Assembly (NCBI GenBank): GCA_024137785.1
Contig: JAHRHZ010000082.1
Span: forward strand, 15,462,419 to 15,526,418
Length of the DNA: 64,000 nucleotides
Origin: Ginglymostoma cirratum
Lineage: Eukaryota
Reading direction: 5' to 3'
The notes below the pieces were generated by a model, which did not search any database, was not told the origin of the DNA, and saw only the letters and a program-made list of their open reading frames with translations. Position numbers and translations under genes: made by a program. Positions 1-64,000 of the stretch are shown here, one piece after another (positions within the stretch are counted from its first letter, which is position 1; every line of letters begins with the position of its first letter).

Positions 1-738
1 CTTCCCAATCTATCCTTAACCACCCCCTCCCCCCCCTGGGGTAACACGAAATTTTTTTAATGGTTTTGCTTACTCCTACCCCCCCCCCCCCCCCCCCCAA
101 CATGCTGAATATCCAAGTTACGTATTTATGCTTAAAACTTGAAATATTACGAGACTCGGGATGTCTTGATTAAATGCATTTACAATCTGCATCATAATAT
201 TTCAGTGCGTTCTTCCCAGTTAGCTAATGTAGTTTACTGGTATCTCTTATCGTGATGAAGCCTGACCCCAACAGCTTTGTTTCAGCTTCAAATGCAGTTT
301 CTTTTGCTGAATCTTGGAATCCATTTGATTATTACTATACGACTACCTCTTCAGTTCCTTTGCAGCAGAACTGTCACCCTCGACGCACCAACAATCGGAG
401 AAGGAACTCATGGGAAATTGTCAAATCCATGGAAATATTACTTCTCATGTTGAATTAAAAAGTGCTTTTGCTTCTAGGATTTGTCAAAATGGCTGTTGTA
501 AGAAGTAGAATATAATGAAGGATCTTTCACCGGCATATCTGAATATACTGTCATGACTGCACCGTCCCTAGTGAATATCAGCAATGACATGGGCGAAGCA
601 GATGCATTTAAATGCTTGTGTTTCTCCTGAGAAAGATTGCTGAAACATTCAGTAACTTTTATGTCATCTATTTAGATACAATGTGAGTGTGCGTGCATAT
701 ATTTTTGGTGTGTAGTATGAAAGTAATTGATATTTTCT

Positions 739-885
739 GAGTTATTGTTTCTGGTCTGGTGACCCTTCCTCGGAACTTCCTCAGTTCTGAGGAAGGGTCA
801 CTGGACCTGAAACGTTAACTCTGTTTTTTCCTTCACAGATGCTGCCAGACCTGCTGGGCTTTTCCAGCAACTCTGTTTTTGTTGT
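739..885 (+). mobile_element. Penelope-like element 3' end (family B) with hammerhead-like motif and short inverted arm
   Basis: ctgaggaagggtcactggacctgaaacgttaactctg...cagatgctgccagacctgctg, preceded by an inverted partial copy (ggtgacccttcctcggaact). The same end is attached to GIY-YIG sequence at 49045-49990. Confidence 0.7.
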
Positions 886-974
886 TGTTTATTTTCATTG
901 AACTTAACTTAAGGTCCTGTGCTTTTACTTGATGTATTGATCATCAAAGGATGTTTTGGCACATTGCAATCGCT

Positions 975-1160
975 TTCACTTCCCTTCGGTCCAACTCGTC
1001 CATGCTGACCAGATATCCTAAACTGATCTAGTCCCATTTGCCAGCATTTGACCGACATCCGTCTGAACTCTTCCAGTCATCCAGATGCCTTTTAAATGTT
1101 GTAATTGTACCCACCTGAACCACCACCTCTGGCAGCTCGTTCCATACAGGCACCACCCTT
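975..1160 (-). mobile_element. CR1-type LINE 3' fragment
   Basis: cccttcggtccaactcgtccatgctgaccagatatcctaaa...tcccatttgccagcatttg closely resembles the 3' end of the long CR1 at 43666-43880. Confidence 0.7.
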
Positions 1161-1519
1161 AAGCATGACCTGAGAGAAACCCATACCAGTGATTCTAAGG
1201 AATGAGATGGCCCTGTGATTGTGACAATCTTCTTTGTACTTATAAAATTAATGTTAATATTTGCAAAATAATATTTGTAAAAACTGATGCTTTTTGCAGT
1301 ATATGCACTGTCAAATAGATCGCATCCTCCATGAGAGTGATTATGAAGACATGGTAGGACAGGGTTTCTGTGGTTTGAAGAGTGAGTTCAGTAAGAATTC
1401 AATGTTATATTTTGAAACTGTACAAACAGACTGAGTTGGAGAATGATTTATACTGAGCACACATAGGAACTTCCTCATCAGCTGACTGTACAGGTTAGAG
1501 GAGACATTATATCACACCT

Positions 1520-1720
1520 GTAGACACAGAAACCAGAAGCAGAAGTAGGTTGTTTGGCCCATTGAACCCGCTCACTATTCAGCGTAATCACGGCTGATCC
1601 TCAACTTCAATGCCATACTCCTGCGCTTTCACTGTTTTCCTCAATATCTTTAGTTTCTAGAAATCTATTTCTTTCTCAAATGCATTATGACTTAATCCCT
1701 CACAACTTTCTATGGTAGAA
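1520..1720 (-). mobile_element. Old CR1-type LINE 3' fragment
   Basis: agaaaccagaagcagaagtaggttgtttggcccattgaacccgctc...atcacggctgatcc resembles the other CR1 3' UTR relics in the window. Confidence 0.5.
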
Positions 1721-1725
1721 ACCCT

Positions 1726-1865
1726 CAGTTCTGAGGAAGGGTCACCAGACCTGAAACATTAACTCTAATTTTTCCTTCACAGATGCTGCCAGACCTGCTG
1801 AGCTTTTCCAGCAACTTCTGTTTTTGTTCCTGATTTACAGCATCTTCAGTTCTTTCAGGTTTTAG
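1726..1865 (+). mobile_element. Penelope-like element 3' end (family B)
   Basis: Near-identical to 783-885 and 16696-16830: ctgaggaagggtcaccagacctgaaacattaact...cagcatcttcagttctt. Confidence 0.7.
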
Positions 1866-3719
1866 TTAGGAGTGAAGTCCTGTGTGTAGTCCTCATAAGA
1901 ATGAAGGATGATGAGCGAAATTCAAACCACACTACCAGTTACAATGAGGCTAAGGGAATCCAGTCCCTACGTAAGTTGTTGCTTCTCAAAATAAGACAGA
2001 GAAGAAATGTCTAAAAACAATTCTGTCATGTAGGCTGTCTCTGGCACGTCCATAACTGTACTTGCCTCGAACTGTTTCTGAAAGCTCCTCCTATTTTTTT
2101 TTCCTGCTGATGAGTATTGGGGAAAGCAACATCTCTGCTGCTGGTACCTAATTTGATGCCCATTTAAGTTCATTTAACCTGCGGTATGGCAAACATTTTG
2201 TGGCCATAAACACTGATCTCAATCCACACACAACGATCAATTTTAAAATAAAACAACTTCTGACTAAGTAACACGCTAAAGTTAAAGATTTAATTAACTT
2301 CAGTTGATGTTTTTTGAAATAACTATCATCAATTATTATTCTAAAGGTAAATATGCGGCATTCTATTAGAACAATGTTTGCTGTTGATGCATCCTTAACC
2401 TTGAGTGTAATCTATTTGTAAAAGGTTGTGGTAAATCGGGTGCAGTGGAGAAAAGGACCCTGTTTTCAATGTTCAGATACTAACTTCCTTTTGAAGACTG
2501 TTCTGTAGGACAAGCAACAAGAAATCATTCATGCATCTGCTGAAAATATCACAGTTTAAGCATCACTCTGATTCCAGAACTATAAAGCCAAAAATTATTC
2601 CAATCTTATTACGGCAAATGTGTACAAATTTTAAAATTCCAATTCTGAAATAAAACATTCTACCCTCTATCCACCAGGACTGATATGCCATAAGCTTCCA
2701 TGTAAAATCCCTTGCATCTGGAAAATTTGTGGCTATGCCACTTGTACCACTCATTCTCCCACAGCAGAATTGTACCTTCATCTGATGTCTCACTTTCTTT
2801 AAAAAGGAGCAAGGTATAGATAAATTCCTGAAGTTGCTTAGATCGGTCCTAAGAAATTGCTGTATGTGTTGAGTTTTTCTTCTTGGTGATTTAAAAGTTT
2901 TAGATTTATATGCATGTCCTATCAAATCCAATGTTTAGATGTTATAAATTATATCTACCGACAAATCCAATTTAGCATTTAGATGTCTAATTGATTGCTG
3001 TATTAAAATTAAACATTCGCTTCACACTATCCTTGTTTGAATTTTATTATTCACAGAGCCAACTAGAGGATAAATTTTAAATATCTGGTTGATGTATTAT
3101 CTGTGTTGTGCATAGTAGTGTCTGAGAGTTAGGGTTACTCAAATATGTGGAGAAAATAGGGCAAAGATGACTTCCAATGCAAAGAAAAGGTGATGTATAT
3201 TTTCTCCCCGTACTTGTTAGCCATAGTTTCCTCTTGGTGATATTAACGGCTGCTCTTAATTAAAGACAACAGCAATAAAAAACTTTAGCAGGGCAGTCCA
3301 ATCCAGTTTTCCTGCGTTTTGAACAGGTGAAATGACAGATATAGCTTATGAAAGCGTGTAGTCCGTTTTAAGAAATCCAGAGTTTCATGGTTTCAATTTG
3401 CAGTAGTTCAGTGTGGTCCACATGAGATTTGACTGACCTTTAGACGGTTGTACAATTCAACTTAAATCAGATTTAACTTTAAATTTCTAGTAAACAAGGG
3501 AGGCAACTAAATTGGATACTAAATCTGGACCAACACAAGCTGAATGGATGCCAATTAACTATATAAACAAGTTTATTTTTCCGTGGAATTTGAAGCTATT
3601 GTGATGTTTTTCATAGTTTTAAAGAAGTACGAGGTGTCCTGTGGTTAGTTTAAAAATGTAGCTTAAAGAAAAATTGCCTATGGTCCATGTTTGTATCTGC
3701 TGCATAATTTAGGTATCAA

Positions 3720-4095
3720 TCATGGCTAAGTGGTAGCATTCACACTTCTGAGTCACTCTTGGATTCACTGCCCATTTCAGAAGATTGTGTATATACACCA
3801 TGCTGACATTTCAGTTTAGTAGTGAAGATGTGGAGGTGCTATCTTTTGCAAGAGATGTTAAGCCAAAGTCCCTGCTATCCTCTGAGTTTACCTACTGTGC
3901 TAGTCAACATTTATCTTTCACTCTTCATTAAAACATATGCTGTGATCATTTATTTCATTGCTGTTTTATGGGTCTATGCAATTGCACAGCCACATTAACA
4001 CTTGAACACTTTAACACTTTAAAAAAGTTAATTGCCTTTAAGGCACTTTGGAACACATGGAGGCTATGAAAGGCAGTATATAAATGCACAGTCTT
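3720..4095 (+). mobile_element. Degenerate tRNA-derived SINE, DeuSINE/SacSINE1-like
   Basis: tRNA-like head (ggctaagtggtagca...ctgagtca), central ggaggtgctatcttttgcaagagatgttaagcc, and L2-like tail (gcactttgg...tgaaaggcagtatataaatgca). Related copy at 16930-17250. Family named from memory. Confidence 0.5.
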
Positions 4096-5887
4096 TAATG
4101 TTTAAAATTAAGCATAATAGTTTTAAAAAATGCTATATATTTTGGCTGGATAATTTGTCGTGTCAAATGCTGAATTTCCTCATGCTCCCTTGCCCCTCAT
4201 TTGTATAAATTTACACTCAATTATTTTTTATTAAATAATGGTTCACGAATATCCTTAAGGGAAAGAAACCAATATCCTTACCTGGTCCGGCCTACATGTG
4301 ACTCCAGTCCTGCAGCAATATAGTTGACTCTTAAAACTGTCATCTGGGCAGTTAGGAAGGGCAATAAATGCTGGCCTACCCAGCAATGCCCTCATCCTGT
4401 AATATGGATTCGAAGTGTGTTTTTCACTCTTTTGGTTTTAGTTGCATTTAATTGCAAAGGTTAAACATAAATGCATAATAACACAACAGAAGTGCTATGA
4501 AGTGAAGAGCTCTGTTCATAACCTTTCAATTTTTTGGGAATATGCAGGTATGACTCTCCAGATGAAAGAGTTCAAACCTTTCAATATATTTTGTAGAATC
4601 TACAGAAGTTAAATACATAAAACATTTTTGAATAGATTTAAACATGGATGTGCTGATTTTATTTTGTACATGAACATCAATTCTGAAAGCAAACAGCATA
4701 TTTGCCAGTCCTGGATAATTGGAATTTTTGACTTGAGTGATGTACAATGCTATTCTTTCTTTGCTGGTTGCTCACGATTTCTGTGCCCATTTTGTTTTCA
4801 GGCAAGTGGTTTTCATGAGACCGCAATCCAAAAAATATTTGAATGAAGATACTTTTTTGCTCATCTAATTAGTTTTCTTCAAGGAACTTCTTCAACCATT
4901 TCATATCCTCCTTCTATTCCTGTGCTAGAAGGATGGGTTTACATTTAACTATGCCTAATATATCTTCAGGATGCCCCAAAATGCTTCATAGTTGATGGTA
5001 ACACTAATCTTCTATCCCTGAATCCCACCTGAATTTAAAATTCTATTTGATGTTTTTTGATTGGAATAAAATCCATTAAATCTATTCTGCACACATTTAG
5101 TTTTGAGGTGAACAATCCCAAATAAAGCTTCCTGAACAAGAGGGCGTTGCAAAATTTCTCCCTTAGTTGTCTAAGCTTGATCCATCAAAATGTTGATATC
5201 TGGACTGTTAACTTATAGAATCCTTTGGGCTGCATGCTTGTCACTGAATGCATATTGTAAATGCCACATGTAGAACAACTGAATTGAATGCAACATGCTC
5301 AGTGTAGAAAAGTGGTAATTTATTGCATTTTCTGTGAGGTCCCATTTGACATGTTTTCAAAGGTACTTTTAGATATTATGAATAAAGTACATTTATGCTA
5401 ACAAAAATCCTGGCATCTCTCATCATTGAACACAGAACGTATGGCAAAACAATTGCACAACAACCATGCACTGCAATTTCTCTATGGATACCCCTACTCA
5501 TTATTAGTCTCATTCGTAACTAGATAAATAACAACTATACAAATATCTTGGGCCTAATGATTTATCTTTGTTCCTAAATATTCTTGTGTTCTTTTCATCT
5601 AGTTCCGTTCACTGAAAGCAGAAAAAAAATGGTGCTTTAGACTAAATACACAATGACAGTAAGAACTTGTCATTTGGCGGGAAACTACATATGGCAAAGC
5701 AACATGTTAGAATCATAGAATGTATCTTGAGATTGGTGAAAGGTAGAGATTACCTTTAGGCCAGTGATCTGCAACTTAATTATGTAAGTAAGATCCCAAG
5801 TTGCACCATAGGAACATGTGTTCCATGTGTCCTTGGAATGGCTTTTTGAGCAGTCTGAAATGATGTGAGTACAGTTGAGGGTACCAG

Positions 5888-7270
5888 TAGAATCACAGAA
5901 TGATATAATACTGAAAGAGGCCATTCTGCCTGTTAGAGAAAGCAAGAACTGCAGATGCTGGAGTCCAAGACACTAGTGTGGAGCTGGAGGAACACAGCAG
6001 AACACAACCAGGCAGCATCAAAGGACCAGGAAAGTTGACGTTTCAGGTTGGGGCCCTCATTCAGAAATGGGGAGGGGTGAGAGAGCTGGGAAATAAATAG
6101 AGGAAGGAGGGTTGGGGCTGGAGAAGGTAGGTGGGATGGTGATAGGTGAATGCAGTTAGGGAGTATCCACTGCTCCTGATGTGGCCCCCCCTTGCATCAC
6201 TGAAACCAAGCGTAGACTCGGAGATCATTTCGTAGAGCATCTGCGTTCTGTACACAACAAACGACAATTCCTTCCAGTCGCCAACCATTTTAACTCCCTG
6301 GCCCACTCTTTGGGTGACATGTCCATCCAGGGCCTCCTCCAGTGTCACTATAACACCACCTGCAAACTGGAGGAGCAACACCCTGTATTCCACCCCAGGA
6401 GCCATAGCCCGATTGCCTAAACATGGAATTCACAAGTTTTAAAATCTCCCCACCCCCGGCCTTATCCCACATCCAACCCTCCCTCTCATCCCCATCTCCT
6501 TGACCTGATACAACCTGTCCATCTTTTTTTCCACCTATCCGCCACTCCTACCTCACTGACTAATCCCCACCGCTCGTTACCTGCATTCACCTATCACCAT
6601 CCCACCTACCTTCCCCAGCCCCACTCCTCCTGTCTCTATTTGTTTCCCAGCTCCCTTCCCCCTCTCCATTTCTGAAGAAGGGTCCTGACCGGGAACGTCA
6701 ACTTTCCCGCTCCTTTGATGCTGCCTGGCCTGCTGTGTTCCTCCAGCTCTACACTGTGTTGGTTCTGCCTATTATGTCAACTCTTTGGAAAATGTATCCA
6801 ATCAGTCTCAATCTCCTTTCATTTTACTAGAAACCTGTGATTTTTTTTTCCTTCAAATATGTTTTCAGTTCCTTTTTTGAATGTTACTATTGAATCAGCC
6901 ATCACTATACTTTCAGATAATGCATTTCAAAGCATCATGGTTAATGTAATTGTAATCTTTTTCCCCTCATGTCTCCATTGGTTCTTTGCCATTAGTCTTT
7001 AATCTGTGTTCGCTTGTTACTGATTCTTCTGCCTTTGGGAATTGTTCTCCTTATTTACTTGAACAAGATCTTTGATTTTGAACACTTCTACTTGAAGGAA
7101 AGCATCGTCAAGTTCTCTGATCTCTCCATGCAACTGGAGTCTCTCATTGCTGTATGAGTGAATCTCTCTGTACCTTCTTTAAGATCTTTGCACACTTTCT
7201 ATGTTGTGGTGCCTGAATTGTACACTGTTTGAGACCTCACCAGCATTTTATAAAAGTTTAATATAATTTT
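5888..7270 (-). mobile_element. Old CR1-type LINE fragment interrupted by a Penelope-like fold-back
   Basis: agaatcacagaat...gaggccattctgcct resumes after 6774 as CR1 3' UTR/ORF2-like decayed sequence. Confidence 0.5.
5936..6762. mobile_element. Penelope-like fold-back insertion with GIY-YIG C-terminal remnant
   Basis: About 230 bp of inverted arms. The middle encodes ETKRRLGDHFVEHLRSV...VANHFNS (ORF 6181-6420). TSD ttctgcct(g/a)tta at 5924-5935 and 6763-6774. Confidence 0.85.
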
Positions 7271-7369
7271 TGAACAGCCTTTGAACTTGTTCCACCATCT
7301 TCATTAAATTCTACTTGCTTATTTCACCAGTCTGATTGTGTCCCCCTGAACTCTGTTAGTATAAAAGGG

Positions 7370-8102
7370 TAAAGTGGCAGCAGCAGGATAGGGAGTGTTC
7401 AGGCTCCTGGCCCGTCTGCTTCCACCACCAGGCCTACCACATACTTTCTTTAATTGTTTTTCTAACATCAAGTCCATCTAAAATTCTGGTGGCTTCAGGT
7501 AAGGATGGCAGCTCTGAGAGGCTGCTGCAACAGAGAATGTGGTGTAGATCTGGCCGACTCTCATGACTGCATCCTGGTGGGACCCTCAATTACACTGCGT
7601 CGGCAGTGACTGAAGACAAGGTGGGTCCCAGCGCGGGATTCCACTGTCTGGCCTGGGACTCCTTTCGGCAGTTTTGACCGTACTTTTTGTTGGCATCGGT
7701 CTGTGATTCCATGCGGCATTTTCTTCGGCGTCATGGGGATCCAGCCCGTGATTCCAATGTGGAGGTCAGGTCCTCAAGCCCGGAGCTGTGAAAAGGACTA
7801 AGATGAAGTTTGTCTTAAAGTCTCATTTGTTAAAATTTCTTTTTTATTATTATACATTTGTGGAAGGACTGATTTCCGAACTCTCTCTTTTACTAATTTA
7901 TTACAATGATTTTGTACTGATGAAGGTCTGCAATGCTGGACTTTTTATTTCTTTATTTTTCCGTTTTTCCCCTAAGAATTTGTACTCCAGAATCTGTAGC
8001 TAAGTACCTTTGCACCTAAGATGGCGCCTTTAAGTGGCAACTTTGTAAACATTTCACTGTATTCATGTGAGTACATGAATCAATAAAGCTCTTTCTAATT
8101 CT
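7370..8102 (+). mobile_element. Unclassified GC-richer non-coding repeat with LINE-like 3' tail
   Basis: Compositional shift from the flanks. Ends with tttcactgtattcatgtgagtacatgaatcaataaa plus a short ttcta-type tail. Contains aagatggcgcc. No coding capacity seen. Confidence 0.35.
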
Positions 8103-9496
8103 ATCCACCTCAGTCTGTACGAATGACACAAAACTCAAAATTATAGTAAGTGTCAACACTAAGGTCTGTATAGCCAATCTAGGAGTTGAAACATTCAAAG
8201 CGGTGGTCAGACCTCAAATCCTTATGTTTCTTGTGGAGATTCTTTAGACAACTTTCTCAAATTTTTTAATAAACCAAGATCAATTGAAAGCTGAGACTCG
8301 TCTTAAAAGCAGCAGAGAAGATGCTGCCAATACCTTGTGTGTAGAGTTACTTTGCAATATCAAGTTGATCAAATTCAAACCAGACATTGATTTATATTGG
8401 AAGGACACAGAAGTTGAGATAAAACGGATAGAATGAATAATTAATTCTTTTTGGAAAGGTTAGATTTGTATTTTATGTTCATTTTACTAGTCTACCTGAC
8501 TGGTAAATTAACCATCGAGGGTTCTGACTTCTTTTAATACCTAGCTTTTCAATAAAAATAATATTGAGTGAGAGAATTGCACTGGCTTCTCTGCTTAACT
8601 TTAGAAATTTTGCAAAAACATTTCTTTGCAGATGTTGTTTAATGGAAAACACATGCATGGTTTGTAATATGTGAAAGATGTCCACTGCTCACCAAGTCAA
8701 TGAAAAGCAAATACTTTAGGTATGGGTAACTTGGTCCTGCAGTTATTTACAACAAAAGTATGATGCTGAATAAAGTGAGTGATACAGAAGGGGTGGGGTG
8801 TCATTATATTTGTTGTGCTAATTTAAAATAAAATTCATGGATCTTATTCATGCTAGAAATATTCTTGACCATTTAATGTTTTTTTTCTTAAAACCTGGTG
8901 TCTAGCAACTGCTGCTTTTGTTTGATCTTTGAGTCATGGTATGAGTAAAGATAGCTCATGCGAGTGGTTTTAATTACAAACAGCCTAAATCTATAAGCAT
9001 CAAATGCAGAAGAAAGGAAGAAACCCTTTGCCACATTCATAGCATTACCTTTTCAAGAGATCTTTCATTCAACAGTGAAGGATTTACTAGATATTTGAAA
9101 ATCGGTTTGATTAAATAAATTACAACTGCAACTGAGGGTAAGTGACATATGCAAGCTTAACACTTTTAGAACCACATAAGCATTATCGGTCTGACGTAAA
9201 ATTAGATTCCTTGGCAGCACAATCTCCATTTTTTTCAACTCTATGCTATTTCCAGGAATAGAAGTTTCATGGTTTGTGATGGTAAAATGTTAAGTGTTTG
9301 AAATTTGCAAAGAGCATTAATGAGTAAAAACACAGTTGTTGAGGAAGGAACAATTGTTTGGAAAACCAAATCAAAAGTTACAATGTGGCCCAATTAGAAG
9401 ATTCATTTGTCCTAAATACCACCTTAATTATTTAATGTTGGTTTTAATTCTGTTATACTTTCTTTCATAATATTATCGAAATACATTTATATTTGT

Positions 9497-9628
9497 GATA
9501 ACAAGGTGTAGAGCTGGATGAACACAGCAGGCCAAGCTTGACGTTTCGGGCCTAGACCCTTCTGTGTTCATCCATCTCCACACCTTGTTATCTCGGATTC
9601 TCCAGCATCTGCAGTTCCTGTTATCTCG
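9497..9628. mobile_element. Miniature Penelope-like fold-back (family A)
   Basis: gataacaaggtgtagagctggatgaacacag pairs with ctgtgttcatccatctccacaccttgttatc. The right arm carries the tail. TSD ttatatttgt at 9487-9496 and 9633-9642. Confidence 0.85.
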
Positions 9629-12275
9629 ACAGTTATATTTGTACCGTTTCTACTTTACCAAGCACCTCCCGACCCTTTGGCAGTGGCATAAGGTTGATGG
9701 AGTGGATGTACAAAATCTATAAATTTCATATATTTTTACTGGCTTTGAAGACTGTTCTTAGTTTCTGTGTATATATTATTTTGATGTATTGTATTTTCGA
9801 TACAATTATTCCATAACAGTTGTTGTTGCTTCAATTTAAACCAAGTAGTATCACTCCAATTCACTGAGTGAGATAGCAGTTATTTTGTACAATGAAATTC
9901 TGATTTTGTGCAGTGCTACAACTGCTGAATTTGCGTCCTGTGTTTCAAGATGTCTTTGAAGCATGAAGTTGTTTTTTTAGATTTTGATAAATGCCGAATG
10001 TGCTCATGTGTTGAGATGATGGTGGTGAATGCCAAAAGCTTTTTTTGGTTCATAAGCTCATATGAACACAAAACGTTGCTCTTTTATACAAGCTCTTGCA
10101 AATATGTCGCCCTTTATGACATTATTGTGCACCTTTAAAAGAACATGAACTGATTGAATTGAACCGATATCCTTGTTAATAAGGAGTATAACTGAATTGA
10201 CATTGAGTGCGCTGTCCCTCAAATGACATGTTAATTTTATGAAATTATTCTCAATTTGTCGTTACTTTTAGTGTTAACCTCTGAAGCCCTTGGATGCTGT
10301 TGTAAACTCACTCAGTTGTCTTTGAGTTATGGGTCAATTTTCTGACATTTTCTTGGCGAGGTCTGTCAGCATGGGGAAGCATAGTGTTACTGCTGCTTGG
10401 TGTGATATATACATGCTACCTTCTTCAGTTGCTCGTTAAGATCAGTTTTCCAGTGCAATTTGACTTTGCACAGTTAGGGCATTTCTTAACCGTTCTTAAA
10501 AAGGGCTTCAGACTCCTCTCTTGGGAATTTGAACTTGCTTATCTAAGATGACACACTGTTGCATTGTTCAAGGTACTGTCCTTTAGAAAAGATGTTAAAT
10601 TAATATGCTGTCTAATTATTGTACTGTTTTCAAGTTATTTTTACTATTTGAAGAACAGCAAGTCCTACAGTTTTGACAAAAACCTCAACCAGTCACACCT
10701 AAAACAGTTCAAAGCATGTTACTGCATCTGGAACAACTGTGGGAGGTTCTGTGACATTTAGTACAATACGACAGAAAGTCAAGTCCTCCTTTCATTTTGC
10801 TCTCTTTTGGCTCTTGAAGCATCACAAAAGAAAATAAAGAATACAGTCTGAACATCCAACATTAAAAGTTTTTTAATGCATCTACATTTAGAATTTTTCT
10901 GTGGTGCCTTTTTTGTACAGGATTTGAAGATGAAAGAACACTATCATTTTGCATAGCTGTTACTGAAGAGTTTTTGTACTTTCTGAACAGGAAAACAAAG
11001 GCTTCTGACATGGTTTGGTCATTAGATGCTGATCTATTAGATACTTGGTTGTTCTTCAGAAAGTAACTCCATCCCTTACTTGAACATGCAACTGTAAAAC
11101 TAACTGTGATGACCCAAGATGGAATAATGGCTTAGTCAATGTGTTGTACAATGCACTTCCTCCAGCCACAGCAATACATGAAACAACTGTGAGCCACATC
11201 ACTGGGGTTATTCTGCTCGGTTTTGATTTTTTTTTTATCACACAAAGATAGTCCCCCATCTCAAATAAAAGCAGTGGAAAAAGCATTTCCTATAGCTGGA
11301 TAATTATAAACTCATATGTGCAAATATGGTTTAAATTTCCATATCTGTCTTGTAAGACAAATTATGGCATTGTTTGCTAAGCAACAGAAAGTGGCCTACT
11401 GTGTGATACTTCCAATTAGTGACTGGTGAAATGGTTTATCATGATATTGTCCCCTTTCTGCTTTGTTTCTTGTGATAATTTATGAAAGGATCCAGAATAC
11501 CTCGAACTGTACATGTGACCATCTGGATGCTTTTGATCATTTGAAACTTAATGCAATATGTTGCCCACTATTCTTTTTAAGACCTGCAGCAAAATTTATC
11601 CCTGACGATAAAAACATTCTCCCAACCCTCAGAGAACACTGTGAATCCTGAATAATCTGAATTTAGAAGTATTTAGAGCATCAATTTCTCAAAGTTTGCA
11701 TCATATACTGGGTGAGAATAATGGATGTTCAAGCTAGTCAATCAGGTTTAATAACGCAATTGTAAATAAGTTCTACTATGGTGGCTAAGGGAACTGATGA
11801 AGAAAGTATCCTTGGTCTGAGGTATTCTGCAACGGACAGTGTAAACATCGTGGCATATATCTTGATGTTACTAGTGATGATGTCACATTTTGGTACTATA
11901 TGCTGCTGAGGGTTTAGTGTAGTACATTAATGCTAATATTCCATTAACTTTGGCTTGTCAGTTAAAGTTGCAGTATAACAGGACTGAGAGTTGTTAGTTA
12001 GACCATATGGGATATTTGAGTGACAGTGGAATTGGGTTTAATGTTCTAATGATCGTCTGCATACAGCTCACTAAAATGTGTGACACTGAACCTGCCAAGA
12101 AATTGCAGCACAACTAATACTCTGTGTATATTATGCACACTGACAAATTCTAGTACTCTGGGATTGGAAATTGGTGTTATCTTGTTCATGTACCATAGTG
12201 ATATATGGTGTTATAGTTTGTTCAGGATTCTGCAAGGCCACTTGTTTCTTATCTCCCAGCTTCTTGTTCTCCACT

Positions 12276-12674
12276 GGCATGGTAGCTCAGTGGTTAGCGC
12301 TGCTGCCTCACAGCACCACGGACCTGGGTTCGATTCCACCCTCAGGTGACCGTCTGTGTGGAGTTTGCACATTCTCCCTGTGTCTGCGTGGGTTTCCTCT
12401 GGGTGCTCCAGTTTCCTCCCACAGTCCAAAGATGTGCAGATTAGGTGACTTGGCTGTGCTAAATTGTCCATAGTGTCTGGGGTTGTTTAGGTTAGATGGG
12501 TTAGACATGGGAAATGCAGGGGTAGGGGAATGGGTCTGGGTGGAATGCTGTTTGGACGGGCAATGTGGACTTGTTGGGCTTCTGGGTGGGATGCTGTTCG
12601 GAGGGGTGGTGTGCACTTATTGGGCCGAATGGCCTGTTTCATACTGTGGGGATTCTATGGATTGTATGAATCTA
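12276..12674 (+). mobile_element. tRNA-derived SINE (HE1/V-SINE type)
   Basis: A box (ggtagctcagtggttagc), B box (gggttcgattcc), V-domain gtgtggagtttgcacattctccctgtgtctgcgtgggtttcc, CR1-like tail. Part of the 3' segment is duplicated. Confidence 0.9.
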
Positions 12675-13717
12675 GTGACAGTGTAAGTTAAGCTTCATGT
12701 TCTTGTATATGATTTTTAGTTTTTCTGACCAACTTTAATTCATAAATGGCATAATTGTATTTGAAGTACCTGTAAGTCTATTGCATTTACATTTGGTCAT
12801 GTTGCTTGAAGAAGTTAACAGCTAGAAAGTTAAGATCAGAAACAGCAGGTCAACTGGAGACGTGGTGTCTACATTGCTTGCTGTAATGACAGTCCAGAGA
12901 AATTCCTTTAAGAGTTAAAGTTAGTTAAAATTACTCAGTGAACTCTGGAAGACTGTAATATTCGTTTATTTCATCAGATCAAAGAAGAACTTGTAAATGA
13001 GGGATACTTACTCTAATAGTCAGATTAAGGATAGCTCAGAGTAGTCTACTTTATCATGAAACTTAAGGTTCTCTGAATTCAATTTATTTACTGTTTGTGG
13101 GAAAATTAGTTACATTTTGGAGCCAAGAGAGTACTGAAACAGAAGAGGTGGCTCGAGGTGGCATAAGTGCTACTGTTAGCATATTTCAGGCAGTTAAAAT
13201 GCAAGAAAACTCCCAAGGAATGGTGGCTGTGATAATTCTGTGCAGCTGAAATTGGTGTGAAGGAAACCTAGAAACGATATTCGTTTCATGCAGTTGTGAA
13301 GTATAGTTACAGCTCAGTGAAGCTAGCTGTTTAACGAAAGCTGAAACCGTGTGGGTAATTAGACATGTGATCAATCTAAAGAATCGTCGGGAACTCTGCC
13401 TTGGGAGAAGAAATTGAGCTACCAATATATAAACAGCAAGTCAATCCAAGTCAATGAGGCTTTGAGGACATTCCAAAACAATATCTTCAAAATTGAAGAA
13501 TTGTAATCCCTTGTGAAGGAGACAAGTTTTGAATGAGATTTGATGACTGATTGTGTCACTAAAGTCATTTAAAATGCTGTCTGTGGGCTACTGTGTTTAC
13601 TCATATTTTCCTCATATTAGTTCTGCATGTTGGAATCTAAATTGCATATATTGTGTATATGGTTTTGAATCATTGTCTGTCTTGTTCAGTGCAGCTATTT
13701 AGTCATGTTTGTTTTCA

Positions 13718-14026
13718 CATAGAATCCCTACAGTGTGGAAACAGGCTCTTCAGCCCAACAAGTCCACACTAACCCCTGGAGCATCCCACCCAGACCCATC
13801 CCCCCATAACCCACACACCCCTGAACAACTACGGGCAATTAAATTGGCCAATCCACCTAGCCTGCACATCTTTGGACTGTGGGAAGAAATCGGAGCTCCC
13901 GGAGGAAACCCACGCAGACACATTCTCCCATGTGCAAATTCCGCACAGACAGTCGCCCGAGGTGGGAATCGAACCCGGGTCCCTGGTGCTGTGAGGCTAC
14001 AGTGCTAACCACAGAGCCACCGTGCC
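13718..14026 (-). mobile_element. tRNA-derived SINE (HE1/V-SINE type)
   Basis: Reverse complement of the same family as 12276-12674 and 40914-41214. Confidence 0.9.
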
Positions 14027-14250
14027 TCCCGTTTTTATATGGTAAAAATTCTTTTGGTGTTTCAATGTAATCTTGGCCTCTTGCCACTTGTTTTCTTACT
14101 CTTGGTTCTCTTACAAACTATAATCTTTAAAGAATTATGGTCAAGTCAGATTGTAGCCTATATTGTCTCATACTTGGATCATAACAATATTTTTGCCATT
14201 ATTCTAGCTTTGCCAAGATGTAAAGAATATATGTTTTGAAAACGAGGTTT

Positions 14251-15015
14251 TATAAGATGGTTTTGTTTTATACCATCTCTTTTAATTCAAGGTAAATTGG
14301 ACCAGTAGAGATGATCATATGATGTCATTACAAATTCTGCCTGATGGTAAGCCTATCTGGGCTGGTTTCCATGGGGCCCACATCAAACACTGTTGGATTG
14401 CAAGTGCCAGTTTCACATCTGGACAGAAAGAAAAGAGCAAGCGACTTTGGTGTCTGGAGCCAGACTGACTTAGAAAAGTAAAAGTCCCAAAAAGAGGAAC
14501 AAAGAAACAGCATTTGCCAGTTGGGTGGTGGTGGTGGAGGAGACTGTTGTCTTTTAGCAACCAGATAGAATGTTGGTGGGGGCTTGTTCTCTGGTCAAAG
14601 CAATAGGACATGTAGAGATTTAAGGACATTGAATATTCGCTCTGGCATGGTCAAGAGAGAGTTACTGGAGTGATGCTAGAAGACAGAGGGAAATAAACTT
14701 CAGTGGACAACAGGTGTGATGGCCTAGTCAAATGGCAAGAGGTGAACCTGTTATAAGCTGGGCACAACTTTGTAAATACTACATACTGTGGAGAGTGTGG
14801 TGTGATGTCTGAATGCAGCATGTGATTTGAGATTGTGTTAGAAAGATGAGATATCTTTTTGGTTTTAGGGTATTAGTTGTCAGCTGAGTGATGTTAATCA
14901 ATTCTAGTTGTTACAGTAAAAGTCTTAAAATATAATAGCTACTATGACCCTTCAAGTTGATCACTGGGAGTTCAAATTTTTGTTAAAGCTGTTGGTCTCT
15001 ACAAGGATCATAATT
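14251..15015 (+). mobile_element. Possible decayed solo LTR
   Basis: Termini tataagat...ggatcataat resemble degraded TG...CA ends, with a purine-rich interior. No clean TSD found. Confidence 0.25.
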
Positions 15016-16695
15016 TTACTAGAACCTGTTTTAAATTTTTTTAACGGGCATACTGTTGTTTGAAAATAAAGATTTATGTTCTGATTGTGTATAAAAATGA
15101 TTGGTCATCAGTAGTGACATGGGGGAGAGGAAAAGAAGATGTAAAGTGAACTTCGTTATTTTATCTTGAAACCACATTTCTCAAAAAAATGGTGAAAGAG
15201 GAATTAACACACAGACTGAGTGTAGCATGCTTTTTGTTCAAGGTTCATGTCATTGAGAATCTTGAAATTTAGTGTGACAGAAGCAATGCCAAGTTGCTTC
15301 TGTCATCTGACTCTAAACAATGCAGTATTATTGATTGGGACAGTAGCTGATGTGCCAGAATTATGCTGTTTTTAGTACTTCATGCTGTACTGCTTTAGTG
15401 TGCCAGATGGGCAGAAAACAAATGCGTGGGAACGGATTGACAGGAAATACTCTTTGATGAGAGAGTTAGCAATCAAGATCCTGATTGCTACCTGTTGGTT
15501 TGTGGCGTTTATCTTGGGTATTTTTAACATTAAAATATTGCCAAATTACTGTAATTTCATATTGAGTTTTATTGCTACATTTTAAATGGCACTAGAGAAG
15601 GAATTGGACACTTGCCAAATCCAAAATCAGACTGTGTAAGATAAATGTTTATTAAAAATGTAATAGCAGGAAATGATTTAATTTAGAATTAATTGTGGCA
15701 TTTGATTCATTGAAGAAACGTGCAAAGAAACATAGCCTCTCCTTCTCCTAATGCCAATCACCACCCCCCACCCCCACCCACTACAATCCTGGCCCCAATC
15801 ATTAACTCTTGTGTTCTTATGCTTCAGGTTCCAAAGCTTCTGATAATGATAATAACCTAAACATGCAAGGCAAGAGGAAGTTAAATGATTTGTTATGTTT
15901 AAGGAGGAAGTTAATGTACACTGTGCTGACACGAATGAATAATTTGTGATTCAGTAGTGAGGATTCTGTGGAATGTTGCCTGTAAGAATGTCGTGAGTTT
16001 GACATAACCTGCAACAAAGTTGAAACCATGGGATTTTTTTTTCTGATGATTATAGCAACAGGATTTAATTTCTGCATTTGAAAAGCGGTCCAGCAACCTC
16101 TGTGCTCAGTACCTTATTATGATGAACAGCTTTTCCAAGATCCCTCAAGATTTGTGTTTTAATTACTGCTGTTTCAGTCTCCTCTTCCACTGCACAAACT
16201 GAGGTATTAATGAGCTATTAATAGCTGTGTATTATTCCTTCCTTTCCTATGCTGAAAGTAGTTAATTACATTTTGAGCTGAGTAACAGTAAAAGGGACAA
16301 AAATAGGCATTCTAGTGATTCTTAATGTTACTTTTAATAGATAAATGCAAAGCATTGCAGTAAATTCATATGTCTGGTTGCTACATGTAGGGTACATGGG
16401 CCAGATGTGAGCAACCAACACAATATTTGTCATGTCTGTTCAGCCCCATCTGGTTATAGCATCTTTAAAGTAATGTAGGTAGAGGTTGTAAATCTAAAAT
16501 AATCAGGCTAGCTGAGGTAGGTGACATTCATTTAAAAAAGCCTGAGCAATACTCACATTTGTATACTGCTTTCTCATACTGAAATACCTCCAGGTTATTT
16601 TACAGCAAACACAAAATAGCAACGATTTCAATAAACACATTGTGCAGTTGCTTTGCAACAACAGAATGACACAATGATTGTGAGGTGAATATTGG

Positions 16696-16830
16696 TTCTG
16701 AGGAAGGGTCAGCAGACCCGAAACATTAACTCTGTTTTTTCCTTCACTGATGCTGCCAGACCTGCTGAGATTTTCCAGCAACTTTGTTTTTGTTCCTGAT
16801 TTACAGCATCCGCAGTTCTTTTGGTTTTTA
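16696..16830 (+). mobile_element. Penelope-like element 3' end (family B)
   Basis: ctgaggaagggtcagcagacccgaaacattaact. Flanking direct repeat aatattgg at 16688-16695 and 16833-16840. Confidence 0.75.
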
Positions 16831-16929
16831 ATAATATTGGCTGATGATTTGATTCTACACTGTCATAGTTCCAATGTATTGAGAGAATGTTGGTCTTTAT
16901 CCTGGAATTGTACTTGTGATCATTCCAGT

Positions 16930-17250
16930 GTTTTGGGTACATAATCTAGGTTAATAGTGTTGAGGGAATGCTGCCTTGATCGAGATATCTTCTCTTGGAT
17001 ATGATGTCAAGCCAAAGCCCTGTCTTGCCTGCTAAGATGGATGTATATCATCTACTGGCAGCATTGAGTAAGAGCAGGGATTTACTGTCGCTACATCTTG
17101 GGCAGATATTATAAACAGAGTAGTTATTCATTTGTTGTTTGAGAGATCTTATGTACAGATTTGCTTCCCATATTTTCCTACGCCATACGTGTTTTGTTAG
17201 TTGTAAAATTTAAAATGTTCTGATGAGATACTGTTCAGATGTAACTTTCT
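16930..17250 (+). mobile_element. Degenerate DeuSINE-like SINE fragment
   Basis: gtgttgagggaatgctgcc...gatgtcaagccaaagccctgtcttgcc is similar to 3720-4095. Confidence 0.4.
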
Positions 17251-17349
17251 TTGTGTTTTCTGAGTTAGATAAAATTTGAATGATTTCCCTTTGCACTACA
17301 TATTTGTTTCCATGTTCAGTTTTGGAGTTGTTTAGTTGAAGTGATGAGC

Positions 17350-17710
17350 ACTTGTTTGACACTCCATCCACCACCATCAACTCCCCTTACCACTGACAAA
17401 CAGTGGTAGCAGTGTGTACCATCTACAAGCTGTATTGCAGCAACTCATCCACGCTCCTTCCAAACCCACAAACTTGACAGCAAATGCGTGGTAGCACATC
17501 ATCCTGAGTTGGAACTATACCACACTTGCTTTGCTGTCACTGGGTTAAAATCCTGGACCTCCCTCCCTAGTAGTTACTGTAAGTGACCCTACACCCCAAG
17601 AACTACAGTAGCTGAAAAAGGCAACTCACCAAAACCTTCTCTTAGGAAATTAGAGGTGGGCAATGAATGCTAGCCTTGCCAGTGACATCCACTTTCCATG
17701 GACAAACAAA
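17350..17710 (+). mobile_element. Non-LTR retrotransposon (CR1/L2 group) 3' fragment
   Basis: gcagtgtgtaccatctacaag...aaggcaactcaccaaaaccttctc...gggcaatgaatgctagcc. Same family at 21180-21925, 40225-40470 and 52560-53175. Confidence 0.65.
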
Positions 17711-17921
17711 GGAAGTAGCTTAGCATCTGTGAACTGTGTTTGCTCTGATCGAATAGTGTAACTAGCAAGTTTTGGTCATGAAAGGGAAAGTCTGTTCAGT
17801 ATTTGATTCTGCTGCTTCATGGCTGTTGCATTGAGTTGTTGGGTTTTAGCTAACTTCAGTGAGAACATAATGACAGCCATCTGTAGAGGTTCATCACTAT
17901 TCTTTGTTCTTTTTGCTTCAG

Positions 17922-17973
17922 GCAAACTTGTTTCCTGCAGCCCTCGTCCACTTTGGCTCTGAAGTCAGAATGG
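17922..17973 (+). CDS. ASPSCR1: ASPSCR1 (TUG/UBXN9) internal coding exon, end of UBX region: ANLFPAALVHFGSEVRM
   Basis: Polypyrimidine acceptor ttctttttgcttcag and donor gtgagt; 52 bp, phase 0 to 1. The peptide matches the recalled human ASPSCR1 ANLFPAALVHLG. Confidence 0.93.
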
Positions 17974-19079
17974 GTGAGTAACATAATCCGACGTGTTTTT
18001 ATTTGCTCCATTTAGCATTTCAGAAATTCTACAGCCCCCCTCAACATAATTATAATTTCTTCTTGATTCAGCTGCAATTGTTCTTCTACCTGTTAACTTT
18101 TTGCTGAAATCAAAAAAAGTTTACATATAGAGTAATGTAATTCCTATGTTTATCTGTTTTTTTCAGTTATGATCTTAGCTGATAATACTGCTGAACAAAT
18201 CAGATCACAGAATGAAACCTGGCTTGATATATGTTTCTGTTATTTTAGTTAACATGGTCATCAGTCACTCTAACTCTAACCCTAACCTGAGAGGGTTAGG
18301 GTTTTGATACGTCTCTGGCTCAATCAGTCAATGGAACTTGCCAATATCTTTTTAGCAAGTCAATTTTGGTGATGAATCACGCACATCAAATTGTTTTAAT
18401 GCAATCCTCCAATCTTGGAATAGTTTTTGAGTCTGCTTTTATTACTGCCTTGTCTTTACAATAAAACATAATTTTTACTGCCCAATCAGTTCCAGTAACA
18501 ACATGATCGTGAGATCCAGCTACTATGACTCAGTTCAATAATGTCATTGTCCATAAAGGATTTAATCTCTTCCTTCATGAGGTAATTTACCTAGATTGAG
18601 TCTGTAAGCATGTGGTTTTGAAGGTAATGCATTCGTCACAATATCACAAACAGCCAAAGATGTTTTTCCTCACCTGTTTACAAATATGGATTTGAGAATC
18701 TGCGAGAAGTCTTTGATTGAGTGACTTTTTAAGTCATTTTGATAGTTTTCTGGAAGATTAAGTATAGAACTATTTAAATCCTTGTGTCTCAATATTATCC
18801 CTTCTGGAGAATCATCTTTTGAATTTTCAATTTCCGATTTATTCTCTAGTTTTTCTAATATTTTCATTTCTTTCACTACCATAAATACATTTTTCTTCAA
18901 CTATCCTCCCTAAGGATAATTAAGTTTCCTTTTGATTTAATAAGGACCAGCAAACTTGCTTTTAATGATTCCCTAGAGATAGGTTGACAATGCTAAAATT
19001 TGCCATCTCCAACATAATTTTGAAAGTTGGCCTTTTTATCAGCTCTTGATTTCACTGTCTGTTGAACACTGTTTGTAGA

Positions 19080-19400
19080 AATGTAGAAACATAGAAACTA
19101 GGAGCAGCAGTAGACCATTCAACCCTTCAAGCCTGCTGCACCTATCTCTTCCTTGAATATATCCAATGACTTGGCATCCAGGGCCTTCTGTGGTAGAGAA
19201 TTCCGCAGACTTATTACCTTTTAAGAAGCATTTCCTTATCTCAATCCAAAGTGATCCACCTTGTAAACTGAGACTGTCTCACCTGGTTCTAGACTCCTCA
19301 GCCAGGGAAAGCAACCTCACTACATTTAGTGTGACTAGCCCTGTTAGAACTCTATGCTTTAATCAGATTCCCTCTCATCCTTCTGAATTCTAATAAATAC
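19080..19400 (-). mobile_element. CR1-type LINE 3' fragment
   Basis: (tagaaa)n tail followed by ggagcagcagtagaccattcaacccttcaagcctgct and CR1 ORF2-end-like sequence. Confidence 0.6.
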
Positions 19401-20392
19401 AGGCACAAATGTTTTTTGACCATCTTGCATACTTTGGTTAGTTTCTATTTGAAGCTCAAAATATATGCTGGAAACATGGTTTCAGATAAAAGAATTAAAA
19501 GACACGTGTAGCAACAATTCAGTACCACTTTGAGCAGGACTCCACAAGTTCCTTCTTTATAAACCTCCAATTTTGAGTATCTCATCAAGCTTGGTAACCA
19601 GTAAAACATCATCACGTCATTAGCAAGAATCTCAATGCCATTAAATATTGCACGTAAATGGTGGTAGCAGAAATAGTTTGTATTCACGCCCTAACTCCAG
19701 CAATTTCACGATTGACATTACATTCAATAGGAAATGCCCAGCAAGAAAGGTCTCTTACCTACTCTGGTAAGATTAACACGGGAGTGATACAAATCATCCA
19801 GTAGATTATGGACAAACAGAACTGATGGCCTAACTCATCAGCTTATTGCTCTTCAACTCAATTTGCTAATTATTTTTAAACTAATAATGAACAAGTGATC
19901 TTAATGTGTCATTCGAATCATAACTTCTTGTCCACTGAGAGTAGTATCTCATGGGTGTACTACAGCTTATTATGTAAAATAATATACTTGACTTGCTCTG
20001 TGTCAGCAGCCAATGGAAGTGTTTTTCTGAGATGTATTTGACCAGAACCCTCATATATGATATTATGTAATTTCCCTACAATTTCCCAGTTTTTCACATA
20101 GCTGAGACGAAGGAATGGAACAACAAGGTGACACTGAATCTAATGACAGTTGTGATGCTGTATTTACTGCAAGTAAAATTATTATTTTTTGCCAATACCA
20201 AAATGGCCATAAAAATGTATTTTGGTATTTTATTTCCATCAATCTGATGATCTGAAGTGTGCGAAACAAACCAAAAGCACACATGAAATAACAAGCATGG
20301 GGCTGGATGAACACAGCAGGTCAAGCAGCATCATAGGAGCAGGAAAACTTGACGTTTCGGGCCTAAACCCTTCTTCAGAAATGGGGGAGGGG

Positions 20393-20792
20393 NNNNNNNN
20401 NNNNNNNNNNNNNNNNNNNNNNNNNNNNNNNNNNNNNNNNNNNNNNNNNNNNNNNNNNNNNNNNNNNNNNNNNNNNNNNNNNNNNNNNNNNNNNNNNNNN
20501 NNNNNNNNNNNNNNNNNNNNNNNNNNNNNNNNNNNNNNNNNNNNNNNNNNNNNNNNNNNNNNNNNNNNNNNNNNNNNNNNNNNNNNNNNNNNNNNNNNNN
20601 NNNNNNNNNNNNNNNNNNNNNNNNNNNNNNNNNNNNNNNNNNNNNNNNNNNNNNNNNNNNNNNNNNNNNNNNNNNNNNNNNNNNNNNNNNNNNNNNNNNN
20701 NNNNNNNNNNNNNNNNNNNNNNNNNNNNNNNNNNNNNNNNNNNNNNNNNNNNNNNNNNNNNNNNNNNNNNNNNNNNNNNNNNNNNNNNNNNN
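20393..20792. other. Assembly gap (400 N)
   Basis: Run of N. Confidence 0.99.
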
Positions 20793-20814
20793 CTTCTTCA
20801 GAAAAATATTTTTT

Positions 20815-20842
20815 CTGAAGAAGGGTCTAGGCCCGAAACGTC
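20815..20842 (+). ncRNA. Minimal hammerhead ribozyme motif (Penelope-associated)
   Basis: CTGAAGA-a-ggg-tctagg-ccc-GAAA-cGTC: CUGANGA and GAAA core boxes, stem II, palindromic acgt stem III, GUC cleavage triplet. Activity untested. Confidence 0.65.
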
Positions 20843-21179
20843 AGCTTTCCTGATCCTCTGATGCTGCTTGGCCTGCTGTGTTCATCCAGCTCTACACCTT
20901 GTTATCTCAGACTCTCCAGCATCTGCAGTTCTTACTATCTGTGAAACTGCTTTAATTGTGGTCTGGGTTTATCATTGCAATCCCCAAATTAAAAGGCCCT
21001 AATATGAGCCAACCATTGTCACAATATGTCGAACTGAGAACTCAGTTCTGAACTTGCACTGATAAAGGCACCATGTTACAAATATGACACACTAAACAGA
21101 GGCTCTGTCTGTTCACACTGGGATTGATTGCACAAGGTTCTGTGATGTTATTCAGGTAGCCTCCTGGAAATTTTAAAAA

Positions 21180-21925
21180 ATACATTCGTGCGATGTGGAT
21201 GTCGCTGGCTGGGCCAGCATTTATTGTCTGTCCTTAGTTGCCCTTGAGAAGGTGGTGGTGAGCTGCCTTCCTGAACCCCTGCAGTCCATTTGATGTAGCT
21301 AGGATTAGGGCAAAGTGCTAATGAGAAGGGAGTTTCAGGATTTTGACCCAGCAGCATTGAAGGAATGGCAATACATTTATTTCCAAGTTGAGATGTTAGT
21401 GGCTTGGAAGGGAACTTGCAAACAGCTGTTTCCCCATGTACCTGCCGCCTTTGTCATTCAGATGGCAGTGGCTGTGGGTTTGGAAAGTGCTGTAAAGAGC
21501 CAAGGAGTATTTCTGCAATCTTGTGGATTGTGCACACTGCTGCTGCTGACCATCAGTGATGGAGTTACAGAATATTTGTGGATGTGTTGCCAATCACTTT
21601 GTCCTGATGACATCAAGCATCATGAGTGTTGTTGGAGATACGCTTATCCAGGGAAATGAGGAGAATTCCATCATATTCTTGATGTGTGCCTTAGATAAGG
21701 TATGAGCTTTGAGGAATCAGGAGGTTAGCTCTTCATTACAGAATTCCTAGCCTCTGACCTGCTCTTGTAGTCATAATATTTGGATGGCTAGTCCAGTTCG
21801 GTTTGTGGTTATAAGTAATGCCATGATATTGTTAGTGGGAGATTCAGTGATGGCAATGCCATTGATGTCAAGGGGTAATGGTTACCTTTCCCTTGTAAGA
21901 GATAAGTGCCTGGCAATTGTGTGGC
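21180..21925 (-). mobile_element. Non-LTR retrotransposon (CR1/L2 group) 3' fragment
   Basis: gtcgctggctgggccagcatttattg...cccttgagaaggtggtggtgagctgccttc is the reverse complement of the family at 17350-17710. Confidence 0.7.
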
Positions 21926-22126
21926 AACGACAATCTTAAATATTTAACTTTCAACTGAAACCACAAGCACTGTGGTTTCCCTACATGCTAAAAATGCCAA
22001 TAAATAGTCATATGTTAAATGAATTTGTGACTCAATTTATATAAACTGTATCCATTTATGTTCTAGTTGCAATATTTTAATATTGCAAAAATATTAAATT
22101 GTTTAATGCCTTTTTTTAAATCATAG

Positions 22127-22196
22127 ATTGTTACATATGTGAAGAGTTTGTGAAGTCTCCAACCTCTATGTCCCAGGCAGACCTCACCATTACCAG
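22127..22196 (+). CDS. ASPSCR1: ASPSCR1 coding exon: (D)CYICEEFVKSPTSMSQADLTIT(S)
   Basis: Acceptor tttttttaaatcatag and donor gtttgt; 70 bp, phase 1 to 2, in frame with both neighbours. Aligns by position with human VYLEPGLLEHAISPSAADVLVAR. Confidence 0.85.
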
Positions 22197-24044
22197 GTTT
22201 GTACCTTCAGTACTGCCAGATCTGAACTTAGACTTGTATCCTAACCTATGGATAATTAGGGAAATACTTGCATTTGTGTACTTTGCAAAGTAAAATTCAC
22301 TGAGTGTTCTAGTTTGTTATGTACTTCGCTTTTAGACATTTTGGTCATACTTTTTACAAGATCAGAAGTTATTTACTGTCAAGTTATCTTAGTTGCCAAC
22401 TTGCTGTTTCTTAAAATATTTGGACTAATCATACATTCAAGAACTAAACTGATCGAGTTAAACTTGCCCCTGCACACCTTCCTTTCTCACATGTTCGAAC
22501 ACACTTTTAATACAAACTGTTCCTAATGCTTGCTTGTTGTTGCTGCTTTTCCCCCCCACCTCCAAATCTTCCTGTATCCTCATTTCTTCTGCCTAGTGTC
22601 AATGGATGAACTCATGCATCTATTTTCAACCATTTATTGAACACGACGTAATGAGATGTTACTGTCTTCCAGTCAGTAAGGAACTGTGGATTTTGGATTG
22701 TGAATGAATATTATATAACTGTTAACTACTCTCTGTAGGTGAAGAATATGATGGAAAATTGACGGTTTAAAAGTTATTAAATATTTTCTCTTAGCCAATG
22801 CTCTTATAAAATAAAAGGCTTAAAATGGCCTTCTTAAATATTCACAGTTATAAGTATTATAAAACATGAAGAATTATTCCTATGACACGGTAATGCCTTG
22901 ACAAGCACTGAATAATGAAATATTGTATGTTTCCATAGTAGTAAATTGAAATATATTTAAAATAGCACTTATTTCCAGATCTACCAAAAGGAGGAAGTCC
23001 ATATTTTCCTGTGTGTTGCATTCCAAAAGTGCTTTGTCGATATTCAACATGTAGATTGTACCTGGAGTAGGTATACTCAGAACTTGTCTCTTGAAATATT
23101 TCATTGATCATCAGTGACATGCCAGAACTTTGCATGTTCATTGACAATAATTGGAGAATACTTTGTTGGAACAATTAAATCATCAGAAGTTTAAAATTCC
23201 TAATAAAATGCATATAGTAACTCCTTTTGATTTCGTTATTCGGGTCCACAGTAAACCGGTAATTTTATTGTTTAACATGAAATATGTTAATATGTTTGTT
23301 CTTTGTCTTATTACCTAAGGGGCAGAGGATGTACACACTGGTTGACATCTGTAATCTGCACAAACTGAAATCAATTATGTGCAAAGCTGGTGCTCAAACA
23401 TGCAAGGCATTGAACATATGTTATTACAGTACACTTAGTTGATGGTTTAGTGTCTAGGTGTTCGGTTGTTTCAGTTCAAGGAAAAAGAGCAATCAATTCT
23501 TTCTAGTCACGTGATATTTCTAAGAGCAAATACTCAAAAACAAAGCTACCTTTATAAATAATCTACCTTTTGAGTTTCCAATTAATCTTTGAAGTGAAAG
23601 AAGCAAAGGTCTTTGTTTAAATATGGTTATCTATGATACAAGACCACAGTCGAAGAATAAGGAGGATAAACTTTTCCATCTTCACAGGTTGAAATTTATG
23701 TCTGCAGAATAAATTGTAATATTAGAAAATATTAATTACAAAACTGCATGTGTTTGTTAGTGAAATACCAAGCACATCTTCAAGTTTCTTCTTCAAACTT
23801 AGAAGTTAGTATTTCAGGAACCAGCTGTGGAAAATTGCATTAGGTGCTGTTGATGTCTTTGTTGCTACTAGATTTGACTTTGGGTGAACTGATTTCCTAG
23901 CTTCATAAGCTTGTGTTATCAAAACTGTCACTATCTTAATTTGCTCCAAATCCCAATTCACCTAACATTCCTGTGCTTGCAGACTGGCACTGGCTGTATG
24001 TCAGACAGCAGTTTTAAAATGTTCAGCTTTGTTTTCACATGCTG

Positions 24045-24625
24045 AGACCTTCGAATGTAGGAGTTGGGATATCATGTTGAGGTTATACAGGACATTGGTG
24101 AGGTTTCTTCTGGAGCAGTGGTACAGTTCTGATCACCCTGCTATCTGAAGGATATTATTAAATTGGAGAGGGTTCAGAAAAGATTTACCAAGATGTTACT
24201 GAGAATGGAAGGTTGAGTTTTAAAGATAGACTGGGACTTTTTTTTAAACTGGAGTTTAGGAGGGTGAGGAGTGGCCTTATGGAGGTTTATAAAATAATGA
24301 GGGGCAGAGATCAGTAGAACAGCAAGGGTCTATTTCCTGGGCTGGGCGAGTTCAAAACGAGGGGGTATATTTTTAAGGTGAGAGGGGAGCGATTTAAAAC
24401 GGACATGAGGGGTAACTCTTTTACACAGAGAGTGATTTGTGTGTGAAATGAACTGCCACAGGAAGTGGTGGATGCAGATACAGTTACAATATTTAAAAGA
24501 CATTTGGGTAAGTACATGAATAGGGAAGGTTTGGAGGGATACTGGCTAAATCCAGGCAAGTGGGACTGTTTTGGTTTAGAAACATGGTTGGCAGGAACTG
24601 GTTGGATTGAAGGGTCTGTTTCCAG
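24045..24625 (+). mobile_element. CR1 LINE 3' fragment inserted in an older L2-like relic (approx. 23920-24880)
   Basis: ttggagagggttcagaaaagatttaccaagatgtt (LERVQKRFTKM) followed by a CR1 3' UTR. The flanks are L2-like (cctgtgcttgcagactggcactggct ... cctctatattcctccaatcctgacctc). Confidence 0.75.
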
Positions 24626-25068
24626 AATGACCCTATCCCAGTAGTCTCCTTCAGTTCTGCAATGTTTTGCAAACCTCTATATTCCTCCAATCCTGACCTC
24701 ATGCACTTTCCTGATTTTAATTGCTCCACAACTGGCAGCTGTGCTTTAAGCTCCCTTTGCTTTAGCCTAATTCCATCAAATATCCCCACTGTACCACTCT
24801 TCCTGTCTCTTGCCTTTTGCTGTGTTCCTTAAAACCTATTACTCTGATTCATCTTTTAGTATTCTGTCTTGATTTCTCCTTCTGTAGCTTGGTGTCAAAA
24901 GTGTTTTTATTGCTGTTGCACTTTCTAAGCCATGTGGGGAGAGCTGTGATGTTAAATGTACTTTAAGTTGCATGCCATAAATTGTTGTTTGGATATCTTT
25001 TTTCTTTGAAATAATAAGCCAATTCTTTCTGAAAGTATTGAATTTGCTTCAGTTAATTTCACATGGCT

Positions 25069-25221
25069 NNNNNNNNNNNNNNNNNNNNNNNNNNNNNNNN
25101 NNNNNNNNNNNNNNNNNNNNNNNNNNNNNNNNNNNNNNNNNNNNNNNNNNNNNNNNNNNNNNNNNNNNNNNNNNNNNNNNNNNNNNNNNNNNNNNNNNNN
25201 NNNNNNNNNNNNNNNNNNNNN
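25069..25221. other. Assembly gap (153 N)
   Basis: Run of N. Confidence 0.99.
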
Positions 25222-25299
25222 TCTAGTTCCTTTGCAAATTACCTTAAATCTGAGTAATTTGATTATGGGCACTTCTACTATGGAGATCAGTTTATAAAT

Positions 25300-25810
25300 C
25301 ATTGGTTAGACATCAGCTAAAGTATTGAGTGCAATTCTGGGCATCACACTTCATGAAGGACGTCAAGATATTGAAGAGAATACAGAGGAGATTTTGCAGA
25401 AAGATACCAGGATGAGGAAGTTTGGTGATGTGGAGAGACGAGAGAAGTTGAGATTGTTCTTGGCACAGAGAAGGTCTAGTGGAGATTGAATAGTAATGTT
25501 TAAAAATATAAAAATATAATGTTTAAAAATATGAAGGGTTTTTGCCAAAGTTGAAAGCAAGAAGTACCTCTACTGCATTCTCGTCAGCAGCAGGGGGCGT
25601 AAATTTAAGACGTGTTGCAAAATTTGATTTTTTTTTTAAACTTTGGGATGCTTGCCTGATAGTATGATGGAAACAGCTTCAACAACAACTTTCTAAAGTA
25701 AATTTGGATAATTAAACAGAAAATTTCAGAGTTGAAGGGAAAAAGCACGGGAATGGGATTACTTTGTTCTTTCAAAGAACCAGTATGGCCTAATGAACTA
25801 AAAGGGCTCC
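25300..25810 (+). mobile_element. Old CR1 LINE 3' fragment
   Basis: agtattgagtgcaattctgggcatcacacttcatgaagga...gagaagttgagattgttct resembles the CR1 ORF2 C-terminus. Confidence 0.55.
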
Positions 25811-25939
25811 TGTGATTCCAACTCACTTGGCCCCAAGAACATCTATTAGTGACTGCTGCATCTGTAAACTTTACGCACCTTCAACAATTATTGTTACCTG
25901 ATGACTTTGTCCTTAAGGGCTGGTTTCACTAGAACTACC

Positions 25940-26055
25940 AGTTCTGAAGTAAGGATTCTAAACGTTAACTCTGCTGTTGCCAGACCTGCTGAGCTTCTCC
26001 TGAAATCTCTGTTTCTGTTTCATATTTCCAGCATCCACAGTTCTTTGCTTTATTT
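25940..26055 (+). mobile_element. Penelope-like 3' end remnant
   Basis: gttctgaag...aaacgttaactctg...gccagacctgctgag...ccagcatccacagttctttg. Confidence 0.6.
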
Positions 26056-26190
26056 AATGCATGACCATTTTCTTGTCTAACTCAAATTATACAAAATTGT
26101 CATTGTCGAGGATTGTGCCTCCAGCTAAAACTTCATCTTCTCCTATATCACCACCTCAACTGGATATGGAGGTGACAGTGTTGGACTACA

Positions 26191-26364
26191 GTGGACAAAG
26201 TCAGAAGTCACATGATACCAGGTTATAGTCCAACAGGTTTATTTGAAACCACAAGCTTTTGGAGTCACTTCACCTGACAAAGGGGCTACGCTCCAAAAGC
26301 TTGTGGTTTTAAATAAACCTGTTGGCCTATAATCTGATGTCGTGTGACTTCTGACTTTGACCAC
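26191..26364. mobile_element. Fold-back mini-element with decayed hammerhead-like centre (family D)
   Basis: About 73 bp inverted arms: gtggacaaagtcagaagtcac...aagcttttggag pairs with ctccaaaagctt...gtgacttctgactttgaccac. Centre reads ctgacaaaggggctacgctccaaaagc. Confidence 0.75.
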
Positions 26365-26501
26365 CTCACCTTGACAAATAACTGGCTCTTCCCTCAGTGA
26401 AAGAAAGAGGGCAGTATATGCAAATGATACAAACAGTAGGAAACATGTTCTCAACTTTCAGTATGGTTATCCGCATTTCTTTGGCATATATATTTTCAGC
26501 A

Positions 26502-26875
26502 TCCGAAGAAGAGTCATATTGGACTCGAAACATTAGCTCTGTTTCTCTCGTCACAGATGCTGCCTGATCTGCTGAGTTTCTCCAGCAATTTCTGATCTTA
26601 TTTCAGATTCCAGCATGTGCAATATTTTGCTTTTGTTTAAGTGTTTAATTTACTGCCACTTCTTTTCCAGATATGCTCTTCTGTCCGACACCATTTCTGT
26701 TTTAATCTTTCGGCAAATTCACCTTCATTGCTTTCTATCCTCCCTCCTAGTATTTAATAAATTGCCAAAACTGGGTATTGAAGAAGAATCATATCGGACT
26801 TGAAATGTTAACTCTGTTTCTCTACAGATGCGACTAGACCTGTTGAGTTTCTCCAGCACTTTCTGTTTTTGTTAT
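26502..26875 (+). mobile_element. Two tandem Penelope-like 3' ends (family C), 26502-26640 and 26778-26875
   Basis: ccgaagaagagtcatattggactcgaaacattagctctg and ttgaagaagaatcatatcggacttgaaatgttaactctg, each followed by cagatgc...acctg.tgagtttctccagca-like sequence. Confidence 0.65.
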
Positions 26876-27987
26876 CTATTGATTCATAGTCATACTGAGT
26901 GGAGACATAAAAGGGTTGAAAATGTCAATTGAACCCGTTCTCTTTACATGAGGCACTCAGCAGAGGCTAAGCAATTCACCACTCACAGAAAAAATGAAAG
27001 GGAGTCCCCTCCTGTGACTCTTGCAGTAAATGATTTCAGAGCTACATTGCCAGAGGCGTGGAACAAGCTATTCACTCCTCCTCTCAGCTGGGGATGGTGA
27101 AAGGCTGTACAAAAAAAGAAATTTGTTTTGCCCCTCAAAGAGAACCTGTGTCTTCTTGTTGTTCTATTTTAAATTCAGCACTGACCATTTTGTTGCCAGT
27201 GGCCCTCAACTGGATTTAGAAGACTTCACAAAAGACATTTTTTTCCCCACTGGTACTTTGATATCAGTGCTGCCCTGCTTCGCAGCAGCAGGCTAATCTG
27301 CCTGAAACCAGAGACAAGTGAGCAGTCCTATTGAGAAAGAAAGGACAAGAGAACACGAGTTGGCAGCTGTGAGTTAAGAGTCCACATTTACAACAAATGA
27401 GTTGAAGAATCAGTATCGTCTTAGGAGTGTGGAAATTGGCTTTTTGCTGCTTTGTTATTGACACCTTCGGCATCAAAGGTTTTTCCTTGAATTCCATGGA
27501 TAACAACTGCATCAAAAACACCTTCAAAATATGAGTACATCAAAGGTTAGTTCTGTTCCTTCACAGCACAAGACTACAGAAAATACTTACTGCTCAAATC
27601 ACTCTCTGAACAATTCTTCATCGGCTCGAAAGGGCCTCCCACCTCTGTTTTTGAGTAAGACTTTTAGCAGGGGAGCAGCAAATACTGTCAGCAGTCAGGT
27701 AGCATGTGATGTCATGCCATATTAGATAGAAAGACCAGGGTAACTGAAGAAATGAAGGTAGGCAGGAAGTGGCTTGTCATTAGCATACTGGGTTTTGTCT
27801 GTTTGATTTAACCCCTGCAGCTTTGAGAGTCTGTGATTAGCTAATTACCTCTAGGTCACAAAATCCTCTTTGTTCATAGTGGTTGGATTCTGATAGAACC
27901 CTGCATGGGTCTGAAAGGATTTTTAAGTTTTAAAGTGGTGTCCAACTTCTCTACAGCTTCTAATGATCCATTCTTCATCCTCTTCAG

Positions 27988-28166
27988 CTGTATTCCCAGA
28001 CAAGTGACCCCATCACCTAGTTCATTGAGCTGTGAAACAGCAGTCCAATCCCCTGCTCAGAGTGGAGAAGAGGATGGAGAGAGGAAGCAGCCTATGACAC
28101 ATGCAGCAAATGCTAGGGAAGTTCAAACTGACTCAAGTAAAGTTCCCAAATGGTTCAAACTGTCAG
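27988..28166 (+). CDS. ASPSCR1: ASPSCR1 penultimate coding exon: CIPRQVTPSPSSLSC...SSKVPKWFKLS(G)
   Basis: Acceptor ttcttcatcctcttcag and donor gtaagt; 179 bp, phase 2 to 1. Ends in KVPKWFKL, matching the ASPSCR1 C-terminal KVPKWLKL motif. Lies within ORF 27905-28189. Confidence 0.93.
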
Positions 28167-28404
28167 GTAAGTTGAGCTTGTTTTATTAGAACATTGCTAG
28201 CTTACAAAACTGTCTCTTCTTTAAAAAATGCAGAAGCACAGGAAACATTTGGAATAATGCACTTGTGATTTGTATCTTTCACTGTTATGCATTTGTTCAC
28301 TCTATTACAGATATATTTTCACATGACTTATTCATCTGTTTGCTTTGTTTTTTTCTGATAGTTTCTTCCTTGTCCCTCTTTCTTATGTCTGCTTTTTTAC
28401 CCAG

Positions 28405-29385
28405 TTGGCGGAATAAGACCACAAGAGAGAGGAACAAGAGTTGACTGTTTGGCCCCTTGAGCCCTGCTGTGCCATTGAATAGGGTCACGGCCGATGTGAC
28501 ATCCCTCGCGTCCACTTCCCTGCCCTCTCCCACTAGCCCTGATTCCCCAATTGATCAAGAATCTATTTATCTCATCCTTAAATGTACACAAGGACTCAGC
28601 CCCCACAGTTGTCCATGGCAAGGAGTTCCAACGATACTCAACCTTCTGGAGAAAAAAATTCCTCCTTATCTTAGTATTAAATTGGCACCACTTTACTCTG
28701 AAGGGAAACATCCTCTTAGCTTTTACGCTGTCAAGCCTCTTAAGAATCCTAAATGTTTCAATGTGATCCCTCTCATTCTTCTAAATTCCAATTTTTGACC
28801 TTTGTTCATGAGCCCATCCTTCCAAACCAGGGATCATCCCTGTGAACGGAGATAGCAGGAACTGCAGATGCTGGAGAACCTAGTGAACCTTCTCTAAACT
28901 ACCTCTGATGAAATAGTATCTTCATGATAAAATAAGGGGACCAGAACTGCTTACAGTACTCCAGATATCGTCTCACCAGGCACCTTGTACAGTTGCAGTA
29001 AGACTTCCCCAATCTAACACAGCAGTCCCCTTGAAATAAGGGTCAACATTCCATGAGCTTTCTTTGATTACCTGCTGCCCATGTGTGCTAGCTTTGTGTT
29101 TTTTCGTACAAGTATCAGTAAGTCACTTTGTGTTGCAGCTTTCTGCAGTTTTCCTCCATTTAAATAATATTCTGTTCTTTTGTTCTCCCTTCCAAAATGA
29201 ACACTTTCATATTTTCCCACATCATACTCCATTTGCCCAGTTTTTGCCCATTTAACCTATTTGTTTCCATTTGTCTCACTACTTGCCTTTCCACCTATTT
29301 TTGTGTAAGCTGCAAAATAGGCTACAGTAAATTTGCTTCTGTCCTCCAAATCATTAATATATACTATAAACCGTTGTGGTCCCAG
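28405..29385 (-). mobile_element. CR1 LINE 3' fragment with internal deletions
   Basis: Minus-strand ORF remnant RRNFFLQKVEYRWNSLP...FKDEINRFL is a typical CR1 ORF2 C-terminus. Confidence 0.75.
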
Positions 29386-31105
29386 CAATTCATGTGCTGA
29401 AGCCCTGAATCCAGCTATGTGCTGATGTTAGTTAATTACACTCTGCTAGAAGGTATTTGAGAATGGCCAGCAGACACTGGGATTTTCCTTTCCAGTCACT
29501 GGAGAGCTGACTGATTTCCAGCTCTCTCTTTTCCATGTACATAGAGTTGAGACAAGGAGCCAGAACATGTAAGATCCTGGTTCTCTAACTCTCATTGGTA
29601 GATATTTAGAAAAAATAAACTAAACTACCCTGCTGGGAAAGGCCTGTAAAAATAGGTTCTTCCTTTTTTAATATATGTCCATTCATAAATGATTGCCTTT
29701 GACTTATTAACAGTGCTTAAAAGCATTATTTTCCATTTTTGTTAAAATCGGTAGAGAGACATTCAAAATAAGCACTGTAAACAGCCCACCTTTATGTTGA
29801 CTACACACAATGGGTGTTGGATGTTTGGAACTCTTTTCCACAAGTAGCAGTGGATGCCACATTTGTTGTTAATTTTAACTCTTTGTTAAGCAAAGGTATT
29901 AAGGGATATGGGCCAAAGGCAGGCATATGAGGTTACACACAGATTGGCCATGATCTCATTGCATGTTGGAACAAGCTTGAGGGGCTGAATGACCTACTCC
30001 TGTTCCTATGACTGACTATCTCTTGTATTGTGAAATAACTTGTTAATTCATTTTCAGTATGAAAACATCTTTGACACATCTGGCTAACATTTATAGTCCA
30101 TCCCTAAAAGATGTTGGTGAGCCAGGTGTTGAATTGGTAGCACTGAGTGGTTTGCCAGTTAACATCCGAAGTGTGGTAATGGAATCAGATATGGACCAGG
30201 CTGGATACGGAAACTGGTTTCCTTCCCCAAAGATGTAAATAACAACAAATTGTATTTATATTGCGCATTTAATGCAATAAAACAACACTTCACATAAGCT
30301 TGATAAAGCTAAACTTTGACAATCAATCCATCAAAAGATGTGATGACCAATAACTTGGTTACAATCAAGTGGGTTTTAAGGAATGCCTTAAAATTAAAGG
30401 AGGAGAAACCTAGAGAGCAACAGAGGTTATAGGAAGGGAGTTCCAGAGCTTAGAACCTCAGCAGCTGAAGACACAGCCATTCATGATGAAACAGATAAAA
30501 TTGGAAATTCTCAAGAGATCAAAGTTGAGAGATACTGGTATTTCAGAATGTTGTGAAGCTGGAGCAGATTAGGGAGATGTGGAGGCAAGAGTCAGTGGAG
30601 GATTGTGAAAACTAGGAAGCGAATTTTAAAATTGAGTTATTACATTACCAGTAGCTAGTGTAATCAGCGAGCACAGGAGTAATGGACTTGGTGTGATTTA
30701 GAATATGAGGCTATCCAAATTCTGCTGCCCAAGTTTGAGGGGAATAAAGATTGTGTTGAAATAATCAAGTCTGGAGATAACAAAGGCATGAATGATGACT
30801 TCAGCAGTGAATGAGCTGAAATAGAGTGGATTCTTCAATGCTACAGAGGCAGAAATAAGTAGTCTTAGTGATAGAACGTGAATGTGGTCGGAAGTTGAAC
30901 CTGTGGGTGGGGAGGGTTGGTTAAATATGACACCAAGATTACGAATAGTCTGTTTCAGACCTGATGGTTACCAGGAGAGGACTGGGGTTTGCACCAGGGA
31001 CAAAAAAATGACTCTGGTTTTCCCAGTATTTAGTTGGAAGAAAGACTTTACTAGTCCTCCATGTCAGCTTGGAGACGGTAATGGGGTTGAGAGAAGTTTT
31101 AGAAC

Positions 31106-31190
31106 GTAGAATCCCTTCAGTGTGGAAACAGGCCCTTTGGCCCAACAAGTCCACATCGATCCTTGGAGCATCCCATCCAGACCCATCCCC
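31106..31190 (-). mobile_element. 5'-truncated HE1/V-SINE tail
   Basis: tagaatcccttcagtgtggaaacaggccctttggcccaacaagtccac matches 13719-13800. Confidence 0.8.
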
Positions 31191-31196
31191 CTTTAA

Positions 31197-31296
31197 CAAA
31201 AACAAAGTTGCTGGAAAAGCTCAGCAGGTCTGGCAGCATCTGTGGAGGAGAAAACAGAGTTAATGTTTCGGGTCCGGTGACCCTTCCTCAGAACTC
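31197..31296 (-). mobile_element. Penelope-like 3' end (family B), single arm
   Basis: Perfect 15-bp TSD cccatccccctttaa at 31182-31196 and 31297-31311. Minus strand reads ctgaggaagggtcaccggacccgaaacatta. Confidence 0.85.
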
Positions 31297-31619
31297 CCCA
31301 TCCCCCTTTAAGTTTTATATAGGACGTGGCACAGAAACAGGCCGTTCAGTTGAACTGAGTTTCATCAGTGCACAGTTTGGAAGCTGACACTCTGATTTTA
31401 GGATATGCTGCTGAAATGCAGCATTAGAAATATGAAGGAATCAAGGATTGATCCTTGAGGGATGCAGGAATAGTTCACCGCATGTGACTAGATAGATGAA
31501 AAGGAAACAGGTGAGCACCAGTGTCATACAGCTGGACAGCGGTGGAGGGATGTAGGAGGAGATTAGTATGGTTAACCAGTGGCAAAGGCTAGTTGAGAAG
31601 CACAAGGAAAGATGTCAAA

Positions 31620-31720
31620 CGAAAACCGAAATTGCTGGAGAAACTCAGCAAATGTGGCATCATCTGGGGAGAGAAAGCAGAATTAACATTTCAAGTCCAT
31701 TGACCCTTGTTCAGAACTGT
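31620..31720 (-). mobile_element. Penelope-like 3' end remnant
   Basis: aaattgctggagaaactcagc...catctg...ttaacatttcaagtccattgacccttgttcagaact. Confidence 0.6.
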
Positions 31721-31795
31721 TTTTAGCTTCCAGCTCATACAAGAAGGGAACAAGCATGTAATAGGCATGGAGAGTTTTAGCAGTTATTTAAATAG

Positions 31796-31879
31796 TGACA
31801 AGCGTGGGATTTGAACCCGTGCATGCAGAACAGAATGGATTAGCAGTTCAACACTTAACCTTACTGGACTCAAATTGTT
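31796..31879 (-). pseudogene. Decayed tRNA-Ser(GCT) copy
   Basis: Reverse complement ggttaagtgttgaactGCTaatccattctgttctgcatgcacgggttcaaatcccacgcttgtca follows vertebrate tRNA-Ser(GCU), including the long variable arm. The 5' acceptor strand is degraded and CpG-type changes are present. Confidence 0.75.
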
Positions 31880-32803
31880 AAATTGAATGAGCAAAAGAAA
31901 AGCTGAATTCTAATTTTCAGTTAATAGGAATTGAATTGGCACTCACTGGATCATTCCTTTAGGCTACTGGACTAGGATCAATAGCCCAATATCACCATCT
32001 TTTACACTGCTAGAAATTGACCTTAATTTCTTTTTAATGTAACTACCATCAGTAGCTCAGAATAACAGTTCCTGTCCTACATCACTTTTTGTCCCCTCAA
32101 AATAATGCTTATGTATTAAATCCGTGTCAGGTAATATAGTACAAGGACAATTTCAGGTGCCTGGTTACATTTACAGATGAGTTAACAAAAAAAGTTTTAA
32201 GTACATTGGGGACAGTAATTAAATGGCACTTTTGGAGCTGCACATATTTGTTCCCTTGGCTTTGGAGAATTGCGTGAAGTTAGGTGAACAACAGCTCATC
32301 TCCTCAGTTTTTTTAAAACACAAGTTGGAAGCCTCACAAAAAACCTTTACCACAGTTTCTGATAGAATTCATGCTGTTTGGCAATCTAATCTCAACAGCA
32401 TTTCATCACAATCCAACTTGTTGGTATGGAAACATCTTTGTTTTAAATTAATGTGTTTGAAGGAAATTGTGGAAGTGAATGTTTGGATCTGTCTGCTGGG
32501 TGGGAGAGGTTCCAGGCCTCATCACTAATAAACCTGAACAGTTGGGTAAAATGGAGCCATAGCTGAAGGTTTGAGGTTTGGAAATAGGTCCAATTGAAAC
32601 TTGGCAATTCACCAGTCCTTCAGTCTCTGAACTGGAGGAGTTTTAGTTGTTTGAGTTTGATGGAACTCTTCTGGCTCATCCTACATTTGACTGTGTGCTT
32701 CGAAGGGCTGTGTGCCAGTGGTATGGTGTCGAATATCTGTAACCTTTTCCATAAATGTTAGATCTGCCAGACTCTAGCCACACCTAGTTTATACAGAACC
32801 CTG

Positions 32804-32995
32804 GATAACAAGCACGGGGCTGGATGAACACAGCAGGTCAAGCAGCATCATAGGAGCAGGAAAACTTGACGTTTCGGGCCTAAACCCTTCATCAGAAAAT
32901 TTTCCTGCTCCTATGATGCTGCTTGACCTGCTGTGTTCATCCAGCCCCATGCTTGTTATCTCGGATTCTCCAGCATCTGCAGTACCTTTTATCTC
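32804..32995. mobile_element. Young miniature Penelope-like fold-back (family A)
   Basis: About 62 bp near-perfect inverted arms, tail on the right arm, perfect 15-bp TSD ttatacagaaccctg (32789-32803, 32996-33010). Canonical CTGATGA...GAAA on the minus strand. Confidence 0.92.
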
Positions 32996-33384
32996 TTATA
33001 CAGAACCCTGTCAGTTTTCACCTACCATGTGGTCAGAAATGTTCGTTTACAGGTTATAAGCAGCATTAGTCACCTTCACCACCACTGAAGTATGGGTGGT
33101 AGTTAACAATCTGTGGTGAATTTAAACTAACAGGGGAGTCAGATGTTATCAGTGATTGGTCAGAATGTGGATTACGATTTCAATCAGATCAGCCATGATC
33201 TTATTGAATAGTGGTGCAGGCTTGAAGGTTGAAAAGTCTACTTCTGCTCCAGATTTATATGATTGTGTGTAAATATCGCAAACTTACTGCTGGCTAATGA
33301 TAATGAATGCACTATTGCGAAGTTTCCTTCCATTCATCTTAGAATACAATTACACCACAAGAACAAACATGGCAGGCACAGATT

Positions 33385-34005
33385 GGACCAAAGACAACAA
33401 ACGTTGGAGATTACAGTGGCTCAGACGGCATCCACGGAGAGAGGGCAAGCTAACGTCTCAAATCTAGATGACTGTTTATCAGAGCTGAAATGAAGTGTGG
33501 AGGGGGCAGCATTTATGCTAGAGTTGGGGGCAGGGGGGTGGAAATGTGTGGGTGTGGTGGAGTGTAGAGTGCTGAGGGAAAAGAGATGTTGATAGTTCAG
33601 ATTAAATGATCAGAATGTGAGAATGGCAGAACAATGGTGTGTCTGACTGCCAGACTGGCAAGAACAGACAGTGCCCCTGGGGTGGGGCGGAGGGAAGAGA
33701 TGACATGGTGAAAATGTAACAAGTAAAGCTAAAAGAAAGGGAAAGGATGGGAGTTGGTTCACAAGTTGAAGGTGTTGAACTCTATTATTAAGTCCAGAAG
33801 ACTGTAAAGTGCCTAGTCTGAAGATGAGATGTCATTTGTCCAGTTTGCACTGTTATTTCCTGGAACTCTGCAGCATGCTGATGACAGAGAAGTAGGCATG
33901 CGAGCAGGACCTTGTGTTAAAATGACCAGCTGCGGGAAGATCAGGGTCATGCTTGTACACAGATCGGAGGTGTTCTGCAAAGCGGTCACCCAGTCTGTGT
34001 TTGGC
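33385..34005 (-). mobile_element. Penelope-like element 3' portion (GIY-YIG remnant, distinct family)
   Basis: Minus strand reads KHRLGDRFAEHLRSVY and HLIFRLGTLQSSGLN, followed by a pyrimidine-rich UTR and a decayed hammerhead-like end. Confidence 0.75.
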
Positions 34006-34669
34006 GCACAGGTGCAGAGTCAGACAGGACTGTTCAAATCATTGTGCATTCATTTGCTCACAAAGATTAAAAGAAGGACACATTCTTCATTTCTTTGTCA
34101 AAAGACTGTCCAACCCCTTCTTGAATTTGCAGGTGCTGTCCATCTCCACAGTCTCTGCGCAGTCTGTTCACCTTCTCCTTACTGAGTACATTGTTTTTTT
34201 GAACAATGTTTTCAGCAAAGGTCAAATAATTCATCATGGGTCTGTTTAGCTATATTTCCAAATCTCATATTTTGAACAGCTGTTCCCCTCAGCCACCTTT
34301 TCTTGGGATGATTTCCCCCATTTTGCAGTCCTCAGTTTCTATTGGTTCTGACCCTTGAATCAATCCAAATTTGAGCATCAGGTTCATGCACTCAACTGTG
34401 TTCACCTCTGCACATTGGACCATAGGAGACAACACTTCCATGTACCATTTGCTAATGTCCTCTGTTACTGCGTGACATTTTCAATAGGATTCTTGAATTT
34501 TAAACAGCTTAGAAAATAATATGGGCAGAAAACATACTGTTTGCACTCTATGCTGCATTCCTGAAGAATAATGATTATATTGATTCTTTTGGGAAAAAAA
34601 ATAGTTACTGTAGGAGAACCATTTGGAGAAGTAGTTTAATCCCGCTTTTGGTAAGCTTGACCTTAACTC

Positions 34670-34805
34670 CGTTCTGAAGAACGGTCACTGGACCTAAAAC
34701 GTTTACTCTGATTTCTCTCCACAGATATTGCCAAACCTGTTGAGGTTTTCCAACAATTTCTGTTTTTGTTTCCGATTTCCTGCATCCGCAGTTCTTTCGG
34801 TTTTT
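34670..34805 (+). mobile_element. Penelope-like 3' end (family B)
   Basis: gttctgaagaacggtcactggacctaaaacgttt...catccgcagttctttcggtttt. Confidence 0.7.
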
Positions 34806-35667
34806 TGCTTAGCTCAGATGGAATTGGGGACAGTGGAATCAGTTCCCAATATTCTTGTCTCTGCTCAGTACGCAGTGACCCTTGCATGAAAATGTGAGGA
34901 TATCAGCTGAGGACAGAATTCAGCTTCATGTATTCTCACAGCTTTCTCTTGTAGCACACTACAGTCTCTCATTGTCCACATTCATTTTTCGGAAAATAGT
35001 TAATTGACTGAAAAACTGGAGCAGTGATACCATGAGAACAGGGTGCATGAGAGTGAAAAATCACTGCCTTAGTGAACAAGGGTAGTAGGAAAGAATAGCC
35101 ATGAGACTGAGCAAAAATTCACAACTTGGACTTTGTCCTTTGTCCTAAATTTGTCATAAGTCCTACTGCTGTAGAAAGATTTATGTGTAATTCACATGCT
35201 ATAATTTAGTAGCTTCAAGTTCAAAACAGGAAAATTTGTTTCATGTTGCAAGTGCAAAATGTTTTGCATGTTTGTACAATTAGTGGCGGTGAAGAGCAGA
35301 ACTTGCTGTTCCCATGGATTTCTTTACTTGGACTTCCATAGGTCTCGCCAGCTGAGCCATCAGTAAACAGGAAAGTAGGTTAAAATATTATTTGAGTGAC
35401 TTTTCTGAGAAACTCATTACATTGAAAAGAAACTTTAAGGATGCTTTAGTAATTGGATAGCATTGATAATGTGGATTTATCTAATTGCCCTTGACTTGTG
35501 AACATTATTTCAACAAAAGAGCTATTGCAACTTTACCTTTTTTAAATATATCTTCAAAATTTCACAGTGCTAGAACTACCTAATTTGAATTCTGTAAATT
35601 ATAGTATTTTCAAGGTGCACAAAATTGTCATAATGCTGAAATGAAGTTCTGTTTGTTCCTTTTACAG

Positions 35668-35678
35668 GGAAGCGCTAG
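35668..35678 (+). CDS. ASPSCR1: ASPSCR1 terminal exon, coding part: (G)KR*
   Basis: Acceptor gtttgttccttttacag, then GG AAG CGC TAG. Phase 1 joins to give ...KLSGKR*; the human protein ends ...KLPASKR*. Confidence 0.85.
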
Positions 35679-35870
35679 AAGAGGGAAGATGTCATCACTG
35701 CAGGAGCCACAGATTAACTTCAAAGAATGCAAAGCAAAAATCCTCATTGATTTACTTTTTGATCCACAGAAGTGCTTTTTTTTTTGCTTTCTTTGTTTTG
35801 GAATACTGTGTTGAATGATCTGAATTTATTAATCGTGTAAAAGATAGTTCCAGATTAGTATGAGTTTTGC

Positions 35871-35876
35871 AATAAA
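35871..35876 (+). terminator. Putative ASPSCR1 polyadenylation signal
   Basis: First AATAAA about 190 nt after the stop codon, with GT/T-rich sequence downstream. Confidence 0.55.
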
Positions 35877-36830
35877 ACAAATGGAGATTCAGCATAGATG
35901 TGCCTTAGTTTGGCGTGCTTCTGTTATTTTGTTCACCTACCTAGGAAAATTAAAAAGGTAATGCCAGAAAATAATACTTAGTCAAATATTAGTCAAAATC
36001 AAAATGTTCCTTCAGAAAAGAAAATCTTTTGATGTTTTTACTTTTCAAGTATTCTGTTTCAAAGTGGATTGGACGTTGTTAAATATATGTTCCAGTTATT
36101 ATTTGGAATGTTTCCGTGCCTGGTTCCAGGAAGGAGAGAACAGTAAGGGGTGGAGAAGATGTGGTACCCTGGTAAGTATGAAAGGCCTGTGTGTCTTTTA
36201 GTGGTCACTAGTTATGCTGTGGTGTCTGGTAGCTGCACACCAAATACTGAGTTATGAATTTATTAGAAATCCTGCACAAAAACGAAGAACAAAACTGCTT
36301 TCCCATGTTATGCCCCACCTACCAATGCTACAAAACCAGAGTGAAGAATTAAGCTTTGCAACATGCCTGTTTTTGTGATCAGATTCCAATAGAGTATTTT
36401 TTAAAAAAAGAAAAATTCAAATATCAACAATTATTGCAGAATTGTCTGACTGAAAATTGTTGGCTCTTCACATGAAACTGCTTTTTACAGTTAGAATCTG
36501 ACCTACACAACCCTCAAGTGAAACTCGTCTAATCTCCAGTGAATACAGTCCTAACCAGTCCAGTCTGCCTTAATGCATCAGTCTTGTCATCCCAGGAATC
36601 AGTCTGGTAAACCTTTGTTGCACTCCCTCCATGGCCAGAACATTCTTTGTCAGATAAGGAGACCAGAACTGCACGCAATACTCCAGGGTTGGTCTGACCA
36701 AGGCCCTGTACAATGCAACGAGGCATGCCAGCTCGACTACTCTCACTATGAAGACCGTATTCTGTTTTTTTTTCTTAATTTAACACTAAGGATAGGAAAC
36801 CAATCTCTCAGAAATCCCGTGTAGTATCAT

Positions 36831-36954
36831 TTCAGAGATGGTAGGAACTGCCGATGCTGGAGAATCTGAAGAAGGGCCCAGACCCAAATTGTCAGCTTTC
36901 CTGCTCCTCTGATGCTGCTTGGCCTGCTGTGTTCATCCAGCTCTACACCTTGTT
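36831..36954. mobile_element. Penelope-like two-piece insertion (inverted tail plus tailless arm)
   Basis: gagatggtaggaactgccgatgctggagaat joined to ctgaagaaggg...accttgttat. TSD atccc(g/a)tgta(g/a)tatcat at 36814-36830 and 36955-36971. Confidence 0.8.
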
Positions 36955-37449
36955 ATCCCATGTAATATCATGTATGGTTTTGCCAGCTTTCTACCATATT
37001 TAGTATTTTTCTGTCAAGGTTTACAAATAATTTACGCTCACTTCAATTTTCAGTAAACCTGGTACCTGCTTGCATGATGTTCTTGCTCACTTTTCTCAGA
37101 GGCAATTGTTTACGTGCTGTATTTTTGGAGGGATCATTTAGCACCGAGAAGAAATGAATCAGTCCAGAATGGCTGACATCCTGTAGGATTCTAACACCTC
37201 TGGATACAGGTTACCTCTCAGGAATAGCTGTGCTTATTGAAATGAGATATTTTGGTGATCCAGACCAAGAAATGAACACATGATAGACTGCTGGTCATGG
37301 ATTTAATGTTCAATGTTTCTAGTTCGAAAGACAAAAAATCTTGCACCTCCAATACCAAAATCATGTTCTTCCTCTTGTATCAATTACAATACAGCCCTTG
37401 GTTTTAGTCACAATATTTTCAGCATGACAGTCAGGGCGAAAGACCAGCA

Positions 37450-38400
37450 GAGCAACTGAATGACCATCTGGAAACTGTTCAGGAAACAGTTATTCGGGAT
37501 AAGATTTGGATCACATGGAAAAATGTGGCTTTATTTTGAAAAGCCAGCAGTTTTTTCCCAAGGAAAAAGCATGTGCCTCTAACTTGCTGAAGTTTTTGAA
37601 GAGGTATCAGAGATGGCTGGTGAGGGAAACATCGTTAATGTGGCATGCATGGACTCTCAAAGGTATTCGGTACAGAGTCCTACAACAGAATTGTGAGGGA
37701 TGTTATAGGTCATGGAGTAAAAGGGATATTGGTTGAGGGATAGGAAATAGAGTTTTGATTAATGGTTATTTTTCCAGCTGGAGGAAATTTTGTGGATCTC
37801 AATCTTGGTGTGCAGGGGACAATTTCAAAGTGTCTGGATCATACATGGGAGCATTGTAAACTGTGAAGAGGACAGTGCATCACTTCATAAGGATTCTGAC
37901 AAGTTGAAGTTAGAGGACAGATTAAGTTCAGTGCAGACAAGTGTGAGGTGATACATTTGGTACAAAGAACATGGAAAGACAGTATAAATGAAAGGCAACT
38001 ATTCTAAAGTGCGCATGGGAACAGAAAGACCTAGGTGCATATGCGTTTTCCTTGGCGAGGAGAAGGTGAAGAGATTTGATTGAAATCTTCAAAATCATGA
38101 GGATTCTGGACAGAGTAGCGAGGGAGAAATTGTTCCCATTCATAGGAAGAAGGAGAACCATGGGCCATGATTTTAGTGATTTGTAGAAGAAGCAAATGTG
38201 AAGTGAGTCAGTGACTGTCTGAAAATGTGGTGGGTTCAGTTGAGGCATTCAGGAGCTCATTGGATGATTACTTAAATAGAAACAACTTGTAGGGTTATGG
38301 TGAAATGACAGCAGATTGACATTAAGTCAAAATTCTCAGAAAGCCAATGCAGACACAAGGGCTGAATAGCCTCCTGCACCACAACATTTGAGAGATTCTG
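37450..38400 (+). mobile_element. Old, deleted CR1 LINE fragment (RT to 3' UTR)
   Basis: ORF 37506 gives IL.SQ..F.K.KAC.SNLL.F, resembling the CR1 RT motif SQHGF..GKSCLTNLLEF. Confidence 0.65.
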
Positions 38401-39549
38401 AGATATATGCAACTGCTGATTCTCGAATTACAAATTCCTTGCCAGATAAATATTGTTGTTAGCTTCTTATGACTTTTTGGTATGTACGTATGCTGTCACA
38501 CCCATTCTGTTTACCTTTCTAATTGAAACTGATTCTCTCCACTTAAACTAACATTTTCTTCACTTTGATTTTTTTTACTGCTTCAAATGAAGACATGGGT
38601 AGTATGTAATAATAATCAACTCTTTTGCTCTTTGATTCTATATTTCTTCCTCCCAGGGCTAGGAACTTCACTGACATTGATTAATGCAGATAGTATTGCG
38701 TGGTGCAAAACTATTTCACAACATTTTTTTGCAATAATTTCCAACATGTGCAGATGTTGTTACAATTTTCTGTTTGTTTACTGCTGAAGCTCCAAACCAT
38801 TAGGTACTGCTATAATTCTGGAGGCTTCAGTCCCAGTCTCAGCTTGGCCACTGCATTGTACTCTGGATTCGGTGGGATTGGAGGAGATTAGAAAAATAGA
38901 AACAAAATAGCAGAGCTTCCATTGGTTCCATGTGAATTTTGACTCCTTCCTGATAACATACACAGCGTTAGCAGTGTTTGGTGAATAAGTGTGCTTATAT
39001 GTAGGGCTAAGCTCCAAAGAATTGAAATCTGAAATGTTCAAAGAGTAAAGAGCATTCCATGTCTAACCCAATGCTATGCTTCTTGGCCTCTGGTCTCCCA
39101 CTGTACATAAACATGGCTGTCAAAATTCTGCCGTTTCTTGAACTATTCCATTCACTCAACATGCCTTGTGCTTGTTGATCTCTCAAATACCAATTTTTTA
39201 AAAATCTCAAGCTCTGATGGACATCCCTTATGATTCATGTCTTTCCATTTAGCCCATTGTGTCTGCACCACCACACACGTGCACACACCCTGCCAGCTCC
39301 CAGAACTCTGATTCCTCCAATTCCAGCCCTTTTGACATCTCCACTCGTTAAGTGCCACCACTGGCTATTATTACTTCAACCACCTAATTTCTACAATTCT
39401 CAACCTCTCAATTTCTCCAAATCCACTCCTTTGAAGAAGCCGTTAAAATCACCACTGTGAGTTTTGCTCTCCTGATCATCAAAACACATGGAATAGGGAC
39501 CGTAAATCCCATTTCGCTGGTGTGTGATATTTCTGCCTTTTTCGACAAT

Positions 39550-39830
39550 TTTTTTTCCTTTTCATGTTCAATGGGGAGGGTCTCGGTCTGAGAATAAGAG
39601 GTCTGTCTTTCAGCATTAAGGAAATGTTTCTTCACAGGGCCTGGGAATCTTTGGAATTCTATGCCCTGGGGAGTTGTGGATGCTTGGTCTCCTTGATTGT
39701 ATTCAAGGCAGAGGTTGATAACTTTGAGAACTAAGAGAATGACAGACATACGGGGATGGTGTGGGAAGGTGGAGTTGAGGTTGATCAGCCATGATTGTGT
39801 TAAATGACATAACAGGGCAAACCAGACCAC
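39550..39830 (+). mobile_element. CR1 LINE 3' fragment within an L2-like relic (approx. 39160-39970)
   Basis: aggaaatgtttcttcacag...ctttggaattctatgccc...ttgatcagccatgatt. Confidence 0.55.
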
Positions 39831-40224
39831 TTGAACTCTGACTTCTCACATGTCCAGTTCCCTTGTAAAGTGTCTTCAGCTTCAGCCTGGTGTCAGTTTT
39901 TATTCAGTAGGACTTCTGTGAAATGCTTTGGGATTCCTTACAATGCATGTGCTGTGTAAATGCAGATTACAAGAAGGGTAAAACTACATACCTGCAGTCA
40001 CTACTAAAACAAAACAAAAGAGATTTGCATTTCTTTAGCACCATTCACAGCCACAGAACATCCCAAAGTACTGTATGGCCAATGTGGTGTAGTCAATGTA
40101 GGAAATGAGCAGCCAATTTTCTCATAGTCCCCAATACCTAGAGGATGTGATTTTTTTGTGTGTGATGTTGATTGAAGGTTAAATATTGGCCAAGTTTTTG
40201 AAGATGATTTCTTGCTCTGCTCCC

Positions 40225-40470
40225 ACCTAGAAGATCAAGGGCAACCAATCTACGGAAACAGCACTGTGATCTGTAATCCATTCTGTCTTGGAATTTGATT
40301 GCCGATCCTTCCCTGGGATCAAAGTCCTGGAACTACCCTTACTAATATCTAACTCAACATGAGCTGCAGCCTTTCCAAAAACAGCTCACCACCACCTCAA
40401 CGGCAATTAGGGAGAGACAATAGATGTTTGCCCTACAAGTGATGCCTGTATCTCATGAATGAATAAAATA
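40225..40470 (+). mobile_element. Non-LTR retrotransposon 3' fragment (same family as 17350-17710)
   Basis: aaagtcctggaact...cagctcaccaccacctc...gcaattaggga...atgaatgaataaaa. Confidence 0.6.
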
Positions 40471-40645
40471 AAACTGAAATTGATGAGAAATTCCAGAATT
40501 CTGCATTGCCAGCAGAAAATAAATGAATTGACGGCCCAAATAGACTTAAATGGGTACAAACATATATCCATGACAGTGACGTATTTACAAAGAGATCAAA
40601 GCCTGGAACTAAATAATTAAGTATGTGACTTCAAAAGAACAGAGG

Positions 40646-40820
40646 GACGTGGCGGAGGCGGGTAGAATTACAACATTTGAAAGGCATCTGGGTAGGTATA
40701 TGAATGGAAAGGGTTTAGAGGGATATGGGCCAAATTCTGGCAAATGGGACTGGATTTGTGTTTGGTTGGCATGGATGAGCTGGACCGACGGGTCTGCTTC
40801 CATACTGTATGACTTTATGA
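40646..40820 (+). mobile_element. Short CR1 3' end inserted in older CR1
   Basis: ORF 40625 gives VAEAGRITTFERHLGRYMNGKGLEGYGPNSGKWD, a CR1 ORF2 C-terminus. Confidence 0.8.
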
Positions 40821-40913
40821 TAGGGTGATGATGTTGCTTTGTTAGTGTGAGATAGATTAAGTATGATAGCGAGAAATGACCTTGGATTGGAAGACATAGA
40901 ATCCATTTGGAGC

Positions 40914-41214
40914 GGCACAGTGGCACAGCGGTTAGTACTGCTGCCTCAGCACCAGAGACCCAGGTTCGATTCCACCCTCGGGCGACTGTCTGTGTGGAGT
41001 TTCTGCGTGGGTTTCCTCCGGGTGCTCCGGTTTCCCCCACAGTCCAAAGATGTGCAGGTTAGGTTGATTGGCCATGCTAAATTGCCCGTAGTGTTCAGGG
41101 AGGTGTAGATTAGATGGGTTGTAGGGGGATGTGTCTGGGTGGGATGCTCTGAGGTTTAGTGTGGACTTGTTGGGCCGAAGGGCCTGTTTCCACACTGTAG
41201 GGATTCTATTCTAT
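40914..41214 (+). mobile_element. tRNA-derived SINE (HE1/V-SINE type)
   Basis: A and B boxes, V-domain and ggattcta tail. Confidence 0.9.
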
Positions 41215-42379
41215 GAAGTAAGACGTAACAAGGGATGGAGTCTATAAGCCCCCGAACAGTAGCTGCACAAAGGGATGGAGAATAAATTGGGGTAATGGGG
41301 CCATCTATAAAAAGGCAGTATGTTAACCGTGGGTGTCTTTAATATGTAGATTTGGATAGTCAGATTGGCAGAGGTAGCCACGGGGAAGAATTCATTGAGT
41401 ATTTGGGACAGTTTCATCAAACAAGATGTTGTGGGCTCCACCAGGAATCGGGCTATTTTGGATCTGGTAATTTGTAAGGTTTGTTTAATAAATGATTTCA
41501 GAGAAAAGGACTTCCTAGAAAACAAGTGACCATAGCATGGTAGAATTTAGCGTCCAGCTTGAGAGTGAGGAACATGGATCAGAAACAACTCCACCCAAAT
41601 AAGGTAATTATAAAGGAATGGGGATAGAACTGGCTGGAGTGGACTCGGAAATGAGTTCAGAAGAAAAGATGGTTGCAGAACAATGAAGATGTTTAAGAAG
41701 ATAGTTCCTGACATCATCAAAGATGTATCCCAGTGAAGAAAGGGGAATTTAGAAAGGATAAACCAACTAAGGTTAACCAAAGAAGTTAAAGATAACATCA
41801 AATTGAAAGGAAAAGTAACAAAGATTGGAGGTAAGAGCAGAGGATTGGGACATTTTAAAAACCATTAAACTATTATCAATAAATAAGAGAAAATAAACTT
41901 TGAGGGTAAACAAGTAATATTAAGACGGACAGCAAGACCTTCTTTAAATCTATAGAAAGGAAGAGGGCGTCGAAAGGGAACATTTGTCCCTTAGAAAATG
42001 AAACTGGAGAAATAGGGAAACTAGGAAATGGCACAGAAGTTGAATAAGTACTATGCATCAGTCTTCACAACAGAAGATACTAATAGCCTTCCATAAATAC
42101 TAAATAATTAAGTGGCAAACGGTAGGAAATTTTAAAAATTCATTACTAGTGAAAAAGCTCTAGGGAAACTAATGGAATGAGAGACTGATATGACCCCACA
42201 TCTTGATGGCTTGCATTCTTGGATTTTGGAGACAGTAGTTCCATAGATAATGTATGGACTGGTAATAACCTTCCAAGACTCCTTAGATTCTGGATAAGTC
42301 CCTGAGGATTGGACAATTGCAAATGTAACACCTTTATTTTGAAAGGGATGGAGACAAAAACACAGATAACTATAAGCCA

Positions 42380-42610
42380 TACAATGTGGAGCTGGAGGAA
42401 CGTAGTAGGTCAGGCAGCATTAGAGGAACAGGAAAGTTGACGTTTCGCCTTGGGGCCCTTCTTCAGAAATATCAGTCTCTAGTCCCATTTCCGAAGAAGT
42501 CTCCCCTCCGTCAACTTTCCTGCTCTTCTGATGCTGCCTGACCTGCTGTGTTCCTCCAGCTCCACATTGTGTTGTCTCTGACCCCAGCATCTGCAGTTCT
42601 TGCTATCTCT
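42380..42610. mobile_element. Penelope-like fold-back inserted in CR1 ORF2
   Basis: About 90 bp inverted arms, tail on the right. Diverged 16-bp TSD agataactataagcca (42364-42379) and aggtaactgcaggcca (42611-42626) duplicates the CR1 GNYRP codons. Confidence 0.8.
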
Positions 42611-43351
42611 AGGTAACTGCAGGCCAGTTAGCTTAACATTTGACATAAAATATGAGGAAAATATTAGAATCTATTATAATGGATGTGAAAGCAGAGCATG
42701 AAGAAATACAAACTATGAAGAAGCACAGGCAGAATGGCTTAATGAAGGAATATCATGCCTGACAATTTTTTTGAATTCTTTGAGGAGATAGCAAGCAGGA
42801 TACACGGGGGGTGGGGGAACGAGTAGATATTCAGATTTCCAAAAGGTGTTCGGTAATGAACTGCACTATGTTAGACTATTAAATAAGATAAGAACCCATG
42901 GTGTCAGGGATAGTATATAGCAGGGATAGAAGATTGGCTAACTAATAGAAAACAGAGTTGAAATAAGGGGAGCATTTTTGGGTGGGCACCTTAAAACTGA
43001 TGCAGTGTCACATGGATCAGTGTTAGGGTCAGAAGTACAATATATATTAGTGACTTGGATCAGGAATGCAAATGATTATATCCAAGTTTACACATGACAA
43101 AAAAAAAGTGGGAGGGAAGTAATGAGGATGACACAAAGTCTATGGAGGGATATATACTAGTTAAGAGACTGGGCAAAAACTTTGTAGATGAACATTATGT
43201 GGGAAAATGAAAGTTTATGCATTGTAGTGGGAAGAGTCGAAAGGAGTTGAATTTTATTTTAAATGAAGAAAGACTTCAGAAAGCTGTAGTACAGAGGGAT
43301 TTGGAGTCCTTGTGCATGAATTACAGATAGGATTGAAGTTCAGCAGGTATT

Positions 43352-43565
43352 AAATCGTAAAGTTGCCATACTCCTACTAGACAATAGGGCTGCTCTCTCT
43401 CATTAGAGAGAGAAGACTGGTAGTGGTTTAACCTGATCGTACCACCCCTCGGGCAAGGAGAGAGGTTGAGAGTCCTTCCTGGTAAGCTCAGCCAGTGTGG
43501 ACATTGAACTAATGCTATTGGGTTCTCTCTGCTTCACAAACCAGCCAAGTGAGCTAATTGACCCT
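43352..43565 (-). mobile_element. tRNA-derived SINE (second family)
   Basis: agggctgctctctctcattagagagagaagactggtagtggtttaacctg...gagctaattgacc. Homologous to 57864-58057 and 62780-62870. Confidence 0.6.
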
Positions 43566-43665
43566 CTAGGAAAAGCAAATGAAATGTTGGCTTTTATTGC
43601 AAAGGGAATGGACTACAAAAATAGAGAAGTCGTGCTAAAATTACACAGGGCATTAGCCCAGGCAC

Positions 43666-46600
43666 ATAGAGTCGTAGAGCTGTACAGCACAGAAACGAAC
43701 CCTTCAGTCCAACTCATCCATGACAACCAGATATCCTAAATAAATCTAGTGCCATTTCTCAGCATTTGGCCCATATTCCTTCAAACCCTTCCTAATCATA
43801 TACCCATCTAGATGTCTTTTAAATGCTGTGATTGCACTGGCCTCCACCTTTACCTTTGGCAGCTTATTCCATATGTGCACCACCCTCAGCGTGAAAACAT
43901 TGCCCTTTGGGTCCCTTTTAGATCTTTCCCCTGTCACCTTAAATCCATACCCTCTAGTCTTAGACTCCCCTACCCTGGGGAAAAGACCTTAGCTATTCAC
44001 TCCATTGATGTCCCTGATGATTTTATAAACTTGTATAAGGTCATCCCTCAGCCTCCGATGCTCCAGAGGAAATAACCCCAACCTATTCAGCCTCTCCTTA
44101 TGGCTCAAACCCTCCAACGCCGGCAATATTTTGTCAACCCTTTCTGAACCCTTTCAGGTTTCACATCCTTCCTATAGCAGGGAGACCAGAATTGAACACA
44201 GTTTTCCAAAAATGGCCGAACCATTGCCGCAATATGACCTCCCAACTTCTATACGCAATGCAATGACCAATGAAGGCAAGCACAGCAAACATCATCTTCG
44301 CTATCCTATTTACCTGTGACTCCATTTTCAAGGAACTATGAACCCGCGCTCCAAGGTTGCTTAGTTCAGCAACACTCCCCAGCACCTTACTATTAAGTGT
44401 ATAAATCCTGCCCTGATTTGCCTTTCCAAAATGCAACACCTCACATTTATCTAAATTAAACTCTTTCTGCCACTCCTCGGCCCATTGGCTCATCTGATCA
44501 AGATCTCATTGAACTCTGAAGTAGCCTTCTTCGCTGTCCCACTACACCACCTCTTTTGGTGTAATCTGCAAACTTACTAACCATACCTCCTATGTTCACA
44601 GCCAAATCATTGATATAAATGATGAAAAGCAGTGGACCCAGCACCGATCCTTGTGGCACACTGCTGGTCACAGGCCTCCAGTCTGAAAAGCAACCTTCCA
44701 CCACCACTCTGTCTTCTACCTTCGAGCTAGTTTTGTATCCAAATGACTAATTCTCCCTGTATTCCATCTGATCTAACCTTGCTAACCAGTCTACCAAGAG
44801 GAACCTTGTCAAATGCCTTACTGAAGTCCATATAGATCACATCCACCGCTCTGCCCTCATCCATCACGTTTGTTACTTCTTCAAAAAACTCAAAGTTAGT
44901 GAGACATGATTTCCCACGCACAAAGCCATGTTGACGATCCCTAATCGGTCCTTGCCTTTCCAAATACATGTAAATCCTGTTCCTCAGGATTCCCTCCAAC
45001 GACCTGCCCACTACCGTTATCTACCTCACCAGTCTATAGTTCCCTGGCTTTTCTTTACCACGTTTCCTACATAGTGGCACCATGTTAGCTAACCTCCAGT
45101 CTTCTGGCACCTCACCTATGGCTATTGATGATACAAATATCTCAGCAAGGGGCCCGGCAATCACTTCCCTCGCTTCCCGTAGAGCTCTAAGACACACCTG
45201 ATCAGGTCCTGGGGATTTATCCACCTTTATGTGTTTTAAGACATCCAGTACGATCTCCTCTGTAATATGGACAATTTTTCAAAATATCACTATTTATTTC
45301 CCCACGTCTGTATCTTCCATGTTCTTCTCCACAGTAAACACTAATACAAAGTACTCATTTAGTATCTCCACCATCTCCTGTGGTCCTATGCATTGATGGC
45401 CTTGCTGATCTTTAAGGGGCCCTTTTTTTCCCTAATTACCCTTTTGTCCTTAATGTATTTGTAGAATCCCTTTGGATTCTCCTTAATCCTATTTGCCAAA
45501 GTTACCTCATGTCCCCTTTTTGCCCTCCTGATTTCCCTCTTAAGTATACCCCTACTGCCTTTATACTCTTCTAGGGATTCACTCAATCCTTGCTGTCTAT
45601 ACCTGACACATGCTTTCTCCTTTTTCCTGACCAAAACCTCAATTTCTCTAATCATCCAGCATTCCCGAAACCTGCCAGCCTTGTCCTTCTCCCTAACGGG
45701 AACATACTGTCTCTGCAGATGGTGGAGTCAGAGATAACACAGTGTGGAACTGATGTTTCAGGTCAGGACCCTTCTTCAGAAATGGGGCTTTCTGAAGAAG
45801 GGTCCCAATCCAAAACATCAACTTTCCTGCTCCTCTGATGCTGCCTGGCCTGCTGTGTTCCTCCAGCTCCACACTATACTGTCTCTGGACTCTTGTTATC
45901 TCATTTTTCAGCCATCTCTTTACCTGAAAACATCCACCCCCAATCAACTTTTGAAAGTTCTAATATCATCAAAGTTGGCCTTCCTCTAATTTAGAACTTT
46001 AACTTTTAGATCTGATCTATCCTCTTCCATCACTATGTTAAAACAAATAAAATTATGGTCACTGGCCCCAAAGTGCTCCCCCACTGACACCTCAGTCACC
46101 TGCCCTGCCTTATTTCCCAAGAGTAGGTCAGGTTTTGCACCTTCTCTAGTGAGTACATCCACATACTGAATCAGAAAATTTTCTTTTATGCTCTTAACAA
46201 ATTCCTCTCCATCCAAACCCTTAACACTGTGGCAGTCCCCCAGTCTATGTTTGGAAAGTTAAAATCCTCTACCATAATCACCCTATTATTTTTACAGATA
46301 ACTGAGATGTCCTTACAAATTTGTTTCTCAATTTACTGATGACTACTTGCTGGGGGTCTATAGGACAATTCCAATAAGGTGATCATCCTTTCTTGTTTCT
46401 CAGTTTCACCCAAATAACTTCCATGGATGTATTCCCAGGAATATCCTCCCTAATGTTACTCTTAATCAAAGACGCCACTCCTCCTCCTCTCTTGCCCCCC
46501 TCCCCGACCTTTCTACCCTTCCTATAGTATCTATACCCTGGAACATTAAACTGCCAGTCCTTTCCATCCCTGAGCCATGTCTCTCTAATTCCTATGATAT

Positions 46601-46753
46601 CCCAGTCCCATGTTCCCATCCATGTCCTGAGTTCATCTGCCTTACCTGTTAGGCCTCTTGCATTGAAATAAATGCAGTTTAATTTATCAGTCTTACCTCG
46701 TTCTCTGCTTTGTTCCTGCCTGCCCTGACTTGGTCCTTTTCCCAACTCTACCA
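43666..46753 (-). mobile_element. Younger CR1 LINE, near-complete ORF2 (APE + RT), frameshifted
   Basis: Consecutive minus-strand ORFs: CIYFNARGL...IIGIRETWL, GASDHN, KSPGPDQ...VPEDWRLAN, QHGFVRGKSCLTN...[22 protein letters not shown]...KFADYTK, WNKLP...FKRHLD. Confidence 0.95.
45716..45875. mobile_element. Penelope-like fold-back inserted in the younger CR1
   Basis: Perfect 12-bp TSD atactgtctctg (45704-45715, 45876-45887). Centre gacccttcttcagaaatggggctttctgaagaagggtc. Confidence 0.85.
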
Positions 46754-48281
46754 TCTAGAATACTGTGAATGGTTTTTGTCCCCTTGTCTAAAAAAACACA
46801 TTACTGGCATTGGAGTTGGTCCAGAGAAGGTTCATTGGATTGATCCTGGGTATGAACAGGTTTTCTTCTGAAAAGTGATTGAGTAGATTGTGCCTGTACT
46901 AATGGAAGTTTGGAAGAATGGGAGACAACCTTATTGAAATATCTGATTCCTAGAGGGCTTGCCAGCGTATATATTCAGAGGTTGCTTCCCCTAGTGAGAG
47001 AGTCTAGGACCAGAGGGCATATTCTCCAATGGCAGATCCCTAGTTTAAGACAGTTAGGGAGGGATTTCTTCTCTGAGAGTAGGGAATCTGTGGAATTCTT
47101 TACTGTAGAGCGCTGTTGCTGCCGGGTTGTTAAGGATGTTCAAGATCCAGATAGATTTTTAACCAGTGAGGGAATCAAGAATTGCAGAGAAAAGGCAGGA
47201 AAATGGATTTGTGAACTACCAGATCAGCCATCTCATCGAATGGTGGTCCAGACTTGATGGGCTGAATGAACTACTTCTGCTATGACATCCAGCTCTCTGG
47301 CCTAAAACTGTGTTGGTGTTTTTGTGTCTTGATCAACTCCTGGTTTCAGGATTGTGTGGATGCAGGAAAGAAAGAAAAGCATCAAACCACATCCTGAAAT
47401 AAATTTGTTTCCCATTTCTAAATTACATCTATATTCTAAGTGGACATATGGTTCTGAAAATCCTGGAAGGCATGGAGGAAGAAGTAAAAAGGTGTGTAAA
47501 GCTGGTGGTGTGACTGAATTTCACAAGATGTTTGGATTGATTGTTTTCATTAGAAGTCACCAGACATCAACTGAATGTTTTGTTGTATTGTCGTTTAAAT
47601 ATTATGCCACTTTATAGATTTGATTGCACTCCTAAGACTGTATCTGTGTGTAATATACACAAAGCATGTATTATGTTCTGTGTCTGAGTATTATCTATAT
47701 TATATATAGAATGGGTGTGTTTCTCTGACCATAGATGCCAAGGTCTGTTCAATAGTTCATTCAGTGATTACACAAAAAACAGGAAGAGAGGAACTTAATG
47801 AAAGGAGAGAAGAGGTTTGGTAAAGAAGGTTCAACAGTTGAAATTAGACTTTCATCCTTATCCTAATAAAAATATACATTGAAATCATATGCTATGAGCT
47901 CTTTAATCAACTGGTACAAAGAGGGTCATTGTATTTGTCTACAGAGTATGAACCCTTGTATATACTTAAAGAAGTGCTTATTATCTAAAGGGGTTTGACA
48001 CTCTTCATGTTAGGAAATGTACTCCTTCCGTCACCCTCTACTCGTGTGGTCCTTTCACTGATGCTTGACACGTTCTTCTAAACCAAACAGCACTTTGGTC
48101 TAGCTGAATGAACTTCAAAGTGCCTAGAGAACCCCTGTGTTCCTGGCACTTGCCATTGTCTTGCAGCTTGACTTTCTTTTTCCCTGAGGTCTAATTACTT
48201 CCAACTGCTCGCAGTGCTTTGAAGTGGTGAGCACACTCGAAGCACCTGCCACAAACTGTAAAGTGCAGGTGGGGCGAAAGC

Positions 48282-48435
48282 AACAAGCAAGATTGAACTC
48301 TCGCCAGGCTGTCCATACTGGACCACTGCTGGGTTAATGTAATCCCCCTTCCACAAGGAACAAGCAAGACTGAACTCTCGCCAGGCTGTCCATACTGGAC
48401 CACCGCTAGGTTAATGTAATCCCCCTTCCACAAGG
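48282..48435. repeat. Tandem duplication, 2 x 77 bp
   Basis: aacaagcaagaYtgaactctcgccaggctgtccatactggaccacYgctRggttaatgtaatcccccttccacaagg occurs twice with 3 mismatches. Confidence 0.95.
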
Positions 48436-49044
48436 ATCAAGACTTCACAGTATTTTGTTAATTTAAATTAGCTGGTTCTGATACATTCTTACAGCACTGT
48501 GAATGGCAGGACAGTTTGCTCACATGCAAGCAATATTGACATTCGTACAGTCAATTCGCCAGCATTCAGAATTTTATAGCAGCCTTAAAATTGGTCTAAT
48601 GAACTTAGTCAATAATTGCTCTCAATTGCATAATTGTGTTTTATTGCTTGGACGTTGCACTGATGTGTATTTGAAATGCAGGGACTGCTGGTAAATTGAC
48701 CAGAGGCTTGTCCCCGGTCAACTGATGAATTTAAGGTACTTATGGGAAAGATAGTGTTGGAGTTGAGAAAGACGTTGGTAAATTGCTCTACACAGCCACC
48801 TTGTGGACATAATCTGGAAGTACATTGTGACAGGTGAGGGACTTAAATCCAAATGGTAATGATCAACTGGAAAGTGCGACCAAACAATGTGACAGTCTGC
48901 AGTCAGGTCTCTGGGCAAGAAGGAAATGTCCCACACAATATTTTTTGATACCGGAAATTTGATTTCACTGTTGGGTCCCTTAAAGAGAGATACTGCTACT
49001 CTCAGGGATAGGATTAGACAGGCTTAGATTCTGTTTAAAATTAA

Positions 49045-49990
49045 ACAAAGAACCACAGATGCTGGAAATCTGAAACAACAACAGAAAATTGCTGGAGAAA
49101 TTCAGCAGGTCTGGTAGCATCTGTGGAAAGAAACTAGTTAACATTTCATGTGCAACAACCCTTTTTCAGAACATATGGTAGCTAAGAAAAGGTGGCATAT
49201 ATACTAAAGATAGCAGGTTGGTTGGGGGAGTACATGATAGGTGGAGATGGAGCCTAGAGAGAGAGAATGACAGACAGACAACGGGATGGATAATGGTGAT
49301 CCGGGGTGAAAGAAAAGCTGGTCATTCGGGCTATAAGTAGGTGAAAATGGGTTGACTGTGCTGAAAGCAGCCTATCTCTCAACAAGGTTTGGGGTAGTTA
49401 GAAGACGTGGAAGATGATGTTCAGGCCCTAAAATTATTGAGTCCTAAAGGCTGCAGGGTCGACAAGCGGAAAATGAGATACTCTTCTTCCTGCTTGTGCT
49501 GAGCTTCGCTGACACAATGCAGCATGCCTGAGATAGAGATGTTGACCAGAGAACATCATGGTGTGTTGAAATGGCAGACAACTGGAAGCTCGGGGTCATT
49601 TCTTACAGACAGAACATAGATGTTCTGCAAAGCAATCGCCCAATCTGCGTTTCGTATCCCCAATGTAGAGCAGACCTCATATTCACTGCTCACAGTAGAG
49701 TAGATTGAATGCAGTACACATAAAGTATTCTTCACCTGGAAGATGTGTGTGGAGCTTTGGATGGTGAGGAGGGAGGAAATAAACAAGCAAGTGTTACACT
49801 TTCTGTAATTCCATGAGAAGGTGATGTGGCGAGTTGTTGGGAGTGGAAGAGAAGTGGACCATGGTGTCCCAGAGGGAGTGGTTCCTGTGAAATGCTGACA
49901 AGGGACAGGAAGAGAATGTGTGTCTGGTGGTGGCATCCTGCTGGAGGTGCAAAAATGGTGGTTTATGATCTTCTCTATAAAACCTACTCT
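49045..49990 (-). mobile_element. Penelope-like element 3' portion (GIY-YIG remnant)
   Basis: Minus-strand remnants include CNTCLFISSLLTIQ...FQVK, LGDCFAEHLCSV and ELPVVCHFNT. Family B/C-type end at 49045-49175. Confidence 0.8.
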
Positions 49991-51994
49991 GTTTAAAAAA
50001 AAAACTATAAAACTGCTTTAGCACAGGTACTATGTTGGGTGTTTAGGATATCTTTGGTACAGTGGATTAAAAGCTGATTTGATAGATTACATTACATTAA
50101 CGAAAGCAATGCACTTCTTGAGGAGGAGTAGGGTTGTTTTGTACAGCGTTACTCCTGATAAGAATGAACGGATTGTCAATATCCGTGATCTTTGTTGGAC
50201 TGCTGTGTTAAATTACTAATATTCCATTGTATACTTTTGAAGTAATGCATTATGTATGTAACATTTATTTGGCCAACCCGAGAAAGTCAGTTATAATGTA
50301 CACACTTCTAATAAAAATTACGCATAATTTCTGAAGGGTTTAATTTCAACCTTTCCACAGTTGAAAAGATGTAATGACGTGGATTGGTTCAGTTTTGCCA
50401 CTGTCAATAGTCAATAATGCCATTGCAAATGAGATAATTTAACTCCTGAAAATGTAAGTGAATGAAGAAGGAATGTTTGTATTACTATGTGCATTTGGAT
50501 GGAGTAAATTTCCCTATTAAACAAGACATTAACAAGAGGGATGATTGGAATGAATGTTTGCTCTACAGTGTAGGCATCAAGAACTCCCTGATCATTTACA
50601 CAGCTTTATAACTGTTACAACGATGGTCAAAAGTTCCCAGCTATGCCACATAAATGAGGTATTGGTCCAAATCTCTCTCTTTCACACATTATTTAATTTC
50701 TACTACTTCCCATTCAACAGAAATATCTCCTCCCTCTGCTACCTCCCTACTTTTCATAACATTGGGCAACTTGCCACAAGTAGTTTCTTTTATAGGGCAA
50801 ATTGATGTTCGCTGAAAACTAAAGGTTATACTTTTTCTAATTCAAAGTACTCAAAATCTTTAATTTCTCTACTTTCACACAATATTCTTAATCAGCTGTA
50901 AAGCAATTACAGTTCTGCACTCAAGGCATACTTCTTGAGTAATCCAATGACTTTCCCTAATGTGCAGTCTTAGAACAGTTAACTTTATATCTGAAGGCAG
51001 AAGCACTCATAACACTTAAGATGTATTTAGATCTGCATTTGTGAGGCTATGAGCCAAGCGCTGCATAATGGGATTAGAATAGTGAGGTGTTTGTTTTTGG
51101 TTGATGCGATGGGCTGAAGGCTCTATTTTCCATGCTGTAGATCTCTATGTCTATATTGATTATTTATATTCAATTTGGAGCACCCACTCCATCTATCAAG
51201 TTGTTTTGGTAATTCGAAACTAATTATTGAATTTGCATTAACCATAAAGTTTTTTGGCTTTGATTTGTTTTCTGGGTGGTGTGAATTTAATATTCCAAAA
51301 CTGGTTCAATAGTTAACAACAAATTGCAATGATAACTGCTGCATATAGTCTCATATAAAATGAAAAGGATCATATGCATATTGTTGAACAAACAGATGTT
51401 TCTGTTTGGATGCTGCATAGCTGAAGTAAAGTTTCATGAGTTATATTTCAGCATGACCTTGAACTTAACAGAAGCTCTTTCAGACTCCATGGGTCTTCAG
51501 TTAAGTGGGGTGTGTCCTTGCAAGGAAAGGCTGTGCTCAACAATTGACAAATCCAGATACATGGGAAAATCTTTTTCATATTCTAGCTTGATTTGGAGAC
51601 TCTTGAGTAAGGTGATGTATTTACAACATCTGGCACCTATGATGGTTTTAATGTGTTTGTATATTCATGTACTCTACCAAACAGGAAAATAGAATAACAT
51701 AATGAGAATGATAACTTTTAAGTAGCCACAACAGAAGCTGTCATACAAAAAAAAAATCAGCCTTAGTTATAGCCAAGTCCATGTGATAAATCTGAATTAG
51801 TCTATTCCACCAGCTTCCGAGGTTGCAGCTGTCTGTACAAGTGACTTGAAGACAGCCTGATTAGGCTGAAGAAAAGCAAGTGGGAATTCAGATTTGTGAT
51901 TGGTGAGAACTGCAGAAAACTGTAACACTGAACGCCTGGTATAATGCTCTCTGGGATTCTAAAGCTTGTTGCTACTCGGTGTGAGTATTTTAAA

Positions 51995-52105
51995 TCAACC
52001 TGTTCAGACACGTTGTGACACATCTTCAGCACAAGTGGGAATTCAACTCAGATCTTCTGGCCCAGAAGCAGGGACGCTACCGCTGTGCCCAAAGAATGCC
52101 CCTTT
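51995..52105 (-). mobile_element. Short tRNA-derived element (third family)
   Basis: ctgttcagacacgttgtgacac...gtgggaattcaactc...ctggcccagaagcagggacgctaccgctgtgcc. Homologous copy at 62542-62643. Confidence 0.5.
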
Positions 52106-52559
52106 GAGCATGGTATCGGGTGCTCTGGCACTTGCAGACCATTCCTCCATGACCAACCAGACTTTTAACAGTGCAATTAGAGAGAAAAGCAACATATAAA
52201 TAAAAATTATAGCTGTTACTGAAGAATAAACATTGAGCAGATCTAATCCCAATCAGGAACACAGATATTACACCAGCCTTTTATTTGTATTTGCAAATGT
52301 TTTGCTGCCATTGGATAGAGTAATTCTTCACAGTATTACTATGTTAACCATAGTGACCTATGTACCCGCACATGAAATTGGTCGCCCTGTTTTACTTGAG
52401 GCAAGTATTATTATGATCTAGTGGCTCCAGTTATAATGGGGTAATGCCCAGTTGCTGTTATCTGTGTATCCTGTATTCAGGGTACTATACAGGAGTAAAC
52501 TCTTTGCTTGTTTGGGTGGATCAGAAGCCAAAATAAGGGTGCATGTCTTTAGAGGGTGA

Positions 52560-53175
52560 GTTTTTTTATTTGTCCCTGGGATATGGGTGTCACTGGCTAG
52601 GCCAGCATTTATTGCCCATGTCTAATTTTCCTCGAGAAGGTGGATGTGAGCTGCTAAGATTCTACAGTCGTTGGGGCGTAGCAACACCCACAATGTGAAT
52701 GGGAAGGGATTTTCCAGGATTTTGACTCAACAAGAGGGAACAGTGAGAGATTTCCAAGTCAGAATGATGAGTGTAGGTGCCGTTGTAGATGGTATATGCT
52801 CCTGCCTCTGTGCAGTGATAGGACAGGGAGAAAATGTTGAAAAATTTTGGATGGAGTGCCAATCAAGCAGCACTTTGTCTTAGATGGTGTTCAATTGAAT
52901 AAGTGATGTTGGGGCTACATCCATTCAAGAAAGTGGAGAGAAATCCATCACACTCCCAACTTGTACTTTGTATATGGTTGACTGGGTTTGGAGAGCCAGA
53001 AGGGGAAATGACTGCACTCCTGTAGACACAATGTTTGTGTAGCTTGTCCAATTCAGTTTCTCATTGATAGTAACCTCCAGGATATTGATCATGGGGTGTT
53101 CGTTGATGATGGGGCCATTGAATATCAAAGGGAAACGGTTCGATTCTTGTTTGAGATGGTCATCATGTTGCACAA
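52560..53175 (-). mobile_element. Non-LTR retrotransposon 3' fragment (same family as 17350-17710)
   Basis: ORF 52925-53173 PLIFNG..I.E.P.INILEVTINEKLNWTSY resembles the LINE RT thumb region. Confidence 0.7.
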
Positions 53176-53189
53176 GTGTCAGACAAAAT

Positions 53190-53310
53190 CTTCATCGGAG
53201 GCCTCACTAACCATGTTACCTAGCAAGGTGACGAAACGTCTGTACGATAACCAGCCAGCTCGGCAAACAAGCCAACAACCTCACCCATAACCTGAGCTAC
53301 CAATCTTCGT
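53190..53310 (+). mobile_element. Penelope-like 3' end (family E) with decayed hammerhead
   Basis: ctaacca-t-gttacc-tagcaa-ggtgac-gaaa-cgtc: stem II and GAAACGUC are retained, the CUGANGA box is mutated. Confidence 0.5.
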
Positions 53311-53403
53311 AAGAACCTTAAGTGTTACTTGCTCTCTGCTATTGGATAACATCATGTGACTACAAACCCCCATGACCCACTTAAAAATAACGAAGATTTG
53401 AAA

Positions 53404-54513
53404 GAGATAAAAGGTACTGCAGATGCTGGAGAATCCAAGATAACAAGCATGGGGCTGGATGAACACAGCAGGTCAAGCAGCATCATAGGAGCAGGAAAAC
53501 TTGACATTTCGGGCCTAAACCCTTCTTCAGAAATGGGGGAGGGGAAGATGGTTCTGAAATAAATAGGGAAAGAGGGGGAGGCGGATAGAGGATGGATAGA
53601 GGAGAGGATAGGTGGAGAGGAGGCAGACAAGTCGAAGAGGCGGGGATGGAGCCAGTAAAGGTGAGTGTAGGTAGGGAGGAGATAGGTCAGTCCAGGGAGG
53701 CCGGACAGGTCAAGGGGGCGGGATGATGTTAGTAGATAGGAGATGGGGGTGNNNNNNNNNNNNNNNNNNNNNNNNNNNNNNNNNNNNNNNNNNNNNNNNN
53801 NNNNNNNNNNNNNNNNNNNNNNNNNNNNNNNNNNNNNNNNNNNNNNNNNNNNNNNNNNNNNNNNNNNNNNNNNNNNNNNNNNNNNNNNNNNNNNNNNNNN
53901 NNNNNNNNNNNNNNNNNNNNNNNNNNNNNNNNNNNNNNNNNNNNNNNNNNNNNNNNNNNNNNNNNNNNNNNNNNNNNNNNNNNNNNNNNNNNNNNNNNNN
54001 NNNNNNNNNNNNNNNNNNNNNNNNNNNNNNNNNNNNNNNNNNNNNNNNNNNNNNNNNNNNNNNNNNNNNNNNNNNNNNNNNNNNNNNNNNNNNNNNNNNN
54101 NNNNNNNNNNNNNNNNNNNNNNNNNNNNNNNNNNNNNNNNNNNNNNNNNNNCTCCCCCAACCGCATCCCAAAACCAGCCCAGCTCATCTCCACCTCCCTA
54201 ACCTGTTTTTCCTCTCACCTATCCCCTCCTCCCACCTCAAGCCACACCCCCATCTCCTATCTACTAACATCATCCCGCCCCCTTGACCTGTCCGTCCTCC
54301 CTGGACTGACCTATCTCCTCCCTACCCACACTCACCTTTACTGGCTCCATCCCCGCCTCTTCGATTTGTCTGCCTCCTCTCTCCCTATTTATTTCAGAAC
54401 CCTCTTCCCCTCCCCCATTTCTGAAGAAGGGTTTAGGCCCGAAACGTCAAGTTTTCCTGCTCCTATGATGCTGCTTGACCTGCTGTGTTCATCCAGCCCC
54501 ACGTTTGTTATAT
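53404..54513. mobile_element. Young long-armed Penelope-like fold-back (family A)
   Basis: Near-identical inverted arms of about 300 bp, tail on the left only, perfect 13-bp TSD cgaagatttgaaa (53391-53403, 54514-54526). Intact hammerhead motif at 54421-54448. Confidence 0.92.
53752..54151. other. Assembly gap (400 N)
   Basis: Run of N at the centre of the fold-back. Confidence 0.99.
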
Positions 54514-54851
54514 CGAAGATTTGAAACCTTAGTTTTTAAATTCTGGAATGCAGATATGGTAATATGATATAATAGCATATGAAGTGCACTCAATTTTCAA
54601 GGGCTGCTTTACAGTTTAACAACAGTGTAAATGTGATTGAGCAAATACACTGTTATCATTGCCAAGCCATATTTGGTCCGCACGACTTATATTTTTTGTA
54701 TTTCTAGGGTTAAGGGAAGTGAGTTTAATTTTTAAAGTTCAGGGTATCTTAGGAGTAGTGTAATAAATTAAAATGATTGTTCACGGTAGGGTGGGGTTAT
54801 AGCTGTAAGCATTAAAAAAAATCAGCTACTTTTGTTGGAACGTTTTGATAG

Positions 54852-55800
54852 TGTTATGGAAGGGGAATAGCTGAACCCCTCCGAGAATTAAACTAAAACA
54901 CAAACCCCACTCTGCAATGACAGGAGAAGGGGTTTCCCTCTAATAAGTACCCACTAAACACTCAGATGCTTGCCTTTCCCCTCGTAATCTATTAAAAGAA
55001 TGGTTAAAAGAAAGAAAATCCCTGATCTCCACTTTACATGTAACAAGGAACAACTTATTAATTTGTTTATTGTTGGGTTAAATAAACAGAATTACTAACA
55101 AACGGACAATCCCTCCCCTTAGACTGCTAACTACTTCCTAACTGGTCTAAATTCTGCTGGAATACTGTTCAAATAAACATAAGTCCCACTTAATAAACCC
55201 AATTAATAAGAGAACAATGAATTAAACTTAATCTCTCCAAGTTCACACAGACTGTCTTCTGGAATAGACTGTCTTCTCCGCTCTCTTCACAAATGCCTTT
55301 CTTCCATTAATTCTGCTGTCAAGGATGTTTTATCTCTATAATTTCTTCAATGAGCACTTTGAGCTAAAATACCGTGGTACCTTTGATCATTAGATGGGCT
55401 TTCTCTGAGGGGAATGGTGCTAACTCTGGCAGGTGGCAGATGGCTCGCCCCGATTTTCCAAATGCCCTCGTCTTATCTCCCCATAATGACATAATCAAAT
55501 TCTTATAAACGAATTGGTTTCAGGTTGTCAACACCATCAGGTTCAATTCAATTGGCTTTCTGCATCTAGGTGCTTGGTTTAAAATAATTTGGCAAATTCA
55601 AACTTCTTGTCTTGGAAAAACTGCTGCTTGGCTGTTCTATACAAAATGTTTCCATTTGGGCACTCTCTGCGCCTCATTTAGAAACTTCCAAGCACAATTT
55701 TTAAAGGGACCACAGCACTCTTTTCCCCACAATCATTTTTACCAACAAATTCTAACTTCTTGCCTTCCAATTAATAGATACTCTACCCAACTTTACAACA
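54852..55800. mobile_element. Solo LTR (949 bp)
   Basis: Termini tgtta...caaca (TG...CA, short inverted ends) flanked by a 4-bp direct repeat atag (54848-54851, 55801-55804). Interior is non-coding. Confidence 0.6.
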
Positions 55801-55904
55801 ATAGCGATGGCATTACAGCCCAGTTAACTACTGAAAAATGTGAGAATAGTATAATCGGAAGTGAACAGATTGTAGCTAATCAAGCCAATTTTGAAGCTGC
55901 CTAT

Positions 55905-56230
55905 AAGAACGTAAAGTCATAGGGGCACAGGTGGCCCGTAAATCCACTCTGCCATTCAATGAGATCATTGCTGATCAGATAATCTTCAACTGCACGTTCC
56001 TGCCTTTTTCCCCACTGATTAAAATTTGGAGTCTGGAATATACTCAACAACCCTACCTCGATAGCCTTCAGTGGTAAACAATTCCAGATTCATTTGTCTC
56101 AAAAAAGAAATTGCTTGCCATCTCAGTCTTAATTGGGTGACTCCAAACTGAGATGATGCCCTCTGGTCCTAAACTCTTCACAACCTCTTCACATCTACCA
56201 CATCAGATAGCTCCCTAAGAATCTTGTATG
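55905..56230 (-). mobile_element. Old CR1 3' fragment
   Basis: ataagaacgtaa...gccattcaatgagatcattgctgatc...aagaaattgc...catctcagtcttaa. Confidence 0.55.
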
Positions 56231-57056
56231 TTTATTTGCAGCATTAGTCCACGTGAGTAATGCTTGAAAGGAGAATATGTAAGAAATCAGGTAAGTTAGG
56301 TTTTTTTTTTTGATCAAGTTCTTTCCAATTTCCTACCAGAAACAAAAATCTCAGGATAGCCCGATGCTAAACTTCTTTGAGTGAAGGCAACAGCCTAACT
56401 ACTACAGGGCCATATGGAGATGGAACTGGTTTTCAGCTGTTAATGGGGATTCCATTAAAATATCATTGCAAATGCTAACCAGATATAATGCAGTCTATTG
56501 CACCTGTTGGTATTGCTAATGCAGTCTCCCGTCCATGTCCTTTCCTGTTGAACATTGGTACCCAAGCACATTTGGGGCTGAAGACAAAAATATTCTATAG
56601 TAATCCTCTAAAAGGTAGACTTGTAATGTAAAAGAATGGGAAAAAAATGGAAAGGTGAAATTAGTAATTTTTAATTAATACTTATGTTTACAAAATAATG
56701 AAAAATAGTCAGTCAATCTGACACCATTGGTGTCTTACCACAAAACAATTTTTAATTGCTTCTGAATGAACTTTTTTTTGAGGTGACAGAAGCAAGATTT
56801 GTACCAACTACGTAAAGATTATTTTTAGATCAGTTTACATTGCATATTTTCACTGCTCCACTTCTCCTTACCATTTTGTTAGGAAATGTATTTTCAGCTC
56901 TTCAGTCCAAGTGGAATCAATGAAATAAATTCCTGGACAAAATTTATCTTATGACAGTTACTTAATATACAGGTTCCTTTCACTCACAATGGCAACCCAA
57001 AATATAAAAACAGAAGTAAGTACAACAGCCATAAATTGATTAACTTCTGTTTTTCA

Positions 57057-57062
57057 TTTATT
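57057..57062 (-). terminator. Putative polyadenylation signal of the minus-strand gene (CENPX)
   Basis: tttatt on + is AATAAA on -, about 550 nt after the stop codon, within repeat-free AT-rich sequence. Confidence 0.4.
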
Positions 57063-57610
57063 TGTACAAGACAAATTTACAAATGGCACACACCAAAAAT
57101 ACTGATGTTTAGAATCATTTACTTTGTCTTTGATATTAATACGTCTCGACTGTAAACCTTGAGCCTTAACCCTTGGTTTCCCAGTAACAATGCTATCGAT
57201 TTTTTTTAACGTGCATTTATAAATTGGTTTCTGTTGAATTATGATTTCAAAACTTTTAGAAATCCATCGGTGGAAGGTAATATTCGAAAAAATCTGATCC
57301 ACTTCGAAACCAATGTTTGAAAGCTCAGTTTATGAGCCAGTCTGGTACATAGCATCTTTTTCCATGTCTTGTTTTGACTGCACATAAATTAAAATTTTGG
57401 ATTTGATAATTCATGAATGGTCAGAAAAAAGAAGCAATTGCTTATACAAAATAACTGTACAATATCATTTAAATTATAAACAAGTGTGAACAAAGATCCA
57501 TAACTTCTATTACGGTCGGACTGATTTGAAAGAATGGCGTTATCAGTGTGGCAGTCAGTTGTTAGTTAAATATTATAGATCAGCACCATCTAGTGGAATA
57601 AGTCCAATTC

Positions 57611-57625
57611 CTAGAAATCCAAAAG
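57611..57625 (-). CDS. CENPX: Probable CENPX (STRA13/MHF2) terminal coding exon: LLDF*
   Basis: Minus strand tttttttttactgtttatcttgttcctacag|CTT TTG GAT TTC TAG. CENPX proteins end ...PQLLLDF, and CENPX lies tail-to-tail with ASPSCR1 in human. Only 4 codons are visible and no upstream exon was found in the window. Confidence 0.6.
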   Translation of the reverse strand, partial: LLDF

Positions 57626-57863
57626 CTGTAGGAACAAGATAAACAGTAAAAAAAAAAGGCGACAATGAAGTTTCACAAATTCATTTTAACTAGGATTAAA
57701 TTATTTAGTGTCCAACAACTAATGAAACAGATCACTTAAGGGTATATGTTGCCTTTCATTCCGGCCTCCATAATTGGTGGTCAGGGAACTTTTCTGGAGT
57801 CTGCTTCACCCTATTATGTCTAACCTATATAAAACTGCCACCAGGTTTCTTGTAAAAGAAGAA

Positions 57864-58210
57864 CAAAGTCCTACCAGATCATAGGGCTACTCTCTCGTTA
57901 GAGAGATGTGACTGGTTGGGATTGAACCTGGGGTCAACACATCTCAGGTCAGGGGAGAGCTTGAGAAGAAGGGCTGTTCCTGGTAACCTCAGTCCCATGT
58001 TATAGGCATCAGTCTGCATCACAGATAAGCCCTTCAGCCAGCCGAGCTAACTGACCCTCCACACCAGCTGAGGTCATTATGAGAGGACCCTCCTTCTCAA
58101 ACATGCTTATCACCTGAGGCATGGTAACAATGTTAAACCACCATCAGTCGTCTCTCTCTAATGACTGCAGCCCAATGGTTCCCTGGAACTACAGTTACTT
58201 TACTTACTTT
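57864..58210. mobile_element. Inverted pair of tRNA-derived SINE copies (second family)
   Basis: Minus copy at 57864-58057 followed by a 5'-truncated plus copy at about 58063-58210 (aaaccaccatcagtcgtctctctctaatga...ttactttacttacttt). Confidence 0.6.
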
Positions 58211-58274
58211 TAGAAAAAAAACCTCTCCAAGTGTACACATCCCAGTATCTGGCACTCTATGCTGGAATCTATAG

Positions 58275-58980
58275 GTGTGAGGCTGGAAAAGCACAGCAGG
58301 TCAGACAGCATCCGAGGAGCAGGAAGGTCAGCGTTTTGGGCCAAAACCCTCTTTGTCAGGACTGAGGAGGGGAGCACAGAAATAAATGGGGGGGGGCACG
58401 GGTCGGTGGGATGGTGTTAAGTAGATGCAGATGGCGGGGGTGCGGTATTGTGATATTACTGTTGGATGGGTAGGACAGATAATGAGTAGGAAGATGGACA
58501 GGTTAGGTCAGGTCAGGGAGGTGAGGAGGAGGGGGAGGGCTGGACATGGGATAATGCTGGGGGTGGAGGGATTTTTGAAGCTGGTGAAGTCAATCTTGAG
58601 GCCTTTGGACTGTAAGTTCACAAGGCAAAATATCAGGTGTCGTTCCTCCGGTTCACATTTGGCCTCACTCTGACAGTGGAGGAAGCCAAGGATGGATATA
58701 TCTCAGGGGATTGGGAGGGGGAATTAAAACAGATGGCAACCAGAAGGTCAGATTGGTTGTTGCATGCAGAGCACGGATGCTCTGCAAACCGGTCCTAGAG
58801 TCTGCATTTGGTCTCCCCGATATGGAGGGGACTACATCGGGAGCATTGGATGCAATACACAAGGTTGGATGAGGTGCAGATGAGTGTCTGCCGGATCTGG
58901 AAGGATTGTTTGGGGCCTTGGACAGAGGTGAGGGGGAGGTGTGAAGGCAGGTGTTGCACCTCTTGCAGTTGAAGGGAAAG
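58275..58980 (-). mobile_element. Penelope-like element 3' portion (GIY-YIG)
   Basis: ORF 58795: LTSVQGPKQSFQIRQTLICTSSNLVYCIQCSRCSPLHIGETKCRL. Confidence 0.85.
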
Positions 58981-59322
58981 GCTCAGGGAAATGAACGCAA
59001 GCCCTTTTCTGAGGACTGACCGATCGGCCTCAGTGAGAAGGTCTGGGGGCGGTTGGGATGATGAATACCCAGCAGGGCTTGGGGTTGGGCAGTCCTCACC
59101 ATACCACCCCACCAACCTCTGAATCCAATGCATCATCCTCTGACATTTCCGCCACCTACCATCACATGGAAATGAATTTGACGTACGTCTCCTTGTCATC
59201 ATTCCCCCACCTCCACACCTATTTCTTTGAACGGGAATCCAACCCACCCTCTAACAACACCTTCTCCAGTGAACTCCATCTTCCTACACAGCCCCTCCTG
59301 GTGTCCTACCCTCCCTCAACCT

Positions 59323-59622
59323 GTGGCTCAGTGGTTAGCACTGTTGCCGCACAGCACCAGGGACCTGGATTTGATTCCACTGTCTGTGTAGAGTTTGCAC
59401 ATTCTCCCCGTGTCTGCGTGGGTTTCCTGCTGATGCTCCGGTTTCCTCCCACAGTCCAAAGATGTGCAGGCTAGGTGGATTGGCCGTGCTAAATTGCCCA
59501 TTGTGTTCAGGGATGTGTAGATTAGGTGTGTTATCAAGGGATGGGTCTGGGTGGGATGCTTGGAGGGTCAGTGTGAATTTGTTGGGCCGAGGGGCCTGTT
59601 TCCACACTGTAGGGATTCTGTG
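59323..59622 (+). mobile_element. tRNA-derived SINE (HE1/V-SINE type)
   Basis: gtggctcagtggttagcactg, V-domain and agggattct tail. Confidence 0.9.
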
Positions 59623-61128
59623 AACATCCATCACTTGGACCCCTCCACCCCGCATTTGTCCCTCTTCCACAACTACACTGGCACCATCCCTTACCTTTTC
59701 CTCTGCTATATTGATGACTGCATTGGTGCTGCCTCGTGCTCCCACGAGGAGCTCGAGCAGTTCATCAACTTCGCCAAACCTTCCATCCAGCCCTCCAATT
59801 CACTTGGACAATTCCTGACACCTCCCTCCCCCCACCGGACCTCTCCGTCTCCATCTCCGGTAACCGACTCACCAATGACATCCATTTCAAACCCACTAAC
59901 TCCCACAACTACCTTGACTGCATCTCCTCTCACCCACCCTTCTGCAAAAATGCTATCCCACGCTCCCAATTCCTCTGCTGCATCTGCTCCCAGGATAAGG
60001 TGTTCTTCTCCAGGACATCCTAGATATCCTCTTACTTCAAGGACCACAATTTCCCCTCCTCTAATTAAGGATGCCCTCAACCACGTCTCCATTTCTCACA
60101 CTTCTGCCCTCAAACCCCCTCCTCCAACAACAATAAGGATAGACATTTTTCCCCTCTCCACCCTTATCTGCCTTCCGAAGGGGGCCGCTCTCTCCGTGAC
60201 TCCCTTGTCCGCTCTACACTCCGCAATAGCCCTACCACTTTTCCCTACAACTGGAGGAACTGCTACACCTGCCCCTATACCTCCCCCCTCACCCCCATCC
60301 CAGGCCCCAAGAAAATCTTCCACATTAAACAGATGTTCACCTGCACATCTGCTAACTTGGTATATTGTATCTGCTATTCCCGATGTGGCGGTCTCTACAT
60401 CGGGGAAACCAAGAGGAGGCTTGGAGACCGTTTTGTGGAACACCTACGCTCGGTTCGCGACAAACGACTGCACCTCTCAGTCATGAACCACTTCAACTCC
60501 CCCTCCCCCTCCCCCTCCCACTCCCACTCCTTGGACAACATGTCCATCTGGGGGCTGCCTCCAGTGCCACAACAATGCCACCCGAAGATTGCAGGAACAG
60601 CACCTCATATTTTGCTTGGAAACCCTGCAGCCCAATGGTATCAATGTGGACTTCACAAGCTTCAAAATCTCCCCACCCCAACCTCATCCCAAAACCAGCC
60701 CAGCTCGGTCCAACCTCCTTGACCTGTCTGTCTTTTCTCCCACCTATCCGCTCCTCTCACCTCAACCCCCACCCCCACCTCCTACTTACCAGCCTCATCC
60801 CTGCCTCCTTGACCTGTTAGTCTTCCCTTGACTGACCAAACCCCATCCTAACTCCCCAACTACGCTCACCTTTACTGGCTCCATCCCCGCCTCCTTGACC
60901 TGTCCATCTCCTCTCCACCTATCTGCTCCTTTAGCCACCTTCCATCCACCTCCCCCTCTGTCTCTATTTATTTCAGAATCCCCTTCCCCTCCCCCATTTC
61001 TGAAGAAGGGTCCAGACCCGAAACGTCAGCTTCCCTGCTCCTCTGATGCTGCTTGGCCTGCTGTGTTCACCCAGCTCTACAACTTTTTATCTCAGATTCT
61101 CCAGCATCGGCAGTTCCTACTATCTCCT
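59623..61128 (+). mobile_element. Penelope-like retroelement, 5'-truncated and frameshifted (RT C-terminal half + GIY-YIG + pLTR end)
   Basis: LFLCYIDDCIGAASCSHEELEQFINF (RT YIDD), FHPALQFTWTI...KPTNSHNYLD..SSHP, FTCTSANLVYCICYSRCGGLYIGETKRRLGDRFVEH, EQHLIFCLETLQPNGIN. Ends in the family A hammerhead plus tail, which ties the mini fold-backs to Penelope. Confidence 0.93.
61000..61027 (+). ncRNA. Minimal hammerhead ribozyme motif (Penelope-associated)
   Basis: CTGAAGA-a-gggtc-ca-gaccc-GAAA-cGTC. Confidence 0.65.
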
Positions 61129-61745
61129 TATCAAGGATAGAGTCCCCTTAGTTTTCTGGCTATAGAATCTGGCTTCCAGCATCTGCAGTCCGTCTTATCA
61201 CCAATCCTCTGCTGGAACCCTCACTGATTCTCTACTTCCTATGCTGGGTTCACTGATGTTTATTTGCATTAACCCCAATTGAACTACCCAGTGCTGCTCA
61301 ATGATCGAACACAAAAACTAAATAAATGGCTAGAATATTTGCATTTAATCATTTCCAGTTGGATTTTAAGAGTTTAATCTCAAGAAAATTGCAGGATTAT
61401 TAAAACATAAATGAGACAGGAAGATTTACTGTAATTTCCCTCTGTACTTTCATAGGCCTTTTTGAATAGTTGGCCACTCTCTTAACTGATAGATGCTGTA
61501 TCATAATAGCGACCAGTAAAGCATTATGTTGTACTTGTTAGAAAAATTCCAGCTTCGGCTTATATTTTCCCTTATGATCAGATCCAGTCTTCTGGTCACA
61601 GATTGAATGCTATGTCAAATTTAAATGGCTTGAACAATTCAATTTTCAATCTTTAAAAGCTGTCTGTTCCTTCTCTTTCAGGCTTAAATTCATTGGCCTT
61701 TCTCCCCATTCCCCCCCTCCTTCCTGAATGGACAGAAATCCCTTT

Positions 61746-61781
61746 TTATAGCTGTACGTTATAGCTATAACGTAGCTATAA
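61746..61781. repeat. Palindrome (perfect 20-bp core at 61755-61774)
   Basis: ttatagc-tg-tacgttatagctataacgta-gctataa. Confidence 0.9.
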
Positions 61782-62541
61782 GCTTTAAACGTAGAAAAGC
61801 TTGGTGCACTTTCAGCCTATCACATCCGTGCAGAAATCATCCTAATGATTACTTTTGCTGTTTCATTTCTGATTGTGGTTCAGGGCCTCCTATTTAAGGA
61901 ACTAAATCAAACATTTCCAATTACAAATTTCATAATTCTCTTTTAAATAATACTTTTCATATTAAAAGCTTAGATTCAAATGCAATATCATCCAATCAGC
62001 TTCACAAAACTAATTGTCTACTGTGATGAAGATTTATACTTTACTTTTATTGTTATCGTTTGGAAATTTTAGATTCTGAAGTAGAGCTAAAGTAGGTTTT
62101 TGTTTTGTTTTAGAAAAGTTCAAAATGCATTTCTAAGTAAGTATGTGATTTAAGCTAAATGACTAGATATACTAGTGAGATAATTGCTGAAGTGCTTCAA
62201 AGTTTTCAGATTTTGCAACCTATAGAGAGAAACCAAGAGCCACAAGCAGGTTCAGTTCAGAAGAAAAGATCCATACAACCAGAACAGCAGTTTTAGCTTT
62301 GGCAGTCTTTGCTTTTTTTAAAATTTATTTATTCATAGGATGAAGGTGTCATAGACAGTAAATGCAAGTGTAGCCAGCAACCCCTATAACCTGTGAGCAA
62401 ATGTTTTTAAAAAGTAGATAAGGCTGGAAAAATCTTCCAAAGCTTTTCCTAAATTTCCAGTCAGAAAAATCAGTGACTTAGCCTGTGTCTGCATTTCCTC
62501 TGCTCACAAGAATCTTGCTTTTTAGGTATTTTCTAACTAAT

Positions 62542-62643
62542 CTGTTCAGAGATGTTATAATGTACTTCTGAAGCAGGTGGGACCTGAAACCAGGTTCTCT
62601 GGCTCAGAGGTAAGGAGCACTACCATTGTATCACAAGAGCCCT
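62542..62643 (-). mobile_element. Short tRNA-derived element (third family)
   Basis: Homologous to 51995-52105. Confidence 0.5.
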
Positions 62644-64000
62644 CGTGTCATGCTTTTTGCCACCCTCCCAATAATCATTCATTTTTCTGTGCACTGTACC
62701 GCTTACCCTTTCGTGAAACAGTTTAAGACCTCCTGAGTTTGTAAATTGCGCCTAATTTGTCAGTTTCCACTTCTATATATTAGTTCAGCTGGCTGGCCAG
62801 CTGGTTTGCGATGCACAATGATACCAACAGCACAGGTTCAGTTCACACTCTGACTGAGGTCACCATGAGCTACAGTGATAGGAATGGCAGGTGCAGTCAA
62901 GATAGTTTAACACTCAAATGGGAATTTGAGGGTTTGGTGGACCACAACAGTTGCCATTGCACTGGGCTGTGGCACGATGGGTTAAGTGGAGCTGCTGTGC
63001 ATTAGCAGTTTTGGATGAGCTCAGAAGAACATTGGAAAAGCCACCCCTTGAACAACAAAAGCATGGATGAGTGTTTCAGTAGCACATATATAGAGGCAGG
63101 AGTAGAAATTAATAACATTACAAGGATGCCCCTAATTTGGCATCAACAAACTACCAAATGCTTGGAAATGGTGGTTAGTTAACAAATCACTAAGATTACT
63201 GGAATAGAATAAAAGATGCTTTTATCAGCAGTTTGGGAAAAGAAATAGCATTTTACTTCTTTGCTTGCTTTGACTATCTCTTAACACTTGTAGCTACATC
63301 AACAGTGTCTGTGTGCCTTCATTGTAGTGCCTTCTCAAACACCTATCATGTTCTTTTCCATCAAAACAACGCAAATAACTACATAAAAGACCTCTTTTAA
63401 ATCCCCACGACATCCTGAACATTCACAAAATAATTCCTATCATTACAAAATGCTCAGTATTCAACTAGGCTGCACTTGCACTCCCAAATGCTAGAACATT
63501 CAGGAAACTCAACAGTCAGAATTTGTTACGCAGGAAAGATTCTGATTTGAGGTGGACAGTAGCAGAATGTCTTGTCCTCATTAACCAGTTGCCAGTTTGA
63601 ACACTTAAATATAGAATCATGTCTTAAGAACTATAGTAACCTGCATTGGTCTATTTAAAGGAAGTAATTCAAGTGCCACCGTGGTACTTCAAATGCCAGT
63701 ATAATAGCAGAGTTGTAAATGGATCCTAGTTGTCTGAGTGTTGTTTACTTGTTGCAAGTAAGCAGTAATACAAAAAAAAACTGTTGTAGAAAAGGAGCTG
63801 GTAGAAACTACGCCCAGGCCAAAAGACTTTGAACTCCAACCATGCAAATACTTTGAACTCCAACTGTGTAAAATTTGATATCTGCTTTGACAAGAGCAAC
63901 GTGACTGGTTTCATCTGCAAAGTGCTATCTATTGTCTTTTCTCTCCTTTCCCAGTTTTCTATTTCTGCTTTACTGCAAGGAACTCATGTTCCTTTGACTT

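Follow-up and report, generated by a model that had tools for sequence, protein, structure and literature searches.

How did an insertion made of two inverted copies of the same retroelement end, only one of which carries the terminal tail, come to lie in the genome of Ginglymostoma cirratum? The insertion occupies positions 32789..33010 of a 64,000-nucleotide stretch of DNA, here called the window. The two target site duplication (TSD) copies (32789..32803 and 32996..33010) are identical over 15/15 bp, and their score of 15 exceeds the maximum of 10 found among 144 random position pairs, which confirms the perfect 15-bp TSD of the original prediction. Positions within the element are given as offsets, counted from the last tail base (0) of a long copy that ends at 61126; this places the tail-less site at -35, the predicted hammerhead cut after -99 and the hammerhead 5' edge at -130. 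The minus-strand arm (32804..32898, offsets -129..-35) lacks the tail and has its inner end at the hammerhead 5' edge. The plus-strand arm (32900..32995, approximately -96..0) begins at most 3 nt from the predicted hammerhead cut and ends with a 35-nt tail (32961..32995, plus strand).

The arms derive from a Penelope-like element. Its long decayed copy (59620..61126, plus strand) encodes a YIDD reverse transcriptase (RT) fragment, a cysteine linker and a GIY-YIG endonuclease, followed by a hammerhead motif at about 60996-61030 and the tail at 61092-61126. Of the RT, the window contains only a C-terminal piece with a broken frame. The YIDD motif precedes an LVY..YIG motif in 59620-60720, although the reading frame is broken, and this order of RT and C-terminal GIY-YIG is that of the endonuclease-positive Penelope-like elements. 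In the Atlas the top hits of the endonuclease piece (0.96) are to eukaryotic clusters in which 18-27% of the members have GIY-YIG. The Pfam GIY-YIG match of this piece (E = 0.043) falls under the cut-off of that model, and the other 2 of the 3 pieces of the long copy have no Pfam hit. A CxxC between GIY and YIG with downstream histidines is present in the copy at 58795-59250 and, in decayed form, in the 60069-60722 frame. A GIY-YIG domain with such a CCHH motif, two cysteines lying between GIY and YIG, is described in the available text of Craig 2021 (PMC8557442) as a feature of endonuclease-positive elements.

The linker between RT and endonuclease reads CNCKRCNTC in the 58261 arm, and decayed versions of it occur at about 60245 and within 49430-50020. 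According to the same parts of Craig 2021 (PMC8557442), a CX2-5CxxC linker finger characterizes Neptune and Nematis and is absent in Penelope/Poseidon. An assignment to Poseidon was rejected because the linker cysteines are present. By its motifs the element is of the Neptune/Nematis type, the two clades taken together. The inverted truncated copies with a TSD and a 30-40 bp tail at one end are likewise those of Penelope-like elements, and the premise that inverted pseudo-LTRs (pLTRs) and a short tail are known in this group is borne out by published descriptions (PMC3846280 and PMC8557442, as far as accessible).

Other repeats lie near or within these copies. The minus-strand fragment at 49430-50020, a decayed endonuclease with the cysteine linker, belongs to a more distant Penelope-like family. 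A 300-bp repeat, which we take to resemble a SINE, sits inside the long copy at 59323-59622 and recurs at 12276-12579, 13717-14026 and 40914-41213. A second tail-like fragment without TSD is found at 61150-61200, approximately 50 bp past the tail of the long copy.

Six other insertions had been listed with the focal one, and all 7 consist of a minus-strand arm followed by a plus-strand arm, such that both outer ends are element 3' ends. The insertion at 5936..6762 has a tailed minus arm (approximately -230..0) and a long tail-less plus arm with an endonuclease fragment; its TSD (5924-5935 and 6763-6774) matches at 11/12. At 9497..9628 a tail-less minus arm (-122..-35, with a 21-nt internal deletion) is joined to a tailed plus arm (-69..0), and the TSD matches at 13/14. 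The copy at 36831..36954 combines a minus arm that is tail only (-34..0) with a tail-less plus arm (-127..-38) and has a TSD of 15/17. Both inner ends at 42380..42610 lie at the hammerhead 5' edge and are separated by a 13-nt filler; here the TSD is weak (12/16). At 45716..45875 the tail on the minus arm is partial (22/35 nt), an arm carries an internal deletion and the 12-bp TSD is perfect. In the last copy (53404..54509) the tail is on the minus arm, the TSD matches at 16/17 and the centre falls in an assembly gap (53752-54151, 400 N).

The claim that all seven insertions are bounded by TSDs holds strongly at four of them. The scores are 15 at 32804, 14 at 53404, 12 at 45716, 11 at 9497, 11 at 36831, 9 at 5936 and 5 at 42380. 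Five of the 7 are above all 144 random pairs, of which 2 reach 9, so that 5936 is borderline. The 12/16 repeat at 42380 is weak, being equalled by 22 of 5000 random pairs. The duplication at 45716 is ambiguous: its right copy and the bases that follow resemble the element itself, and an alternative parse with two damaged tails may apply, which makes the TSD parse less safe. Where TSDs abut both outer ends, the whole unit therefore entered at once.

Exactly one tail per insertion is seen at 7/7 listed loci, in full at 6 and as 22 of 35 nt at 45716. If the ends were independent, the chance of this would be at most 0.008 for 7/7 and 0.016 for 6/6, figures that apply to loci chosen by the original prediction. 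The tail-less ends fall between -35 and about -43. The variation in which side carries the tail, which had been offered as evidence, is uninformative because flipping an insertion swaps its sides.

As a general rule the one-tail fold-back fails, as single-arm and tail-less copies occur in the same window. The window contains 11 arms of a related subfamily: 9 single arms (6 tailed, 3 tail-less) and 1 tail-less fold-back, the left end of which is not a 3' end. One of the single tail-less arms (31197..31296, minus strand) has a perfect 15-bp TSD (31182-31196 and 31297-31311). A fragment consisting of the tail only (28849..28883, minus strand) has a 6-bp flanking repeat, within chance. Among the 13 other arms and fragments searched for TSDs there was 1 clear case (31197), 1 borderline case of 8 bp (16695) and 11 within chance. 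Two-arm units are therefore one outcome among several.

A fold-back outside the original list (26165..26359) belongs to a different hammerhead-like family that has no other copy in the window. Its tail of about 31 nt is on the left arm only, and its tail-less arm begins just before the core. The TSD (26150-26164 and 26360-26374) matches at 13/15, with a score of 9 that is borderline against the 144-pair null.

Several further copies were observed. The related-subfamily copies of 100-140 bp begin at the hammerhead 5' edge, and none extends upstream in the window (739-890, 1723-1862, 16695-16828, 25940-26052, 26496-26634, 26779-26873, 31197-31296, 31620-31719, 34668-34803 and 49045-49171); these may be a short non-autonomous form. 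The fold-back at 20793-20941 is a stub: its two inner ends lie at the hammerhead edge, and its left part falls inside a gap (20393-20792); the arm to the left of this gap belongs to another subfamily than the stub. A 77-bp unit at 48278-48441 is tandemly duplicated with 94% likeness. The pairs 20285/20940 and 58261/61127 were considered as single insertions and rejected, as each combines different subfamilies without a TSD; they are excluded from all counts.

The centres of the insertions differ at 6/6 visible junctions, that of 53404 being hidden by the gap. This upholds independent insertions over a fixed MITE consensus; the inner ends, however, are clustered and not random. The arms overlap by 5 nt at 36831 and by about 6 nt at 9497, are separated by 0-2 nt at 32804 and 45716, and nearly abut at 5936. 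The filler at 42380 with its borders (42469-42489) matches the inverted flank 200 bp upstream (42171-42191) at 18/21 positions, resembling templated end joining to judge from the letters. An exact match of 12 nt, as found there, also occurs with 174 of 20000 random probes, and 42380 was one of the 7 junctions examined.

Six of the 12 known inner ends lie within -134..-127, at the hammerhead 5' edge. Considering the 10 ends that are at most 160 nt from the tail end, 6 fall in one 8-nt window (P = 0.0006, post hoc). In the related subfamily approximately 10 of 11 arms begin at this edge by alignment. Hammerhead cleavage was rejected as the cause of the inner ends, with 1/12 (32900) at the predicted cut site. 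The edge is likely to be the 5' end of the RNA; stops there suggest an RNA end over a pause, because an RT would meet the 3' side of the hairpin first. The sequence at this edge may fit an initiator consensus. In the public contigs described below, no loose-end peak at -130 occurs among the rows listed, and contig depth declines gradually there.

The hammerhead itself is a pattern match. A minimal hammerhead-like core was found at 11 places by scanning the window, including 32865..32898 (minus strand) in the focal minus arm, and Rfam at its gathering score gave 0 matches in the window. Helix II folded in 2 of 4 hammerhead-bearing pieces tried, and the full hammerhead in none. Minimal motifs of this type are described for Penelope-like elements in the accessible part of Cervera 2014 (PMC4209133). 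A 7-bp outer stem is predicted between the tail core and the body upstream of it, and each of its pairs is kept in 10 or 11 of 11 copies. Folding models thus suggest a stem between tail and body, for which the consensus covariation term is only -0.12; single 3' ends folded alone (z-scores -0.09 and 0.31) have no unusual stability. In the youngest subfamily an ATG-started frame is open through the pLTR end and the tail (53441-53490, minus strand; 32913-32995), and it is shifted in the older subfamily.

The two arms also differ in how far they extend. At 4/6 loci the tail-less arm extends past the 5' limit of the tailed arm by 33 to more than 500 nt, the largest excess being that at 5936, and at the other 2/6 the arms end within 5 nt of each other. 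The unlisted fold-back at 26165 has the same direction of asymmetry. Because four asymmetries out of four in one direction have a two-sided chance of 1 in 8, this is only modest evidence. As 4/6 tail-less arms hold sequence that is absent from the tailed arm, they are not plain copies of the tailed cDNA, although later deletion at palindrome centres could also be a source of the asymmetry. Tail-only arms that end at about -34 are present at 36831, at 28849 and in one opposite-strand joint of a public contig run (X15).

At the tail-less end the target resembles the beginning of the tail. The target, read from the TSD copy beside the tailed arm, matches the first 10 nt of the tail at 35 of 70 positions over the 7 loci (null mean 19.7, with boundary shifting allowed in the null; P = 0.0002, post hoc). 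Without 45716 and 42380 the P value is 0.001, and the one held-out locus gives 5/10 matches (P = 0.12). The same signal would be expected if the endonuclease preferred tail-like DNA or if a sense copy were joined to the target. Arms of the same insertion are nearest neighbours in 1 of 4 testable loci, and there one-sidedly, so this comparison lends no support to a single RNA template. Arm-to-arm identity was discarded as a test of one against two RNAs, as it has no power among young copies that are 94-100% alike.

Contigs from 4 of 17 public runs were compared with 53250-53751, a 502-bp stretch containing one arm and its flank. Between 13749 and 34008 contigs per run match this stretch. The figures for loose ends refer to the 24 rows listed (1281 further rows exist). 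In X15 the tail end has 101 loose ends and the tail-less end, 35 nt away, has 34, each counted at its single best base. The flanks of these loose ends are dissimilar (agreement only 0.41), and the consensus of the 34 tail-less ends terminates in the complement of the tail start. X14 has 121 loose ends at the tail end. A tail-less peak is absent for X14, X8 and X2 among the rows listed, as is a tail-end peak for X8 and X2. The proposed pair of RNA start points 35 nt apart is thus matched by both peaks in X15 but only by the tail-end peak in X14 among the rows listed.

The focal junction itself occurs in one X15 contig, where -129 is joined to -97 on opposite strands (53501/53533) at a depth of 72, and is not among the joints listed for X14, X8 and X2. 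X15 may share its source with the window, and the independence of this contig is thus uncertain. A second X15 joint on opposite strands (53436/53493) connects a tail-only arm to an inverted arm, and X14 has a second joint, of unstated kind, at the same place. Contig depth is not copy number and was not taken as a ratio of tail to body; the depth of 72, against millions summed over the arm, is a rough guide. Two studies of organism A each contribute one contig that continues along the flank and across the TSD, then departs at 53403, leaving 472 and 273 letters unmatched. The 53404 site is therefore likely to be empty in a related organism; the expectation of empty sites in relatives is supported at this one locus by where the contigs depart. 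Beside the tail end at 53403, the last seven letters of the loose-end consensus are alike in X14 and X15, and may reflect either template continuation or target preference. A metagenome scan with a 19-letter pattern returned 8 loci. In each of them the match to the window is no longer than 30 bases, and these loci are taken as chance.

Taken together, we consider it probable that each insertion arose independently from the hammerhead-bearing 3' end of a Neptune/Nematis-type element, and that both nicked target strands primed reverse transcription at RNA positions about 35 nt apart and the products were joined centrally. The family, the arm orientation, the TSDs, the two end positions and the differing centres are seen directly, in only seven loci that were all chosen by the original prediction. 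Nicks 12-17 bp apart would leave two 3' overhangs. One target strand would prime at the end of the RNA tail. The other would prime at a site about 35 nt inward, through partial pairing of its overhang with the first tail bases. Both primers would probably sit on one RNA and hence use different start bases, yielding one tail; it is proposed that there is one tail per unit because primers sharing one RNA cannot start at the same base. Synthesis would often run off at the hammerhead 5' edge, the likely RNA 5' end, and the two cDNAs would then be joined in the centre by end joining. Priming by a single strand would give a single arm, tailed or tail-less. The doubled body could arise if the same RNA were copied twice, if a second RNA were used or if the tail-less cDNA folded back. 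The outer ends inside the TSD match the expected extension of a target 3'-OH with cDNA. Priming of both strands at two RNA sites, as originally predicted, is the best reading and agrees with the asymmetry at 4/6 loci, whereas the central joining of cDNAs is inferred. Evidence on the other side is the excess of tail-end over tail-less loose ends in X15 and, among the rows listed, the lack of a peak at -130.

A stronger version, which we regard as tentative, is that Neptune-type Penelope elements routinely insert by twin priming on a single RNA. Here the second strand would anneal to the first ten tail bases and prime 35 nt ahead, and the trailing cDNA would never overtake the leading one. Just upstream of the hammerhead both cDNAs would run off at a start site, and the centre would then be closed by end joining of the host. 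If true, this would explain the inverted pLTR, the one-sided tail, the tail-only arms and the hammerhead-headed mini-copies together.

The published explanation of such layouts is different. Following single priming, a cDNA or antisense template would fold back and self-prime the mirror arm, after which the endonuclease or end joining would leave one tail. In the sections accessible, Arkhipova 2013 (PMC3846280) reads inverted junction palindromes as self-priming, and Craig 2021 (PMC8557442) attributes the tail to resolution mediated by the endonuclease. Hairpins would account for the near-symmetric centres at 42380, 45716, 739 and the 20793 stub, and a sense copy joined to the target would presumably give the homology at the tail-less end as well. 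However, 4/6 tail-less arms hold extra sequence while the tailed arm holds the tail, which under this route would need later deletion; the tail-only arms stop at the second start site, and the start sites found in vitro coincide with both ends in the accessible text of Frangieh 2024 (PMC11167929). The asymmetry and the resemblance at the tail-less end therefore favour both-strand priming over a single-cDNA fold-back, which we regard as unlikely.

Later changes to ordinary single-arm insertions, which repair or replication errors might have palindromized or trimmed, are very improbable. Single-arm copies are indeed common in the window and arms at 9497 and 45716 have internal deletions, but the TSDs at both outer ends imply the entry of whole units, and the tail-less ends fall in a narrow range. 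Amplification of a pre-formed palindromic unit by a DNA transposase is largely refuted and has very little to recommend it. The inverted terminal arms, the TSD and the small size are shared with MITEs, whereas all of the 6/6 visible centres are unlike one another, TSD length ranges from 12 to 17 bp, the tail makes the termini unequal, the arms extend into RT and endonuclease sequence, and the 32804 junction is in 1 contig at a depth of 72 against millions over the arm (depth being rough). The fixed interior, symmetric termini and constant short TSD of a MITE were not found; there is a variable long TSD, and the interior is retroelement sequence. Equally far-fetched is an assembly artefact or a chance head-to-head arrangement of neighbours. 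Two loci do sit on 400-N gaps, and 20285/20940 and 58261/61127 do pair arms of different subfamilies without a TSD; against this, TSDs exceed the random range at 5/7 loci and the organism A contigs from two studies depart exactly at the 53403 boundary. The artefact objection is partly answered by the focal junction in an X15 contig, which possibly comes from the window's own source, but the junction is not listed for the other 3 runs.

Neither the layout nor the start sites are new. Inverted pLTRs with a tail at one end are described for endonuclease-positive Penelope-like elements (Arkhipova 2013, PMC3846280; Craig 2021, PMC8557442; parts of both), and two RT start sites bounding the tail were found in vitro for the Poseidon element PAc of the green anole (Frangieh 2024, PMC11167929, in part). 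Compared with the published inverted-pLTR insertions, many units here are only 120-230 bp long and their inner ends cluster at the hammerhead 5' edge. The TSDs of 12-17 bp contrast with 8-10 bp in the rotifer examples, and the available text of these two papers accounts for the layout through self-priming or resolution by the endonuclease and does not invoke double priming on the target (PMC3846280, PMC8557442). Craig 2021 still calls the origin of the inverted ends and the one-sided tail undefined, in the portion accessible (PMC8557442).

Further results for PAc are given in the accessible portion of Frangieh 2024 (PMC11167929). Reverse transcription begins in a stem-loop that lies downstream of the hammerhead, cutting and extension occur on both target strands, and a dimer is predicted. 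Priming was seen without homology to the cut DNA and the start site is alike between strands, which alone predicts two-tail and zero-tail copies too. The pairing of a long with a short end and central joining are undiscussed in its main text. PAc belongs to a sister clade; the family here has a CX4CxxC linker that Penelope/Poseidon lack.

L1 twin or dual priming is a further parallel. In that mechanism an inverted cDNA is primed by the second target overhang after this has annealed at an internal position of the RNA, according to the passages available of Meyer 2010 (PMC2837659). The likeness lies in the TSD around the unit, the microhomology at the outer junction and the end-joined centre. 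The microhomology was found here post hoc (35/70, P = 0.0002), with 5/10 at the held-out locus (P = 0.12). The internal site of L1 is variable and its arms do not overlap (PMC2837659, same passages). In the insertions studied here, by contrast, the second site hardly departs from the tail start, and the two arms usually have the same 60-100 nt in common. Non-overlapping arms were found at 36831 only (1/7); the arms overlap at the other 6.

In the literature searched, which left subscription papers mostly outside its reach, no strict long-short pairing and no homology at the tail-less end is stated. Recurrent tail-only arms, and tailed arms that never extend much further 5', were likewise not found in the portions examined. 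The passages available of PMC12910113, PMC9977147 and bioRxiv 10.64898/2026.07.22.740005 are silent on the question of layout.

The focal insertion is a clean example of a known layout, and its mechanism is largely anticipated by published in vitro work. What is added here are three countable hints: the one-tail pairing, the homology at the tail-less end and the arm asymmetry. In genomes with tens of thousands of short copies, every event leaves a record of its two ends and its centre. The pairing rule, the target-template homology and the arm asymmetry can be counted directly in such genomes and examined in the in vitro system already published. In annotations, palindromes of this kind belong with Penelope-like insertions and not with MITEs.
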